DNA of 64,000 nucleotides from Gloeobacterales cyanobacterium (GTDB taxonomy: Bacteria > Cyanobacteriota > Cyanobacteriia > Gloeobacterales > PMM-0068), in the NCBI GenBank assembly GCA_038245785.1, contig JBBRSB010000005.1:97128-161127 (forward strand). Direction: 5' to 3'. Both the position numbers and the translations under genes were made by a program. This document shows positions 1-64,000 of the stretch, one piece after another; within the stretch, counting starts at the first letter, position 1; every line of letters starts with the position of its first letter. The notes under the pieces were generated by a model, which had not been told where the DNA came from, did not search any database, and worked only from the letters and a program-made list of their open reading frames with translations.

Positions 1-1172
1 CCGACCGCGAAAAAATTCTTAATGCCAAAACCAAAGGACCAAAACCACAGGTTATTTTCACCAGCTATGGCATCATCCGTCGTGACTATCTCCTGCTGAA
101 AGAAAATCCTTTTAGCTATGTGGTTTTAGACGAAGCCCAAAACATCAAAAATCCGGAATCAGTCGGTGCTCAGGCGGTCAAAGCGCTGCAAGCTAACCAC
201 ACTTTAGCGTTGAGCGGCACCCCTGTAGAAAATCGTCTGGGAGAGCTATGGTCCCTCTTTGATTTTCTGATGCCTGGCCACCTCAATACGCTGGTCCGCT
301 TTCAGGAAGAATTTGAAAAACCGATCAGCTTAGGGTTACCAGAAGCAGCCCAGAAACTACGACAAAGAGTGCAGCCCTTTATTTTGCGGCGTTTGAAAAC
401 GGATGTGGAAAAAGACCTGCCACGCAAAACTGAAATTATTAGCTACTGCGATTTAGGCACTCAGCAAAAAGCTCTGTACCAAAGGATGTTGGAAGCCTGC
501 CGAGACCAAATTTTTGGAGAAGTCGCCCAACGGGGCATCGCTGCTTCACAGATGTCTGTTCTTGCAGCCCTTTTGCGTCTGAGGCAAGTTTGCTGTGACC
601 CTCGTCTTGTGCAAGGGACAGACAGTGCTAAAGGCAAAAACTTTTCGTTAGACGATTCTGCCAAGCTTTTAGAGGTTATGGAATTTATTGAAACGCTAAT
701 CGCTGAAAAGCACCGTGTTCTGGTCTTTAGTCAGTTTGTACAGATGCTGACCTTAGTTCGGGAAGCACTGAATATCAGAGGCTATCGCTATGAATATTTA
801 GATGGACAAACGCCTCCAGAGCAACGGAAGGAAAAGGTCAATCGCTTCAATGGCGATGAGTCTATTCCTATCTTCTTGATTAGTCTTAAAGCGGGAGGCA
901 CCGGTCTGAACCTAACAGGAGCAGACTATGTCATTCACTATGATCCCTGGTGGAACCCTGCAGTAGAAGCGCAAGCGACAGATAGAGCCTATCGCATTGG
1001 TCAAACTCGCCCGGTATTTAGCTATAAATTTATTACCCGTGGCACCATTGAAGAGAAAGTTCTGAAGCTGCAACGCAGCAAAACAGAACTAGCAGAGATG
1101 GTATTAGGAACTGACCAATCTTTTGCAAAGACTCTAACTCAGAAAGACCTAGAGTTTCTGTTTGCTCCATAA
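1..1172 (+). CDS. SNF2/SWI2-family DEAD/DEAH helicase, 5'-truncated by window edge
   Basis: Motifs VLDEAQNIKN, LSGTPVENRL, LISLKAGGTGLNLT, QATDRAYRIGQ. The frame is open back to the window start, so GTG 120 is internal. Confidence 0.93.
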   Translation, partial: DREKILNAKTKGPKPQVIFTSYGIIRRDYLLLKENPFSYVVLDEAQNIKNPESVGAQAVKALQANHTLALSGTPVENRLGELWSLFDFLMPGHLNTLVRFQEEFEKPISLGLPEAAQKLRQRVQPFILRRLKTDVEKDLPRKTEIISYCDLGTQQKALYQRMLEACRDQIFGEVAQRGIAASQMSVLAALLRLRQVCCDPRLVQGTDSAKGKNFSLDDSAKLLEVMEFIETLIAEKHRVLVFSQFVQMLTLVREALNIRGYRYEYLDGQTPPEQRKEKVNRFNGDESIPIFLISLKAGGTGLNLTGADYVIHYDPWWNPAVEAQATDRAYRIGQTRPVFSYKFITRGTIEEKVLKLQRSKTELAEMVLGTDQSFAKTLTQKDLEFLFAP

Positions 1173-1277
1173 TCCTGGTTCAACTGAGTATATCCTAGGA
1201 AGTTGGTTTAACTAACCTCGCGGAATTCCCCAATTCGTCGATAATGAATTGGCAGAGTTAAGGGAGAATGAGGACTC

Positions 1278-1496
1278 ATGAGTCGATACAGCATGATTGT
1301 TCAATGGTCTGATAAAGACCAGCTTTTCCTAGTTACGATTCCAGAATTTGCTGATCTTGTTGTCATGCCTTGCACGCATGGGAAGACTCGTGAAGAAGCA
1401 ATTCGCAATAGAGAAGAAGTACTGGAAATGTACTTAGAAGCTTGGCAAGCAGAGGGTGAATCCATTCCCGAAGCTAGTACGCTGCAAATTGCATGA
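1278..1496 (+). CDS. hicB: HicB-family antitoxin (no intact hicA)
   Basis: YSMIVQWSDKDQLFLVTIPEF...CTHGKTREEAIRN...EGESIPE, the short HicB fold. Confidence 0.8.
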   Translation: MSRYSMIVQWSDKDQLFLVTIPEFADLVVMPCTHGKTREEAIRNREEVLEMYLEAWQAEGESIPEASTLQIA

Positions 1497-1511
1497 CTTT
1501 CTTTAGGAGGT

Positions 1512-2090
1512 TTAAGAATGCTGTTTTTTCAGCACTTGGACTTCTTGGTTAGTTAACAAACGGTAGGTCCCAGGTTCTAAGCCTTTAAGCGTTAATTCTC
1601 CAATCGCTACCCGCACCAATCGCAAAGTTGGAAAACCAACGGCAGCCGTCATCCGCCGCACCTGCCGATTTTTTCCCTCCGTCAAAATCAGCTCTATCCA
1701 AGAGGTGGGGATCGCCTTGCGGAAACGAATGGGCACAGTTCTGGGAGGCAAATTGGGCTCTTGGTCGAGTGCTCTTACGTGGGCCGGGCGTGTCTGATAG
1801 TTCTGGATAGTCACGCCCTTGCTGAGGGCTTGGATAGCCTGGGGATCAGGGATACCTTCTACCTGAGCCCAATAGGTTTTGGGATGATCAAATCGGGGAT
1901 CAGTGAGCCGATGGGCCAAAGGACCATCATTCGTCAATAGCAATAAACCTTCACTATCTTGGTCCAAACGACCTACGGGATAGACCCCAGGCTGATCGAT
2001 GTAGTCTTTTAGCGTAGAGCGGCCTTCCTGATCCGTGAATTGGGTGAGTACGCCATAGGGCTTCCAAAATAAAAGATAAGAGAATCCCAT
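1512..2090 (-). CDS. rRNA pseudouridine synthase (RsuA/RluE family)
   Basis: [34 protein letters not shown]. Confidence 0.92.
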
Positions 2091-2096
2091 CGCCGT

Positions 2097-3389
2097 TTAG
2101 TTAGTTGCTCCCGTCATCATGTTTTGGAGTTCAATTAAGCGCTTCACCTCATAATGTACTTCACGGGGATAAACGAGCCAAACGCGGGCATTGGTCAAAA
2201 TTAAAGATTTCACCAGCGAAGAAGCTTCAGCAATCTCTATCAATCCCTCGTCGGTTTGCAAAAAGATACCCCTGTCATAAAGGCTATAGCCCTTAGCCTG
2301 AGAAGTAACCAGGCCAAAATGACTATCGGGATCATAGCCCAAAGACTTGGCCTTAGCCTGTAAGCGGTCTAGGAGGCCCAATCGCTGCTCAGATCTTAGG
2401 TTTGTCACCTCCCAAGCTTTCGGTAAGTTGCGGTCTAGATAGCGCGTACAGAGGTCTGCTAACAAAGGATCATCGGTCCGAGACCAGAGCTGGATGTGAT
2501 AGCTAAACACCACATCATCCGCATGCAAATAATCGTCCAAGGTCCAGGCACTGGGTAATTTGCCCAACCAGGCAGCTAGCACAGCATCCGCTTCTAGGGT
2601 TCCCTGCTTGAAGAGTACTGCCGCTCTTTTGAAAATACTCGCTAAGACTAAGCGGGCACAGAGATTTTTGGGGTGGTTGTACACTTGGGAATACATGAAA
2701 TAGCGCACGACCAAGTAGTGCTCTATAGCCACCAGTCCCTTACGACCGCGCACGACCAGCATTCCGCTTTCAGGCTCATAGGCCAGAGCATTGATGATTC
2801 GGTCCAAATCTAAGTGGCCATACTGTGCTCCGGTGAAATAACTATCGCGCAAGAGATAATCCAGGCGGTCACAGTCCAATTGACCGGAGATCAGTTGTGC
2901 CAAAAGAGGAAGCGGTGCTTGCTTTTGTAGTAATTGGCAAATTTGCTCCGGCAGTTCAGGGTCAAAAGAACAGAGGAGTTGATGAACTTTGGTATCTTCT
3001 CTGAGCAAACGCATGGTCCATTGCTCGTGGTCAAAGTGAAAAACTTCTTCACTGGCGTGGCTAAACGGTCCATGGCCCAAGTCATGTAAGAGCGCGGCAC
3101 AAAGCACTAAGGCACGATAGGAAGCGAGTTCAGGATTTTCGGCAATCAATCGGTCAAACACCCGACGTGCCACCGCTAAAACTCCTAAAGCATGGGTAAA
3201 GCGAGAACCTTCTGCTCCATGAAAGGTCAAATTAGCGACGTCCAACTGCCGGATTCTGCGTAGACGTTGAAATTCTGAACTGTCTACGAGCTGAATCAAG
3301 AGAGATTCGATCGGATCCTTGGCATTGAGGTGAACCGCTCCATGAATCGGATCATGATATGTACGTGATTTTTGAGATGTGAGTATCAT
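2097..3389 (-). CDS. HD-domain phosphohydrolase (dNTPase/YdhJ-like)
   Basis: DPIHG, FQRLRRIRQL, SRFTHALG, ALLHDLGHGPFSH, LDCDRLDYLLRD. Confidence 0.9.
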   Translation of the reverse strand: MILTSQKSRTYHDPIHGAVHLNAKDPIESLLIQLVDSSEFQRLRRIRQLDVANLTFHGAEGSRFTHALGVLAVARRVFDRLIAENPELASYRALVLCAALLHDLGHGPFSHASEEVFHFDHEQWTMRLLREDTKVHQLLCSFDPELPEQICQLLQKQAPLPLLAQLISGQLDCDRLDYLLRDSYFTGAQYGHLDLDRIINALAYEPESGMLVVRGRKGLVAIEHYLVVRYFMYSQVYNHPKNLCARLVLASIFKRAAVLFKQGTLEADAVLAAWLGKLPSAWTLDDYLHADDVVFSYHIQLWSRTDDPLLADLCTRYLDRNLPKAWEVTNLRSEQRLGLLDRLQAKAKSLGYDPDSHFGLVTSQAKGYSLYDRGIFLQTDEGLIEIAEASSLVKSLILTNARVWLVYPREVHYEVKRLIELQNMMTGATN

Positions 3390-3527
3390 GAATGGCCACA
3401 GAGACTGATATGTAGCCTCTCCTGTCCTATCACCCTATCTTATTGGACTCAAGAGCTGAAACAGGCTGTGATAGGATTTTTGTCCATAGGTGTCTTAGCT
3501 TCCTCACTACGAATAAAAATACATTTC

Positions 3528-4229
3528 ATGCTTACTGCCTCTTCAGTGCATCAGGTCATATTCAAAGGCTCTCCCGAGGGTCTAAGGCTATATTTGCCAG
3601 AAGACACGGCCTTTGATGAGGTCCTCCTTCAGCTCCAACAGCGTATCGACGCCGGAGAACGTCTTTGGAGTGGAGGAGGTAAAGTATTTCTAGAATGCGG
3701 GCAACGGCTTTTAGACGGTGCCCAAATTCAGGCCGTTCAACAATTGTTACAGTCTCATCAGCTCAGGCTGACTCAGGTTGGAACGACTAGACATCAAACA
3801 GCGGTAGCTGCAGCCGTAGCTGGATTATCCGTTGACCGAGACCTGGAAGAGATACAACCCATTCAGGCATCGAGCATCACAGTCGCCGAAGATCCGCTCT
3901 ATTTGCAGCAAACTATCCGTTCTGGGGTGCAGATTGTTCATAACGGAACCATCGTAGTGTTAGGAGATGTAAACCCTGGTGGAGAACTTTTAGCTCAGGG
4001 GGATATCCTGGTGTGGGGTTCTTTGCGGGGTACTGCCCACGCAGGGACTAAGGGGAATGAAAAAGCGCTGATCATGGCTCTGAATCTAGCTCCTATGCAG
4101 CTTAGGATTGCTAAGTACGTTGCCCGTGCTCCTGAAGACAACCCTGCCCCTGGGCAAGCGGAAGTGGCATATATCAGTGAAGGGACTATTAGAATCGCGC
4201 TGTTGTCTGAATATGGCCGGAGACGTTAA
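3528..4229 (+). CDS. minC: Septum site-determining protein MinC
   Basis: TIRSG...VVLGDVNPGGE...GDILVWGSLRGTAHAG; directly upstream of minD. ATG 3528 preferred because the ORF-track start overlaps the divergent HD gene. Confidence 0.9.
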   Translation: MLTASSVHQVIFKGSPEGLRLYLPEDTAFDEVLLQLQQRIDAGERLWSGGGKVFLECGQRLLDGAQIQAVQQLLQSHQLRLTQVGTTRHQTAVAAAVAGLSVDRDLEEIQPIQASSITVAEDPLYLQQTIRSGVQIVHNGTIVVLGDVNPGGELLAQGDILVWGSLRGTAHAGTKGNEKALIMALNLAPMQLRIAKYVARAPEDNPAPGQAEVAYISEGTIRIALLSEYGRRR

Positions 4230-4268
4230 ATTCGGCGAGATCCTGTGAATCGGTGAAGTTGAAAAGAG

Positions 4269-5099
4269 GTGGAAGAATTGAGCACAAGCGGAAAAGTCAT
4301 TGTCATTACTTCAGGCAAAGGTGGAGTCGGGAAAACTACGACTTCAGCCAATTTAGGAATGGCCTTGGCATCCATGGGCAAGAAAGTAGTCTTGGTGGAT
4401 GCTGACTTCGGTCTGAGGAATTTAGATCTACTCCTGGGTCTGGAAAATCGCGTTGTTTATACCATTCTTGATGCTTTGTCTGAAAATGAGAGCGACCGCT
4501 GTCGTCTAGACCAGGCTCTGATTAAAGATAAACGCCAGCCTAATCTAGCGCTCCTCCCAGCCGCCCAGACGCGGGACAAATCGGCGATTACGCCCGAACA
4601 GATGAAGAGCGTTACGGCAGAGTTGACGGAGTCCTATGATTTCGTGCTGGTAGACTGTCCTGCTGGTATTGAACAAGGTTTTAAAAATGCGATTGCAGGA
4701 GCTTCAGAAGCGATTGTAGTCACCACCCCTGAAGTTTCTGCGGTGCGGGATGCCGACCGAGTGATTGGTTTGATGGAAGCCTCTGGCCTCAAGCATCCCC
4801 GCTTGATCCTCAATCGCTTACGCCCTCACATGGTCGAAGAAAACAACATGATGTCTGTAGAGGACGTGTTGGATATTTTGGCGATCAAGCTCCTAGGCGT
4901 CGTGCCCGAAGACGAGCAAGTTATCATCACGACTAACAAAGGAGAACCGATGGTTCTTTCTGCTACGCCTACTCAAGCAGCTCAGGCTTTCTTGAATATT
5001 GCGCGTCGCATGCTGGGAGAAGACGTCCCCTTTCTTTCCCTACAAGTACCTGATCCTGGCTTTATGGGTAAGCTAAAAGCCTTATTTCGTCGTCGTTAA
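4269..5099 (+). CDS. minD: Septum site-determining ATPase MinD
   Basis: Deviant Walker A SGKGGVGKTT, DFGLRNLDLLLGLE, DCPAGIE, C-terminal amphipathic GFMGKLKALFRRR. Confidence 0.97.
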   Translation: MEELSTSGKVIVITSGKGGVGKTTTSANLGMALASMGKKVVLVDADFGLRNLDLLLGLENRVVYTILDALSENESDRCRLDQALIKDKRQPNLALLPAAQTRDKSAITPEQMKSVTAELTESYDFVLVDCPAGIEQGFKNAIAGASEAIVVTTPEVSAVRDADRVIGLMEASGLKHPRLILNRLRPHMVEENNMMSVEDVLDILAIKLLGVVPEDEQVIITTNKGEPMVLSATPTQAAQAFLNIARRMLGEDVPFLSLQVPDPGFMGKLKALFRRR

Positions 5100-5127
5100 T
5101 CGTCAATTAATTGTGGATTAGACTCAG

Positions 5128-5481
5128 ATGGTATTCGATCTCCTAGACAAACTATTCACCCGTGGGCAACCCAATAGCCGTCAACAGGCCTGTGACCGCC
5201 TCAAGATGGTCCTAGCCTATGACCGCACTGCTGATATTTCCTCAGAGACAATGGAAAACATGCGGCGTGAAATCCTGCAGGTAGTCAAACGTTATTTTGA
5301 ACTCCAGGATGATGAGCTAGAAGTCGGTCTTGAGCGCAGTGGCAGCGCTACAGCCTTAATCGCCAACATTCCAATCCGGCGAGTCCGCCCCGGAGATGAC
5401 ACAGGTGCATTTTTGGCCACTGCGACCAAGTTAGAGGAAAAGGGCCTATCTGAAGAATCTTCTAAGATAAAAGAAGAATAG
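5128..5481 (+). CDS. minE: Cell division topological specificity factor MinE
   Basis: ACDRLKMVLAYDR, MRREILQVVKRY, ALIANIPIRRV; follows minD. Confidence 0.93.
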   Translation: MVFDLLDKLFTRGQPNSRQQACDRLKMVLAYDRTADISSETMENMRREILQVVKRYFELQDDELEVGLERSGSATALIANIPIRRVRPGDDTGAFLATATKLEEKGLSEESSKIKEE

Positions 5482-5612
5482 ATTTTTCAAGTCTGAGGCT
5501 GTAGTTTTTGAGCGATGCCTCTTCCTTCATAGATAATGTGCAAAAGCAGACAGAGTACACTGGGCATAATCTAGATTCTGTTCAATTCGTCTTGAATCAG
5601 TAAGGAGCAATC

Positions 5613-6525
<913 letters not shown>

Positions 6526-6638
6526 TCAACGAAAGCATTCGGAATCTTAGATGAAAGTATTAAAGTTTGCTGCTGATTCCGATAAGTAATGTTACATCGC
6601 CTGTGGTATATTTGGGTCGACTCAAGCACTGGACCTTC

Positions 6639-7052
6639 ATGCAGGCTGATCCGCTTAGGGATAACCCGCAATCCGTAAAGTCTGAAGTTGATTCCATGAG
6701 GCAATTCGCTGATTATCAGCGCAAACTTATGGTAATTACTGCTGCTTTGGGGGTAGCGGTTGCTCTTTGTGTCTGGCCTGTTTATGGGATCAATGCTGCC
6801 GTTAGTTTCCTCTTGGGTTCTGCTGTAGGCACTGCCTACTTCGGCCTTTTGGGGAGGCATGTAGAACGCTTAGGTAAGGGTAGAGACCGGCTCGGACAAC
6901 TCCGTTTTGTAGTGGTTGCTGTCACCTTTATTCTTGCGCTGCGTTGGGAAGTGTTGGACTTTCTGCCTACTTTTCTTGGTTTTCTGACCATAAAAGTGGC
7001 GATTCTTGTAGATGGTCTCTGGACTATCTACAAAGATTCGGTAAAAAGCTGA
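6639..7052 (+). CDS. atpI: ATP synthase protein I (Atp1/UncI)
   Basis: Small 4-TM protein heading the atp operon; LDFLPTFLGFLTIKVA. Start at ATG 6639 is inferred. Confidence 0.82.
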   Translation: MQADPLRDNPQSVKSEVDSMRQFADYQRKLMVITAALGVAVALCVWPVYGINAAVSFLLGSAVGTAYFGLLGRHVERLGKGRDRLGQLRFVVVAVTFILALRWEVLDFLPTFLGFLTIKVAILVDGLWTIYKDSVKS

Positions 7053-7095
7053 AGTTCCAGTAATCTACTGAATATAAAAGTCTGGGAAAGACGCT

Positions 7096-7836
7096 ATGTA
7101 TCATCCATATTTACCTTCATATCCCCTTGTGGCCGGCAGCTTAGAGGTCGGTAAGCACCTAAATTGGGAGCTTGGCCCCTTCGTGGTCCATGGAGAGACG
7201 ATGATTACGACCTGGATGGTCATGAGCATCCTAATCGCAGGCATGTTTCTTGCTTCCCGCAAGCTCCAGCGTGTCCCCAGTGGTGGGCAAGCTTTCTTGG
7301 AGTACGCCTACGATTTTGTTCTTGGAATCGCTAGAGACCAGATTGGTCCGAAAGCGTACAAAGCGTGGTTGCCTCTCACGGGCACTATTTTCTTGTTCGT
7401 TTTTATATCCAACTGGTTGGGTCAGCTTCCTCTGAAGATTGTTCATCTTCCTGAAGGAGAGTTGGCTTCGCCTACCAACAACATCAATACGACGGTCGCG
7501 CTCGCGCTGATTGTGAGTGCAGCCTATTTTTATGCCGGAATTAAGAAGAAAGGTTTGAGCTATTTCAAGCACTATGTAGAGCCTTTTCCCGTCTTCCTCC
7601 CCCTCAAGGTTTTGGAAGACTTCATCAGACCATTGTCCCTGAGCTTCCGTTTGTTTGGAAACATCCTGGCTGAAGAACTCACACTCGGGGTTTTGATTCT
7701 GTTGGTTCCGTTGTTTGTTCCCCTGCCGATGATGCTTTTGTTCCTCTTTACCGGAGCAATTCAGGCCCTCATCTTTTCTACTTTGGCAGCGGCATACATC
7801 GGAGAGGCCATGCATGAAGAGCATGAAGAGCACTAG
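7096..7836 (+). CDS. atpB: F0 subunit a
   Basis: [45 protein letters not shown]. Confidence 0.97.
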
Positions 7837-7888
7837 CTTTCAAAGTTTTTTGTCGCACATTGCTGGACACAGTTTTCAAGGAGGATGA

Positions 7889-8236
<348 letters not shown>

Positions 8237-8250
8237 GGGCTCAAACTTTG

Positions 8251-8277
8251 GTCCATGGGGTCTTTCCCTATGGGCCT
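8251..8277 (+). terminator. Stem-loop after atpE (transcript-stabilising or attenuating hairpin)
   Basis: GGTCCATGGGG-TCTT-TCCCTATGGGCC imperfect inverted repeat. Confidence 0.45.
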
Positions 8278-8339
8278 GAGACTATCGTTGGCAATTGGTT
8301 GATAGCTGGGATTACCTGGTACTTCGTGGAAATAAAGTA

Positions 8340-8855
8340 ATGGAACACTTGCTAGATGCGAGTTTATATGTCCTTGCTGCAGAGACTGCAGCAGGTGGAG
8401 AGGCTAAAGGCGGACTTTTTACTTTCAATGCCACCCTCTTAGTTCAGATTGCTCAGTTTTTATTCCTTCTGGTAGTCATGAACGCCCTCTTCTTCAAACC
8501 CATCAGTAAGGTTTTAGATGAGCGGCGGGATTACATCCAAAGCAACCGTCGGGGTAGCATAGACCGTTTAGAAGAAGCTAAAAAACTAACGGCAAAATAT
8601 GAGGCTGAGTTAGGAGAGACGCGCCAGCAGGCTCGTGATGTCATAGCTAAAGCAGAAGCCGAAGCCAAAGCTAGCGGATCCGAGATTCTGGCCAAAGCCC
8701 AACAGGAAGCGAGTGCTCGCATGGCTCAAGCTGCTCAAGAAGTTGAACGTCAGCGTCAAGAAGCCCTCAAATCTCTGGAGAGTGAAGTACCCATACTAAG
8801 TCGTCAAATTGCCGAAAAATTGCTCAGCACTGCTGGGCGTAATGGGCAGCCATAG
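8340..8855 (+). CDS. atpG: F0 subunit b'
   Basis: GGLFTFNATL, LFFKPISKVLDER, coiled coil. Start ATG 8340 is inferred. Confidence 0.92.
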   Translation: MEHLLDASLYVLAAETAAGGEAKGGLFTFNATLLVQIAQFLFLLVVMNALFFKPISKVLDERRDYIQSNRRGSIDRLEEAKKLTAKYEAELGETRQQARDVIAKAEAEAKASGSEILAKAQQEASARMAQAAQEVERQRQEALKSLESEVPILSRQIAEKLLSTAGRNGQP

Positions 8856-8864
8856 GAGAATGAG

Positions 8865-9389
8865 ATGAGTTTGGCCTTGCCTATACTTTTGAGTGAAGCG
8901 GAAGCGGGATCCTTTGGTCTCAACTTCAACATTTTTGAAATCAATCTAATCAACTTTGTAATTGTTCTCTGTTTCCTCATCTACGCAGGAAGAGGTTTTC
9001 TCGGAAAAACCCTAGGAGAGCGCAGAGCCCAGATTGAAGAGGAAATCAGAACGGCCGAAGAAGCAAAAGCGGCAGCCGAAAAAGAGCTTGCTCAAGCAAA
9101 GCGGAATCTAGCCCAAGCCCAACAAGAAGCTCAACAGGTTCTGGCTAGAGGTCAAGAAAATGCTCAGCAGGTCCGAGTCAAGATTTTAGAAGATTCTGAG
9201 AAAGAGGCTGCACGGCTTCAAGAGTCTGCCCTAAAAGATATTGAGGGTGAGCGTCAACGGGTGATTGCACAGTTGAGAGCAACATTGGTGATGGATGCCC
9301 TAGCTTTAGCAGAGCAACAGCTTCCTTCTCAACTTACGGACGATACCCAACGTCGTCTTCTGGACCAAAGTATCAATCTTCTAGGTTAG
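8865..9389 (+). CDS. atpF: F0 subunit b
   Basis: FGLNFNIFEINLIN N-terminus, TM helix, coiled coil. Confidence 0.93.
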   Translation: MSLALPILLSEAEAGSFGLNFNIFEINLINFVIVLCFLIYAGRGFLGKTLGERRAQIEEEIRTAEEAKAAAEKELAQAKRNLAQAQQEAQQVLARGQENAQQVRVKILEDSEKEAARLQESALKDIEGERQRVIAQLRATLVMDALALAEQQLPSQLTDDTQRRLLDQSINLLG

Positions 9390-9402
9390 GAGTAGCGTTC
9401 TT

Positions 9403-9948
9403 GTGTCTACCAAGCTAAGTGAACAGGTGAGTGAACGTTATGCTGGGGCATTTTTAGACCTGGGCAAGTCACAGAATTTAGTGGATCCATTCGGTGATGA
9501 TGCAACTTTAATCCTGGCTGTTCTGGAGAAGACTCCAGAATTTATGGAATTTCTGAAAAGTCCAGTGCTTAAAGCTGCTGTCAAAAAAGCTGCTTTGGAT
9601 TCAGCACTAAAAGATAAAGTTCATCTCTTTACCTTGAATTTCCTGCAGATTTTGGTAGACCGCAGACGCATCTTTTATATGGATGCTATTCTCCAACGCT
9701 ATTTAGACCTGCTTCGTACCTATCGCAACATTACCCTGGCCGAAGTTACTTCAGCGACCACGCTCAGTCCTGAGCAAGAGCAGACGCTCCGCGAGCGGGT
9801 GAGTAAGATGTCCGGCTCCAGCAATGTAGAGCTAAACATCAAAGTTGACCCTCGATTGTTGGGTGGCATGATTGTAAAGGTGGGCGATAAGGTGATTGAT
9901 GCCAGCCTGAAAGGTCAATTGCGTAAACTCGCACTCCAACTAACTTAG
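9403..9948 (+). CDS. atpH: F1 subunit delta
   Basis: RYAGAF, NFLQILVDRRR, AEVTSA, LLGGMIVKVGDKVIDASLKGQL. Confidence 0.95.
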   Translation: MSTKLSEQVSERYAGAFLDLGKSQNLVDPFGDDATLILAVLEKTPEFMEFLKSPVLKAAVKKAALDSALKDKVHLFTLNFLQILVDRRRIFYMDAILQRYLDLLRTYRNITLAEVTSATTLSPEQEQTLRERVSKMSGSSNVELNIKVDPRLLGGMIVKVGDKVIDASLKGQLRKLALQLT

Positions 9949-9955
9949 CCAAATC

Positions 9956-10069
9956 ACTTAGTAGGTGGGCTTAATTAAAGCGAACATGACCCCCGGCTAT
10001 CGCCGTCCCCCTTGGCAAGGGGGACTACAGGGGGTCTTCTATTTACTTCCACCTAGTTACTTAGTAGGT
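9956..10069. repeat. Small palindromic dispersed element flanked by 11-bp direct repeats
   Basis: ACTTAGTAGGT at 9956-9966 and 10059-10069; GC-rich branched hairpin core 9988-10036. Confidence 0.65.
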
Positions 10070-10074
10070 TTTTT

Positions 10075-11004
10075 ATGGCGGGGCTGATTGTCATCTGTGG
10101 CCCCACTGCCACAGGGAAGACAGCCTTAGCCGTTCATTTAGGAACAGTCTTTAAGGCCCCAGTACTCTCTGCGGATTCTCGCCAAGTGTATCGGGGTTTT
10201 AATGTTGGTACAGCCAAGCCAACACTGGGAGAACAAGCGGGTGTGCCTCACTTTCTGATCGACATTGCCGACCCAAGAGAAACCTATACCGCAGCTCGAT
10301 TCCAACAGGAAGCAACGGCCCTGATTCACACGTTCCATCAGCAGGGGATTACTCCTATTTTGGCTGGCGGAACAGGACTCTATATCCAATCGGTGACCGA
10401 GGGACTAGTCATTCCTTCAGTTGCACCTGATCCTGTTATACGAGAACTGCTAGCTAGCAAACCTCTGACAGCGTTGCGAGCAGAACTCTTAAGCAAAGAT
10501 CCAGAAGCGGCACTCAGCATTCACCCAAATGACCGTTTGCGGACTAGTCGAGCCTTGGAAGTTTGGTACACGACTGGAAAACCATTAAGCAGTCAAAAAG
10601 GACGAAATCCTCCGAGTTATCCGATACTTTATTTAGGCTTAGATACTCCCAACCGAGCCGTATTGCAGCGGCGGATTGAATCGCGTACTCGAACCATGGT
10701 AGACAAAGGACTTCTGGAAGAGATCCACGGCTTAGGGACACAATATGGCCAAAATTTATCGCTTTTAGAAACGCTAGGCTATAGAGAATTCAGGAAGCAT
10801 CTCCACAAAGAATGCACCTTAGAAGAAGCAGTCCAACAAACCATTCTGCACACCCGCCAGTTTGCGAAACGGCAAACCACTTGGTTTAAAGCCAATCCCC
10901 ACACACTATGGTTTGATATTGCCAATCATGACTTTGAGCAGTTGACTGATAAAACAGAAGAGTTAGTTCATGATTGGTTGCGCAAGACTCACATTGAACT
11001 CTAA
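10075..11004 (+). CDS. miaA: tRNA dimethylallyltransferase
   Basis: GPTATGKT, SADSRQVYRG, VGTAKP, GGTGLY, TRQFAKRQTTWF. Confidence 0.96.
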   Translation: MAGLIVICGPTATGKTALAVHLGTVFKAPVLSADSRQVYRGFNVGTAKPTLGEQAGVPHFLIDIADPRETYTAARFQQEATALIHTFHQQGITPILAGGTGLYIQSVTEGLVIPSVAPDPVIRELLASKPLTALRAELLSKDPEAALSIHPNDRLRTSRALEVWYTTGKPLSSQKGRNPPSYPILYLGLDTPNRAVLQRRIESRTRTMVDKGLLEEIHGLGTQYGQNLSLLETLGYREFRKHLHKECTLEEAVQQTILHTRQFAKRQTTWFKANPHTLWFDIANHDFEQLTDKTEELVHDWLRKTHIEL

Positions 11005-12638
11005 ATATAACAATTCAACTCTCCTGCCCATTGAGTGAAAAGCATATTTTCTCGGTAGTCTACAGGACAATCAATAATCGTAGGAACAGATTGCTCCAGA
11101 GCTGTTTTTAGGGTGGGGATAAATTCATCTACAGCATTAATACGATAACCGATAAGGCTCATACTTTCCGCTAGCTTGACAAAATCAGGATTGTTAAATT
11201 GGACGAAAGCTGATTGATTAAACTTGATATTTTGTTTCCATTCAATCAGTCCATAACCACCATCATTGAAAATGATAGTGACAAAAGGAGTTCCTACCCG
11301 TGTTGCTGTTTCCAACTCCTGCATATTCATCATAAATCCTCCATCTCCAGTCACTGCAACAACTTTGCGATTGGGATGAACTATTTTGGCTGCTACTGCT
11401 CCAGGGATTGCTATCCCCATGGCCGCAAAACCATTAGAAATCAAGCAGGTATTGGGATAGTCACAATGGTAGTGACGAGCCATCCACATCTTATGCGCAC
11501 CCACATCGCTAATCACAATATCTTTTCGTCCCATCACACTGCGCAGGTCATAGATAAGCTTTTGAGGTTTAATGGGGAACTCTTGATCATTGGCATAGCG
11601 TTCGTAATCTTCTCGAATGGCCTCACGCAATCCTAAGGCATAAGGGTCTTTCTTCTCTTTGCGATTTGCCTGCAGAAGAATCTGAACTAGAGCAGTAGAA
11701 ATGTCACCTAGCACTTCTACTTCTGGAATATAACTGCTATCCACTTCTGCTGCTAATTCAGCAATGTGAATAATCGGAATGTTGCCTTCAGGATTCCATT
11801 TTTTGGGAGAATACTCTACTAAGTCATAGCCAATGGCAATCACTAAATCGGCACGATCAAAACCACAATTAATGTAATCTCTCTGTTGTAATCCTACAGC
11901 CCATAAAGCGAGGGGATGTTTATAGGGAATGACCCCTTTTCCCATGAAGGTATTTGCTACAGGGATATTTAACTCTGTCGCAAACTGGGTCAAGGCATTA
12001 CTGGCACGAGCACGAATCACTCCGTTGCCCACTAAGATCAATGGATTTTCTGCACGGGAAATGGCCTCTGCTGCTTGATGGATACTGATAGGAGAAGAGT
12101 CCGTCATACTATTAGGTTTTAAGAGAATGGGATGCCCTTTAGCCTCTATGGCCGCAATATCCTCTGGCAGGTCAATGTGTACGGCTCCTGATTTTTCAGA
12201 TTGAGCTACCTGAAAGGCTTTGCGAACAATTTCCGGGGTGTTTGCTGGGCGAACAATTTGCGTACTCCACTTGGTTACGGGGGTAAACATTGCAACCAAG
12301 TCTAAATACTGATGAGAACCTGTATACATTCGGTCTGTGCCCACTTGTCCGGTAATCGCTACTAAAGGAGCGCAGTCCAAATTGGCATCTGCTACGCCGG
12401 TCATTAAATTGGTAGCGCCTGGTCCCAAAGTGGATAAACATACTCCAGCTTTCCCAGTCAAGCGACCGTATACATCTGCCATAAAGGCAGCACCTTGCTC
12501 ATGGCGGGTGGTAATAAATTGAATCGAAGAATTTCTAATCGCTTCCAATAGTTGAATATTTTCTTCGCCCGGAAGACCAAAGATATATTGGACCCCTTCA
12601 TTCTCTAGGCATTGCACGAGTAATTCAGCTGTATTCAT
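11001..12638 (-). CDS. TPP-dependent acetolactate-synthase-like enzyme, probably cyanobacterial 2-oxoglutarate decarboxylase (OgdA)
   Basis: FGLPGEEN, RHEQGAAFMAD, GDGGFMMN TPP motif; translationally coupled behind a succinate-semialdehyde dehydrogenase. Confidence 0.8.
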   Translation of the reverse strand: MNTAELLVQCLENEGVQYIFGLPGEENIQLLEAIRNSSIQFITTRHEQGAAFMADVYGRLTGKAGVCLSTLGPGATNLMTGVADANLDCAPLVAITGQVGTDRMYTGSHQYLDLVAMFTPVTKWSTQIVRPANTPEIVRKAFQVAQSEKSGAVHIDLPEDIAAIEAKGHPILLKPNSMTDSSPISIHQAAEAISRAENPLILVGNGVIRARASNALTQFATELNIPVANTFMGKGVIPYKHPLALWAVGLQQRDYINCGFDRADLVIAIGYDLVEYSPKKWNPEGNIPIIHIAELAAEVDSSYIPEVEVLGDISTALVQILLQANRKEKKDPYALGLREAIREDYERYANDQEFPIKPQKLIYDLRSVMGRKDIVISDVGAHKMWMARHYHCDYPNTCLISNGFAAMGIAIPGAVAAKIVHPNRKVVAVTGDGGFMMNMQELETATRVGTPFVTIIFNDGGYGLIEWKQNIKFNQSAFVQFNNPDFVKLAESMSLIGYRINAVDEFIPTLKTALEQSVPTIIDCPVDYRENMLFTQWAGELNCYI

Positions 12639-13999
12639 TGCACCCACACCGTTTTAATGTTTACGAATTCGTGTATTCCTTGAATGCTTAGTTCTCTGCC
12701 ATATCCAGAATTTTTAGTTCCCCCAAACGGCAGTCTAGGATCTGATTTGACCATGCCATTAATAAATACGGAGCCTGACTGTAAGCCCTTGATCAGTAGC
12801 TGCTGCTCTTTCTGGTCTTGGGTCCAGGCGCTAGAGCCTAATCCGAAAGCAGTGTCATTGGCCAATTGAATAGCTTCCTGTACGTTTTTAACTCGAAATA
12901 AACTGGCTACAGGACCAAAGAACTCTTCTGCATAAGCAGGGCTATCTTTTGGGATGTTCGTTAAAATAGTGGCCTCAAAGTAGTTGCCAGGCAAGGTGGT
13001 AATACGATGTCCGCCGGTTAATAGAGCAGCTCCTTTCTGAAGGCTTTCTTGAATTTGTTTTTCTAAATCATCTAAGATTTGAGGAGTAGCTAAAGGACCT
13101 AAATCAGTAGTAGGATCCATTGGATCTCCGACCTTTAATTCCTGGAATTTTGCAACAAAGGCGCGCTCGAATTGGTCAGCAATATTTTCTGTCACAATAA
13201 ACCGCTTAGCAGCAATACACGATTGACCATTGTTGAGCATTCTGGCTTTAACGGCCGTGCTGACAGCCTGCCCTATGTCGGCACTGTCCAAAACGATAAA
13301 CGGATCGCTTCCACCAAGTTCTAGGACTGTCTTTTTCAGATGCTGTCCTGCTTGCGCTGCCACTCCCCGACCCGCAGGCTCACTACCGGTCAAGGTGACA
13401 GCCTTCACTCTAGGGTCTGAGATTAGGCTAGAGACTCGCTCTGCTTGAATCAGTAAGGTCTGAAACGCACCTGGCATAAAGCCTGCTTGAACGAATACTT
13501 CTTCAATCGCAAGGGCACATTGAGGCACATTAGAAGCATGTTTTAGTAATCCAACATTCCCGGTCATCAAAGCGGGTGCAGCAAAGCGGAAAACTTGCCA
13601 GTAGGGAAAGTTCCAAGGCATGACCGCAAGAACAATGCCTAGGGGTTCAAAGCGGACCCAGCTGCGAGTTGCATCTGTCGGCACCACACTATTTGCCAAG
13701 AACTGAGCACCATGATCTGCGTAGTAGCGACAGACGGCAGCACACTTTTCAACTTCTGCGATGGCGGCAGTATAGGTCTTGCCCATCTCCAGCGTCGCCA
13801 GAGCAGCTAGGCGTTCACAGTCTTTTTCTAAAATGATAGCGGCCTGATGTAGCCCCGTAGCCCGCTCTTCTAGAGAATGTTGGTGCTCTGTAAAAGTTCT
13901 CTGGGCTAGCTCAAGTTTTATTTCAACTTCAGCGTCTGTCAGGGCATCAAAGATCCGGACTGTCTTACCCGTAGCGGGATTAATGGTGGCAATAACCAT
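12635..13999 (-). CDS. gabD: NAD(P)-dependent succinate-semialdehyde dehydrogenase
   Basis: MPWNFPYWQVFRF, LELGGSDP, NNGQSCIAAKR, EEFFGP, PFGGTKNSGYGREL. Confidence 0.88.
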   Translation of the reverse strand: MVIATINPATGKTVRIFDALTDAEVEIKLELAQRTFTEHQHSLEERATGLHQAAIILEKDCERLAALATLEMGKTYTAAIAEVEKCAAVCRYYADHGAQFLANSVVPTDATRSWVRFEPLGIVLAVMPWNFPYWQVFRFAAPALMTGNVGLLKHASNVPQCALAIEEVFVQAGFMPGAFQTLLIQAERVSSLISDPRVKAVTLTGSEPAGRGVAAQAGQHLKKTVLELGGSDPFIVLDSADIGQAVSTAVKARMLNNGQSCIAAKRFIVTENIADQFERAFVAKFQELKVGDPMDPTTDLGPLATPQILDDLEKQIQESLQKGAALLTGGHRITTLPGNYFEATILTNIPKDSPAYAEEFFGPVASLFRVKNVQEAIQLANDTAFGLGSSAWTQDQKEQQLLIKGLQSGSVFINGMVKSDPRLPFGGTKNSGYGRELSIQGIHEFVNIKTVWVQ

Positions 14000-14130
14000 T
14001 TTTCTTCTTAGCGCTGTGGGTTCAGGTTTAACACATTCTGTCTCAGACTGGAAAGCAAATAACCTTTATTAACTCAATCAAAAAGCCCTTTCTCCTGTGC
14101 TTCAAGAGAAAGGATTTAGTAACTTATTGT

Positions 14131-14823
14131 TTACTCAGCCGCTTGAGCAGCAGGGCGTTTGCTGTGGCGAATGCCATCGATCGCTTTTGCATAGTCTGAA
14201 GTGTTGAATACAGCAGAACCCGCCACAATCGCATTTGCTCCGGCTTCTAGAACTTGCCAGGTGTTTTCACCTTTGAGTCCTCCATCCACTTCAATCCAAG
14301 GATCGAGCCCGCGCTCATCGCACATAGCCCGTAGCTTACGGATTTTAGGTATCACGTCAGGAATGAAGCTTTGACCGCCAAATCCAGGGTTGACGGACAT
14401 GATCAAGATCAAGTCGCACAGGGGTAGGACGTACTCAATAAATTCTAAGGGTGTGCCCGGATTGAGTGATACGCCTGCGAGTTTACCCAACTCGCGGATC
14501 TGTCCGAGATTGCGATGCAGATGAGGACAGGCATTGTGCTCTGCGTGCACGGTGATGATATCCGCGCCTGCTTTGGCAAAATCTTCCACGTAACGCTCTG
14601 GTTCGACAATCATCAGATGGACATCTAACGGCTTTTTCGTCACTGGACGAATGGCCTTGACGATTAAAGGACCAATAGTGATGTTCGGTACAAACCGTCC
14701 ATCCATCACGTCCACATGAATCCAATCGGCCCCTGCTGCATCTACTGCTCTGATGTCATCGCCAAGACGACTAAAATCTGCAGACAAAATAGATGGCGAA
14801 ATTACTACTGGTTTTGTGCTCAT
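14131..14823 (-). CDS. rpe: Ribulose-phosphate 3-epimerase
   Basis: [36 protein letters not shown]. Confidence 0.97.
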
Positions 14824-14950
14824 TGATCCCCCGCTTCCTGGTCCTCAACTAAGACGAGTGTAAAAGCTTTTCTGACATAAACACAAGCACCAGATTCTAT
14901 CTCGGAGAACAATGGCAGTAGGATATAGGGTGAATTATGCAATAACCACT

Positions 14951-16099
14951 ATGCAACGACGAATTTGGATAACCTTAGCTTGCTCACTCTGTCTGACCCT
15001 CGCGGCTTGCGGAGGGGACACCTCCACGGGAGGGACAGGCACCTCAGCGGGTGGGGGCGGCAAAATATACATTGGAGTAGCGACTCCCCTATCTGGAGCC
15101 CAATCCGTATTTGGTGAAGACCAATTGAACGCCGCTAAACTCGCGGTACAACAGGCGAATGAGAAGGGGGGCATCAAAGGCAGACAAGTCGAAATTGTGG
15201 AAGGAGATGATCAGGCAGACCCGAAACAGGCAGCCATTGTTGCCCAGAAACTAGTGAGTACCGATGGGCTGTTAGGAGTTGTCGGGCATTTCAATTCTGG
15301 ATCTTCTATTCCTGCTTCGGCTACTTATAATCGTGCTGATTTGACCATGATTTCCCCTGGTAGCACCAATCCCAAATTGACCGATCAAGGATTCAAAAAC
15401 GTCTTTCGGGTAGTTGGTCGGGATGATCAGCAGGGCGAGATTATTGGTAAATATGCTGTAGATAATTTGAAGGCTAAGGTGATTGCCGTTCTTCATGATA
15501 AAACTGCCTATGGTCAGGGACTAGCCGAATTTTTCAGAAAAACCGTGGAAGCCGGTGGAGCAAAAGTTGTCTACTTCCAAGGAGTTACCCAAGGAGATAA
15601 AGACTTTAGAGCGGTATTGACTAAGGTTAAAGGACTGAATCCTGATGCAATCTTCTTTGGCGGCGTGTTTACAGAGTCAGGTCTGATTGCTTCCCAAGCC
15701 CGACAGGTCGGCATCACCGCTAGCTTCCTCAGCGGAGATGGTTCTAAGGAAGAGAGCTTTATAAAAACCTTGGGGACTGATACGAGCAAGGTCTACATCA
15801 GCAGCGTTGCTCAGGTAAATAGTAAGGACTTCAGAGACCTGTACGAAAAGACCTATAAGCGTGCCCCTGGTCCCTATGCTCCTTATGCCTATGATGCAGC
15901 GCGGGTTCTTTTAAAGAGCATTGCTGAGGCTCCGGGAGATGCGCTCCCAGACCGTAAAACCGTAATGGAAAACGTAGCCAAGACCAAAGACTTTGCGGGC
16001 TTAGGCGGTCCGATCAACTTTGATAGCAAAGGCGATCCGGTGAAAGCTCCTTTCCAAATTTTCGTCATCAAGAATGGTGCATTTGTTCCAACATCTTAG
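14951..16099 (+). CDS. Branched-chain amino acid ABC substrate-binding lipoprotein (LivJ/LivK family)
   Basis: Lipobox LAAC, GDDQADPKQA, GHFNSG, FRVVGRDDQQG, HDKTAYGQGLA. Confidence 0.88.
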   Translation: MQRRIWITLACSLCLTLAACGGDTSTGGTGTSAGGGGKIYIGVATPLSGAQSVFGEDQLNAAKLAVQQANEKGGIKGRQVEIVEGDDQADPKQAAIVAQKLVSTDGLLGVVGHFNSGSSIPASATYNRADLTMISPGSTNPKLTDQGFKNVFRVVGRDDQQGEIIGKYAVDNLKAKVIAVLHDKTAYGQGLAEFFRKTVEAGGAKVVYFQGVTQGDKDFRAVLTKVKGLNPDAIFFGGVFTESGLIASQARQVGITASFLSGDGSKEESFIKTLGTDTSKVYISSVAQVNSKDFRDLYEKTYKRAPGPYAPYAYDAARVLLKSIAEAPGDALPDRKTVMENVAKTKDFAGLGGPINFDSKGDPVKAPFQIFVIKNGAFVPTS

Positions 16100-16101
16100 C
16101 T

Positions 16102-16833
16102 ATGACAGATTCCCTGGTCGTTATTCCTGATATTCATGGTCGGTTAGATAAATTACAGAATCTATCAGGCACCCTTTGGCTCTTGGGCTATGGTGAGCGC
16201 CCCTGGGTATTTCTGGGAGATTATATAGACCGAGGGCCCGATAGTTTGGGGGTTCTGGACTATTTGATGGCTCTGCGCAAAGAACATGTCCATTGGATCT
16301 TTCTGAGGGGAAATCATGAGCAGATGATGCTGGACTATCTGGCGTTAGGCAGCCTCCAATGGTTTCATGATGCTAACGGAGGCCGCCAGACCGTGGATTC
16401 CTACGAGCGTTTTTATAGCCGTGAATTTAAAAAGAGAGATGATTTTCTAAAGACGGTAGACAGCCACAAACATCTAGAATTTCTGCTCAATACTAAGCTC
16501 TATCACCAAACAGAAGACTATTTCTTTAGTCATGCTCCGATTCCAAAGGAGCAGTATCGCTCTCCAGAATTGGTGTCTTCCCCAGGACATGTGTTTCCGG
16601 CCAAGCTTTGCTACTGGTCCTATCCCGGTTCTACCGATGAAGCTGAATATGCCTTGGAGCATCCCGATCGGTTTGCCGTCTGTGGGCATGTCCACCAGCT
16701 CAATCAGGGAAAAGCAACAGCACGCCTCTATGACCATATCTGTTATCTAGATGCAGGATGCGGCTGCCATCCTGAAGCTCCTCTCGCAGCGCTGATTCTG
16801 CCTGAAAAGAAAATAGTTTATTCCTCAGTATAA
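16102..16833 (+). CDS. PPP-family metallophosphoesterase (Ser/Thr phosphatase-like)
   Basis: DIHG, GDYIDRG, GNHE, GH motifs. Confidence 0.88.
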   Translation: MTDSLVVIPDIHGRLDKLQNLSGTLWLLGYGERPWVFLGDYIDRGPDSLGVLDYLMALRKEHVHWIFLRGNHEQMMLDYLALGSLQWFHDANGGRQTVDSYERFYSREFKKRDDFLKTVDSHKHLEFLLNTKLYHQTEDYFFSHAPIPKEQYRSPELVSSPGHVFPAKLCYWSYPGSTDEAEYALEHPDRFAVCGHVHQLNQGKATARLYDHICYLDAGCGCHPEAPLAALILPEKKIVYSSV

Positions 16834-16838
16834 TTTTA

Positions 16839-16880
16839 AATCTCCCCTCTCCTGAGGGAGAGGGGATTAAGGGGTGAGAG
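16839..16880. repeat. GC-rich REP-like palindrome between convergent genes, overlapping a stop codon
   Basis: CCCCTCTCC-TGAG-GGAGAGGGG followed by ATTAAGGGGTGAG. Confidence 0.55.
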
Positions 16881-18036
16881 CCAACTTATAAATCTGTTCC
16901 GCTATTCTCTGGCTTGCTCCAGAAATTCCCATACGTTCTAAGCCGTTTTCCTTGAATAGGGCCAGCTTCTCCGCATTTTCTAAGGTTGTCCAAAGCTTGT
17001 GTTTTAGTTCCTCTGGATTGTGGCAAAGGAATACCGAGGGGCCTAGGAGTCGGGTTTGAGCTTCTGCGAAGGTATAAGTGAACTGAGGACCTTCTCCTGC
17101 AAAGCTGAAGACAGGTTTCCCCATGCCTACACATTGTTCTGTTGCTGTCCCCGCCATCGCTATAGCAAAATCTGCCCGCTGGAGGGCATCAGCAAAAAGC
17201 CCCCGGACTAGATGAACCACTAAATTTCCTTGTGCCAAATAGCCGCCCGTTGCCATTGGGGTAAATCGCCAACCCAACTGAGCCAGTTCCCTATCTTCTA
17301 GGGCTCCGGCCAAAGCACAAAGGTATTGCAATGCAGAGGGTGTCTGTCCCCCAAGCTGTGTCAACTGGCTTAGAAGGAGCTGTAAATTGCGGTAGGCTTC
17401 AGGAGGGCGGGAGCCCGGTAAGATAAGGCCGACTCGACTGTGTTGGAAAATGCCTAGGCTTTCGAAATTAAAGCCTTTGGGTTCCAAGCCATCCATCATT
17501 GGATTGCCCAGATAGTAAGCCCGCTCTATCTTTTTCGCTCTGAGATTGTCAGTAGTGATTTGGTCGCGGATAAAGGCGGCTCGACATTGTCTAGAATTCA
17601 TCAGCCAGCGGTCCCAAGGATCGAAAACGGTAGGTTTACCGCCGAGATAATAATCGGACTTAGCCGTCGCTACAAAGGCATAGGGCAATCCCGAAGTCCA
17701 CGCAAAAAGTAGGACGACAATATCTCCTACTGCCAAAATAAAATCCCCTGTTTTCTTCCATGCCTTAATCGTCTGCCACTGCTGGACCGTCAATTCCCCT
17801 AAGCCCTCTTGCATATCTTTAAGGAGCTGTTTGCTGTCCATGTAGACAAAGCCCCCAGAGGGGAGAACTTTGGCAGGGCCAATAACGGGGATTCCTAGTT
17901 TTTTATAGGCTTCCCCCAAACCGACAATGGGTAGGGCAGAAAGAGTGATTGGATAGTGATGCAGCTGTTCCAAGATGCGCACGGCTACTTGGTCCTCACC
18001 GTGACCATTACTAATACAAAGGACTTTGGTCTGCAT
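16867..18036 (-). CDS. Lipid-A-disaccharide synthase-related protein (cyanobacterial family)
   Basis: ISNGHGED, LPSGGF, GNPMMDGL, LPGSRPPEA, MAGTATEQ, FAEAQTRLLG. Confidence 0.85.
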   Translation of the reverse strand: MQTKVLCISNGHGEDQVAVRILEQLHHYPITLSALPIVGLGEAYKKLGIPVIGPAKVLPSGGFVYMDSKQLLKDMQEGLGELTVQQWQTIKAWKKTGDFILAVGDIVVLLFAWTSGLPYAFVATAKSDYYLGGKPTVFDPWDRWLMNSRQCRAAFIRDQITTDNLRAKKIERAYYLGNPMMDGLEPKGFNFESLGIFQHSRVGLILPGSRPPEAYRNLQLLLSQLTQLGGQTPSALQYLCALAGALEDRELAQLGWRFTPMATGGYLAQGNLVVHLVRGLFADALQRADFAIAMAGTATEQCVGMGKPVFSFAGEGPQFTYTFAEAQTRLLGPSVFLCHNPEELKHKLWTTLENAEKLALFKENGLERMGISGASQRIAEQIYKLALTP

Positions 18037-18054
18037 CGGGATATTTTAGAACCT

Positions 18055-18693
18055 ATGCGCTACTTTTATCTGCACGGTTTTGCTTCAGGTCCGGGAACTC
18101 AGAAAGGTCAGTACTACCGCACTCGGTTTGCGGAGCTTGGCTTTCCTCTGATTTTGCCAGACCTCAATGATGGCGGCTTCGAACATCTCACGTTTACCCG
18201 GCAACTTGCCGTTATTCAGCGGTCCTTCGGCGATAGCCCAGAGCCTGTGGTGCTCTTGGGGTCTAGCCTAGGTGCTGTATTAGCTGTGTTAACAGCTATC
18301 CAGGATGAGCGTATCCAAAAACTTGTGCTGCTGGCTCCAGCCTTTCAGTTTTTTTCCTGCTGGTCGGCTATTGCTCCTGCAGACTTTATACAAGCCTGGC
18401 AGGAAATGGGGTACACCGAGGTATTTCATCATGGATATCGGAAGAACTGTCGTTTGCACTACGGTATTCTGGCGGATGCGGCTCAGTATGACGAGGAGCA
18501 GCTAGTCCGCCCAATTCCAACCCTCATTTTTCACGGCACAAGGGATGATGTTGTACCGCCCGCTGTCAGTGAAAACTTCTGTGAAACCAGACCGTGGGTT
18601 GAGTTAGTTCTTCTAAATAGTGACCATCAGTTAACGGATGTACTAGAGGTGCTCTGGCAAAAAACACTGACCTTTCTACAGCCATCCCTGTAA
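18055..18693 (+). CDS. YqiA/YcfP-like alpha/beta esterase
   Basis: YLHGFASGP, GSSLG nucleophile elbow, HGTRDDVVP, SDH. Start ATG 18055. Confidence 0.87.
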   Translation: MRYFYLHGFASGPGTQKGQYYRTRFAELGFPLILPDLNDGGFEHLTFTRQLAVIQRSFGDSPEPVVLLGSSLGAVLAVLTAIQDERIQKLVLLAPAFQFFSCWSAIAPADFIQAWQEMGYTEVFHHGYRKNCRLHYGILADAAQYDEEQLVRPIPTLIFHGTRDDVVPPAVSENFCETRPWVELVLLNSDHQLTDVLEVLWQKTLTFLQPSL

Positions 18694-19043
18694 CTTTTAG
18701 CTTTGGAGCACCAGGGAGGTCTCTTATTAAAGATTTGAAGAAGGATGTATGAACTTTGCGTTAACTGTGCCCGCTCTCCTGCCCCCATGAAAGCCTAAAA
18801 AAATAGCATGACAACACTTCTCCAGGCATGAGTTCTAGGATTTGCATCTGATTGGGCAAAGTGCTTTAGAAAATAACTACGAGTTTCTACACTCTCGTTT
18901 AGGATTTTGTTACTAATTGTAAGTAAATACACATAGTGACATCTTTCTTAAAGTGTATATATTAATAAAGTGCTATCCAAATGAGACTTAATAAAGTTTT
19001 AGGTAGCTGCAAGTAAATTTACGGATGACAGCCAAACAGCTTC

Positions 19044-21842
19044 ATGCATGAAGCTTTGGACGGACCTCTTTTTATGCCTCAAAATCCTTATGGAACCTTC
19101 GATTCGACGAACAACATCAACGATGGCACTTCTCGTGATATGGAATTAATCGGTATGCTTGGTGATAGTAGTATGTATTCTGATAACCCCATGAATGCTC
19201 AATCCGAAACCAACCCACCTTTTTCGCCTCCTTCTGGCGAGTTGGGTAACCCGTATTCTGGATATGATGCACCCACAGACATAAGGGATGCAGGTACTGA
19301 GTCTGAAGCGGACCAGTATTCTCCAACGAGCATTGTGCTCTCTTCAAACAATGTCAAACAGGATAATCAGCCTTTCTACGATCTGACTATGCCTTCTGCG
19401 GTATTGATGTCCTTTAATCGGCTGTTCCGTAAAGCCTTTAACCAACAAGATGTTCTCAGAACCTTGGTTCTTGAAACCAGGCAACTCCTCAAGGCTGACC
19501 GGGTAGTTGTTTATCGCCTCAACGATGACTTTATGAGTGGTGTGATTGTCCAGGAGTCTGTGGGGCCAGGTTTTCCACAAGCACTCGGCAGGCACATTGA
19601 GGACCCCTGTTTTAGAGACTGGTATGAGAAGTACTACAGAGAAGGTCACGTTACCTGTATCAACAATATTTATGAAGCCAACTTTGCTAAATGCTATATC
19701 GAAGCATTAGAACGACTAGAAGTAAAGGCCAATTTAGTAGTTCCTCTGCTCGAAGGAGATGAGCTGTTTGGTTTGGTGGTTGCTCATCAGTGTTCAAGAC
19801 CGAGGGAATGGCAACAAAACGAGATCGATCTATTTGCTCAGATAGCGATGCAGGCAGGAGTTGCGCTAGAACGAGTTAGCTTATCTGGACAACGACAAGC
19901 AGAAGCTAAACGGGTAGAACTACAGGCAAATATTAGCCGCTTACTTCATCGCGATGGACTTGATTGGAATGGAGTTCTTAAAACCTCGGTTGTCGAGACA
20001 AAACAAGCGCTCATGGCGGACCGAGTTGCAATTTATCGCCTCAACGAGGATTACCTAAGTGGCACTATCATTCAGGAATCTGTGGCTCCTGGTTTTCCAC
20101 AAGTACTGAATCGGGAAATAGAAGACCCTTGTTTTAAAGAATGGTATGTGAGTTATTACAGAGAAGGTCGAATCACTGTTATTAACGATATTCACAAAAC
20201 TGATTTCGCCCAATGCTACATCGATGCTCTAGAGCGGATTAGCGTAAAGGCTAATATGGTTGCAGCGATTGTTGTGGATCAGCAGTTATTTGGTTTACTC
20301 GTAGCCCATCAGTGCTCTAGGCCAAGAGAATGGCAACAGGCTGAGATTGACTTATTCTCTCAGATAGCTATTCAGACGGGTGTTGCTCTAGACCGGGCTA
20401 GCCTCCTTGACCAACGTAAGGCTGAATCAAAGAAGGTAAAAGAGCAGGTAGGCATTACCAAGATGCTTCATCAAGAAGCACTCAGCTTGGGTGATGTTCT
20501 GAAAACGACAGTCCTTGAAACACGACAGGCGATCAAAGCCGATCGAGTGATCATCTTGCGATTTGATGAGAACTTCAGTGGTGTTGTGACCCAGGAGTCT
20601 GTTGCTCCTGGTCTGCCAAAGGCTCTGAATAGACAGATTGAGGATCCTTGCTTTAGGGACGAGTATGCACAGCATTACAAAGAAGGCAAAGTTACAACCA
20701 TTAATGATATTTACAAAGCTAGCTTTGCCCGGTGCTACATCGAAGCACTGGAGCGCCTGGAAGTCAAAGCTAACATGGTTGCCCCTATTGTCAGAGATGA
20801 GCCATTATTGGGTCCGCAATTGTACGGACTACTCATTGCTCATCAGTGTTCAGGACCACGGGAGTGGAATCAAGCGGAAATTAATTTATTTACTCAGGTT
20901 GCCTTCCAAACCGGGTTTGCTCTGGAACGGGCTGATTTGCTAGAAAGCAGAGAAACAGACGTGAACAAAGCTTTCGCTCAGACCGATACGCTACTCCAAA
21001 TGGTGCGCAAGCCGGTAAGCGAAGAAGATATCTTGAAAGAGGCTGTTGCAGAAGTTCGGCAGATCTTGAAGCCAGACCGGGCGATGGTTCTCCGTTTTAA
21101 TGATGACTGGAGTGCCATTGTTACCCAAGAATCTGTGGGTTCTGGTTGGCCCGAAGCTATGTACCGACGTATTGAAGATCCCTCATTTGAAGAGTGGTAT
21201 GCCCAGCATTACCAAGAAGAAGGCAAGGTATATGCTATCGGCAGCACCCGTGAGGCGTCTGACTATTGCATCAAAGCGCTAGAACAGATTGGGGCAACAG
21301 CCTACCTCGTAGCTCCGATTACCAGAGGACAAAAACTATTGGGTCTATTAATTTCCCAGCAGCTCTCAGGCCCTCAGGAATGGCGGCAATCTGCCATTGA
21401 TGCCTTCAATCAGATAGCGATGCGAGCCAGTTTTGTTTTAGAGCAAAAAGAAATGCAGGAGCAGCAACAAGTACTGCTAAAAGAAAAATTTGATCTCCTA
21501 GCGCAAGGTGAACGTGCAAGCGAAGCCCTGGCGGTGGTTGGCATCAGCCAAGAGGAAATGCAGAAGCAACGGGAAGAATTGCAAAAACAGCAAGAGGAAT
21601 TGATTCGGCAAAAGCAAGAACTGATGGAGCAAGGGGAAGCTGCCCGTAAAGCACTGGTTGCTGCCAGTCTGGATCAGAAAACGCTGCGAGAGCAGCGGGA
21701 AGTTTTGCTCAAGCAACGGTCCGCTTTGCTGAAGCAGCGCAAGGAATTACTGGAGCGTTTGAATAGAGGGGCAGACAAGGTAGAGAAAGATGACAATATC
21801 AATGTTCTTGAGAAACTTAGAAGGCTATGGCCGCCACGTTAA
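19044..21842 (+). CDS. Multi-GAF cyanobacteriochrome photoreceptor (4 GAF domains plus C-terminal coiled coil)
   Basis: Four DRV..YR/LR repeats; DPCF and CY motifs in GAF1-3, DPSF in GAF4; AHQCSRPREW. Confidence 0.88.
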   Translation: MHEALDGPLFMPQNPYGTFDSTNNINDGTSRDMELIGMLGDSSMYSDNPMNAQSETNPPFSPPSGELGNPYSGYDAPTDIRDAGTESEADQYSPTSIVLSSNNVKQDNQPFYDLTMPSAVLMSFNRLFRKAFNQQDVLRTLVLETRQLLKADRVVVYRLNDDFMSGVIVQESVGPGFPQALGRHIEDPCFRDWYEKYYREGHVTCINNIYEANFAKCYIEALERLEVKANLVVPLLEGDELFGLVVAHQCSRPREWQQNEIDLFAQIAMQAGVALERVSLSGQRQAEAKRVELQANISRLLHRDGLDWNGVLKTSVVETKQALMADRVAIYRLNEDYLSGTIIQESVAPGFPQVLNREIEDPCFKEWYVSYYREGRITVINDIHKTDFAQCYIDALERISVKANMVAAIVVDQQLFGLLVAHQCSRPREWQQAEIDLFSQIAIQTGVALDRASLLDQRKAESKKVKEQVGITKMLHQEALSLGDVLKTTVLETRQAIKADRVIILRFDENFSGVVTQESVAPGLPKALNRQIEDPCFRDEYAQHYKEGKVTTINDIYKASFARCYIEALERLEVKANMVAPIVRDEPLLGPQLYGLLIAHQCSGPREWNQAEINLFTQVAFQTGFALERADLLESRETDVNKAFAQTDTLLQMVRKPVSEEDILKEAVAEVRQILKPDRAMVLRFNDDWSAIVTQESVGSGWPEAMYRRIEDPSFEEWYAQHYQEEGKVYAIGSTREASDYCIKALEQIGATAYLVAPITRGQKLLGLLISQQLSGPQEWRQSAIDAFNQIAMRASFVLEQKEMQEQQQVLLKEKFDLLAQGERASEALAVVGISQEEMQKQREELQKQQEELIRQKQELMEQGEAARKALVAASLDQKTLREQREVLLKQRSALLKQRKELLERLNRGADKVEKDDNINVLEKLRRLWPPR

Positions 21843-22399
21843 ACAGTGCTTGAGCGGCTCGTGAGATAGAGATCTACCGTATTTTCTCCTGCTCCTCGAA
21901 TAGAAACTTCGGCATCTCTCCCGAAGAAACTGTTTAGTTTATCCTGTTTCTCTTTCCACTTCTCCAAAGGGGCCTTAGGAGAATCGAAGCGGAGTATCAA
22001 GGTATATCGACCATCCAAAATCTTCTCATCAAAAGCAGACAATTTTGGGATGCCACTCTCCCGATACGTCAGCTTCAGACGGGCAAGAGGCTCTTCCATG
22101 TGTGTTTTCTTTAGATAGACATACTGAGCGATGTCTTGCAAAATTTGTTTCTGAATAGGGGTCTGTTGACTTAGGTACTTTTCCAAATCAATAGGAGGTG
22201 GATTCAGGCGGGGTGAGGGTTTTACCTCATTTATCTTGAGGGGAATAGCAGCAAAAAGTGCAAATACGCCAAAGTAAAAGCCGACAAAGCTGAGATTAGT
22301 CAATAAATCGCTTTTCTCTGGAATAAAATAGCAGACTGCAAAAAGTCCCAGAAATACGACAGTAAGACCGACAACTAAGTTCGCAACAGAAAATTTCAT
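21839..22399 (-). CDS. DUF2854 family membrane protein (APE1-like)
   Basis: Two N-terminal TM helices, QTPIQKQILQDI, YTLILRFDSP, W.EKQDK..SFFG. Confidence 0.7.
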   Translation of the reverse strand: MKFSVANLVVGLTVVFLGLFAVCYFIPEKSDLLTNLSFVGFYFGVFALFAAIPLKINEVKPSPRLNPPPIDLEKYLSQQTPIQKQILQDIAQYVYLKKTHMEEPLARLKLTYRESGIPKLSAFDEKILDGRYTLILRFDSPKAPLEKWKEKQDKLNSFFGRDAEVSIRGAGENTVDLYLTSRSSTV

Positions 22400-22458
22400 A
22401 GACTCATCATAAATTTTTCTGGCCTCAAAAGTGTATCAACACAGGCTGAGATCTTGGT

Positions 22459-22794
22459 TTAGCGTCTAGTCAGAGATTCCCGAATCATATTCTGTGCCTC
22501 AATCCGGGCGGCAAGACGGTCACAGACGATATCGCAAAGATCAAAGATCACGGGGTCAGTAATTGCGTAGATTGCACTGGTGCCCTCTGTGCGGCGGCTG
22601 ACAATTCCAGCATCCAATAAGATCCGCAAATGTTTGGACACATTGGCCTGATTACCTTCAAGGATTTCTACTACCTGCCCTACCGTCCTATCTCCGCTGC
22701 GGAGTACATTGAGGATTTTTAGGCGCATAGGTTCAGCAAGTACTTGAAAGTAGGCTGCGACTTGAGTAAGAACATCTTCACTGAAAGTTTTCAT
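22459..22794 (-). CDS. ArsR/SmtB family transcriptional regulator
   Basis: FQVLAEPMRLKIL, NQANVSKHLRIL, LCDIVC. Confidence 0.9.
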   Translation of the reverse strand: MKTFSEDVLTQVAAYFQVLAEPMRLKILNVLRSGDRTVGQVVEILEGNQANVSKHLRILLDAGIVSRRTEGTSAIYAITDPVIFDLCDIVCDRLAARIEAQNMIRESLTRR

Positions 22795-23120
22795 GGTTTT
22801 AGAAGAAAGTATGCAGTTGAACTTATTCTATTATCCCTCCTTCTCTATTTTATACAACTAGATAACGATGCAGCAATACATATATTCAGAGATCAGGAGG
22901 TTGGGAGCACGTAACTTGGAATAGTAGAACATTAGAATTTGGGCAGCTGATGATGAGAGCGATGGAGCACTCGGTTTGCAGGCCGCAACCCTCTAGCAAA
23001 GTTGACCTATGACCAGCAAAAGTCACAGCTATCCGAAGCACACTATGACTTGGCTTTGGTTTATCGAATAAATTCGGATGACGAGAAAAGTCCTTAATTT
23101 AGCAAAACAGGAGAAAATCC

Positions 23121-23573
23121 ATGGGACAGCGGGGAGAGGGTTGGGTAATTATCCAGGTCATTTTATTCGCCTTAATTGCTTTAGCTCCCCAAGGTTCCTT
23201 TCCTTGGATTGCTACCTGGATATCTGTGTCTTTTGGTCTTTTATCCTTGGGTTTTGGTCTGGTTTTATTGTTTGCGAGTGTCCTCAACTTGGGGAAAAAT
23301 TTAACTCCTTTTCCCCGCCCAATACCTAATGGTCAATTGGTGACCACAGGTATTTACAGTCTTGTTCGCCATCCTATGTATTTCAGTGTAATTCTTGTGT
23401 GCTTGGGCTTTTCCCTGCTAACTATTAATCCTATACGCTTGGGACTGACAGGCCTAATTTTTGTATTTCTTGATGCCAAGTCTCGTCAAGAAGAGACCTG
23501 GCTCAAACAACAATACCCAAACTATATTGACTATCAGAGGCGAACTAAAAAATTAATTCCTTGGATTTATTAG
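23121..23573 (+). CDS. Isoprenylcysteine carboxyl methyltransferase / PEMT family membrane protein
   Basis: LTPFPRP, LVTTGIYSLVRHPMY, EETWL, Y..YQRRTKKLIP. Confidence 0.88.
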   Translation: MGQRGEGWVIIQVILFALIALAPQGSFPWIATWISVSFGLLSLGFGLVLLFASVLNLGKNLTPFPRPIPNGQLVTTGIYSLVRHPMYFSVILVCLGFSLLTINPIRLGLTGLIFVFLDAKSRQEETWLKQQYPNYIDYQRRTKKLIPWIY

Positions 23574-23750
23574 AGGGCGCTTATCCCTGAATCCATAGGA
23601 CAACTTTGCAACTTTATAAATCAAGTGCTATATTAGCTATAAGTTATGCTTATCATGCACAAAGAAAATCCGGCAAGGTATTTTCTAATGATTTGCACAT
23701 TGCACATTTACAGATCCTGATAAATTCGATTTCACGAGATATAACAACCT

Positions 23751-24782
23751 ATGAAGATTGCTCAAATCGCGCCGCTCTGGGAACAGGTCCCTCCGCCTCG
23801 CTATGGAGGAATTGAACTGATTGTTAGCTTGCTTACCGATGAACTAGTCCGCCGTGGTCACGAGGTGACGCTATTCGCCTCAGGAGACTCCATTACAAAA
23901 GCTTCACTAGTTTCTTTTCATGACCGAGCGCTGCGGCTTGATAAAAGCGTAAAAGAGCCCTCCGTTTATGAACAGATGATGCTGAGCCATGTATACCAGC
24001 ATGCTCACGAATTCGACATTATTCACTCCCATGTCGGTTGTCCTGCTCTGCCTTTTGCCGCCTTTGTTAAGACTCCGACAGTGCATACAACCCATGGTAT
24101 TTTCACACCCGATAATGAAAAGCTTTTTCAGCATTTTGCGCACCATCGATATGTCAGCATCAGTGAAGCACAACGAGAACCTCGTCTAGGTTTGAACTAT
24201 ATTCACACGGTCTATAACGGCATTGACATAAGCATCTATCCTTTCCGAGAAGAGCCGATTCAGCCAGCCTATCTTGCTTTTGTTGGTCGCCTTTCCCCAG
24301 AAAAAGGACCTCAAGAAGCTATTGCTATTGCTCAGGCCACAGGGCTTCCACTAAAGATGGCTGGAAAAATAGATGTGGTCGACCAAGCATTTTATGAAGA
24401 GCATTTACTTCCTCTTATAGATGGGGACCAGATTCAATATCTTGGTGAAGTTTCTCACGAACAGAAAGTAGAGCTTTTAGCAGGGGCTACCGTCACCTTA
24501 TTTCCGATTACCTGGCGAGAACCGTTTGGATTAGTGATGATTGAGTCAATGGCTACGGGCACGCCGGTAGTGGGTATGGCTCTTGGTTCGGTTCCCGAGG
24601 TGATTAAACATGGGAAAACAGGCTTCATTTGTAACAGTCGTGAAGAGATGGCAGAAGCTGTCCTTTCTGCCATTAAGCTAGACCGTAGAGCATGTAGAGA
24701 ACATATACTCAATCGATTTAATGTTCAGAAGATGACGGATGAATATGAAAGAGCTTATCGGATGGCTCTGGGGCAAGAATAG
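23751..24782 (+). CDS. GT4 glycosyltransferase
   Basis: VPPPRYGGIE, VGRLSPEKG, EPFGLVMIESMATGTPV. Confidence 0.92.
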   Translation: MKIAQIAPLWEQVPPPRYGGIELIVSLLTDELVRRGHEVTLFASGDSITKASLVSFHDRALRLDKSVKEPSVYEQMMLSHVYQHAHEFDIIHSHVGCPALPFAAFVKTPTVHTTHGIFTPDNEKLFQHFAHHRYVSISEAQREPRLGLNYIHTVYNGIDISIYPFREEPIQPAYLAFVGRLSPEKGPQEAIAIAQATGLPLKMAGKIDVVDQAFYEEHLLPLIDGDQIQYLGEVSHEQKVELLAGATVTLFPITWREPFGLVMIESMATGTPVVGMALGSVPEVIKHGKTGFICNSREEMAEAVLSAIKLDRRACREHILNRFNVQKMTDEYERAYRMALGQE

Positions 24783-24947
24783 CAACGACCATGTGTAATA
24801 AGTAACATTTTAAACATGTCGAATCTTTAAGCAATGCTTAAGCCTCGAATGTGCCAGGGTTATCCCTGACGCGAGAGTTCTTTTTGTGGTTAAGTTGTGT
24901 ATAGAAATCACCATTGAACTATAGCGATCCCTGGGAACTCTTGTGGA

Positions 24948-27245
24948 ATGACTTTAGATATCCTAGAAGTAAAACATGCTGATGCGGATAATATGGACAA
25001 CAAAATTTTTGTCCCCGCTGACCAAATGCCGATCCCCGAATGGCCTTCTGTACTGGGTGAACGGCCACAGCCCACCCTCACCCTTAAAGAAGATGAGCTG
25101 TTTTTAATCACCGATACTCTGGGCAACATTGCTGGTTTCATTGGAGATGACATGGCTGCCAGCATGGGCCTGTTCTGTAACGACACGCGGTTTCTGAGCC
25201 GTTTGGAGTTGCAAATTGACGGTCGGCCTCCTGTGCTCTTGAACAGCACTGCGGAGAAAGGGTTCATGCTGTCCGTCTTGTGTACGAATCCACAGATTGA
25301 AACGGGATCCACCATCCTCCGTGGGGACAGCTTGGGCATCCGGCGGGAAATAGTCCTAAGTGATGGTCTATTTGAAGAAATAGAAGTTTGTAACTATTCC
25401 ACTCAGGCTGTCAGTTTTGAACTCAGTCTCAGTTTTGATGCCGATTTTGTCGATTTATTTGAAGTCCGTGGCGCTAAGCGAGCACAGCGCGGGAAAATCC
25501 TGCGAGAAGTTAGAGAAGACTCTAAACTTTCTCTTGAACTCAAAGCAGAGTCATCACAACCTCGTTATCAGTCTTCCCGTATTGAAGATCTCACCCTGGC
25601 CTATCAGGGCCTGGATCAGTCTTTAGTCGAGTCTTACATTCAGTTTGTCCATTGCCTACCTGATGAACTCAAAGGTTACACGGCCATCTGGCGTCTTAAT
25701 TTAGCTTCTCACGAAACCCAGAAGCTAGGTTATCGCCTGCAGATGTTTACCGATAAGAAACTTACTTCTCAAGCCAGTCCTCCGGGAACGCTAGTCCAAG
25801 CGAAAGCAGCAGAATCGTTGGAGGAGCAAACCTGGAGCCAGCAGGTTACTCGGATCTCCTCAGATGACCCAACGTTTAACCAAATCATTGAACGGGCGCA
25901 GCAAGATATCTATTTATTACGTCAAACTTTTGGCAAAAATAAAGCCCTTTCTGCAGGAGTACCTTGGTTTTCTACCTTATTTGGCCGTGATTCTATTATT
26001 AGTGCCTCACAAACTTTGATTTTGGACCCTACTATCGCCCGTGATACCCTCACGGTCTTGGCACAATATCAGGGCAAGGTGGAAGACGAATGGCGCGATG
26101 AGCAGCCGGGCAAGATTCTGCATGAATTGCGGGTTGGTGAAATGGCCCGTTGCGGAGAGGTTCCGCATACCCCTTATTACGGCACGGTAGATGCCACCCC
26201 TCTATGGCTTATGCTCTACGCCGAGTACTATGCCTGGACCCATGACCGAGAGACCTTGGAGCGTCTATGGCCCAATGCTCGTGCCGCTATGGAATGGGTC
26301 GACCGCAACTGTAGAGACTTAGGTTATCTAAACTATGCGCGCAAATCTAAACGAGGATTGGCCAACCAGGGCTGGAAAGATTCAGAAGACTGCATCGTGG
26401 ACCGGAAGGGGCAGATAGCAACGGGGCCGATTGCCCTGGCTGAAGTCCAAGCCTATGTCTATGCTGCGAAAATGCGCTTGAGTGAAATTGCCCGTTTGAG
26501 AAAACGGATTGATCTGTCAGACCGTTGGCAAGAAGAAGCCAGAGCACTTAAGGTTCGTTTTAATCGGGACTTTTGGGTAGAAGACCAGGATTACTGTGCC
26601 TTGGCCTTGGATGGAGAAGGACATCAGGTGGATAGCATTAGCTCTAATCCTGGTCACTGCCTGCATCTGGGAATTTTGGATGATGAGAAAGCGCACAGCG
26701 TTGCCGAGCGTCTACGGGCTACGGATATGTTTAATGGCTGGGGGATTCGCACCCTCAGCAGCCTTTCTCCAGCCTACAATCCCATGGGCTATCATGTTGG
26801 CTCCGTCTGGCCCCATGACAATGCCTTGATTGCGATGGGTTTGCGTTCACTAGGAATTACAGACCAAGCCCTCGAACTTTCTAAAAGCCTGTTCGACATG
26901 ACCTTACATCAACCATACAAGCGTCCCCCAGAGCTTTTCTGTGGCTATGGACGAACGAATGACAATGCGCCTGTCCAGTACCCCGTAGCCTGTTCGCCCC
27001 AGGCATGGGCAACGGGAAGCATTTTCCAGTTACTGCAGATGATGGCAAACTTAGTGCCGGATGCACCCAGTAATTGTTTGCGGATTATTGAGCCAGCCCT
27101 ACCTGAATCTATGAACCGTCTTTCTTTTCAGAATCTGCGGGTCGGGTCTACGCTGGTTGACCTGGAATTCGAGCGCTCCGGCAGTACTACCGCCTGTCGG
27201 GTAGCTAGAAAGCGGGGAAATCTTCGGGTGTTCATTGAAGCATAA
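24948..27245 (+). CDS. Amylo-alpha-1,6-glucosidase / glycogen debranching family
   Basis: AGVPWFSTLFGRDS, PGKILHELR, YYGTVDATPL, NQGWKDS, YHVGSVWPHD, ACSPQAWA. Confidence 0.9.
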   Translation: MTLDILEVKHADADNMDNKIFVPADQMPIPEWPSVLGERPQPTLTLKEDELFLITDTLGNIAGFIGDDMAASMGLFCNDTRFLSRLELQIDGRPPVLLNSTAEKGFMLSVLCTNPQIETGSTILRGDSLGIRREIVLSDGLFEEIEVCNYSTQAVSFELSLSFDADFVDLFEVRGAKRAQRGKILREVREDSKLSLELKAESSQPRYQSSRIEDLTLAYQGLDQSLVESYIQFVHCLPDELKGYTAIWRLNLASHETQKLGYRLQMFTDKKLTSQASPPGTLVQAKAAESLEEQTWSQQVTRISSDDPTFNQIIERAQQDIYLLRQTFGKNKALSAGVPWFSTLFGRDSIISASQTLILDPTIARDTLTVLAQYQGKVEDEWRDEQPGKILHELRVGEMARCGEVPHTPYYGTVDATPLWLMLYAEYYAWTHDRETLERLWPNARAAMEWVDRNCRDLGYLNYARKSKRGLANQGWKDSEDCIVDRKGQIATGPIALAEVQAYVYAAKMRLSEIARLRKRIDLSDRWQEEARALKVRFNRDFWVEDQDYCALALDGEGHQVDSISSNPGHCLHLGILDDEKAHSVAERLRATDMFNGWGIRTLSSLSPAYNPMGYHVGSVWPHDNALIAMGLRSLGITDQALELSKSLFDMTLHQPYKRPPELFCGYGRTNDNAPVQYPVACSPQAWATGSIFQLLQMMANLVPDAPSNCLRIIEPALPESMNRLSFQNLRVGSTLVDLEFERSGSTTACRVARKRGNLRVFIEA

Positions 27246-27280
27246 CCAAACTTTTTCTTGCACAAGAAAAAGTTTGGTTA
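27243..27280. terminator. 18-bp perfect inverted repeat between convergent genes, likely bidirectional terminator
   Basis: TAACCAAACTTTTTCTTG-CA-CAAGAAAAAGTTTGGTTA. Confidence 0.6.
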
Positions 27281-27313
27281 AAGCTTTAGCCTGGTAGATT
27301 CTTCTGATACTGA

Positions 27314-29224
27314 CTACATGCGCTCCATGGACGGGTTGGCTTGTGCTTGGCCAAAGGAATACAACTTGTGCCCTGTAAAACTCAGGAGGGCTACGCAACC
27401 CGCACTTAGGATACGGGCTGCAGTGGAGTTCCACTGGAAATCATTGGTTAGTACCTGCATTAGACCTAGATTCGCAAGGAAACTATTTAGGGCCACTCCT
27501 GCAAATACTGCATACTGTATCCGCCAGTTGCTCCAATAAACGCCGAACACGAAGCGACGACTCAGCCAGAAGTTGACCGATAGCCCTAAGAAATAACTTA
27601 TACAAAGTGCGGCGACATCCCATACTCCGACTCTAGTTAAACCAGAAAACATCACCACATCAACAACCGTTGCTATTCCACCTGTCATCAGATAGCTAAG
27701 CAGTTGTTCACTAAGCTTTTTACCTGAATCACTGGACTTCTGTGGGCTGAGAGCTTTAGGCGCCGGAGCAGGCGTAGTCACTTCTTCCGGCTTTGCTTCC
27801 TCCTGATATTCACTATCAGAATTGACAGACCAGAGGTCATGTTTGCCAGGAGTGGTTACATTCTCTGCAGCCATGATTCCCATCAGTAAGCTGTGGTCCT
27901 GATTGTTGTATTTGAAAGCTCCATAGCGGCCCACAACCTGTAGATTGTTAAACTCTTGCACATACCCCTGAATACTAGCCAAGGCTTCTTTATATTCCCC
28001 AGCATAGATAGGATAGGTTCGAGGCAGACGTAAGATAAATCCACTGGATACTTTCTCATCATCCAATAGTTTGATTTGCCTTAGGTCTCGCTCAGCTTGC
28101 TTGAGGAACTCATCCTCAGATTTTTGCCAGTCCTCATCAAAATCACACCAATACTCGCAGCACAAAGGGGTTTGGTGCTGATTAGGCAACATGTCCGGAG
28201 ACCAGTTGGCAAAATTGGTGACGCGGCCAAGCTTGACGCTGGGCTCATTGATATATAACCAATTATCGGGAAACAGCTTTCCGCTTTCTACGATCAGATA
28301 AACCAAGACCGTATTGCGAAACTTCAAAGATTTGGCGCTTTCTACGACGGGTTTAGGAGCCTCTGGTGTAAGTTGTTGAACAAGGTGCGTGAGGGGAATC
28401 GAAGAAATAACACCGCCACAATCTACCGTTTCTTCCAAGCCTGTCTGAAGATTTTTCAAGGTTACTTGGGTCGCTTGAGCATTTTCGTGATAAATGCGCA
28501 CCACTTGGGTATTCAAGAGAACAGTCTGGTTATGGCTACGCAGGAAGTCCGCAGTCATTTCGTACAGTTGTCCAGAGCCTAAACGAGGGAACTGAAACTG
28601 GTCGATAAGGCTTTTCACCTTGCCATCATTGCCCAGCAGCGCATTGCGAACTGCTTTCAGAAGCGATAAGCCTTTGATACGTTGAGCCGCCCAATCAGCA
28701 CTAATGTCTGTACAGGGAATACCCCATAGCTTTTGGGTATAGCCTTCAAAAAATATCTCAAAGAGACGCTTGCCAAATCTACCGCTAACCCATTCAGCAA
28801 AGTTTTGAGGGGAACGGTTAGGAAACAACTGAGCCTGTATGTACGACAACACGATACGGGCGCTTTCGACGAAGCCAAGAGAAAACAGGGCTTCAAATGC
28901 TTTCAAGGGATAGCTAAAATACTTATTGCCATAGTAAATACGGGTTAGACGATTTACTGTTACTTGCTCTCGGCCCAACACCTCATCCCAGAAAGCGAGT
29001 ACAGGAGCAAGTTTCGTAAAGAAACGATGGGGGCCGTAATCTAGAATAAAGCCTTGATACTCAATACTTTTGGCAAATCCACCGACCTTAGAATCTTGCT
29101 CAACTACTACAACAGAATGGCCTTGTTTCGTCAGACTGTAAGCAGCTGCTAGCCCTGCAGGCCCACCGCCTAATACATAGATAGGTGCGGCTTGTGTATG
29201 GTAACTAGACATGAAAATGACCAA
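27314..29224 (-). CDS. FAD-dependent oxidoreductase (HemY/UDP-galactopyranose mutase-like) fused to C-terminal GtrA domain
   Basis: GGGPAGLAAA, DYGPHRFF, GRYGAFKYNNQDH; C-terminal 4-TM region YLMTGGIATVVD...NFWLSRRFVF. Confidence 0.8.
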   Translation of the reverse strand: MVIFMSSYHTQAAPIYVLGGGPAGLAAAYSLTKQGHSVVVVEQDSKVGGFAKSIEYQGFILDYGPHRFFTKLAPVLAFWDEVLGREQVTVNRLTRIYYGNKYFSYPLKAFEALFSLGFVESARIVLSYIQAQLFPNRSPQNFAEWVSGRFGKRLFEIFFEGYTQKLWGIPCTDISADWAAQRIKGLSLLKAVRNALLGNDGKVKSLIDQFQFPRLGSGQLYEMTADFLRSHNQTVLLNTQVVRIYHENAQATQVTLKNLQTGLEETVDCGGVISSIPLTHLVQQLTPEAPKPVVESAKSLKFRNTVLVYLIVESGKLFPDNWLYINEPSVKLGRVTNFANWSPDMLPNQHQTPLCCEYWCDFDEDWQKSEDEFLKQAERDLRQIKLLDDEKVSSGFILRLPRTYPIYAGEYKEALASIQGYVQEFNNLQVVGRYGAFKYNNQDHSLLMGIMAAENVTTPGKHDLWSVNSDSEYQEEAKPEEVTTPAPAPKALSPQKSSDSGKKLSEQLLSYLMTGGIATVVDVVMFSGLTRVGVWDVAALCISYFLGLSVNFWLSRRFVFGVYWSNWRIQYAVFAGVALNSFLANLGLMQVLTNDFQWNSTAARILSAGCVALLSFTGHKLYSFGQAQANPSMERM

Positions 29225-29537
29225 TAAACGCCAATATGCTGATACGTATATTAACTTTACATATATGGATCCTTCAGTATTTCTCTATACATATGACTTT
29301 TCTACCTGTTCATAAAAACCTGGCACTGTGCTCAAAGCAAGTCCAAACAAGAATTTGTACAGGCTACTTACTCCATGGAGTCTCCAGATAAAGAGCGAGC
29401 CGACTTTGCCTGCAGCTCAATCAGCTATTTGCCTTTTTGGCTCAAAGTTTGGTACCCTTATCACTTGTGCTCTGAAAGGCACAATTATTGTGTCCCGATG
29501 GGCAGCACAGCGTTAAGCTTGTGCAACTTGCAGGAGA

Positions 29538-30008
29538 ATGCAGCGCATGTCAGCAGTAGAAAAGACCGTACTCACGACGGAAAAAACGGTCGTTAAAGAT
29601 TGGTATGTACTTGACGCGGAAGGGCAACGCCTAGGCCGTTTGGCTACGGTTGCGGCCAATCTTCTGCGCGGGAAGCACAAGCCTACCTTCGCCAACGATG
29701 TCGATTCGGGAGATTTCGTAGTAGTGATCAACGCCGAAAAGGTCGTGGTCACAGGCAAAAAAATCGACCAAAAGGTCTACTATCGTCACTCCGGCAGACC
29801 CGGTGGGATGAAGATGGAGACCTTCAGGAACTTACAACGTCGTTTGCCCGAAAGAATTGTGGAAAAAGCGATCAAGGGTATGATTCCCCACACTCGCCTA
29901 GGCCGTCAGCAGTACACAAAACTGAAAGTCTATAAAGGGGCTGAGCATCCCCACCAGGCGCAACAACCCAAATCCTATGCGTTGAATACAAGCGGAGAAA
30001 ATTCATGA
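29538..30008 (+). CDS. rplM: 50S ribosomal protein L13
   Basis: [37 protein letters not shown]. Confidence 0.97.
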
Positions 30009-30403
30009 GTGGCCCTGTGTACTACTGGGGAACGGGACGGCGCAAAAATTCAGTTGCCCGCGTTCGTTTGACCCCTGGTGAAGGAAATATCACCATCAAT
30101 GACCGTACTGGCGTGGATTACCTCAATACTAGTCAGAGACTTTTGATGGCGGTCCGTCAGCCTTTAGAAACTTTGGGCTTGGAAAATCAGTACGACTTAC
30201 TGGTCAATGCCCATGGTGGTGGTCTTTCTGGTCAGGCAGGCGCTATTCGTCAAGGAATAGCTCGTGCTCTATGCGAATTGAGTCCAGAAAATCATAAGCC
30301 TCTCAAAGTGGAAGGCTACTTGACTCGAGATGCTAGAACAGTAGAGAGGAAGAAGTACGGTCTCAAAAAAGCCCGCAAAGCTTCTCAGTTCTCCAAGCGT
30401 TAA
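30005..30403 (+). CDS. rpsI: 30S ribosomal protein S9
   Basis: [41 protein letters not shown]. Confidence 0.97.
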
Positions 30404-30435
30404 TCGCGTTTACTTATTTAAGGTGTAAAAACGCC

Positions 30436-30657
30436 ATGCCGAAGCAAGACATCCATCCAAAGTACGAAGAGACCACGATTGTTTGTGGTTGTGGGACTCA
30501 GTACAAAACCCGTTCTACGCGCAAGACGGCGAATGGGATTATTCAGACGGAAATTTGCTCTGCCTGCCATCCCTTTTTCACAGGTCAGCAAAAGCTTGTG
30601 GATACGGAAGGACGGGTTGACCGCTTCCTGAAGAAATACAGCATGAAGTCAAAGTAA
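30436..30657 (+). CDS. rpmE: 50S ribosomal protein L31 (Zn-ribbon type)
   Basis: [25 protein letters not shown]. Confidence 0.95.
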
Positions 30658-30680
30658 GACCTCTTGTTGCATCAGCTACG

Positions 30681-30716
30681 AAAACGCTCCTAGGTACGGT
30701 ACCTAGGGGCGTTTTT
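30681..30716 (+). terminator. Rho-independent terminator after rpmE
   Basis: AAAACGCTCCTAGGTAC-G-GTACCTAGGGGCGTTTTT. Confidence 0.8.
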
Positions 30717-30758
30717 AGCATTCGAGGTATAGGTTTCTTACGCACTTAAAGAGCGACC

Positions 30759-30812
30759 TTGACATTTAAGCAAATGCTTATCTATCATGTTATTAGTTAA
30801 GCAAATGCTTAA
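30759..30812 (+). promoter_or_regulatory. Sigma70-type promoter with two palindromic operators (likely ArsR-family sites)
   Basis: TTGACA 30759-64, 18-bp spacer, TATCAT 30783-88; TTAAGCAAATGCTTA(A) at 30766-30780 and 30797-30812. Confidence 0.7.
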
Positions 30813-30854
30813 GTATGGTCTGACGGCCTTTATCGAATCCATTGGAGATCTTTT

Positions 30855-31229
30855 ATGTTAAGTCAACCTGCATCAGAAATCGAATTGTTACGCGCGGCAT
30901 ACGCTGCTTTCAACGCGCGCGACATCAACGCAGCCCTCGCCCTCATGACTGCGGACGTGGTTTGGCCGCGAGCGTTCAAAGGCGGTTTTGTCCGTGGACA
31001 CGAAGAAGTCCGCGCTTACTGGACAGAGCAATGGAGCGAGATCGATGGGCATGTGGAGCCGAGTGCCTTCCACCCAGAAGAGGGCGGGCGGATTTTGGTC
31101 GATGTACACCAAGTCGTACACGATCTGGCTGGAAGCGTAGTTGCTGATGAGCATGTTGGTCATCGCTTCACCATCGATCGTGGTTTGATTCAAGTCATGG
31201 AGGTCTGTTCACTTCCATCGTCCAGCTAG
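30855..31229 (+). CDS. SnoaL-like / NTF2-fold protein (cassette-like gene)
   Basis: LLRAAYAAFNARDI, DVVWP, GHEEVRAYW; visibly GC-richer than neighbours. Confidence 0.85.
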   Translation: MLSQPASEIELLRAAYAAFNARDINAALALMTADVVWPRAFKGGFVRGHEEVRAYWTEQWSEIDGHVEPSAFHPEEGGRILVDVHQVVHDLAGSVVADEHVGHRFTIDRGLIQVMEVCSLPSSS

Positions 31230-31232
31230 GTC

Positions 31233-31275
31233 GCCTAACACTGCGCTCCGGTCGCTGAGCTTGAGTCCGTTATGC
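31233..31275 (+). mobile_element. Degenerate (internally deleted) integron attC-like site
   Basis: GCCTAAC (RYYYAAC) 3 bp after the stop codon; ends GTTATGC; internal GCGCTC and GCTGAGCTT boxes. Confidence 0.6.
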
Positions 31276-31338
31276 AGCTAAATTTATAGCAAGTTTTAGC
31301 GATCGCCCTAAAAGATCTCAAATGAGTTCTATCCTTAC

Positions 31339-31668
31339 ATGAATAAACCTGCTGCCGCTACCCAAAACGATATATTTCAGGCAATCGCTGACCCTACCCG
31401 CCGCGCGATTCTTGATCAGTTGCGCTATGGAGAACAACCCGTCAAACAGCTCGCTGAGCCTTTCAGCATGAGTCTTCCTGCTATCTCTCAGCACTTGAAG
31501 GTCCTCTGTCAGGCAGGCTTAGTGACGCAGCAACGGCTCGGAAGACAGCGACTTTACCAACTCAATCCAGAACCTCTAAGACAGGTCTCAAACTGGGTTA
31601 TCCACTATGAGCAGTTTTGGAATAAGAAATTGGATGCCCTTGATAGCTATTTGGAGGAAAACCGATGA
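31339..31668 (+). CDS. ArsR family transcriptional regulator
   Basis: IFQAIADPTRRAIL, MSLPAISQHLKVL, GRQRLYQLNPEPL. Confidence 0.92.
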   Translation: MNKPAAATQNDIFQAIADPTRRAILDQLRYGEQPVKQLAEPFSMSLPAISQHLKVLCQAGLVTQQRLGRQRLYQLNPEPLRQVSNWVIHYEQFWNKKLDALDSYLEENR

Positions 31669-32255
31669 AGCAAGCGATGAAGCTAAATATTTTTTACCCT
31701 CATCCACTAGAGCGGGTCTGGAAAGCCTTGACTGACCGTCGTGCTCTAGCGACCTGGATGATGGAAAGTGATTTTGAGCCGCACTTAGGGCACAAATTTC
31801 AGTTTCAGCGTAATGACCTGTCCAGCTTAGAAATGCCCATAGAGTGTGAGGTTGTTGAACTTGATGAACCCAAGTGCTTGGCCTATACCTGGCGAGAGTC
31901 ATCTAGCTCAGAACCTTCTTTAGTAATTTGGACGTTGACTTCGGTAGAGGGTGGTACGCAACTGCAACTGATCCATCAGGAATATCAATACCTGACAGCC
32001 GTTGGCTCAATGATGAACAGAGAGCTACAGGAAGAAAGGAGTGGAAGAAACATGATGTCTCTAGCTGCAAGCACATCAACTCTGGTGAAAACAGATAACG
32101 CTCTTCAACCATTTCAGCCAACAGAGTCTGCTGAGTTCAGAGAGTTGACTCCTAATCTCTATTTTAAAGACGAATGGGAATATCACCTCACGCAGAAACT
32201 GCCTAAAACTTTGCTGCACTATTCATTCAAAATAAGGGAGGAAAGTCATGTTTAA
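31665..32255 (+). CDS. SRPBCC/AHSA1 domain protein
   Basis: ERVWKALTD..ALATWMM, LAYTW, GGTQLQLIH; ATGA-coupled to ArsR. Confidence 0.87.
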   Translation: MKQAMKLNIFYPHPLERVWKALTDRRALATWMMESDFEPHLGHKFQFQRNDLSSLEMPIECEVVELDEPKCLAYTWRESSSSEPSLVIWTLTSVEGGTQLQLIHQEYQYLTAVGSMMNRELQEERSGRNMMSLAASTSTLVKTDNALQPFQPTESAEFRELTPNLYFKDEWEYHLTQKLPKTLLHYSFKIREESHV

Positions 32256-32463
32256 GATTGAATTGACACTTAGAAACTCTGATGCAGAACTCTTTGTACA
32301 GCGGAAATCTGAAGAAGATGTAAATACGCTCTATGAGACGATTTTGCAAGCAATGTCTGGAGACAAATTGCAAATTCTGAAACTCACATGCGATCGTTCT
32401 CCAAAGAATAAGATGGCAGTCCTCAATAGTGAAATTATTGCTGTTCATTTAGTTGCAGACTGA
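32248..32463 (+). CDS. UPF0367-like small cyanobacterial protein
   Basis: MFKIELTL...VQRKSEE...LY..I..AM...LTCDR pattern; RBS GGAGG. Confidence 0.6.
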   Translation: MFKIELTLRNSDAELFVQRKSEEDVNTLYETILQAMSGDKLQILKLTCDRSPKNKMAVLNSEIIAVHLVAD

Positions 32464-32507
32464 GCTAGTTTTGAACTGAAGAATACTTAAGCTAAAGAAC
32501 GCAAATA

Positions 32508-32927
32508 ATGATTGATACTGACAAAAATAAGCAGATAATACATGATCTTATCCAAGTAGTTTGGAACGGTAAAAACCTCACGGCTCTGGGGGACTTCTGG
32601 ACGGAAGATTGTATTAATCATGCTATACCAGGGACAGACAATCATGGCCTTGTTCTGCTTCATGCCTATCATCAGTCGTTCTTTACTGATTTCTCCGCTT
32701 TCTCCAACGTCCAGATTGAGATTATGCAGCAGGTCGCAGAAGATGATCGTGTTGTTACGCATATAACATTACGAGGCAAACATAGCGGATCGTTCTATGG
32801 CATACCGCCGACGGGCAAGAACATCTTGATGTCGGCGATCCGAATTGATCGTATTCAAGATGGTAAAATCGCCGAGCATTGGTCTGTCGGCGACTTGGCT
32901 GGTCTCATGCAGCAGCTTCAATCCTGA
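32508..32927 (+). CDS. Ester cyclase (SnoaL-like polyketide cyclase family)
   Basis: AEDDRVV, GKHSGSFYGIPPTGK, DGKIAEHW...D.AGLMQQL. Confidence 0.88.
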   Translation: MIDTDKNKQIIHDLIQVVWNGKNLTALGDFWTEDCINHAIPGTDNHGLVLLHAYHQSFFTDFSAFSNVQIEIMQQVAEDDRVVTHITLRGKHSGSFYGIPPTGKNILMSAIRIDRIQDGKIAEHWSVGDLAGLMQQLQS

Positions 32928-32972
32928 CGCATTGGCTTAGCAATTAGTCAGCAAAAGCTTGTGTATAATAAA

Positions 32973-33809
32973 TTATTTCTTTTGGGCAATGTGAAAAGCG
33001 GAGAGATAGGAAACCTGGATACTGCTGCCATAGTTCTTATCTATAATTTCCCATAAACCTTCAAACAAGGCATTTCTTTTTTGTGGCTCTAGCACCTTAT
33101 AGGATGAGAGTGTGTTCAGAAGTGTCAAATAATCATCGATGCTATAGGTAACTTCATTAGCTAACTGTTCGTAGGCCAAGTCTTTGAACAATCCTGAGTC
33201 GAGCATATTCTGTCCAAGCCCTCTAAGGCTTTCCTCCTGAATTTTCTTGTCTTCATATCGGGCAAGAGACGGGGCTAAGGCTTGATAAACCTCTCTTGAG
33301 GCTTGGTAGATATCATAGGGCGGTTGCGGAGTCATATTTCACAGCAAAATCAGAGCACCACTGTCGCGCAGAACCTTTGCGGCTTTGGGATGCCCAATTT
33401 CTGGTGAAATCCAATGCCAAGAATTTGCAGCTAAAACAGCGTGGAATTTCTCTGTCTTCGGCTCCCATTCTTCAAAAGTGGTATTTACAATCTTCACAAC
33501 CGGATAGTTTACGCAATTTTGACGTACTAGCTGACAAAACACCTGGTTTGGCTCAAGGCAGCTCATAGAGAAACCCAACTGAGCAAAGGCAGTAGTGGCG
33601 TTGCCAGGACCGCATCCTACCTCAAGAATATTTGCTGCTTTGGGCAATTTGGCTGAGGCTACCGCATGAGCGATAAGTTCTTGTGGCTAGCGGGGTCTGG
33701 CCTAGTTGTAGGCCTCTGCGACTTCGCCATACCAATTTTTCCTTAGTTCCAAGCTGTGCGTAGCCACTACATCGCCATACCAGTTTTTTGCCTGTTCAAA
33801 ATTATTCAT
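32973..33809 (-). pseudogene. Class I SAM-dependent methyltransferase pseudogene
   Basis: One reading frame with internal TAG (33702-04), TAG (33687-89) and TGA (33339-41, in LL*N for LLWN); EVGCGPG motif I. Confidence 0.85.
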
Positions 33810-33949
33810 CTTGGTCTGTTTTTGATTAGTGCAGTTAGGTAATGCAAGGCCAGCTTACTAGACTCAATTTAGCCGGAAGTAATGCTAGACAGCAAAAGGT
33901 TAGCATTGAGTTAATACAGCCCAACAATTACGGTATCTCCTCGGAGCTT

Positions 33950-34378
33950 ATGACCATGACAGAGACAAAAGAAACCTTTGAAATCACAAAAACAGAGGAA
34001 GAGTGGCGTCAGATCTTGACGCCTGAGCAGTTTCAGGTGCTCCGCAAACATGGAACAGAACGTCCAGGCTCCTGCGCACTCGATAAGCAATATGGTCCGG
34101 GAACCTATATCTGTGCAGGGTGTGAACTACCCCTATTCACCTCTGGACCAAAGTTCAATAGTGGTACAGGTTGGCCTAGCTTTTACGAACCGATTGAAGG
34201 TGCTACTGGAGTAACGGTAGACAGGTCGCTCTTCATGACCCGAACAGAGGTGCATTGTCATCGCTGTGGGGGACATTTGGGCCACGTGTTTGATGATGGA
34301 CCCAAACCTACGGGTAAACGCTACTGCATGAATGGCGTAGCCATGAAATTTATTCCAAGTGAGGACAAGGACAACTAG
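33950..34378 (+). CDS. msrB: Peptide-methionine (R)-S-oxide reductase MsrB
   Basis: VLRKHGTERP, SGTGWPSF, CGGHLGHVFDDGP, RYCMN. Confidence 0.95.
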   Translation: MTMTETKETFEITKTEEEWRQILTPEQFQVLRKHGTERPGSCALDKQYGPGTYICAGCELPLFTSGPKFNSGTGWPSFYEPIEGATGVTVDRSLFMTRTEVHCHRCGGHLGHVFDDGPKPTGKRYCMNGVAMKFIPSEDKDN

Positions 34379-34392
34379 TCAGAGAACTACTT

Positions 34393-34419
34393 TGCCATCT
34401 GGAGTATCTCCGGATGGCA
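34393..34419 (+). terminator. Hairpin after msrB
   Basis: TGCCATCTGGAG-TAT-CTCCGGATGGCA. Confidence 0.5.
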
Positions 34420-34588
34420 TGAACAGTGAAACAAAAATTCTCGCACTGCCCCTATGAACAAAGAGTTACTCCCAGCACAGAAAAAAGATTAAATTTTACT
34501 TTTTTCGCTAAGGAAAATTTTATAGCTTGGCAAAATATCCAGTTCTATTGTGATGGCATAACCATAGTTTCTACAGTAGGGCATAACC

Positions 34589-35722
34589 ATGACCGCCAAC
34601 ACTATGCTGCAAGACATTGAAAAATATATTCCTGTAATCGGGGATGCAAATATCAAAAGTCCATTGGCCTACAAAGCAACCCGTCAAGTAGTTGAGATAG
34701 TCAATACAGTACAAATGGCAGCAGCAGAGGCATATATCAACGGGGCAGAAGTTCCTGACCCACTCCTGCGAGCTCTTCTTGATGCGTGCCTGCCGGTCCT
34801 GTTTCGGTATGCCCCATCTTTATTAGTTCCCTATGAATGGGTATTAAAAGAAACTGAACATCTGGCAGAAGAGTCACGAGAACTGATGAAGATTCAGTAC
34901 GACTTGCCTCAAGCGATGCTGAATGTGATGTTGGGTGATTGGAAACTGATTTATCCTAAGTACACCGTGGGGTTTTGGGAGAAAGGTGCAGTCGACTTGG
35001 AGCAATCCCAGATGCACATGATTGATGACATGATTGAAAAAATAGACATCCGAGATAGTGATAATGTCTTGGATTTTGGATGTGGCTGGGGTTGTGTGCC
35101 AAACTATATTCTTTCTAAGTTTCCGAATGTCAGGTTTACGGGGTTAAATTTAAGCCATTACCAATGTGAATACATGCGCAAAAAGATGCAGGACCCTGAG
35201 AGCTACTTAAGCTCAGGAAGATTCACCTTGTTTGAAGGAGATTTGAATGACGTTAAATTTGATGAGAAGTTTGACAAAATTCTCTCGGCTGGTGTGTTTT
35301 GCCATGTCGGTAATTTAACCAAATCCTTTGAGAGATTAGCTACTTTTCTCAAAGATGACGGCAAGGTGTTTATTCACATCATCACAGTTCGCACTCCTAA
35401 CAATGTGTCCAGCCCTTTCCTACACAAATACATTTTCCCCCAGGGTCGTATCTGGAACTACAATGCAGTCCCAAGCCATAATAGAGACCTCGAAACCATT
35501 CAAAGATGGTATCTCAATGGCTCTAATTATTCTAAAACTTTGACGAATTGGTTAAAGAATTTTGATGATAACCAGGCAACCCTCAAAGAGTTAAACTACG
35601 GAATGGACTACCCCAAGTTTCGCCGGATTTGGAGGCTTTATTTGCAATGGTGCATTTCCTATTTTGACAGTTGTGATGGTGAAATTCTTGGTAACGGTCA
35701 GTTTTTAATGGTTCATGCCTAA
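34589..35722 (+). CDS. SAM-dependent methyltransferase (cyclopropane synthase / coclaurine N-methyltransferase-like)
   Basis: QYDLP, VLDFGCGWG, KYIFPQG, YSKTLTNW, RIWRLYL. Confidence 0.82.
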   Translation: MTANTMLQDIEKYIPVIGDANIKSPLAYKATRQVVEIVNTVQMAAAEAYINGAEVPDPLLRALLDACLPVLFRYAPSLLVPYEWVLKETEHLAEESRELMKIQYDLPQAMLNVMLGDWKLIYPKYTVGFWEKGAVDLEQSQMHMIDDMIEKIDIRDSDNVLDFGCGWGCVPNYILSKFPNVRFTGLNLSHYQCEYMRKKMQDPESYLSSGRFTLFEGDLNDVKFDEKFDKILSAGVFCHVGNLTKSFERLATFLKDDGKVFIHIITVRTPNNVSSPFLHKYIFPQGRIWNYNAVPSHNRDLETIQRWYLNGSNYSKTLTNWLKNFDDNQATLKELNYGMDYPKFRRIWRLYLQWCISYFDSCDGEILGNGQFLMVHA

Positions 35723-35770
35723 TTGGAAAAGCAAGGAAAATATCCGCAACCTACGCTGAATACGACAAGG

Positions 35771-36187
35771 ATGAGTGGAAAAATAGCCCTTGCTTTTGAT
35801 CGAGAAGTCTACACAAATCTCTTGTCTGAAGTCTTACCCTAAGCAATCAGAACTGAAGAAGAGAACGAACGGGCACTGGCTAAGGTTGAAGCTCTGATGA
35901 ACAAGGGAGAATTAACTCCTGAAGAAGATCGGCTATATGACTTGTTAATCATATTGATTGAGAAGTTTGAAGAAGAAAACTACCTGCCATTGAATCTTTC
36001 CACTCCTCTTAGTCGATTACTACACCTTCTTAAGTCAAACAATTTGAAGCAAACAGACGTTCTGGATGTATTTGGTTCAAGTGGAATTGCCTCAGAGGTT
36101 ATCAATGGAAAACGTGAAATCAGTAAAGCTCAAGCCAAGAAATTGGGAGAATGCTTTAATATTTCACCATCCCTATTTTTGCTGTGA
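35771..36187 (+). pseudogene. HigA-type HTH antitoxin with premature stop, preceded by a HigB C-terminal remnant
   Basis: FDREVYTNLLSEVLP*AIRTEEENERAL (TAA 35840-42), then ASEVINGKREISK; upstream overlapping frame TYAEYDKDEWK. Confidence 0.75.
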
Positions 36188-36206
36188 TGTCATGAGGAAG
36201 TATAAA

Positions 36207-36360
36207 ATGAAACTAAAAGATTTGAATGAGACTTTGAAGCGTGAATTTCAAGACCCAGATTTTGCAGCGCTTTATCTGAAAGAAGCGCTGCAAGAAAATG
36301 GTATGGAAGGATTCCTTCTAGCACTGCGTAATGTTATTTAGGCTAATGAAGGGATAGGTG
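36207..36360 (+). pseudogene. Truncated addiction-module antidote (HI1420-like)
   Basis: FQDPDFAALYLKEAL...FLLALRNVI*ANEG; HTH part missing. Confidence 0.65.
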
Positions 36361-36362
36361 TA

Positions 36363-36388
36363 CTGCATCTTGTACGTACAAGATGCAG
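36363..36388. promoter_or_regulatory. Perfect 26-bp palindrome upstream of the yefM-like gene
   Basis: CTGCATCTTGTAC|GTACAAGATGCAG. Confidence 0.55.
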
Positions 36389-36419
36389 CACAGTAAATAA
36401 AGATTGGTAGGAGAGAGTC

Positions 36420-36677
36420 ATGAAAATTACTACAGCGTCCGAGGCCCGTACTGGTTTATTCCGTCTGATCGGTGATGTTTGTGATGCTCATGAGCCGATT
36501 GTGATCACCAGCAAGAAGGGGAATGCCGTCTTGATAAGTGAAGAAGATTGGAGTTCTATTCAGGAAACGTTGTATCTCCACTCCATTCCTGGGATGGCTG
36601 AATCTATTAAAGAAGGGATAAATACTTCTGACTCAGAAGGCACAGGTTTAGATGAATTTTTGGTTGAAGCAGGGTAG
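36420..36677 (+). CDS. Phd/YefM family antitoxin
   Basis: TASEARTGLFRLI, HEPIVITSKKGNAVLISEEDW.SIQETLYL. Confidence 0.9.
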   Translation: MKITTASEARTGLFRLIGDVCDAHEPIVITSKKGNAVLISEEDWSSIQETLYLHSIPGMAESIKEGINTSDSEGTGLDEFLVEAG

Positions 36678-36683
36678 GAGTAA

Positions 36684-36950
36684 ATGTCTCTCTGGACTTT
36701 GGAATTTACTAACCAGGCCAAGAGAGACGGTAAGAAATTAGTGGGTACCCCCCTACAAGGAAAGGCTCGCACCTTACTGTTAATTATCTAATCCAATCCC
36801 TACACCAACACGCACCCTTATGAGAAGCTAGCTGGTGATTTAAATGGGGCGTATTCTCGACGGAGCAATATCTAGTACCGTCTGGTTTATCAGGTAATTG
36901 AAGAGATACGGCTGATCAAAATTTTAAGAATGGGGAGCCACTAAGAATAG
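36684..36950 (+). pseudogene. Txe/YoeB toxin pseudogene
   Basis: PYEKLAGDLNGAYSRRSNI*YRLVYQV...ILRMGSH*E; in-frame stops at 36789, 36873, 36942. Confidence 0.88.
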
Positions 36951-36994
36951 CCATCGACCTTTTCGCACATTTAAGCCAGATGAAATCAATAATC

Positions 36995-38050
36995 CTAGTA
37001 GTCACCGCACCACTGCATCATCCGATTCCAGACCCACCAACGATGAGGGTCCTCGGCTAACTTTTGCCCAGCTTTACTGCTGACATAGCCCACATGTCCG
37101 CCATGAGGGGTCAGTAATAAATCAATCGCTCTGTTTTGAAGGCTCACTTGCTCCAGTTCGCCCACCAAAGCGGGAAGAAACATCGGATCATCCTCAGCAT
37201 AAATAATTAAGGTTCGTTTTTTAAGCTTAGGTAAGAACTGTAGAGGACTACTCACCCTGTAATATTCCTCGACGGAAGAAAACCCCAGTCTGCCGATCAC
37301 CAGTTCATGGTCAAAACCCCAGATACTATTTGCTCGTTCAATGGCTTCAGCGTCAAAAGCTTCAGGGTGCAATTTATGGAGTTGCCAAGCTAACTTCTTC
37401 AGTTCTTTCGCAATCGCCTTTTCTAAATACTTTCCCAAAGGTCGGCGCACCAGAGCGCTCAAGGAACGATGAGAATCTAAGTTTGGACAGATGACCACAC
37501 CACCGCCCAATTCTCCGTCGTCCAAACCCAAATCGGTGAGTTGACCATTTTCTTCCATGTCTTGGGCTGTCTTGATTCCCCAAAGTGCCAGCTGGCCTCC
37601 CAGCGAATATCCTGTAAACCAAAAAGGAGCGGGACAGCCCATTGTTTTGGCTGAAGCGGCAATCCGAACGAAATCTTCGCCTTCATTTAGACCATCAGAA
37701 GTGAGGACTGAAGACAATTCTGCCGATTTGCCATGGGCTCGCCAGTCAAATAGAACGACGGCATACCCTTGGGCAAACGCCTGACACCCCAAAATTCTCA
37801 AATACCAGGAGCCCTGTAAATCACTCGTTATTCCATAGGTACCGACGATAGTTCCCTTAGGATTCTTTGGACAGGCAACCCAACCAAAGAGCGGAACCCC
37901 ATCTTTCCCCTGGAAAATAGTTTCCTTATATTCTGGCTCCGGGTAAGGAATAGTCTCCTTCCAGCTCTGTTCATAGCGAAAGACCGTATCAATGGTCATC
38001 GCCAGGCCGTTGGCTAGGAAAGCAGGTGGTTGATAAGGGGGGAAGTGCAT
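36995..38050 (-). CDS. YheT-like alpha/beta hydrolase
   Basis: FDWRAHG, GYSLGG, SVEEYY, AEDDP, GGHVGY. Confidence 0.85.
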   Translation of the reverse strand: MHFPPYQPPAFLANGLAMTIDTVFRYEQSWKETIPYPEPEYKETIFQGKDGVPLFGWVACPKNPKGTIVGTYGITSDLQGSWYLRILGCQAFAQGYAVVLFDWRAHGKSAELSSVLTSDGLNEGEDFVRIAASAKTMGCPAPFWFTGYSLGGQLALWGIKTAQDMEENGQLTDLGLDDGELGGGVVICPNLDSHRSLSALVRRPLGKYLEKAIAKELKKLAWQLHKLHPEAFDAEAIERANSIWGFDHELVIGRLGFSSVEEYYRVSSPLQFLPKLKKRTLIIYAEDDPMFLPALVGELEQVSLQNRAIDLLLTPHGGHVGYVSSKAGQKLAEDPHRWWVWNRMMQWCGDY

Positions 38051-38087
38051 AGGTTATGAATTCAGAAAGATAAAGCTAATCTGCCAT

Positions 38088-38408
38088 TCATTTTTTTTTG
38101 TAAATGGCGCACAAACGACTGGGCTGACTAATTTTTGCCTGGAACATAAAGTTAGGAGGGACATTCACAATAATATGTTCTTCTGATTTGAAATAGGGTT
38201 CAAATTCTCTATTCATTCCGTGGGGAGTACGCTCACTATAGGGAACAGGTTGAAAAATTAAATTTAAGAAAGTGACCTGTTCACATTCAGCACTTTGACA
38301 GATTTGCTGTTGGAAAACAGCACTGTCTAGCATCTCAAATAGATGCTCTTTTTTAGAATCTTCCAGCACGAAAGAACCATCAAAGTTAACAGGACGAAGA
38401 GATGCCAT
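38088..38408 (-). CDS. Hypothetical protein
   Basis: 106-aa ORF co-oriented with neighbours and filling the gap; no family recognised. Confidence 0.6.
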   Translation of the reverse strand: MASLRPVNFDGSFVLEDSKKEHLFEMLDSAVFQQQICQSAECEQVTFLNLIFQPVPYSERTPHGMNREFEPYFKSEEHIIVNVPPNFMFQAKISQPSRLCAIYKKK

Positions 38409-38480
38409 GAGTCATGATTAACTTATGTGTCCCTACGATTATAAAGCCTGATCAGAGCCAAAAGTGCTTCTAGAAAAGAT

Positions 38481-38921
38481 TTAGCGCTGAGACAGGGCCT
38501 GCTTCAGATTTTCCAGACGCCACTGGAACATCGTCTCCAGCCCAAAGCGAACTAAAGTATCGTCCAGCAAAGGATTCAGCTCAAAGTTGACCGCATCCAC
38601 CAAACGCGTCTGATTGTCCGAAATAGAGATGAACTGGTGGGTGTGCTCCCAGAAAGAAAAAGGACCACTTACTTGCTGATCGATAAAGCAAGTCGGAGGC
38701 TCCCAGCGAATGATCTGTACCTGCCAATCGATGGCAGCAGGACCAAAAAGCTCTACCCGGACTGTGAAGCGGGTACCCAACTGACAGATTACATTCGGTT
38801 CTAGCAGCTTAACCTTGGGGAAGGGGGGAGCAATGCGCTCTAGAAGCGTCACATCCTCATGCGCTTTCCACACCTCTTTGACCGGAAGATTGACCGTCGT
38901 ACTGACTTCAAATTTTGCCAA
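38481..38921 (-). CDS. SRPBCC family protein
   Basis: VW..HE....LERIAPP, FIDQQVSGPFSFWEHTHQF, TRLVD. Confidence 0.85.
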   Translation of the reverse strand: MAKFEVSTTVNLPVKEVWKAHEDVTLLERIAPPFPKVKLLEPNVICQLGTRFTVRVELFGPAAIDWQVQIIRWEPPTCFIDQQVSGPFSFWEHTHQFISISDNQTRLVDAVNFELNPLLDDTLVRFGLETMFQWRLENLKQALSQR

Positions 38922-38985
38922 GGATGTCTGGTCTCCAGAAAGTGAAACCCTAATGGAGGCAATCTATCACAGATTTTAGAATGGA

Positions 38986-40008
38986 CTATCTAATGTGGAA
39001 GACAGACCGCTGAACTTTGCTACCTTTTAGTTCCGTCTTATGCCAGGAACTTTCATCATTCATTGGTACCCAGCGGCGTTCTTCTTTGCGATAATGCCAG
39101 TCTGTATCATTTTGATAGTAAACCTGGATGCCCCTGCCCTCAAGAATGTTGAGAATTTCATTGTTGTGATAGTTGTGTTCATCAAAATCAGTCAGAGCCC
39201 GTTGGCCCATTTCTGAGTACAGCTTGTTTAACTCCAAGAGCAAGTTGTTGATTTTAGGATTAATTGGTTTTACATTCAGCCCTAAACTATCGGCTTCTTT
39301 CAAGGTAATCGGATAGGAATGAGCAGGATAGTTGTAGTTTAATTGACTGCTAATTTTCTGAGCTTTTTCTAAATCTTCCATGTGATAGGACAAAATCTCT
39401 GTGCAGAGTTTCGTAGAGAGAGAACTAGCCCGGTCTAAAGCACCAATAACTAAAGGATGAACGTATTGGAACAAAGAATGATAGGGATTAGAATCTACTT
39501 CTTTTGATTCTTTACGCCATAGATCAATAACCCGTGTCAGCTCATCTTGACTCACCGATACCAGACCATTAAATGTATCAACGGGCGATAAATCATGGGT
39601 CATCGAAGTATCTACAGCCGTCAGGTAGGCCAGAGGCCCCATATGAATTTCATCAGCCCCCAAAATAATCATGGTGGCAGCGGAAGCACAAACTAAAGGA
39701 ACCAAGGCGGTCAAACGTGGAGTATAGTGTCTCAACAGATGCACCATCCGCAAAGAGGCGATGCCCGCTCCTCCGTTAGATTTTACAAATAAGATAATTT
39801 CATCTCTATTGCCCAGTTTTTGAAGCACCTCATAAAGACCAATAACATCATGTTGGCAAACGCTGCCATTCGGAGAGGTCCAATAGCTTAAGAAAGAAGC
39901 ATTAAGTTCAGCTTCTATCCGTTCAATTATTTTTTGCGTTTTTCTAAAAAGAATAGGAGGCTTGTTGAGCTTTTTGCATCTATCCAACACTTCAATAACT
40001 TGGTCCAT
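38986..40008 (-). CDS. SDH-family Clp-fold serine protease-like protein
   Basis: SNGG, ASAATMIILGADEIHMGP, HSYPIT..EA..LGLNV. Confidence 0.75.
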   Translation of the reverse strand: MDQVIEVLDRCKKLNKPPILFRKTQKIIERIEAELNASFLSYWTSPNGSVCQHDVIGLYEVLQKLGNRDEIILFVKSNGGAGIASLRMVHLLRHYTPRLTALVPLVCASAATMIILGADEIHMGPLAYLTAVDTSMTHDLSPVDTFNGLVSVSQDELTRVIDLWRKESKEVDSNPYHSLFQYVHPLVIGALDRASSLSTKLCTEILSYHMEDLEKAQKISSQLNYNYPAHSYPITLKEADSLGLNVKPINPKINNLLLELNKLYSEMGQRALTDFDEHNYHNNEILNILEGRGIQVYYQNDTDWHYRKEERRWVPMNDESSWHKTELKGSKVQRSVFHIR

Positions 40009-40284
40009 TCAGAATGCTCTAAATAATTTGTCTTGTGCAGGGCAAGACTATGGTTTAAGAATTCCCTAGATTGGCTTACCTTTATCAGTATTGAATTCAT
40101 TTATCAATAGGTTTTCTAACAGGAAAATAAAGCTTCAATGAAGGTCTCGACACACAGCCAAAGTAGAGAAGCTGAGCAAGAGATGCTCTGCGCTCAGGAG
40201 TAGACGGCAGCAGAACTGAGCTATGATTTTGGCCTGTGCGCCGACTAGCTAGACGAGCGACTAGTAAAAAGAAGTGAGGCTCCC

Positions 40285-41427
40285 ATGCAAGATAAAGGCT
40301 TTTTGATGATTCCAGGACCAACTCCGGTCCCCGAATCTGTACTCCTATCCATGGCGCGCCATCCCATCGGCCACCGGACTAAGGATTTCTCAGCGGTGAT
40401 AGAGGATGTGACGGAAAAGCTTCGTTGGCTTCACCAAACCAAAGGGGAGGTGCTAACCCTCACTACTAGCGGCACGGGAGCTATGGAAGCGGCTATCGTC
40501 AGTGCCCTTTCCCCCGGAGACAAAGTACTGGTTCTGGTCAATGGCAAGTTTGGTAATCGTTGGACCAAGATGGTCAAAGCCTTCCAATGCGATGTCACCG
40601 TCCTTTCTGAAGAATGGGGCAAAGCGATCGATCCGGCAAAAGTTAAGGAAGCCTTAGCGAAGCCTGGTACCTATAAAGCCGTCATCATTACCCACAGTGA
40701 AACTTCTACGGCGGTTATCAATGATTTAGAGACCATTGCGGGCTACATTCAGGATCATGGTGCCCTTTCCATAGTCGATGCCGTTACCAGCTTAGGGGCT
40801 ACTCCAGTGCCGATGGATGATTGGGGACTGGATTTTGTCACCAGTGCCTCTCAGAAGGGTTACATGATGCCTCCTGGTTTGGGATTCATAGGCGTCAGTG
40901 CCAAAGGCTGGGAAGCCGTTGAGAAATCTACTATGCCCCGTTTTTTCTTCGATCTCCTGAAGTATCGCAAAGCGATGAAAGATTCTTCTACACCGTTTAC
41001 CCCCGCCATCAACTTGATCTATGCCGTGCAAACGGCCCTGGGCCTGATGCAACAAGAAGGCCTAGAAAACATCTTTGCCCGTCACCATCGTCATAAAGAG
41101 GCACTCCGGGCTGGCACTAAAGCCTTAGGACTAGCCACCTATGTAGCTGATGATAAAGCTGCGGCTCCAGCAGTAACGGCCATTTTGCCGCCTGAGGGGG
41201 TGGGTGCTGACCAAATGCGCGACATCCTCAAGAAGCGCTATGACATTGCCTTAGCCGGTGGCCAAGACCAGCTCAAGGACAAGATTTTCCGGGTCGGCCA
41301 TCTCGGATTTGTCAGCGACCGCGATGTGCTAACTGTTTTGGCCGCGATTGAAGGAGCACTTCAAGAACTAGGGCATGATCTTGCCCCTGGCGCTGGAGTA
41401 GCCGCAGCTTTGAAGCATTTGGGGTAA
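40285..41427 (+). CDS. Class V PLP aminotransferase (alanine-glyoxylate / serine-pyruvate family)
   Basis: MIPGPTPVP, SGTGAMEA, HSETST, VDAVTS, SQKGYMMPPG, FRVGHLG. Confidence 0.92.
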   Translation: MQDKGFLMIPGPTPVPESVLLSMARHPIGHRTKDFSAVIEDVTEKLRWLHQTKGEVLTLTTSGTGAMEAAIVSALSPGDKVLVLVNGKFGNRWTKMVKAFQCDVTVLSEEWGKAIDPAKVKEALAKPGTYKAVIITHSETSTAVINDLETIAGYIQDHGALSIVDAVTSLGATPVPMDDWGLDFVTSASQKGYMMPPGLGFIGVSAKGWEAVEKSTMPRFFFDLLKYRKAMKDSSTPFTPAINLIYAVQTALGLMQQEGLENIFARHHRHKEALRAGTKALGLATYVADDKAAAPAVTAILPPEGVGADQMRDILKKRYDIALAGGQDQLKDKIFRVGHLGFVSDRDVLTVLAAIEGALQELGHDLAPGAGVAAALKHLG

Positions 41428-41485
41428 TGGTACCTTTAGCCTGAACTTGGGGACTATCAGTGTGTAGTGCGCATAGTCCCCATCC

Positions 41486-43522
41486 ATGAAACGATCTGAC
41501 GAAAAAATTCCACTGGTCCTGATTGCAGACGATGACCGAGTGATTCGGCTTGCTTTGAAGCGGGTTATGAAACAGGCTGGTTATCGAGTGGTGGAAGCGG
41601 CGGATGGTCAGCAATGTTTAGCTGAGTATATAAAACATCAGCCAGAGATTGTTTTCCTTGATGCCATGATGCCCGTCATGGATGGATTTGCCACCTGCAA
41701 ATACCTGCGCTCCTTGGCTGGCTCGTCCCCGCTAATTTTCTTAATCACCAGTCTTGAGGATGAAGCCTCCATCGCCCAAGGGTTTGAAGAAGGGGTCGAT
41801 GACTTTATTTTGAAGCCCATCCACTGGAAGCTTCTCCAACGGCGAGTAGGACACTTTTTACAGGCCAAAAGAACCAAGGATGCTCTACATGAGAGTGAAG
41901 CGAGCCTCGCTGGTGCACAGCAGATTGCTCATATCGGTAGCTGGGATCTCAATATAGTGACCAATAAGCTCCAGTGGTCCGCAGAAATCTACCGTATTTT
42001 TGGACTCCTAGAAGGCGAAGTCACCGCTACCTACGATTTATTGATTGAGAAGATTCATGCTGATGACCGTCTATTGGTCAAACAGGCTATGGACAGAGCG
42101 CTGTACGAGCATGAAACATTCAGCATGGACCATCGGATTGTGCGGCCTAATGAAGCCGAGCGTATCGTCCATTCTCGTGCAGAAGTGGTCTACAACAAGG
42201 ATGGCTGGGCTACGCGGATGGTGGGAACCATTCACGATATTACAGAACGCAAACAGGCGGAGAATAAGCTAACCTACTTGGCTCACCATGACCCCCTGAC
42301 CGGACTTTATAACCGAGCATACTTACTCGAAAAGCTGCAGAGGGTTCTAAAAATAAGGAATCGGACAAGGGGAGCCTTACTGTTTGTAGACCTTGATAAC
42401 TTTAAGATTGTCAACGATTCTCTAGGGCACGCTACGGGAGACCGACTCCTCACCACCTTGAGCAGCAAGCTGCAGTATATTCTGCGGGAAGAAGACACCT
42501 TTGCGCGCATCGGGGGAGATGAGTTTGCACTTCTGATGGAAGACACCAATCCCGAAGAAGCTCAGCAAGTGGCCGAAAGACTCTTGCACTTCATCGGAGA
42601 CTTCCGCTATAGCGAAGGCGGCCTTACCTTTGCCATAGGAGGTAGCATCGGTCTCGCTTTCATGGAGCCGGCTTTGGAGGCAGAAGAACTCTTGGCCCGA
42701 GCCGATAGAGCCTGCTATCTATCCAAAGCTCGGGGCCGCAACCGAATTGAGGTCTATCAGCCAGGACAGGATGAACTCCAGTGCGCAGCAGAAGAAGCCA
42801 GCTGGACGACGCGGATTAAAGATGCGCTGAAAGAAAAAGGGTTCAGGCTCTGGTTTCAACCTGTATTTCAGGTAGCAACCCAGCAGATAAACCACTATGA
42901 AGCCCTCCTCCGGATGCAAGGACGGGATGGTCAAGTTGTACCTCCAGGCGCTTTTATCCCTGCTGCTGAGCGTTTTGGCTTGATGAATCAGATAGACTAC
43001 TGGGTAATCCAGGAAGCTGTCCAATACTTAGCAGCACACCCAGAAATACATTTGGCGGTGAATCTATCTGGAAAATCGCTGAGTGATCCAGCCCTCAAAG
43101 ATTTCATCGGTCTGAATTTAGAGCAGCAGAGCGTAGACCCCAAACGGCTCAGTTTTGAAATTACAGAAACGGCCGCGGTAGTGAATCTTGAAAAAGCGCG
43201 CCTGTTCATACATGACATGAAATCACTAGGCTGCAAATTTGCCCTGGATGACTTTGGCGCAGGCTTTTCGTCCTTTACTTATCTGCGGGAGCTACCCGTA
43301 GACCATCTCAAAATCGATGGCAGCTTCATCCGTAATTTAGACCAAGACCCGATCAATCAAGCGCTGGTCCGCTCTATTCATGAAATGGCTAGAGCGCTGG
43401 GTAAGCAGACTATTGCTGAATTTGTAGAAAATGAGGCCATTTTACAGATCCTGCAAGAAATAGGTGTTGATTACGCCCAGGGATATCATCTTGGACGCCC
43501 CAGCCCAAACTGCTTCCTATGA
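41486..43522 (+). CDS. REC-PAS-GGDEF-EAL c-di-GMP enzyme
   Basis: Receiver IADDD...LDAMMP...KP; PAS/PAC ending DITERK; HDPLTGL, DLDNFK, REED-x5-GGDEF; YEALLR, EITE, DDFGAGFSS, LKIDGSF, AEFVE, QGY. Confidence 0.95.
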   Translation: MKRSDEKIPLVLIADDDRVIRLALKRVMKQAGYRVVEAADGQQCLAEYIKHQPEIVFLDAMMPVMDGFATCKYLRSLAGSSPLIFLITSLEDEASIAQGFEEGVDDFILKPIHWKLLQRRVGHFLQAKRTKDALHESEASLAGAQQIAHIGSWDLNIVTNKLQWSAEIYRIFGLLEGEVTATYDLLIEKIHADDRLLVKQAMDRALYEHETFSMDHRIVRPNEAERIVHSRAEVVYNKDGWATRMVGTIHDITERKQAENKLTYLAHHDPLTGLYNRAYLLEKLQRVLKIRNRTRGALLFVDLDNFKIVNDSLGHATGDRLLTTLSSKLQYILREEDTFARIGGDEFALLMEDTNPEEAQQVAERLLHFIGDFRYSEGGLTFAIGGSIGLAFMEPALEAEELLARADRACYLSKARGRNRIEVYQPGQDELQCAAEEASWTTRIKDALKEKGFRLWFQPVFQVATQQINHYEALLRMQGRDGQVVPPGAFIPAAERFGLMNQIDYWVIQEAVQYLAAHPEIHLAVNLSGKSLSDPALKDFIGLNLEQQSVDPKRLSFEITETAAVVNLEKARLFIHDMKSLGCKFALDDFGAGFSSFTYLRELPVDHLKIDGSFIRNLDQDPINQALVRSIHEMARALGKQTIAEFVENEAILQILQEIGVDYAQGYHLGRPSPNCFL

Positions 43523-43616
43523 AGCAAACTTCTTAGAATCTTGATACCAACTTCATGATGCGCAATTTTGTGAGGGAATTTTAATTTTATCAACGGTAGC
43601 AAAAAGGCAATCCGGG

Positions 43617-44480
43617 ATGGCCGAAGTTGCTCCTGTCCCTACACAAAAGTCTGTCACGCTTGGAACGGTACTCACGCGCGAAGGACTGATTACGGTTCGT
43701 CAGCTGGACTATGCCCTAGCAGAACAGCAGGAAGAAGCGGCACAAGCGCAAGGGTTCTTGCTGGGTGAAATTTTTATCCGTTGGGGCCTGCTCACGGAAG
43801 CAGAACTCGTCGATGCGCTGAACCAGCAATACTTCCTCAATGAAGGTCATCGTTTTGGTGAGCAGATCCATCGTTCAGTACACAGTAAATCAAAGCGAAT
43901 CCTAGATGTTGTAATAGCTAGCTTTGGCTTGATTATGGCGTTCCTGCTTGCCCCCTTTATCGCGCTCGCTATTTATCTGGAAGACCGAGGTCCTATCTTG
44001 TTCTCCCAACCTCGGGTCGGCCTAAGAGGCAAACAGTTCACAATTTTCAAATTTCGCTCTATGGTACCTGATGCGGAGCGACAGAAAGCAGCGCTCATGG
44101 GGTCCAACTACAAGTTTTTTAATCTGGAAGCAGACAAACGGGTCACACGGGTAGGCGCTTTCTTGCGCAAAACCCACTTGGATGAATTTCCTCAATTTTG
44201 GAATGTGCTCAAAGGAGAAATGAGTTTGGTGGGCACACGTCCTCCAACCCTGGATGAAGTCAAAAACTATGCCCATGAAGAATGGCAGAGACTGGCTATC
44301 AAACCAGGGGTCACCGGTCTTTGGCAATTGAGTCCAAAACGACGCCGCAGAGACTTTGCCAGCATCTTAGCGCTAGATATGCAATACCAGTCTGAATGGA
44401 GCGTCTGGTATGACATCGGCCTGATCCTCCAGTCCCTAAAGCATGTCTTTTCGCAAGTTTTCAAGAGAGAAGTGAAATGA
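43617..44480 (+). CDS. Priming sugar (phosphoglycosyl) transferase with N-terminal MshEN-like domain
   Basis: KRILD, FKFRSM, RVTRVGAFLRKTHLDEFPQFWNVLKGEMSLVGTRP, KPGVTGLWQ; N-terminal tandem xLGxxL..G(L/I)...L..AL..Q repeats. Confidence 0.9.
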   Translation: MAEVAPVPTQKSVTLGTVLTREGLITVRQLDYALAEQQEEAAQAQGFLLGEIFIRWGLLTEAELVDALNQQYFLNEGHRFGEQIHRSVHSKSKRILDVVIASFGLIMAFLLAPFIALAIYLEDRGPILFSQPRVGLRGKQFTIFKFRSMVPDAERQKAALMGSNYKFFNLEADKRVTRVGAFLRKTHLDEFPQFWNVLKGEMSLVGTRPPTLDEVKNYAHEEWQRLAIKPGVTGLWQLSPKRRRRDFASILALDMQYQSEWSVWYDIGLILQSLKHVFSQVFKREVK

Positions 44481-44926
44481 AGATACTGCTCGTTTGCTCC
44501 TCAGGTGGCCATTTCGCAGGCATGATGCGCCTCAAAAAGTTTTGGGGACGGCATGAACGTACATGGGTAACGTTCCGTAATCCCAGTACAGAAGGTGATT
44601 TACAGGGAGAAAAAGTTTGGTGGGCTTTTAGTCCTACCAATCGAAACCTCATCAACTTAGTACGCAATTTTTTCTTGGCGATCTTTGTGCTCTTAAAAGA
44701 AAGACCTAACCTCGTAGTCACTACAGGCGCGGGTGTAGCCGTACCTTTTCTATTCTTAGCGCGCCTCTTGGGAGCGAAGGCAGCTTTTGTCGAGTCAATT
44801 ACTCGGGTTAAATCTTTAAGCCTTTCGGCACGTTTGGTTTCTCCCTTCGCTGAAGTCTACGTGCAATGGCCAGAACTCCATCAGAACTACCCCAGAACGA
44901 TCTATGCGGAGGCAACCAATCCATGA
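44477..44926 (+). CDS. PssD/Cps14F (Alg14-like) glycosyltransferase subunit
   Basis: LVCSSGGH, VTTGAGVAVP, FVESITR...SLSARL, VQWPE. Confidence 0.9.
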   Translation: MKILLVCSSGGHFAGMMRLKKFWGRHERTWVTFRNPSTEGDLQGEKVWWAFSPTNRNLINLVRNFFLAIFVLLKERPNLVVTTGAGVAVPFLFLARLLGAKAAFVESITRVKSLSLSARLVSPFAEVYVQWPELHQNYPRTIYAEATNP

Positions 44927-45441
44927 TCTTTGTCACCGTGGGAACGGAACAATTTCCCTTCAACCGCTTGTTGGACTGGGTAGGTCGAGCAGTCAGCAAA
45001 GGTCAAATCCAAGAAGAAGTGATTATCCAGGCAGGGTCCTGCACCGATACAGTAGAGGGGGCCACCATGCACTCTACCCTCACCCAGAAAGATTTCAGGG
45101 CAATTAGTCGCAAGGCGCGGGCGATCATCAGTCATTGTGGAGAAGGTTCTTTCTTTGCCTTAAGGGATTTAGAAAAACCATTTATTTTAGTTCCTCGCCG
45201 TCATGGGTTGGGAGAACATTTAGATGATCATCAGTGGGAAATGGCTAAAGCACTAAATAAGCTCGGTATTCCGGTTGGCTGGATGCCTGTAGATATCCAA
45301 GACTTCATCCAAGAAACACCAGCCTACAAAGAAGTCCCTCTACCTGCTTCTTTTTTGATCGAGAATATGATTGAGCGCTACGCTCCTCTGAAATCTGAAG
45401 AACAACTGCCACAGTGGAATAACCAAGGCTTTGCCCTATGA
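44923..45441 (+). CDS. PssE/Cps14G (Alg13-like) glycosyltransferase subunit
   Basis: MIFVTVGTEQFPFNRL, ISHCGEGS, VPRRHGLGEHLDDHQ; ATGA overlap with the previous gene. Confidence 0.9.
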   Translation: MIFVTVGTEQFPFNRLLDWVGRAVSKGQIQEEVIIQAGSCTDTVEGATMHSTLTQKDFRAISRKARAIISHCGEGSFFALRDLEKPFILVPRRHGLGEHLDDHQWEMAKALNKLGIPVGWMPVDIQDFIQETPAYKEVPLPASFLIENMIERYAPLKSEEQLPQWNNQGFAL

Positions 45442-45453
45442 GCGTTTCTCCTC

Positions 45454-45609
45454 ATGCTTAAAAGAATCCTCTCGGTCAGTCAGCGTTGGTTCCGCACACC
45501 AGGAACGCAAGATCTTTGGATGTTTATGGTGCTGTGCACCATTCCGATAGTGCTCGCTGTTTTGTTGCTCTGGATGAATCCAGTTACAGTTTCCTTCCTA
45601 GGCGCTTAA
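45454..45609 (+). CDS. Putative 51-aa single-TM membrane protein (below ORF-track cutoff)
   Basis: MLKRILSVSQRWFRTPGTQDLWMFMVLCTIPIVLAVLLLWMNPVTVSFLGA; starts 12 bp after the pssE-like stop. Confidence 0.5.
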   Translation: MLKRILSVSQRWFRTPGTQDLWMFMVLCTIPIVLAVLLLWMNPVTVSFLGA

Positions 45610-45936
45610 CTAAAATTAGCCGATTCTACGGGAGTAAATCTATCTTCAAACAATTGTTATGCAGGTGGACCCCTCTATTTCGTCGTGCTGCAGGAGTAAT
45701 TTCCAAGGTTTATAAGGGCAGTTTATAGAGCCTTAGCAAGATCACAATATTTTTGGCAAATTCTAGCAAGACAATAGAAAGAATAACTATTATTTTAGAG
45801 TGAAGAGCTGCACGAATAATATAAAGACTCATATGAGTCTCAACTTGATGTTTGTAACATTCGCCTAAATAGCAGGGAGGTGAAAGAGGTAAATTCTGGA
45901 TATCACATCGAAGTATTCTTCTTTAAGAGCACTCCA

Positions 45937-46272
45937 ATGATAATAATTACCTGTAAAATGCAGGCAGCTTTTACGATCAAAACTTCTGACCCAAGTCCTC
46001 ATGAATATATTTCGCATATCGGTGGATATGGATGGTTGTTTTCCCAGGCACAAGCCGTAAACGCTATTTTCAATCAGCAATATTACTTCTATAGATATAT
46101 AAACGGCAGGGCACTAGATATTATCATTGGAAGTAAAGATGGGAACCCATACCTTAAAACAGAAACAGATAGTGAACAGCCAGAGCAGCTTCTAGCTCTT
46201 CCTGATTTTGATGAGCAAGGTACATTACTTGCCTTGAGACAAAATAAGAGAAAGTTTAGTAGCCTAAAATAG
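45937..46272 (+). CDS. DUF3892-like protein
   Basis: ITC...PHEYISHIGG..W..SQ..AV..I...FY...G...II....GNPYLKT..D...PEQLLALP. Start uncertain (45880 or 45937). Confidence 0.7.
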   Translation: MIIITCKMQAAFTIKTSDPSPHEYISHIGGYGWLFSQAQAVNAIFNQQYYFYRYINGRALDIIIGSKDGNPYLKTETDSEQPEQLLALPDFDEQGTLLALRQNKRKFSSLK

Positions 46273-46385
46273 AATGCTTGCAAGATCAAGAGTTTAACCG
46301 TTTAGCCTAGCCTACTTTAGCATTCATTCAAAAGTCTAGCTTAAAGCATTTACTGTTCTTCTCTCTTCACAAAGGTTCCGAAAAT

Positions 46386-47045
46386 ATGAATAGTGTTTCT
46401 CTGTCTAGTTTAAAAAAGTCTCTTGATATTGGCTCTCGTATTGCTCAAGTGCGCTTTCCTCTGCCCCAAGGCAAATTCGCAAACTCTCTCGGAATTCACA
46501 AAAACACTTTAATTCGGTATGAAAAGGGAGAGCGACTACCTGATTCAGCACTACTTTTACGCATCTGTGAACAGTACGATGTTGAGCCAGGCTGGTTACT
46601 TACAGGCAACCTAAGAAATCTCCTAGCAGGAGAAAATATAGCGACCTTAGATGAATACATACCCATTCCTTTACACTCCACTTCCTTAAACAAATCAGGA
46701 GTAGAAGAACCTATTGCCATCAAGAAAAGCTGGATGTTCAAACAACTCCAAGCCAAACCAGGAGACCTGAGTTTTTTCTGTGAAGAGGGCGAAAGCATGA
46801 AGCCCACCCTTTATCCAGGGGATATTGTTCTGGTGGATCTCCATGAAGCAGCGATACGAGATGGGCTCTATGTGCTGCAAATTGAAGATGTCATACTTAT
46901 TAAACGGCTGCAGCGTCTTTCAGGAGACCTTATTAAGGTCAGCAGTGACAATCCAGAATATGAGTCGTGGACAGCCAGCATTCATAATCTCAACCAAACC
47001 TTGAAGATCATCGGCAAAGTAGTCCGTATTTGTCAGAGACTTTAG
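46386..47045 (+). CDS. XRE-HTH / S24 peptidase (CI/LexA-like) repressor
   Basis: HTH QGKFANSLGIHKNTLIRYEKGER...WLLTG; GESMKPTLYPGD (Ser), IKRLQ (Lys), SDNPEY, IIGKVV. Confidence 0.88.
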   Translation: MNSVSLSSLKKSLDIGSRIAQVRFPLPQGKFANSLGIHKNTLIRYEKGERLPDSALLLRICEQYDVEPGWLLTGNLRNLLAGENIATLDEYIPIPLHSTSLNKSGVEEPIAIKKSWMFKQLQAKPGDLSFFCEEGESMKPTLYPGDIVLVDLHEAAIRDGLYVLQIEDVILIKRLQRLSGDLIKVSSDNPEYESWTASIHNLNQTLKIIGKVVRICQRL

Positions 47046-47287
47046 CGACTCCGCCTTGCCTGAGAAGAAATCTAAAAATCTGTTGCTCAAGATCAAGAGT
47101 AGTTCGTCGAAGCTATTTTTCAGATTTAGCACGCTTGTATTTCATTGTGCTAGTCCATATAAAAGAGCTGACGTGCCGTACATGTTTAGATCCCCATTAA
47201 TTTGAGAAATCCCGAACTCCAAAGGGCATCCTTGGTAAATCCGCTTACCCAACCAATCGATAAGGCGGATATACGAGGAGCACTATT

Positions 47288-48217
47288 GTGAAAGCTTATT
47301 TATTGGCTGCGGGTAAAGGCTCACGCCTGCAGCCCCTGACTAATCTATTACCCAAGCCCTTGGTCCCTTTTTTGAATCACCCATTGGTGAGCTATCAGCA
47401 CTATAACTTGCTCGCCCATGTCGAGCAGGTGCGCTTCAATCTGAGCTACTTAGCTGAGCCGCTGATCCGCTATATAGAGACTACACCCCGAACTAGCTAC
47501 TCTGTGGAAGAGCAACCCTTGGGTTCTGCCCGGACAGTGTGGGCAGAGCGAGCCTATTTCGACCAAACCACCCTGGTCGCCTGTGCCGATATCGCCGCTA
47601 ATTATGATGTTGCACAGTTGCTCAAAAGACATCGCGAAACCGGAGCCAAAGTCACGATTGGGACGGTCATGGTCAGCGATCCTCGCTCTTATGGAGTGAT
47701 CGTCAGCGATGAAAAAGACCGTATCCAAGAGTTCCAAGAAAAGCCTGAGTGTCCTCTCTCCAACATGATTAGCAGCGGAATATACCTTATAGAACCCGAT
47801 GTTTTAAACCATTGGGACCCTGCCTGGGTGGACTTGGGCTCAGATGCTTTTCCTGCTTTGGTGGCTGCAGAAATTCCTGTCTATGCTTATCCCCTAGAGT
47901 GTTCTTGGCAGGATGTAGGGAAGCTTGAGGACTATCTATTGATCCAATTGCAGCGTATTGGTACAGGAAATCTCATTCATCCCACGGCCCAGGTACACCC
48001 TAGTGCCGTTCTGAAAAGGACTATTGTCGGAGCAGATGCCGTAATCGGCGCTGGGGTCCAGCTCACGAACTGCATCGTCTGGCCTGATACCTGTGTCGAA
48101 GCAGATACAAAAATGGTCATGTCCATTGTGACGCCCACGGCTACGGTGTCCCTAGATCGCCGCAAGCGAGTTGAACCTGCTTTGGTAGAGCGTCGTAAGC
48201 GGTTAGTGCAGGCATAG
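47288..48217 (+). CDS. Sugar-phosphate nucleotidyltransferase (mannose-1-P guanylyltransferase-like)
   Basis: LAAGKGSRLQPLT..LPKPLVP, EQPLGSA, FQEKP, WQDVG, short beta-helix tail. Confidence 0.88.
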   Translation: MKAYLLAAGKGSRLQPLTNLLPKPLVPFLNHPLVSYQHYNLLAHVEQVRFNLSYLAEPLIRYIETTPRTSYSVEEQPLGSARTVWAERAYFDQTTLVACADIAANYDVAQLLKRHRETGAKVTIGTVMVSDPRSYGVIVSDEKDRIQEFQEKPECPLSNMISSGIYLIEPDVLNHWDPAWVDLGSDAFPALVAAEIPVYAYPLECSWQDVGKLEDYLLIQLQRIGTGNLIHPTAQVHPSAVLKRTIVGADAVIGAGVQLTNCIVWPDTCVEADTKMVMSIVTPTATVSLDRRKRVEPALVERRKRLVQA

Positions 48218-48289
48218 TCTGCCTGCTTTGCGCTTCCAATGTGCTGAATATGAATACTTCATAAGAGCTTTGGGCATGCTTAGAAAGTG

Positions 48290-48474
48290 ACTAGCTTGAG
48301 CCTGAGTCCCGGAAGCCCCCTAAATCCCCCATAGCGAAGCTTCTCGGAGAGTATTCTGGGGGACTTTGAAGTCAGAACCCCCCTTAGCTCGCTTCCCGGA
48401 GGGTAAGTTGGGTGGCAGGGGGGCGAAGGTTGATTAATGAAAGAAGAGTCTAGTAACTAGCTTGAGCCTGAGTC
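48290..48474. mobile_element. Non-autonomous palindromic element with 19-bp flanking direct repeats and two nested 21-22-nt small dispersed repeats
   Basis: ACTAGCTTGAGCCTGAGTC at 48290-48308 and 48456-48474; inserts TAGCGAAGCTTCTCGGAGAGTA (48332-53) and TAGCTCGCTTCCCGGAGGGTA (48385-405) sit inside C-run/G-run hairpins. Confidence 0.7.
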
Positions 48475-48513
48475 GGTTTTACTATCCTCGCGCCTTATGA
48501 ACAGGACTTTTAA

Positions 48514-49572
48514 ATGTTTATGTTCCTCCGGCTGATTCCTCTGCCGCTGCTCGTACTGTTTTTTCTGGCCTTGCCGAGTCACGCTCTGCCATTTTCCATC
48601 GGAGATCGTCTTCAAATCACAATTCCGGAAGGGAAAGAATTTAGTGGCAGCTATGTGGTGGATCAACAGGGAAACCTAGAAATTCCCTATCTGGGCAATT
48701 TTCCGGTGAGCGGCCTAGAACTGGAAGAAGCAACCCAGCAATTAACCCAGGCCTTTGTCCAGAAGGGCCTCTTTCGCCGGGACTTCATCAAGGTAAATAT
48801 CCAAGTACTAGCTTGGGCTCCGGTTGAGGTAAATGTCCAGGGAGCGGTCTTTCAGACGGGCAAAACCGTTATCAATTCCCGCCCTGATGTCAGTGACGGG
48901 AAACAAAATAATATTCCGCCCGGTGATGCTGCTCTAAAACGTCATCTCAGCGAAGCGATCCAATCGGTTGGAGGAGTCACTCCAAATGCCGATTTGACCC
49001 AAGTCCGCTTGATTCGTAATCGTTCAGAACAGACTTTTGATCTAACGGGTGCTTTAACTGGAGAACCCTTTCAAGACCCTCCCTTAATTGCGGGAGATAC
49101 GATTATTGTTCCAAAGACCAAACTGTTCCAAGCGCATTTAGTTCGGCCATCCTCGATCACACCACCCGGTATTAAGGTCTTTATCTCCAACCTGACAACT
49201 CCAGCCAATAGCAACTCTAGTGCTGGAGTCGGTTCACAATCAGGCGGAATATCCATGGCCTATGGCTCGCGTTTTTCTCAAGCTGTGGTTGCAGGCAATT
49301 GTGCGGGAGGAACACGAGGCATTAATGCAGAACGTTCTGCCATCCTCATTCAAACAGACCAGCTTACAGGGAAGACTAAGACCTTAGATAGACCAGTAGA
49401 GACAATTCTGCACAAATCTAACGATGAAGACAACCCTCTATTGATGCCCAATGATGGTGTTGCCTGCTACGACTCGAGTACGACAGAGGCGCGTGATCTA
49501 TTCCGAACCTTGGCCGATGTGCTCAATCCCTTTACCCTCCTCTTCGGCAATGGATTATTTAACAAAAGATAG
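48514..49572 (+). CDS. Polysaccharide export protein (Wza/OPX with SLBB domains)
   Basis: Signal peptide, SIGDRLQI, G.LEIPYLG..V.G, VNVQGAV, GGVTPNADL..V, GDTIIVP. Confidence 0.88.
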   Translation: MFMFLRLIPLPLLVLFFLALPSHALPFSIGDRLQITIPEGKEFSGSYVVDQQGNLEIPYLGNFPVSGLELEEATQQLTQAFVQKGLFRRDFIKVNIQVLAWAPVEVNVQGAVFQTGKTVINSRPDVSDGKQNNIPPGDAALKRHLSEAIQSVGGVTPNADLTQVRLIRNRSEQTFDLTGALTGEPFQDPPLIAGDTIIVPKTKLFQAHLVRPSSITPPGIKVFISNLTTPANSNSSAGVGSQSGGISMAYGSRFSQAVVAGNCAGGTRGINAERSAILIQTDQLTGKTKTLDRPVETILHKSNDEDNPLLMPNDGVACYDSSTTEARDLFRTLADVLNPFTLLFGNGLFNKR

Positions 49573-50955
49573 ATGACAACCCTAGCGCCTAATGTCTTAA
49601 CAAAGCTCCCCCTCGAACCTAGACGATGGGGTCGCTATGCCGTGGTATCTATGGGGGCTAATTTTTTTATCTGGGCTGCTGCTTTAGGCTATCTAAAAGT
49701 TGCTCCCATTGTTTATACCTGTGAATGGTCGCTGATCCTGCCTGGTGCCGGAGCAGGCTCGAACCTCAACTTGGAAAACATCGGATCTGTTGCTTCCTCC
49801 GTCTCTTCTCCTTTTGGCGGGAATTCTTCGGTAGACCCTAAAGCCAACTACAAAGCAATTGCTGAAAGTTTCACTGTTCGTGCTGCCGCTGCTAAAAAAC
49901 TCAAACTCACTGCTGAGGAATTCGGCGAAGCAAAAATCAAATCTGTGGACCAAACTTCGGTCTTGCAGTTTACGATCACCGGCTCAAGCGGGAAAATGGC
50001 CCAGCAAAAAGCGATAGCACTTAATGAAGCCTTAGCAGAGCGCATCGAGCAGCTCAGACTGGATGAACTGGTGCGCCGTGAGAATGGCTTTAAAAGAGCG
50101 ATAGCAGAAGGTCGAAAGAAGTTAGAACAAGCCCAAAGAGCCCTCTTAATCTATAAAACGAAGACAGGCATTACTTCGAGCAACCAAGCCCAGGATTTAT
50201 CCACGCTTGTCGATGCTTTGCGCAAAGAACAAGTCCAGGTTCTATCCCAACGCAATCGCGCAAGCCGCCGCCAACAACAATTGGTCCAGAATCTAAAGAT
50301 CACGCCGCAAGAAGCGGTGGATGCATTCACCTTACAGGTGGACCCACTGTTTCTACAAAGCATGAAAGACTACAACGAAGCCGAATCGTCGCTGACTATC
50401 TACCGCTCTAAGTGGGGTGACAATCATCCCGAAGTGATTAAAGAAGTAGCCCGGCGAAGAGTCGCCCAAGAGGCCCTAATCAGGCAAACTCAGACGCTCC
50501 TCGGAAGGAAAATAGATGAGAAAAACCTACAAAGACTGAATGCAGGAAGCAGCAATCGGGCCAGTCTGATGCAAGATTTGGTGACTTCCAAAGCTGATGA
50601 AGAAGGATTGACAGGACAGAGCAAAGAACTTACCGATCAACTGTCTAAGTTCAAAAAGGAGCTGTCCACGCTATCTCGCCAGCAAGCCACGCTAGAGAGT
50701 TTACAGCGAGATTTACAGATTGCAGAAGCCGTATTTAGCTCTACTTTAGGCAAGATTGATGTGGGTAAAACAGATATCTTTGCTTCCTATCCGCTTGTTC
50801 AGACCTTAATTGAACCTGGGCTGCCCGAGGTTCCCAGTGCGCCCAAAAAGTCTTTTGTTCTGTTGGGAGCAGCCGTAGCCTCGCTTCTTACAACCGCAGG
50901 GCTTATTTTGCTATGGCTCCGTCAGAAGAGGAAAAATGAAACCACAAAACTTTGA
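49573..50955 (+). CDS. GumC/Wzc-type chain-length regulator (no kinase domain)
   Basis: N- and C-terminal TM helices, long coiled coil, KWGDNHPEV, P.LP..PSAPKK. Confidence 0.82.
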   Translation: MTTLAPNVLTKLPLEPRRWGRYAVVSMGANFFIWAAALGYLKVAPIVYTCEWSLILPGAGAGSNLNLENIGSVASSVSSPFGGNSSVDPKANYKAIAESFTVRAAAAKKLKLTAEEFGEAKIKSVDQTSVLQFTITGSSGKMAQQKAIALNEALAERIEQLRLDELVRRENGFKRAIAEGRKKLEQAQRALLIYKTKTGITSSNQAQDLSTLVDALRKEQVQVLSQRNRASRRQQQLVQNLKITPQEAVDAFTLQVDPLFLQSMKDYNEAESSLTIYRSKWGDNHPEVIKEVARRRVAQEALIRQTQTLLGRKIDEKNLQRLNAGSSNRASLMQDLVTSKADEEGLTGQSKELTDQLSKFKKELSTLSRQQATLESLQRDLQIAEAVFSSTLGKIDVGKTDIFASYPLVQTLIEPGLPEVPSAPKKSFVLLGAAVASLLTTAGLILLWLRQKRKNETTKL

Positions 50956-52273
50956 AGAAAAGGTGGTTTGGTATTCAATTATCGGAACCTATGGGTTCTA
51001 TCTCATCGGGGCTCTTTATATTCTGGCTCCAGCCATCGCCTGGATTTTAACAGGCTACTTATTTTGGAAGCTGTATAAACAAGACGACAGCACTCCCTTA
51101 GATGAACGGGTGAGACTGCCCCTAGGCGTTTGGGTCTGGATCGGGGCCATGATCTTCATGGAAGTGGCTTTGCTAGCTGCCCATCTGGATTTTTCTTTAG
51201 GTACAGATTCCGCGATTAAGTCTTCCATCGGCTGGGCCAAAGGCTGGGCGCTCCTTGCCCTCTTCCCTCTGATTGGCTGTTTAAACATCCGTCCTCAGTT
51301 GATCTATCGAGCCGCTTGTATGGTCTGTCTACAAACCCTGCTTCTATTCCCCTTTTTCTACTTGGGTTATCTCCTGCATCTACCTTCACAGCTCTACATT
51401 TCTCCTCTGCAGGCGGTAGGAGGACCAGGGCCAGAATTTTTCAGTTTTCAACTGTATGGCATTGACCCAGAAAATGGGCAACCTCGTTGGCAACTCTTTA
51501 CGCCTTGGGGACCAGCCCTTGGATTTGTTGCCAATATCTATTTCTTCTGTGCACTCCAAGAAGAAGAAACCAAGTGGCGCTGGATTGGCCTGATCGGTTG
51601 CGTGGTCATGTGCCTCGTATCTGCTTCTCGTATGGCCTTGCTGACTACCGCAGAAGTTTTTGCCTTCGCTTGGTTGATCACCAACTTTACTCGACCTGGG
51701 GTATTACTGACTTTGGGCCCTACCGCTCTGTTAGGCGGTATCCTAGCCCCAAAGATTATAGAGACCATTGAAGACCTTACCGAAGCTTTTAAAGGGGCGC
51801 GGGCAGGATCATCTCGCGTAAGGTCTACCTTAGGACGTATTGCGGTCCAACGCTGGGAGAGCGAAGCTCCAATCTGGGGGCATGGGATTGTAGAAAGAGG
51901 ACCCCACCTGGTGGAATATATGCCCATCGGCTCCCACCACAGCTGGTTCGGCCTACTTTTTGTCAAAGGGATTGTAGGGTTTTCGGCCCTGGCTGTAGCC
52001 TTGTTTTATAGCTTCCTTGACTTGTCTTTCAAAGCCCAAAAAGATGTCCATGCCAAAGTCGGATTGTGCATGATGCTCGTCATCTTTACCTACACCTTTG
52101 GCGAAAACCTCGAGATTCTGGCCTATCTCTACTGGCCGGGCCTGATCATGATCGGAATCGGATTTAAAAGCACAGCCTGGGAACAGATGTCGAATCATAT
52201 TTCACCTCCAGAAGACTCTACAGACGTTGCCAGTCAGACCTGCGTCACCTCTAGGGCAGGAGAAGTTATTTGA
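50936..52273 (+). CDS. Wzy/O-antigen ligase family polymerase
   Basis: About 10-12 TM helices, SASRMA, PIWGHG, GSHHSWFGLLFVKGIVG. Confidence 0.82.
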   Translation: MKPQNFEEKVVWYSIIGTYGFYLIGALYILAPAIAWILTGYLFWKLYKQDDSTPLDERVRLPLGVWVWIGAMIFMEVALLAAHLDFSLGTDSAIKSSIGWAKGWALLALFPLIGCLNIRPQLIYRAACMVCLQTLLLFPFFYLGYLLHLPSQLYISPLQAVGGPGPEFFSFQLYGIDPENGQPRWQLFTPWGPALGFVANIYFFCALQEEETKWRWIGLIGCVVMCLVSASRMALLTTAEVFAFAWLITNFTRPGVLLTLGPTALLGGILAPKIIETIEDLTEAFKGARAGSSRVRSTLGRIAVQRWESEAPIWGHGIVERGPHLVEYMPIGSHHSWFGLLFVKGIVGFSALAVALFYSFLDLSFKAQKDVHAKVGLCMMLVIFTYTFGENLEILAYLYWPGLIMIGIGFKSTAWEQMSNHISPPEDSTDVASQTCVTSRAGEVI

Positions 52274-53118
52274 TGACAGGATCTAATCTTTCATGGAAAA
52301 CACTGCGGCAATGGCGACAGGCATGGAGCTTATTCACTTGGCATACTATTTCTAGGTTCAAAACAATTCGGGTACGTGCCTGGCTCGACCGGATTGTCCA
52401 GAAAGGGTACTGCGAATTTGTGGTGAACGCGAAACGGGCGCTGATCTTTGCGCCCCACCAAGATGATGAAACGCTTGGCTGTGGCGGGCTGATTGCGCTC
52501 AAATCTAGACTGAATGTGCCCATCGAAGTTATTTTTCTTACCGATGGTAGTCAGTCCCACGGCAGCCGATCTAATAAGTCCAACACTACTCAAGCTCATC
52601 TATTGCATGTCCTAAAGCGCAATCAAGAGGCTGAGGCGGCCCTTGCCATCCTTGGAGTCTCACCCGCCCAGACCCACTTTCTTGACTTTGAGGATGGTGG
52701 CCTCACCTATCTCAGTGGCAAACAACGCCGAAATGCTGTCGAACGGCTAGCCAAACTTGTGCAGGACTTTGCTCCGGAGGAGGTGTACGTACCCCACCGT
52801 CAGGACCGCCACCCTGACCATGAAGCTACCTATGCTTTGGCGATCGAGGCCCTTCAGCTGGCTGGGTTAGCTACGCAAGTTACTGTCTGGCAATATCCGA
52901 TTTGGCATTTTTGGGATGCACCCCCCGGATTCACGCTGCAACGACCGGAGCTAAGCGGACTCTATAGGCTATCCATCGCTACGGTTCGCGAACAGAAACA
53001 GCGGGCTATCGCGGTCTATACCAGCCAGACGGGTGCGGGCCAGCCAGGCGTACTGCCACCAGGGCTTCTTGAACAGTTCATCGGTGGTTTTGAACTCTTC
53101 TTTCAAAAGAGGGGTTGA
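52270..53118 (+). CDS. PIG-L/LmbE family N-deacetylase
   Basis: APHQDDETLGCGG, LTDG, D.HPDH, YTSQ. Confidence 0.9.
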   Translation: MMTGSNLSWKTLRQWRQAWSLFTWHTISRFKTIRVRAWLDRIVQKGYCEFVVNAKRALIFAPHQDDETLGCGGLIALKSRLNVPIEVIFLTDGSQSHGSRSNKSNTTQAHLLHVLKRNQEAEAALAILGVSPAQTHFLDFEDGGLTYLSGKQRRNAVERLAKLVQDFAPEEVYVPHRQDRHPDHEATYALAIEALQLAGLATQVTVWQYPIWHFWDAPPGFTLQRPELSGLYRLSIATVREQKQRAIAVYTSQTGAGQPGVLPPGLLEQFIGGFELFFQKRG

Positions 53119-53122
53119 AGCC

Positions 53123-54151
53123 ATGAGGCATCTCCACCACAAACTGAGCGCTCTCCATGTGGTTACTGACTATAAATCGGGTGGAATACGTTTTAATGTC
53201 GAGGACATAGTTAGTTCTCGGCTGGCCCAAATCTTCGATTTCTCGGTGGTCCTGCTTGATGAGGCCCCCTATGTGCTAGAAGTACAGCCAGATCTGGTGC
53301 TCTTTCACTCTGCCTGCTCGTGGGCCAATATTCCAAAGCTGCTGTCATTAAAGCAACTGGGACCGGTGATTATTCAAGAGAATCACTACAATGAGGATTT
53401 TGACCAGCTCACGCCTAGCCTTGAACGTTTTCATATGATGCTACGCATCATGTATGGTCTGGCAGACCATGTCGTAGCTATTTCTGAGAATCAGGGCGAG
53501 TGGATGCTCCGTAATCAGCTTGTCAAACCGCACAAACTAACCGTTATCCCAGCCGCGAAAAATCTGGACGCTTTCCTGACTATTCCAGAGCCATCTCTCC
53601 TCTGGCCTTTGGTACTAGGAGCCTACGGCCGTTTCAGCCCGGAGAAGGGATTTGATGTCTTCCTGGAAGCACTCAGATACATCAATCTGCCTATAGGAGT
53701 CTTACTGGGAGGAGAGGGCCTTGAAGGAGACCGCCTCGCATCCATGGCTCAGGGGTTGGAGAACTTTAAATTTGTGGGTCTAGTGCACGACGTACCCGAA
53801 TTTCTAAAGCAGTGTGACATTGTGGTCTTACCTTCTCGGCGTGAAACCTGGGGATTTACCTGTATGGAAGCGAAGGCGGCGGCCCGACCTGTGGTGGCAA
53901 GCAAGGTCGGCGGCCTCAGTGAACAAGTGGTGGGCTGTGGTCTCCTGATAGCACCGGACAATCCCCGTGATTTGGCCGAGTCTATCCGCTTCCTTTGCAG
54001 CCAGGACCGGGAAATGCTTCAGTCGTTAGGTCGAGCAGGCAGACAGTCAGTGCAGGGAGCCTGGGAGCATTATCTAGAACAGTGGGATGATCTGATGCAT
54101 AGGGTTATAGGCAGTAAAAGGCCGCATAGAAGACGCCCTCAACAAACCTAA
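53123..54151 (+). CDS. GT4 glycosyltransferase
   Basis: GRFSPEKGFD, PSRRETWG...EAKAAARPVVAS.VGG. Start ATG 53123. Confidence 0.88.
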   Translation: MRHLHHKLSALHVVTDYKSGGIRFNVEDIVSSRLAQIFDFSVVLLDEAPYVLEVQPDLVLFHSACSWANIPKLLSLKQLGPVIIQENHYNEDFDQLTPSLERFHMMLRIMYGLADHVVAISENQGEWMLRNQLVKPHKLTVIPAAKNLDAFLTIPEPSLLWPLVLGAYGRFSPEKGFDVFLEALRYINLPIGVLLGGEGLEGDRLASMAQGLENFKFVGLVHDVPEFLKQCDIVVLPSRRETWGFTCMEAKAAARPVVASKVGGLSEQVVGCGLLIAPDNPRDLAESIRFLCSQDREMLQSLGRAGRQSVQGAWEHYLEQWDDLMHRVIGSKRPHRRRPQQT

Positions 54152-54367
54152 GATTAGGATAATTCAACCAAACAGCAGATCCTTACTCCAGTTCTAGCAA
54201 GGATTTCAGCACTTATCGCAAAGTGAGTTCGGTCTACAATAGATAGTGGACCTTGAAGTTGCAAATTAGGTATGAATACTACAGATAATTCCCCAATAGA
54301 AGATATGGAGTCGACGGTTACGGTATCTGTTGAAGTGGGCCTGAGTGTCCGTGGAACGGCCAATCAG

Positions 54368-54655
54368 ATGAGTTCGCCTTCACGCTACGTTATCCGCAAC
54401 TCCGAAATTTTGGGCGGAGAGCCAATTATTACAGGCACTCGTACATCCGTTCGCGCCATCGTCAGTCTGTGGCGATTGGGCATTATGCCAGAAGAGATCT
54501 TAAATCATCTGCCCCATCTGACGCTGGCACAGGTATTTGATGCCTTAAGTTTCTATCAGGATGAGCAAGCAGAGATTAATAATTACATTGAACGAAATCA
54601 AGTGCCCGATGAATTGGTGCACTCATCTGTGAAGTCAGCACTTGGTAAACCGTGA
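54368..54655 (+). CDS. DUF433 family (antitoxin-like) protein
   Basis: ILGGEPIITGTRTSVRAI, PEEIL..LPHLTLAQVFDALSFY. Start uncertain (54272-54368). Confidence 0.85.
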   Translation: MSSPSRYVIRNSEILGGEPIITGTRTSVRAIVSLWRLGIMPEEILNHLPHLTLAQVFDALSFYQDEQAEINNYIERNQVPDELVHSSVKSALGKP

Positions 54656-54685
54656 CAATTGCTTGTAAATCCTGTTCAAAAAGTT

Positions 54686-55705
54686 TCACGGCAAAGAATC
54701 CTGAACAATGCGCCTGCGTTGGAACATGCCACTTATTCTGGTAGCCACCGTATTCACTTGATGGAAGAAGGTGTTGGGTAACAGGCGTAGGAGATAGGCT
54801 GCAATCAAGGTGAGTAGCGTCCGTCTCGGTTCCTTAAAAAGGATGAGAGGATGAGCGGTGATCGCTTGATGAGTTAGAGAAACAGCTAAATCACGAAGCT
54901 GTAGACGGATGGCCGTACGGGCCAAATATAAAAGTTGATAGGTGCGGGCTATCGATTCCCATTGCGCAATCAGTTCAGGAGCATAGCTTCGGGTTTTTTC
55001 GATAACTGCTTCCCAGGAAGCAAGTTGTTGGAGTAAGCTCGCTGAGAGACCTCCAGTATTAACTCGATATAAAGTTAGCGGTTCAGGAATTCCTTCAATC
55101 AACCAAGGCGTTTGGATAGCAATGCGCAACCAGCATTCAATATCTTCAGCGCGACGCAAAGACTCATCAAAGTAGCAAGTTTCGCCCGCCGCATTCTTTC
55201 GGCCAATCAACTTGAAAACTTCCCGTCGCACTACCGGAGCTGAACCATTGCCAACAGGATTACAACAAAGCAGATAGTCCGCCGTGATGCCTGTGAGTTT
55301 GGGCATTTGATAAGTATTGAGGTCTTTCCCTGCTTCATCAATAAAGGCTGAACGGCTGAAACTAAGGCCGACCTTCGATGAGTTATCTAAATGGGCAACA
55401 TGCATTTCCAGTTTTTTAGGTGCCCACAGGTCATCTCCGTCGAGAAAAGCGAGATAGACTCCTTGGGCATGGCGAATCCCGGTATCACGGGCTCCGGACA
55501 ATCCTCTATTGCTCTGTTGAATAATCTGAATTCTGGGGTCTGTGAATTGCTGACAGATTTCTATACTGCGGTCCGGGGAGCCGTCATCAATGATTAACAG
55601 TTCAAAATTGCCATAGGTTTGTGCCAAAACAGAGCGTACGGCCTCGGCAACATATTGCTCAACGCCATACACGGGCAAAATGACAGAAACTTTCTTCTTT
55701 TCCAT
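54686..55705 (-). CDS. GT2 glycosyltransferase
   Basis: SVILPVY, IDDGSPD, NRGLSGAR, FLDGDD, EDIECWLR. Confidence 0.92.
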   Translation of the reverse strand: MEKKKVSVILPVYGVEQYVAEAVRSVLAQTYGNFELLIIDDGSPDRSIEICQQFTDPRIQIIQQSNRGLSGARDTGIRHAQGVYLAFLDGDDLWAPKKLEMHVAHLDNSSKVGLSFSRSAFIDEAGKDLNTYQMPKLTGITADYLLCCNPVGNGSAPVVRREVFKLIGRKNAAGETCYFDESLRRAEDIECWLRIAIQTPWLIEGIPEPLTLYRVNTGGLSASLLQQLASWEAVIEKTRSYAPELIAQWESIARTYQLLYLARTAIRLQLRDLAVSLTHQAITAHPLILFKEPRRTLLTLIAAYLLRLLPNTFFHQVNTVATRISGMFQRRRIVQDSLP

Positions 55706-55717
55706 CGCTTGAACTCC

Positions 55718-56986
55718 TTAGACCTGCGGTAATGGCAATCGAGTAAAGACATGGCGGGTGCCCCAGAGACTGAACAGGGGCAATAAAATGGTATGGGTTG
55801 CCAGTACGGCGATAGCCACTCCAAGACTTTGTCCTTGGACACCGATCAGCAAGCTCAGCGCAAAGATTGCGGTGAATAGAAGATTCCAGCGCAGGTCTAT
55901 GTTTGCTTTACCCACAGATAGGAGTAACTGCGAAGTAGCATCGGCAAAGGGACGAGGAATTGCCGAAAGACAAATTAGGATCAGAACTGGAATAGCCGTA
56001 ACCCATTTCTGTCCAAAAACAATCGGCACATAGAAGGGGGCCAAACTTGATTGCAAAAGGACCAAAGGAATAATCGCGAAGGCAATCGTCTTCAAACTGG
56101 TTCGATACCGTTGCCATAGCTGGGACAGATCGGAACGAACGGCACAAAGATGAGGGAGCAACGCTACGTTGATTGAGCTGATCACGCCCAAACTAATTCC
56201 TAAGCCCGCATTAAAAGCGAAATAGTAGATTCCAAGCTCTTGCAACCCCAAAAAACGGCCAATAATCAGATAGTCCATATTGTTGCGGAGCGTCTTGAGC
56301 AACTCTATGCCCAAGATATTGCGACTGAAATCTAGTAATGCTCCCCAGTGTTCTGTAATAAATTTCCCCTTGGGCCGCCAAGGGTGATTTTTGGAAATGA
56401 CATAGACCCAGATCGGAACCACCAGCACTTTAGGCAACACAATCGCCCACATCCCTAGACCTGCGAAGGCTAGGGCTAGGGACAGCAGGTTATCTACTGT
56501 AATCTGAAGCGTATTGCTTAGGGCAATCACCTTGATTCTGTTTTCTCGCTGGATCAGGGCTGATTGCACTTCAGCAAGAGGGATGAGCAAAAAGTTTGTT
56601 GCCATCAGGCAAATAGGCAAAATAATTTGGTTGTCATGATAGAACCAAGCAATCGGAAAAGCCGATAAACACTGCAAGATAAATAAACCGATAAATACTA
56701 GCCATCCCAGCCAATAGGCTGATTGAGCTAATTGTTCAATATCTTTTTCTTCAGCCTGAATTAGTTTTGCTCCAATTCCATTGCGACTGAAAACTTGGAT
56801 AAACTCGTTAGTGGTTAAAACAATGGCGGCCAAGCCAAAATCATAGGGGCTCAAGAAACGGGCTAGAGCAACAGTCGTGATCAGTCTAAATATGCGGATG
56901 ATCGCTCCTGAAGCTCCCATCCAACCAACATTGCGCACAAAAGGATTATTAAACCTATCGAATCTATCTTTGAGTTGAGCAAGCAT
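55718..56986 (-). CDS. Wzx-type flippase
   Basis: LARFLSPYDFG, MDYLIIGRFLG..ELGIYYFA, VFGQKW..A; about 12 TM helices. Confidence 0.88.
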   Translation of the reverse strand: MLAQLKDRFDRFNNPFVRNVGWMGASGAIIRIFRLITTVALARFLSPYDFGLAAIVLTTNEFIQVFSRNGIGAKLIQAEEKDIEQLAQSAYWLGWLVFIGLFILQCLSAFPIAWFYHDNQIILPICLMATNFLLIPLAEVQSALIQRENRIKVIALSNTLQITVDNLLSLALAFAGLGMWAIVLPKVLVVPIWVYVISKNHPWRPKGKFITEHWGALLDFSRNILGIELLKTLRNNMDYLIIGRFLGLQELGIYYFAFNAGLGISLGVISSINVALLPHLCAVRSDLSQLWQRYRTSLKTIAFAIIPLVLLQSSLAPFYVPIVFGQKWVTAIPVLILICLSAIPRPFADATSQLLLSVGKANIDLRWNLLFTAIFALSLLIGVQGQSLGVAIAVLATHTILLPLFSLWGTRHVFTRLPLPQV

Positions 56987-57164
56987 GATGTTGAGAATTG
57001 CCCCTCAAGGATTTGAGTCTAAGGTAGAGCTTAAGCCCAAAACTTTATAAGCCTATGCCAGGTTTAGTATTCCGCATCAGACTGAATTCATAACAGTTGT
57101 CAATAGGTTATTTATCAGTATATTAGGGAACACTTTGTTACACAGACTTAGGTGTGATTAAGCT

Positions 57165-58379
57165 ATGGGTACGGAAGGGAAGTTAAGCATTCTTTTCCAC
57201 GTGTCAAGATACTGGCCTGCTGTTGCAGGAGCGGCCTTGCATACCCGTGAACTGACCCGCCACCTTTCTCAACAGCATCAGGTCGCAGTTGTCCGCCATT
57301 GCGCCGATGAACTTTCTTCCTCCGAAATTGCCTTTGCACACACTCAGTCTTGCCTAGAACTGGATCCAGAGTATGGGGTCCCCATTTACCAAATAGGCCC
57401 CAGTAAGCTCTTAGAAAGACCAATCCAGATACTTAGCAAGTATCACGCTAGTGAAAGGTTGAGCCGACCGCTTTACACAACTATGGTTCGTTCTACAATA
57501 GTCTCTCAGCTCCGCTCGTTGGCACCTCCCTACCAATTGGTACACGCTGTCTATAACGGGTTAACCTGTAGCGTGGAAGCGGCCCAACAGGTGGCTAGAG
57601 AAAAGCGCATTCCTTTTGTAATGACCCCTCTGCCGCATCTCCCTTCTAAAGAGAAAGGGGCCATTCCCCAGTTCCGACGTCTCTACCAAAAGGCAGATGC
57701 TCTGATTGCAATGACACAGTTTGAGCGGGCATGGTTAATTGAGCAGGCAGGAGCCAAGCCCGAACGCGTTCATGTTTGCCCAATTGGCCCTTTGATTGAC
57801 GAACAGGCTGACGCTTGCACTTTCCGCAAAGAATATGATTTAGAAGACGCACCGATCGTTCTTTTCATTGCCCGCCAAGTAGCATACAAAGGCTACCAGC
57901 AGCTGTGTGAAGCAGCTACCTCAATATGGGCTAAATATCCCGATACCCATTTTGTGTTTTTAGGCCCCCCGACCGAAGAATCAAAGGCCTATTTCGAACA
58001 GTTCTCTGACCTCCGATTTATTAACCTTGGAGAAGTGAGTCCTGAGGCTAAAAGCTCAGCCCTAGCCGCTTGCGATATTCTCTGTGTTCCTTCCATAGAA
58101 GAAAGCTTAGGAGCTATCTATCTAGAAGCTTGGGCTTTCAAAAAGCCTGTGATTGCAGCGGATATTCCTGCTATGCATAGCGTGATTACTCATGAAGAAG
58201 ATGGTCTGATCGTTCCGCAAGAGGCGAAAGCCCTAAGCCAAGCCCTGCTCAGGCTCCTATCCGATGACACTCTTAGAAAGCGTATGGGAGAAGCGGGATA
58301 TCACAAAGTGAGCACCCAGTACGACTGGAAGGTAATCACAAATCGCTTGCTAAACATTTATCGAGGACTACTTGCATGA
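57165..58379 (+). CDS. GT4 glycosyltransferase
   Basis: R...YKG, PSIEESLGAIYLEAWAFKKPVI, RMGEAG...Y.W. Confidence 0.9.
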   Translation: MGTEGKLSILFHVSRYWPAVAGAALHTRELTRHLSQQHQVAVVRHCADELSSSEIAFAHTQSCLELDPEYGVPIYQIGPSKLLERPIQILSKYHASERLSRPLYTTMVRSTIVSQLRSLAPPYQLVHAVYNGLTCSVEAAQQVAREKRIPFVMTPLPHLPSKEKGAIPQFRRLYQKADALIAMTQFERAWLIEQAGAKPERVHVCPIGPLIDEQADACTFRKEYDLEDAPIVLFIARQVAYKGYQQLCEAATSIWAKYPDTHFVFLGPPTEESKAYFEQFSDLRFINLGEVSPEAKSSALAACDILCVPSIEESLGAIYLEAWAFKKPVIAADIPAMHSVITHEEDGLIVPQEAKALSQALLRLLSDDTLRKRMGEAGYHKVSTQYDWKVITNRLLNIYRGLLA

Positions 58380-59407
58380 CCAAAGTCTCTGTGGTCCTCC
58401 CTGTTTTCAATGTTGAACGCTATGTAGCAGAGTCAATTCAGTCGGTCCTTACCCAGACCTATCAAGACTTTGAGCTGGTTATCGTGGATGATGGCTCTAC
58501 CGATCACAGTTTGAGCATTTGCCAGCAATTTACAGATCCTCGAATTCGCATTGTTCAACAGTCCAATAGAGGATTGGCCGGAGCCCGTAATACCGGGATT
58601 CGCCACGCTGTCGGAGAATACATCGCCCTCCTGGATTCCGATGATTGCTTCGCCCCAGAGAAATTGCAGCGTCACGTCGAACATTTAGATAGCTCACCCC
58701 TAGTCGGTATCAGTTTTAGTCGTTCAGCCTTTATCAATGAAGACAGTCAGCCTTTGGGCTATTACCAGATGCCTAAGCTAAAAGGAATTACCACGTCTGA
58801 TATTCTCTGCCGCAATCCGATTGGCAATGGTTCTGCGCCGGTGATTCGTCGCCAGGTCTTTCAAGAAATCGGTGTTCAGAAAAACCTCTATAGCGTGGTG
58901 GAAGACTTTTTCTTTGATGATTCCTTCCGCCAATCAGAAGATATCGAATGCTGGCTACGGATAGCTATTCAAACAACTTGGTTATTTGAAGGCCTTCCCG
59001 AACCGCTCACCTTGTACCGGGTCAATATGGGTGGACTATCCGCCAGTGTTCCCAAACAATTGGCCTCCTGGGAACGGGTGATCAAAAAAATCAAGACCTA
59101 CGATCCTGCATTACTCAAGGAATGGGGTTCTCTCGCCCGAGCGTACCAGCTGCGTTATTTAGCACGACGAGCTTGGCAATTGAGAGATAAACTGCTGGCC
59201 TTGAAGTTGATTCATGAAGCCCTGATGACCGATGGGCGCATGATGCTGAGAGAGCCCCAACGCACCTTGATGACTCTGTGCGCTATCTATCTATTGGCCT
59301 TGCTGCCTCAAAAAGCTTATGGCTACGTGCAGGCCTATGCTTTCCAAAAGGTTTTCCGCCAGCAGCAGCGAGTAGTTGGTCATACTGCTCCAGAACTGTC
59401 ATCCTAA
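58376..59407 (+). CDS. GT2 glycosyltransferase (paralog of 54686-55705)
   Basis: SVVLPVFN, VDDGSTD, NRGLAGARNTG, LLDSDD, EDIECWLR. Confidence 0.92.
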   Translation: MTKVSVVLPVFNVERYVAESIQSVLTQTYQDFELVIVDDGSTDHSLSICQQFTDPRIRIVQQSNRGLAGARNTGIRHAVGEYIALLDSDDCFAPEKLQRHVEHLDSSPLVGISFSRSAFINEDSQPLGYYQMPKLKGITTSDILCRNPIGNGSAPVIRRQVFQEIGVQKNLYSVVEDFFFDDSFRQSEDIECWLRIAIQTTWLFEGLPEPLTLYRVNMGGLSASVPKQLASWERVIKKIKTYDPALLKEWGSLARAYQLRYLARRAWQLRDKLLALKLIHEALMTDGRMMLREPQRTLMTLCAIYLLALLPQKAYGYVQAYAFQKVFRQQQRVVGHTAPELSS

Positions 59408-59506
59408 GGAGATAGTACCTAATTAGTCTTGTTCACTCAGCCTAATTAATATGCTCTTTGACTGTATGCGGACTAACATATAACCAAAAGCTTTGGGAGG
59501 ACGACG

Positions 59507-59803
59507 ATGGCAGCAAAGTACACTGCGGCCCCCATCCTAGACCGTGTACATCCTGAAGAAGCAAAAGCCTTCCTGATTATGGAAATGGAACCTGCTGAAG
59601 GCGGCCCTCCCAAGCTACATGGGGTGATTACAAGCGATAAAAAGATTCATTGGTTGGCCGAAGAGGGAAAAGAGGATTCATCTCCAGAGTTTGCCACCGT
59701 AGAAACGGTCCTCAAAAGGTTCAATGTTCCTTTTGGGAAGGAATATATGATTGGCGTACCTCAAGATATTGACCTGAGTGATTTTTCTCCCAATTCCAAC
59801 TAA
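59507..59803 (+). CDS. Hypothetical protein
   Basis: 98-aa ORF with strong GGGAGG RBS; no family recognised. Confidence 0.65.
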
Positions 59804-60792
59804 TCTCCTCCGCCCATAAGATAAAGCAGAGCCATCCGCACAGCGACCCCGTAGGTAACTTGTTGTGCAATTAGACTCAGCGCTAGATCATCCATGAGGT
59901 CTGAGCTAACCTCCACCCCTCGATTAACGGGGCCAGGATGGAGTACCTGCACCTCAGGGTCACAGATCTTCAGTCGTTCACGGGTCAGCCCAAAATCTCG
60001 ATGATAGGCGCGGAGACTGGGGAGAAGAAATTCGCCCATGCGCTCTTTCTGTAAACGCAACGTCATCACAAAGCGGGCGTTTTCTAAAGCTGGTTCTACC
60101 TGATGGTGCAGGATAAATCTGTGCTCTTTAAATTCCTGAAAATAGGGAGGCAGCAAGGTGGGAGGAGCTGCTAGATGCACTTCAGCTCCACAGGCACTAA
60201 GGCTGTATAAATTCGACCGTGCTACCCGAGAATGCAGAATATCGCCGACAATGGCAATTTTTAGGCCTTTAAGTAGACCAGGATGGGGGTTATTCGGGTC
60301 CAGGGCATTACATAGCGTAAATAAATCCAAAAGCCCCTGCGTCGGATGTTGGTGACGCCCATCTCCAGCATTCAGGACCCGCACCTCAGACCCCAGTCGG
60401 TCTAAATCTTGGCTGATAATAGTCGGCACTCCAGATTCCTGGTGACGAATAATCAACAGGTCCATGCCCATAGCCAGATAGGTCCGAGCCGTATCGAGGA
60501 TGGTTTCTCCTTTGCTTAAGGAAGAACTACCAGGTGCAAAATTCAAGACGTCCGCACTCAGAGCCTTAGCGGCTAGTTCAAAACTAGAGCGGGTACGCGT
60601 AGAAGGTTCAAAGAATAAATTAGCAACCACTTTTCCTTGCAGGGTCGGAACCTTGCGATTACGCCGGGTTAGCACTTCTCGGAAAGAAGCGGCGGTCTTC
60701 AGGACCACCTCATATTCAGGCAGCGTGAAATCCTTCAGCGATAACAAATGTTTACGAGACCAAGAAGAAGACACAGTATTCAATAACCCCAA
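59800..60792 (-). CDS. pyrB: Aspartate carbamoyltransferase catalytic subunit
   Basis: [51 protein letters not shown]. Confidence 0.97.
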
Positions 60793-60860
60793 AGCCTTTA
60801 CGATTATCCTCGTTTTGGGGACAGGGTGACCTCAGCCCTGACTGTTTTCAAACTAGTATC

Positions 60861-62456
60861 CTAATTTAGCCCCGGCTTTCCAGATAATTCTTGAGTATTC
60901 TCAAAAAGATAAATATCCAATGAATTAATATAAGAATGGTGATATATCTGATGCATATTTTGACTGAGCATTGAGGTCGCAAAATCTGAATCTTTGTTTG
61001 AAAGATGTCCTCTCACAAACCACGTACGCCCCAAAGCAGGAGTCATATTTGGAATGTCTGCTACTGATAGTTCTGCCAAATTGTTCAAGTATGAATATTT
61101 TGTCGCTGAATAACTATCTACTAGTGCGTACTGAATTGTGTTACTCAAATGATCTCGAAAATAATAATTAAATGGAATAGATAAAAAATTTTCATAAAAC
61201 AGTATTTTATCTCCCTGCTTCAGCCGGGATGCAATCTGTTTGGCTACTTCATTCCAGGGTTCCTTTTGAACTTGGTAGTAATTGATAGTGCCTCTTAATT
61301 GAAGGGTGAAGAAAATTGTCGCTATAAGAATAATCACAAATCTTGAGCGAAAAGCTAAAATACCAGAAGCAAGTAACAGATAAAAAGGTATTGTTGTCCA
61401 TAAAAAAATTCTCCAGATAAAAAGTGGACGATATAGACTAATTACAAATACCAACAACGGAAAACCAACCAAGAACGTGTTCACTAAAGTCAGCTTTTCA
61501 AGATTATTTCGCCACCTCCACAATCCAAGCAATGCCAAGCCCAAGAAAAGTGAATACCTGCATAACTGGAAGATATACTGTGATTCTCGCCCAGGTTCAA
61601 TAAGAACCTCCATCAAAACGAGTATTGCACCTTTAATCTTAAGAAATGGAATCCAAGAATTGAAATTAGCTTGTCGGAGAATAAATGTAAGCCACCAAGC
61701 CCAAATCACTAAAATCAGTGTGTTAGCAATTATCCAATTCCAGAAGAAAATCCGATTAAACTGAAGAGTTTTCATCCAATATATAAAAATACTGGCACTG
61801 GATATTCCTAGTAAAAAGACTGCAGTACTGTGAGCATAAAAGGCAATCGATAAACCCCCAATATAAGCAAGCCAAGCTAAATCAGTAGTTAGTTTCAAGT
61901 GACTTCTTGAGTTCCCTAGGGATTGGGGAAAAACTTTTTGAATAAATCCTTGTCCAATAGGCATTTTGGCCCCTTCTGGATCTTTCAATAGTCCCGCCAA
62001 ACCTAAAACTGCTAATGTGACAGCCATAGTCAAAAGAGTATAAGCCCGTGCTTCTTGACTGTATTGGATATTAATAGGTGAAATCGCCAACAGGAGAGCC
62101 GCAAGGATACCCAGTTGTTGCTTGTCAAGCGTTTTACCAAGCATGTACAGTAATGGAATAGTTAAAATTCCAATAGCAGCCGAAAGAGATCGTAAAGCTG
62201 TTTCAGATTCACCAAAGAAGAATATCCACAACTTTAGTAAAGTATAATATAACGGTGGGTTGGCTTCATTTAATGCTTCTGCACCCCAGAGCTGAGAAAG
62301 TGGCAATTGTGCGAATTGAAACGAGAATCCCTCATCTAACCAAAGCGGCTGTGCTCCAATATTATAGAAACGTAGAAAGGCTCCTAGGGCTGTTACACAA
62401 ATAATCTGCCAATAGGTGAATAAAGTTCTCTTTAGAAACATCTTTAGGAGATGCAT
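60861..62456 (-). CDS. GT-C membrane glycosyltransferase (PMT/GT39-ArnT-like)
   Basis: LRFYNIG..PLWLDE, NPPLYY, ALRSLS, YSQEARAY; many TM helices. Start uncertain (62543-62441). Confidence 0.82.
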   Translation of the reverse strand: MHLLKMFLKRTLFTYWQIICVTALGAFLRFYNIGAQPLWLDEGFSFQFAQLPLSQLWGAEALNEANPPLYYTLLKLWIFFFGESETALRSLSAAIGILTIPLLYMLGKTLDKQQLGILAALLLAISPINIQYSQEARAYTLLTMAVTLAVLGLAGLLKDPEGAKMPIGQGFIQKVFPQSLGNSRSHLKLTTDLAWLAYIGGLSIAFYAHSTAVFLLGISSASIFIYWMKTLQFNRIFFWNWIIANTLILVIWAWWLTFILRQANFNSWIPFLKIKGAILVLMEVLIEPGRESQYIFQLCRYSLFLGLALLGLWRWRNNLEKLTLVNTFLVGFPLLVFVISLYRPLFIWRIFLWTTIPFYLLLASGILAFRSRFVIILIATIFFTLQLRGTINYYQVQKEPWNEVAKQIASRLKQGDKILFYENFLSIPFNYYFRDHLSNTIQYALVDSYSATKYSYLNNLAELSVADIPNMTPALGRTWFVRGHLSNKDSDFATSMLSQNMHQIYHHSYINSLDIYLFENTQELSGKPGLN

Positions 62457-62785
62457 TGATTTTTTATCCAGTGAACTAAGTGGGTAAGCTAACTTCAATA
62501 CAGCATAAATTTCATCCAAGATGAGACCTGTAGTTTTGAGCACTTAACAGTGGCAATACCTCCTTTGCCTAAAGCACTTGACATCAAAATAGACCGGGTT
62601 CTCGTCATAGAACCTGTGCCACTCCACCCCAGAAACCAATTTCGCACCTTACTCGAATTGCCAAATGTTTAGAACCAAAAATACAGTAATGTCTGATAAC
62701 TAGGAAAATGTATACCTTGAACATCAGCATTTGGAAGTTTTTGAGGAAGAGATTAGTGCTAACTCTTGGAGTGTCATCTAGTCAA

Positions 62786-63970
62786 CTAATTATCCAATAG
62801 AGCTAGGCGGATCCGTGACCAGACTCTCCGTGGCAAAGATGCACGGGGTGCATCAGTTTGAACTTGCCAGTTCCAGATAGCATTGAGCGTGTAGTTCCAT
62901 AACATACTTACTCCTACAGCCATAAGCTGAGATAGCAGATAGTACACTCCTAGTATTTGAGTCAATACCAGCATCGCCGCTACATTAAATACAGCGCCAA
63001 CAGCACAAATCAGGTTGAATCTGATTAGACGGCTTAACCAAGCAGTCAACCCTTGAGAGCGCTGTGCTTCAGCTCGAAAGGTCCAGTTATCATTAAATAG
63101 AAAGTTAGTGATGATAGATATTTCTACCGCTACAATCCCTGATTCCCACAAAGGCCAAGCAGCTTTTTCTCGTAAAAACCAGAGGGCAACTAAGTTTACA
63201 AGGACACCGGATACCCCGACTAATCCAAACTTCAAAAAGCGATAAATCTCTCCAGTTTGCTGTCCCAGACGTACCAGATGCTGTAGATATTCCCAATATT
63301 GCTTACTGGAAACTTTGCTCTCTCCTGCTTCTCGTTCTAAAAAAGTATAGGCAACCTCACGGACGGTTGTGTATTCACCCCGACCAAGCACCTCCAAGAG
63401 AATTTTATAACCGATAGGGTCTAGTTCACGACCCTGGATGACAGAACGACGGAGGGCAAAAAAACCAGACATCGGATCGCTGACCTGACGGGCAACCGAG
63501 GGGACCAGTAACAGTGCGATCATCTGGGCTCCTCGGGAAAGAAAGCGACGGACAATACTCCAGTCACTAACTCCACCGCCCGTAGTATGACGGGAAGCTG
63601 CTGCAATGTCCGCTCCTTGCTCAAGGCATTCGATGAGTTCAAGCAAGGTTTTAGGAGGATGCTGGCCGTCTGCATCAATCACAGCTAGAAAATCTCCCTT
63701 GGCAACAGCCCAACCCCGTAAAACAGCAGTGGCTAGTCCTCGCTCTCCTGTACGGCGAATTACGCGCAAATTTGGAAACTGTTCAGCACCTAGTTTTTGA
63801 GCTATTTCCCAAGTACGGTCAGGACTGTCATCATCTACCAGGATCAACTCATAGGGATAAGGACTATTTTTAAGGAGTCCATCGAGATGACCGATGACAT
63901 TCTTGATGTTGGTGGATTCGTTATAAGTTGGTAGGACAAGAGAAATCATGGGGCGCTGAGTATCTAGCAT
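62786..63970 (-). CDS. Polyprenol-phosphate glycosyltransferase (DPM1-like GT2) fused to GtrA domain
   Basis: LPTYNE, VDDDSPD, IDADGQHPP, DPMSGFF, FLEREAGESK; C-terminal KFGLVGVSG...NF..ND.WTF. Confidence 0.9.
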   Translation of the reverse strand: MLDTQRPMISLVLPTYNESTNIKNVIGHLDGLLKNSPYPYELILVDDDSPDRTWEIAQKLGAEQFPNLRVIRRTGERGLATAVLRGWAVAKGDFLAVIDADGQHPPKTLLELIECLEQGADIAAASRHTTGGGVSDWSIVRRFLSRGAQMIALLLVPSVARQVSDPMSGFFALRRSVIQGRELDPIGYKILLEVLGRGEYTTVREVAYTFLEREAGESKVSSKQYWEYLQHLVRLGQQTGEIYRFLKFGLVGVSGVLVNLVALWFLREKAAWPLWESGIVAVEISIITNFLFNDNWTFRAEAQRSQGLTAWLSRLIRFNLICAVGAVFNVAAMLVLTQILGVYYLLSQLMAVGVSMLWNYTLNAIWNWQVQTDAPRASLPRRVWSRIRLALLDN

Positions 63971-64000
63971 TAGGATATTCCTAGGTAAAGTAGATAAGAA

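Follow-up and report, generated by a model that had tools for sequence, protein, structure and literature searches.

The window, by which we mean the whole stretch of 64,000 nucleotides analysed, belongs to a genome (G000) that is probably from Gloeobacterales and so likely from an early-branching cyanobacterium. A gene for a receiver-PAS-GGDEF-EAL protein lies directly ahead of the gene for a phosphoglycosyl transferase (PGT), and the PGT gene heads a predicted Wzx/Wzy-type polysaccharide cluster. The features are as follows.

41486..43522, + strand, REC-PAS-GGDEF-EAL protein, 678 aa (Pfam domains, intact motifs)
41516..41845, + strand, receiver domain Response_reg, aa 11-120 (PF00072; phospho-acceptor D59, T88, K110)
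41969..42232, + strand, PAS_3 domain, aa 162-249 (PF08447)
42281..42745, + strand, GGDEF domain, aa 266-420 (PF00990, motif scan)
42812..43501, + strand, EAL domain, aa 443-672 (PF00563)
43617..44480, + strand, MshEN-PGT fusion, small monotopic PGT, 287 aa (Pfam, NCBIfam, model, Foldseek)
43656..43829, + strand, MshEN_N four-helix domain, aa 14-71, predicted c-di-GMP site (NF053729, Foldseek, conservation)
43893..44450, + strand, PGT catalytic domain Bac_transf (PF02397; PglC/WbaP matches)
44477..44926, + strand, PssD/Cps14F (Alg14-like) glycosyltransferase half, overlapping the PGT stop codon (NF041549 over cut-off)
44923..45441, + strand, PssE/Cps14G-like (GT28 C-terminal) glycosyltransferase half (PF04101; NF041548 below cut-off)
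47288..48217, + strand, sugar-1-phosphate nucleotidyltransferase (PF00483)
48514..49572, + strand, Wza/OPX polysaccharide export protein (PF02563, SLBB)
49573..50955, + strand, likely polysaccharide co-polymerase (chain-length determinant), inferred from weak GNVR, TIGR01005 and TIGR03017 matches below cut-off
50936..52273, + strand, likely Wzy polymerase, multi-pass membrane protein (ESM Atlas look-alikes)
52270..59407, no single strand, rest of the cluster: PIG-L deacetylase, GT4, GT2 (- strand), Wzx flippase, GT4 and GT2 (Pfam)
55718..56986, - strand, Wzx flippase (Pfam)

The upstream gene product is predicted to be a bifunctional diguanylate cyclase/phosphodiesterase. The earlier note had described it as a co-oriented gene 94 bp upstream with intact GGDEF and EAL motifs and an RxxD I-site, and the open reading frame 41486-43522 (+), Pfam and a motif scan agree. 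The I-site R334-D337 is encoded at nt 42485-42496 and the GGDEF motif occupies aa 343-347. We take the key residues to be D15, D16, D59, T88 and K110 in the receiver domain; I-site R334-x-x-D337 and GGDEF 343-347 in the GGDEF domain; and E472, R476, N526, E558, E561, D588, D589, K609, E645 and Q665 in the EAL domain. All 27 signalling residues in a list compiled after the alignment had been viewed (receiver, I-site, GGDEF and EAL) are kept, including 10 of 10 catalytic or substrate residues of EAL, and loop 6 reads DDFGAGFSS. This gene accounts for the single EAL match in the genome; GGDEF has three matches. An active HD-GYP protein was rejected as a second phosphodiesterase, as the one HD_5 match (L190) shows HR for HD and no GYP. 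No histidine kinase was detected among the 52 window proteins scanned, and the phosphorelay control proposed earlier is suggested by one feature, the intact receiver domain. A structure prediction of the enzyme from a 4-row alignment had a pLDDT of 40 and was discarded. The promoter/terminator scan returned 7 promoter-like sites (9.9 expected) and 13 terminator-like sites (8.3 expected), nothing usable; the gap that separates the pair holds no terminator-like site. A phage or mobile origin of the pair was also rejected (GC 47-52% vs 47.8% for the genome).

Residues 14-71 of the PGT are an MshEN-type domain, judged by sequence and by a structural model. The two 24-aa repeats noticed earlier, aa 14-37 (TLGTVLTREGLITVRQLDYALAEQ) and aa 48-71 (LLGEIFIRWGLLTEAELVDALNQQ), are present with their 10-aa linker at nt 43656-43829. 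The NCBIfam model NF053729 (c-di-GMP_motif, MshE-related) matches aa 15-71 with 40.3 bits against a cut-off of 38 (E 2e-10); it exceeds its cut-off in G000 in this PGT only. Pfam finds Bac_transf alone (PF02397, aa 93-278) and no PF05157, i.e., no MshEN_C subdomain. A tandem-motif pattern, composed after the motif had been seen, matched a single one of the genome's 36,849 six-frame ORFs, namely the PGT ORF. When the N-terminal 92 aa were shuffled 1000 times, the maximum was 11.9 bits (977 reported) vs 78.6 for the real sequence, a control that is partly circular because the HMM was seeded from the query's own matches. A chance repeat was rejected on the NF053729, pattern and shuffling results. 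The AF2 model of the PGT (pLDDT 86.3) has four helices, 15-21, 27-42, 49-55 and 61-80, and superimposes on MshE with c-di-GMP (5HTL_B) at 1.1 Å rmsd over 59 columns and on 9GLG at 1.3 Å over 63 columns, both with Foldseek probability 1.00; since the query was the model of the whole protein, the E-values are weak (0.04-0.09). A homodimer prediction including c-di-GMP scored 0.02 and was not used, and ESM Atlas returned Bac_transf clusters only, at 0.90.

Conservation was read from alignment A1, which has 49 rows (the PGT and 48 homologues). Among the top 50 matches it leaves out P0025 (N terminus missing) and P0036 (474 aa), and it leaves out all 70 matches P0051-P0120, which mainly cover the catalytic domain. 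NF053729 matched all 49 rows at E<=1e-4. Both motifs have LG, two Leu and Gln (L15 G16 L30 L34 Q37 and L49 G50 L64 L68 Q71), and the ligand-contact Leu, Gly and Gln are conserved among the 48 homologues. In a divergent subset of 15 sequences below 70% identity, G16, L30 and Q37 are invariant, L34, L49 and G50 are kept in 14, L64 and L68 are always L/I/V, and Q71 is kept in 10 and is Leu or Glu in the other 5. The linker is conserved as well (E40 in 39, A41 in 46 and W56 in 45 of the 49 rows). The domain likely binds c-di-GMP.

The earlier note had raised the replacement of the leading Arg in both repeats as a caveat, and T14 and L48 do occupy the first positions. First-position Arg occurs in motif 1 in 8 of the 49 rows and in motif 2 in 1. 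The objection appears weak, and PMC11731258 goes most of the way to answering it: the motif is widened there to (R/K/L)LG, and PilF GSPII-B, with K167 and L196 in place of Arg, is described as binding with a KD of 6 nM (K167L, 2 nM). L48 fits this extended consensus; T14 does not. A natural MshEN_N with R1M/R30K binds c-di-GMP at 2.6 uM (PMC5013675 supplement), and Ser at the first position abolished binding in a weakened PilF GSPII-A construct (PMC12002112). Even a good consensus may not bind (PMC12002112), and non-binding MshEN/GSPII domains are common (PMC5013675, PMC12002112). The Thr that starts motif 1, a linker of 10 aa vs 5 and the loss of Q71 in a third of the divergent homologues count against the reading of a c-di-GMP-gated PGT. 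The domain might be a degenerate, non-binding structural or interaction module, with the EAL genes of the clusters there for another reason. The rarity of the first-position Arg, the frequency of non-binding domains and T9, at the place of the N-cap Thr that blocks PilF GSPII-A, speak for such a module. Nevertheless, we consider it improbable: the two Gly, the two Gln and the Leu triads, whose replacement blocks binding in XpsE and PilF GSPII-A, are kept, T9 has no acidic or Gln N3 partner (S12), and the first modelled helix begins at residue 15. The genomic distribution described below also argues against it.

The rest of the PGT is a small monotopic phosphoglycosyl transferase whose catalytic motifs, as read from the alignment, are intact; the Bac_transf match at aa 93-278 is in line with the earlier assignment. 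It has one hydrophobic, re-entrant-type segment (98-116) and no four-helix membrane bundle. The Asp-Glu dyad, the Lys, the two Arg and the helix-stabilising Asp are there: K145, R184, D189-E190, R208 and D266 are each present in 49 of 49 rows, and were placed by motif spacing on K59, R88, D93, E94, R111 and D168 of PglC, the reference residues given in PMC12802240. Like Campylobacter PglC (8E37), another small monoPGT, it has the catalytic core (Foldseek E 6e-13), the Asp-Glu dyad and the Lys/Arg residues. Unlike PglC, which has no regulatory domain, it has its helix-kinking Pro at a DX15P rather than a DX12P spacing: P113 (48/49) follows D97 (49/49) at a distance of 16 residues. We read this as a subfamily variant because the shifted Pro is common to the whole alignment. 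It lowers strict motif membership and leaves the fold match intact.

Pfam identifies the PGT, glycosyltransferases, Wzx flippase and OPX export protein of a Wzx/Wzy cluster. The likely Wzy has no match in Pfam, NCBIfam or PDB; its ESM Atlas look-alikes at 1.00 have Wzy_C in 19-41% of members. No kinase domain was detected in the likely co-polymerase with Pfam or NCBIfam.

Gene order and family counts were taken over 14 genomes of the order, which are kin to one another. The fusion is found in 5 of them, and these 5 are also the ones that have the Wzy-like gene of the cluster. EAL is encoded by 7 genomes, all 5 carriers among them, and none of the 7 EAL-less genomes has the fusion. Four of the 5 carriers have an EAL gene within the cluster or next to it: upstream of the fusion in G000 and G001, and as a stand-alone EAL ahead of wza in G008 and G013. 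The fifth, G012, has two fusions, with no EAL on contig C86 (41 kb, whole) or on 10 of the 11.9 kb of C44. Conservation of the REC-PAS-GGDEF-EAL neighbour across the family was rejected; this neighbour is genus-level. Linkage to GGDEF/EAL genes, which the earlier note wished to see surveyed, held within Gloeobacterales, for cluster EAL genes in 4 of 5 carriers, but not for distant relatives. In another order, 11 of 81 genomes encode MshEN-PGT-WecG proteins, and none of six 19-kb stretches around such loci has a GGDEF/EAL neighbour. The co-occurrence counts come from kin, and the genes of a cluster can be transferred together.

A related genome offers a natural control. G002, of the same genus as G000 and 97% complete, has no match for the fusion, the Wzy-like gene or pssD. 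It keeps an orthologue of the upstream enzyme with D16N, D59N, R334Q, R341H, E346K, R476Y, E561Q and E645K. Of 526 positions, 54 are changed, and these include 8 of the 27 key residues (p=0.0035, with the list made after the alignment had been viewed); none of 103 changes on the window branch and none of 25 on the G001 branch affects a key residue. This suggests decay of the enzyme in a genome that lacks the cluster; G002 is one draft assembly. Both this decay and the confinement of the fusion to EAL-encoding genomes, among the 14, argue against a degenerate domain.

We consider it probable, from sequence and modelling, that c-di-GMP binding to the MshEN domain of the PGT switches the first, lipid-carrier-committing step, and that the upstream enzyme sets the signal level. 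c-di-GMP likely switches the start of the polysaccharide because the PGT has a predicted sensor and the sole EAL gene of the genome lies directly ahead. A kinase would phosphorylate D59, shifting the balance between cyclase and phosphodiesterase. One c-di-GMP would then be sandwiched by the two LG...LxxxLxxQ motifs, and Leu48 would take the stacking role that Arg has in MshE. The fourth helix (L64/L68/Q71), unbroken to residue 80 just before the membrane helix, would relay the change to the catalytic core. By analogy with NfrB, binding would most likely activate, inhibition being about half as likely, so that polysaccharide would be made at high c-di-GMP. Binding of c-di-GMP, allosteric control of the PGT and its direction are put forward here as hypotheses.

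Two other explanations accept a role for c-di-GMP. The domain could bind it and, with no gating within the chain, alter the stability of the PGT, recruit it to a partner (PssD/PssE, the co-polymerase or the cyclase) or localise it to a cell pole. The conserved linker suggests an interaction surface, NfrB is reported to interact directly with its cyclase DgcJ (PMC8669469), and in M. xanthus EpsW~P is described as a partner that activates the PGT EpsZ (PMC12802240). However, in the model an uninterrupted helix leads from the domain to the membrane helix only some 20 residues away, an arrangement well suited to direct coupling, and we regard this explanation as unlikely. Alternatively, c-di-GMP could act on the cluster at another level, by transcription or another receptor, and the MshEN domain would be secondary. 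Three receptor families were searched; ComFB was found in 2 of 5 genomes tested (G012, G013), and full MshEN motifs are present on other proteins in G011, G012 and G013. Against this, G000 and G001 have no PilZ or ComFB match, and their PilB motif matches half of NF053729, below cut-off; we hold action at another level to be very unlikely.

The c-di-GMP dependence of polysaccharide synthases by allostery is well known. Direct gating of the PGT would be different, and it can be placed among several known systems. With Vibrio cholerae MshE (5HTL; PMC5013675) and PilF GSPII-B the domain shares tandem 24-aa motifs, the four-helix fold, LG, the central G and LxxxLxxQ, and with Thermus thermophilus PilF GSPII-B (8PDK/9GLG; PMC11731258) Leu at motif-2 position 1 (cf. 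L196). Unlike these ATPases, it sits on a PGT without MshEN_C, with Thr at motif-1 position 1 and a 10-aa linker. Supplementary Table 4 of PMC5013675 does not list MshEN-PGT among its domain architectures. E. coli NfrB (GT2-MshEN; PMC8669469) also has MshEN on a polysaccharide biosynthetic enzyme, with a KD of 1.0 uM, and a GGDEF gene is frequently linked to the genes of its relatives. NF012033, the NfrB model, gives a weak match to PGT aa 10-74. Unlike NfrB, a processive synthase with a C-terminal MshEN, our protein is a priming monotopic PGT of Wzx/Wzy type with an N-terminal MshEN_N; Pfam finds no GT2 domain, and although its mode of action may resemble that of NfrB, it is not a member of the NfrB/synthase type. 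In Anabaena All4160 and Synechocystis XssP (STAS-Bac_transf), both small cyanobacterial PGTs, a regulatory domain likewise occupies the N-terminal slot. Phosphorylation of STAS is reported to inhibit All4160 function (bioRxiv 10.64898/2026.04.08.717354); in contrast to this inhibitory Ser phosphorylation, the predicted input here is a second messenger. Myxococcus xanthus EpsZ-EpsW (PMC12802240) likewise controls a Wzx/Wzy pathway post-translationally at the initiating PGT, as predicted here. EpsZ differs as a large dimeric monoPGT trans-activated by a phosphorylated response regulator, with no part for c-di-GMP. PMC12802240 calls post-translational control of Wzx/Wzy pathways incompletely understood. 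The earlier note knew of no characterised example, and our search found no paper on an MshEN-PGT fusion, the 2021 monoPGT similarity-network paper lying outside it.

In catalytic-domain trees, made by a quick search, STAS-Bac_transf proteins fall in the sister clade of the MshEN-PGT clade; All4160 itself is outside the tree and is linked through proteins of the same Pfam architecture. More tentatively, and with the odds slightly against it, the c-di-GMP system detectable in the genus may be essentially a two-gene switch, consisting of a phosphorylation-controlled cyclase/phosphodiesterase and a priming-transferase receptor. The N-terminal regulatory slot of cyanobacterial small PGTs would be swappable (filled by MshEN in a deep-branching clade and a second time, independently, in a crown lineage, and by STAS in the sister clade) and direct gating general. 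For P0040, one of the divergent homologues P0034-P0049, a region search found P0040 alone, and nothing close to it turned up in 401 genomes sampled from the phylum.

If true, direct c-di-GMP gating of undecaprenyl-phosphate commitment would be an undescribed control of Wzx/Wzy polysaccharides, a second-messenger switch at the step that commits a limited lipid carrier, and a concrete c-di-GMP output in the earliest-branching cyanobacteria. A contig scan over 3 of 64 parts found 1 fusion among 80 loci. Gloeobacter kilaueensis (P0023), a named cultured species, carries the fusion; with a small protein (287 aa, one membrane segment) and very few c-di-GMP genes, this makes the question unusually easy to test.

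ORF reading placed the two genes of interest in the same orientation and 94 bp apart, as the earlier note had described:

41486-43522, + strand: upstream ORF, 678 aa
43617-44480, + strand: phosphoglycosyl (priming) transferase (PGT) ORF, 287 aa, 94 bp 3' of the upstream ORF

Pfam revealed receiver, PAS_3, GGDEF and EAL domains in the upstream product. All 27/27 chosen signalling residues, which we take from established knowledge to be the relevant ones, are present, so GGDEF and EAL are intact as claimed. In the PGT, Bac_transf covers residues 93-278, and the NCBIfam c-di-GMP_motif model NF053729 (MshE-related) matches residues 15-71 with 40.3 bits (cut-off 38), which confirms an MshEN-like domain on the priming transferase. 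This is the only NF053729 match above the cut-off in the window's own genome, where the tandem-motif pattern matches once among 36,849 six-frame ORFs. An AlphaFold2 model built from a 49-row alignment of homologues (pLDDT 86.3, pTM 0.78) has four N-terminal helices (15-21, 27-42, 49-55 and 61-80). With the full-length model as query, Foldseek found PglC and WbaP as matches of the core. For the N-terminus it returned, with probability 1.00 and weak E-values, c-di-GMP-bound MshE (5HTL, 1.1 Å over 59 columns) and PilF GSPII-B (9GLG, 1.3 Å over 63 columns). A PDB profile search returned both groups again. The structure prediction agrees with an MshEN fold. NF053729 is found at E<=1e-4 in 49/49 alignment members. 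At the contact positions named in the available text of PMC5013675, 15 members below 70% identity retain G16, L30 and Q37 (15/15), L34, L49 and G50 (14/15), aliphatic residues at L64 and L68 (15/15) and Q71 (10/15).

The leading Arg is replaced in both repeats, as the earlier note cautioned: motif 1 starts with Thr14 and motif 2 with Leu48. In the alignment, Arg starts motif 1 in 8/49 rows and Leu starts motif 2 in 42/49. According to the available text of PMC11731258, PilF GSPII-B has Lys/Leu at the first positions, yet binds c-di-GMP at 6 nM; putting Arg back lowers the affinity and K167L raises it. A domain with R1M/R30K binds at 2.6 uM (PMC5013675, available text). In a weakened construct, binding was lost when a first position carried Ser, and an N-cap is able to block the binding pocket (PMC12002112, available text). 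From these results, Leu48 should by analogy favour binding and Thr14 leaves genuine doubt; for this domain, an affinity in the micromolar range is the most cautious estimate. We regard a non-binding MshEN module as quite improbable.

We consider it fairly probable that the priming step is gated by binding of c-di-GMP to the MshEN domain. The predicted site would bind c-di-GMP, and binding would be coupled to the transferase via helix 61-80. The neighbouring bifunctional enzyme would set the c-di-GMP level under control of its receiver, on which a kinase would act. Activation may be about twice as likely as inhibition, because of the analogy with NfrB (PMC8669469, available text). Regulation at a PGT via a protein partner has a precedent (PMC12802240, available text). 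Bound c-di-GMP acting by recruitment rather than allostery is unlikely beside the predicted helix coupling. Control by c-di-GMP at another level is very doubtful: in the window's genome (98% complete), neither PilZ nor ComFB has a match. The upstream gene is the sole EAL match of this genome, which has three GGDEF matches in all. Another of its proteins (L209:2420-3490, contig C24) combines a partial GGDEF with a receiver domain at the C-terminal end; within the order, most genomes with GGDEF matches, three EAL-less ones among them, have partial GGDEF matches in frames of similar size.

The catalytic part of the PGT has K145, R184, D189-E190, R208 and D266, each in 49/49 rows, one hydrophobic segment (residues 98-116) and a DX15P rather than DX12P helix Pro spacing. 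Among homologues with a name, the closest belong to Gloeobacter kilaueensis and Gloeobacterales, which makes it probable that the genome is a member of this order. Behind the PGT gene come pssD/pssE, a nucleotidyltransferase gene, wza and genes for a likely co-polymerase, a likely Wzy, glycosyltransferases and a Wzx flippase (Pfam, NCBIfam). In this proposed Wzx/Wzy context, flippase, wza and glycosyltransferases are assigned by Pfam/NCBIfam, and the likely Wzy, with no match in Pfam, NCBIfam or PDB, by ESM Atlas look-alikes only. A low-GC stretch (41-43%) at 45880-47045 breaks up the cluster; it encodes a DUF3892 protein and a phage-repressor-like HTH-peptidase S24 protein, whose genes are missing at the equivalent position in the congener G001 and at loci L197 and L198.

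The GGDEF-EAL gene lies directly 5' of the PGT in the window, in G001 (94% complete) and at two metagenome loci. In G001, no other gene than this orthologue matches EAL or matches GGDEF over its full length. Within the order, the fusion occurs in 5/14 genomes, the Wzy-like gene in the same five, and EAL in 7/14 including all five; the association of fusion and EAL (two-sided Fisher p 0.02) is overstated as kin are not independent. G012 has no EAL gene near either fusion copy; of its two MshEN-PGT paralogues (L034, L035), one is divergent from pssD-wza-wzc-wzy and the other from pssE, which suggests that the head of the cluster was duplicated and split. G008 and G013 have a different, stand-alone EAL gene just 5' of wza, whose common origin with the window EAL domain has support 0.19. 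In these proteins (L033:11560-12462 and L196:8338-9354), the C-terminal tail is hydrophobic and loop 6 is degenerate.

A third congener, G002, is nearer to G001 (dS 0.44 vs 1.26 for the window's genome and G001). The fusion, Wzy-like gene and pssD have no match there, and the enzyme gene is followed 3' by an unrelated convergent ORF fragment:

L191:495-2531, - strand: G002 orthologue of the REC-PAS-GGDEF-EAL gene, intact, 74% identical

Its replacements (D16N, D59N, R334Q, R341H, E346K, R476Y, E561Q, E645K) spread over all three signalling domains. They hit 8/27 key residues among 54/526 changed positions (about 2.8/27 expected under even decay; p=0.0035, with the residue list settled after the alignment was viewed and G002 being one draft assembly). 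The window and G001 branches have no such changes, and overall dN/dS between G002 and G001 is 0.17. This is the pattern expected if the enzyme served the polysaccharide cluster, and it looks like targeted inactivation or scaffold retention rather than plain decay. The window instance offers a minimal circuit plus a natural loss control.

In trees built from the catalytic domain alone, MshEN-PGTs form one clade (FastTree 0.988; quick IQ-TREE SH-aLRT 97). In the FastTree result it comprises 57 MshEN rows and P0025, whose record lacks the N-terminus and whose catalytic domain is the same as that of L003. Its sister group, with joint support of 0.88 and 82, is formed by the small PGTs found in crown cyanobacteria and includes STAS-Bac_transf proteins. 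All4160, a protein with this STAS-Bac_transf architecture, is reported to be inhibited by phosphorylation of STAS (bioRxiv 10.64898/2026.04.08.717354, available text). Within the crown clade, MshEN was apparently gained a second time, independently: nested among short crown PGTs, P0050, P0061 and L193:1858-2967 (G278) have one or two degenerate MshEN copies on the PGT. In a phylum sample of 401 genomes, with 6 candidates scored per genome, only G278 rose above core-only matches among the matches listed. In one other cyanobacterial order, 11/81 genomes have an MshEN-PGT with a C-terminal extension, which is WecG in 4/4 loci tested (Pfam) and in P0036. These proteins (L231-L241, L038, P0036; frames about 550-590 aa) belong to the window protein's PGT clade. 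None of 6/6 stretches has a GGDEF/EAL neighbour, so the fusion is wider than its linkage to GGDEF/EAL genes.

The combination of MshEN and PGT is apparently unpublished, with its parts already known. The literature searched gave nothing for MshEN with 'sugar transferase' or 'Bac_transf'. Titles and abstract openings of the MshEN-glycosyltransferase papers found announce no PGT fusion, and the available architecture table of PMC5013675 lists none. The PGT literature found does not mention MshEN, and the 2021 monoPGT network paper may list such fusions; a term search of the accessible text of PMC11626204 gave no c-di-GMP, MshE or STAS.

Elsewhere in the window, 19044-21842 encodes a protein of 932 aa in which Pfam finds at least four GAF domains but no output domain. 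Two GtrA fusions are present, one with an amine-oxidase-like flavoprotein (27314-29224) and one with GT2 (62786-63970) beside a PMT_2 membrane glycosyltransferase. At 6567-9948, miaA instead of alpha/gamma comes after the genes for ATP synthase F0 and delta.
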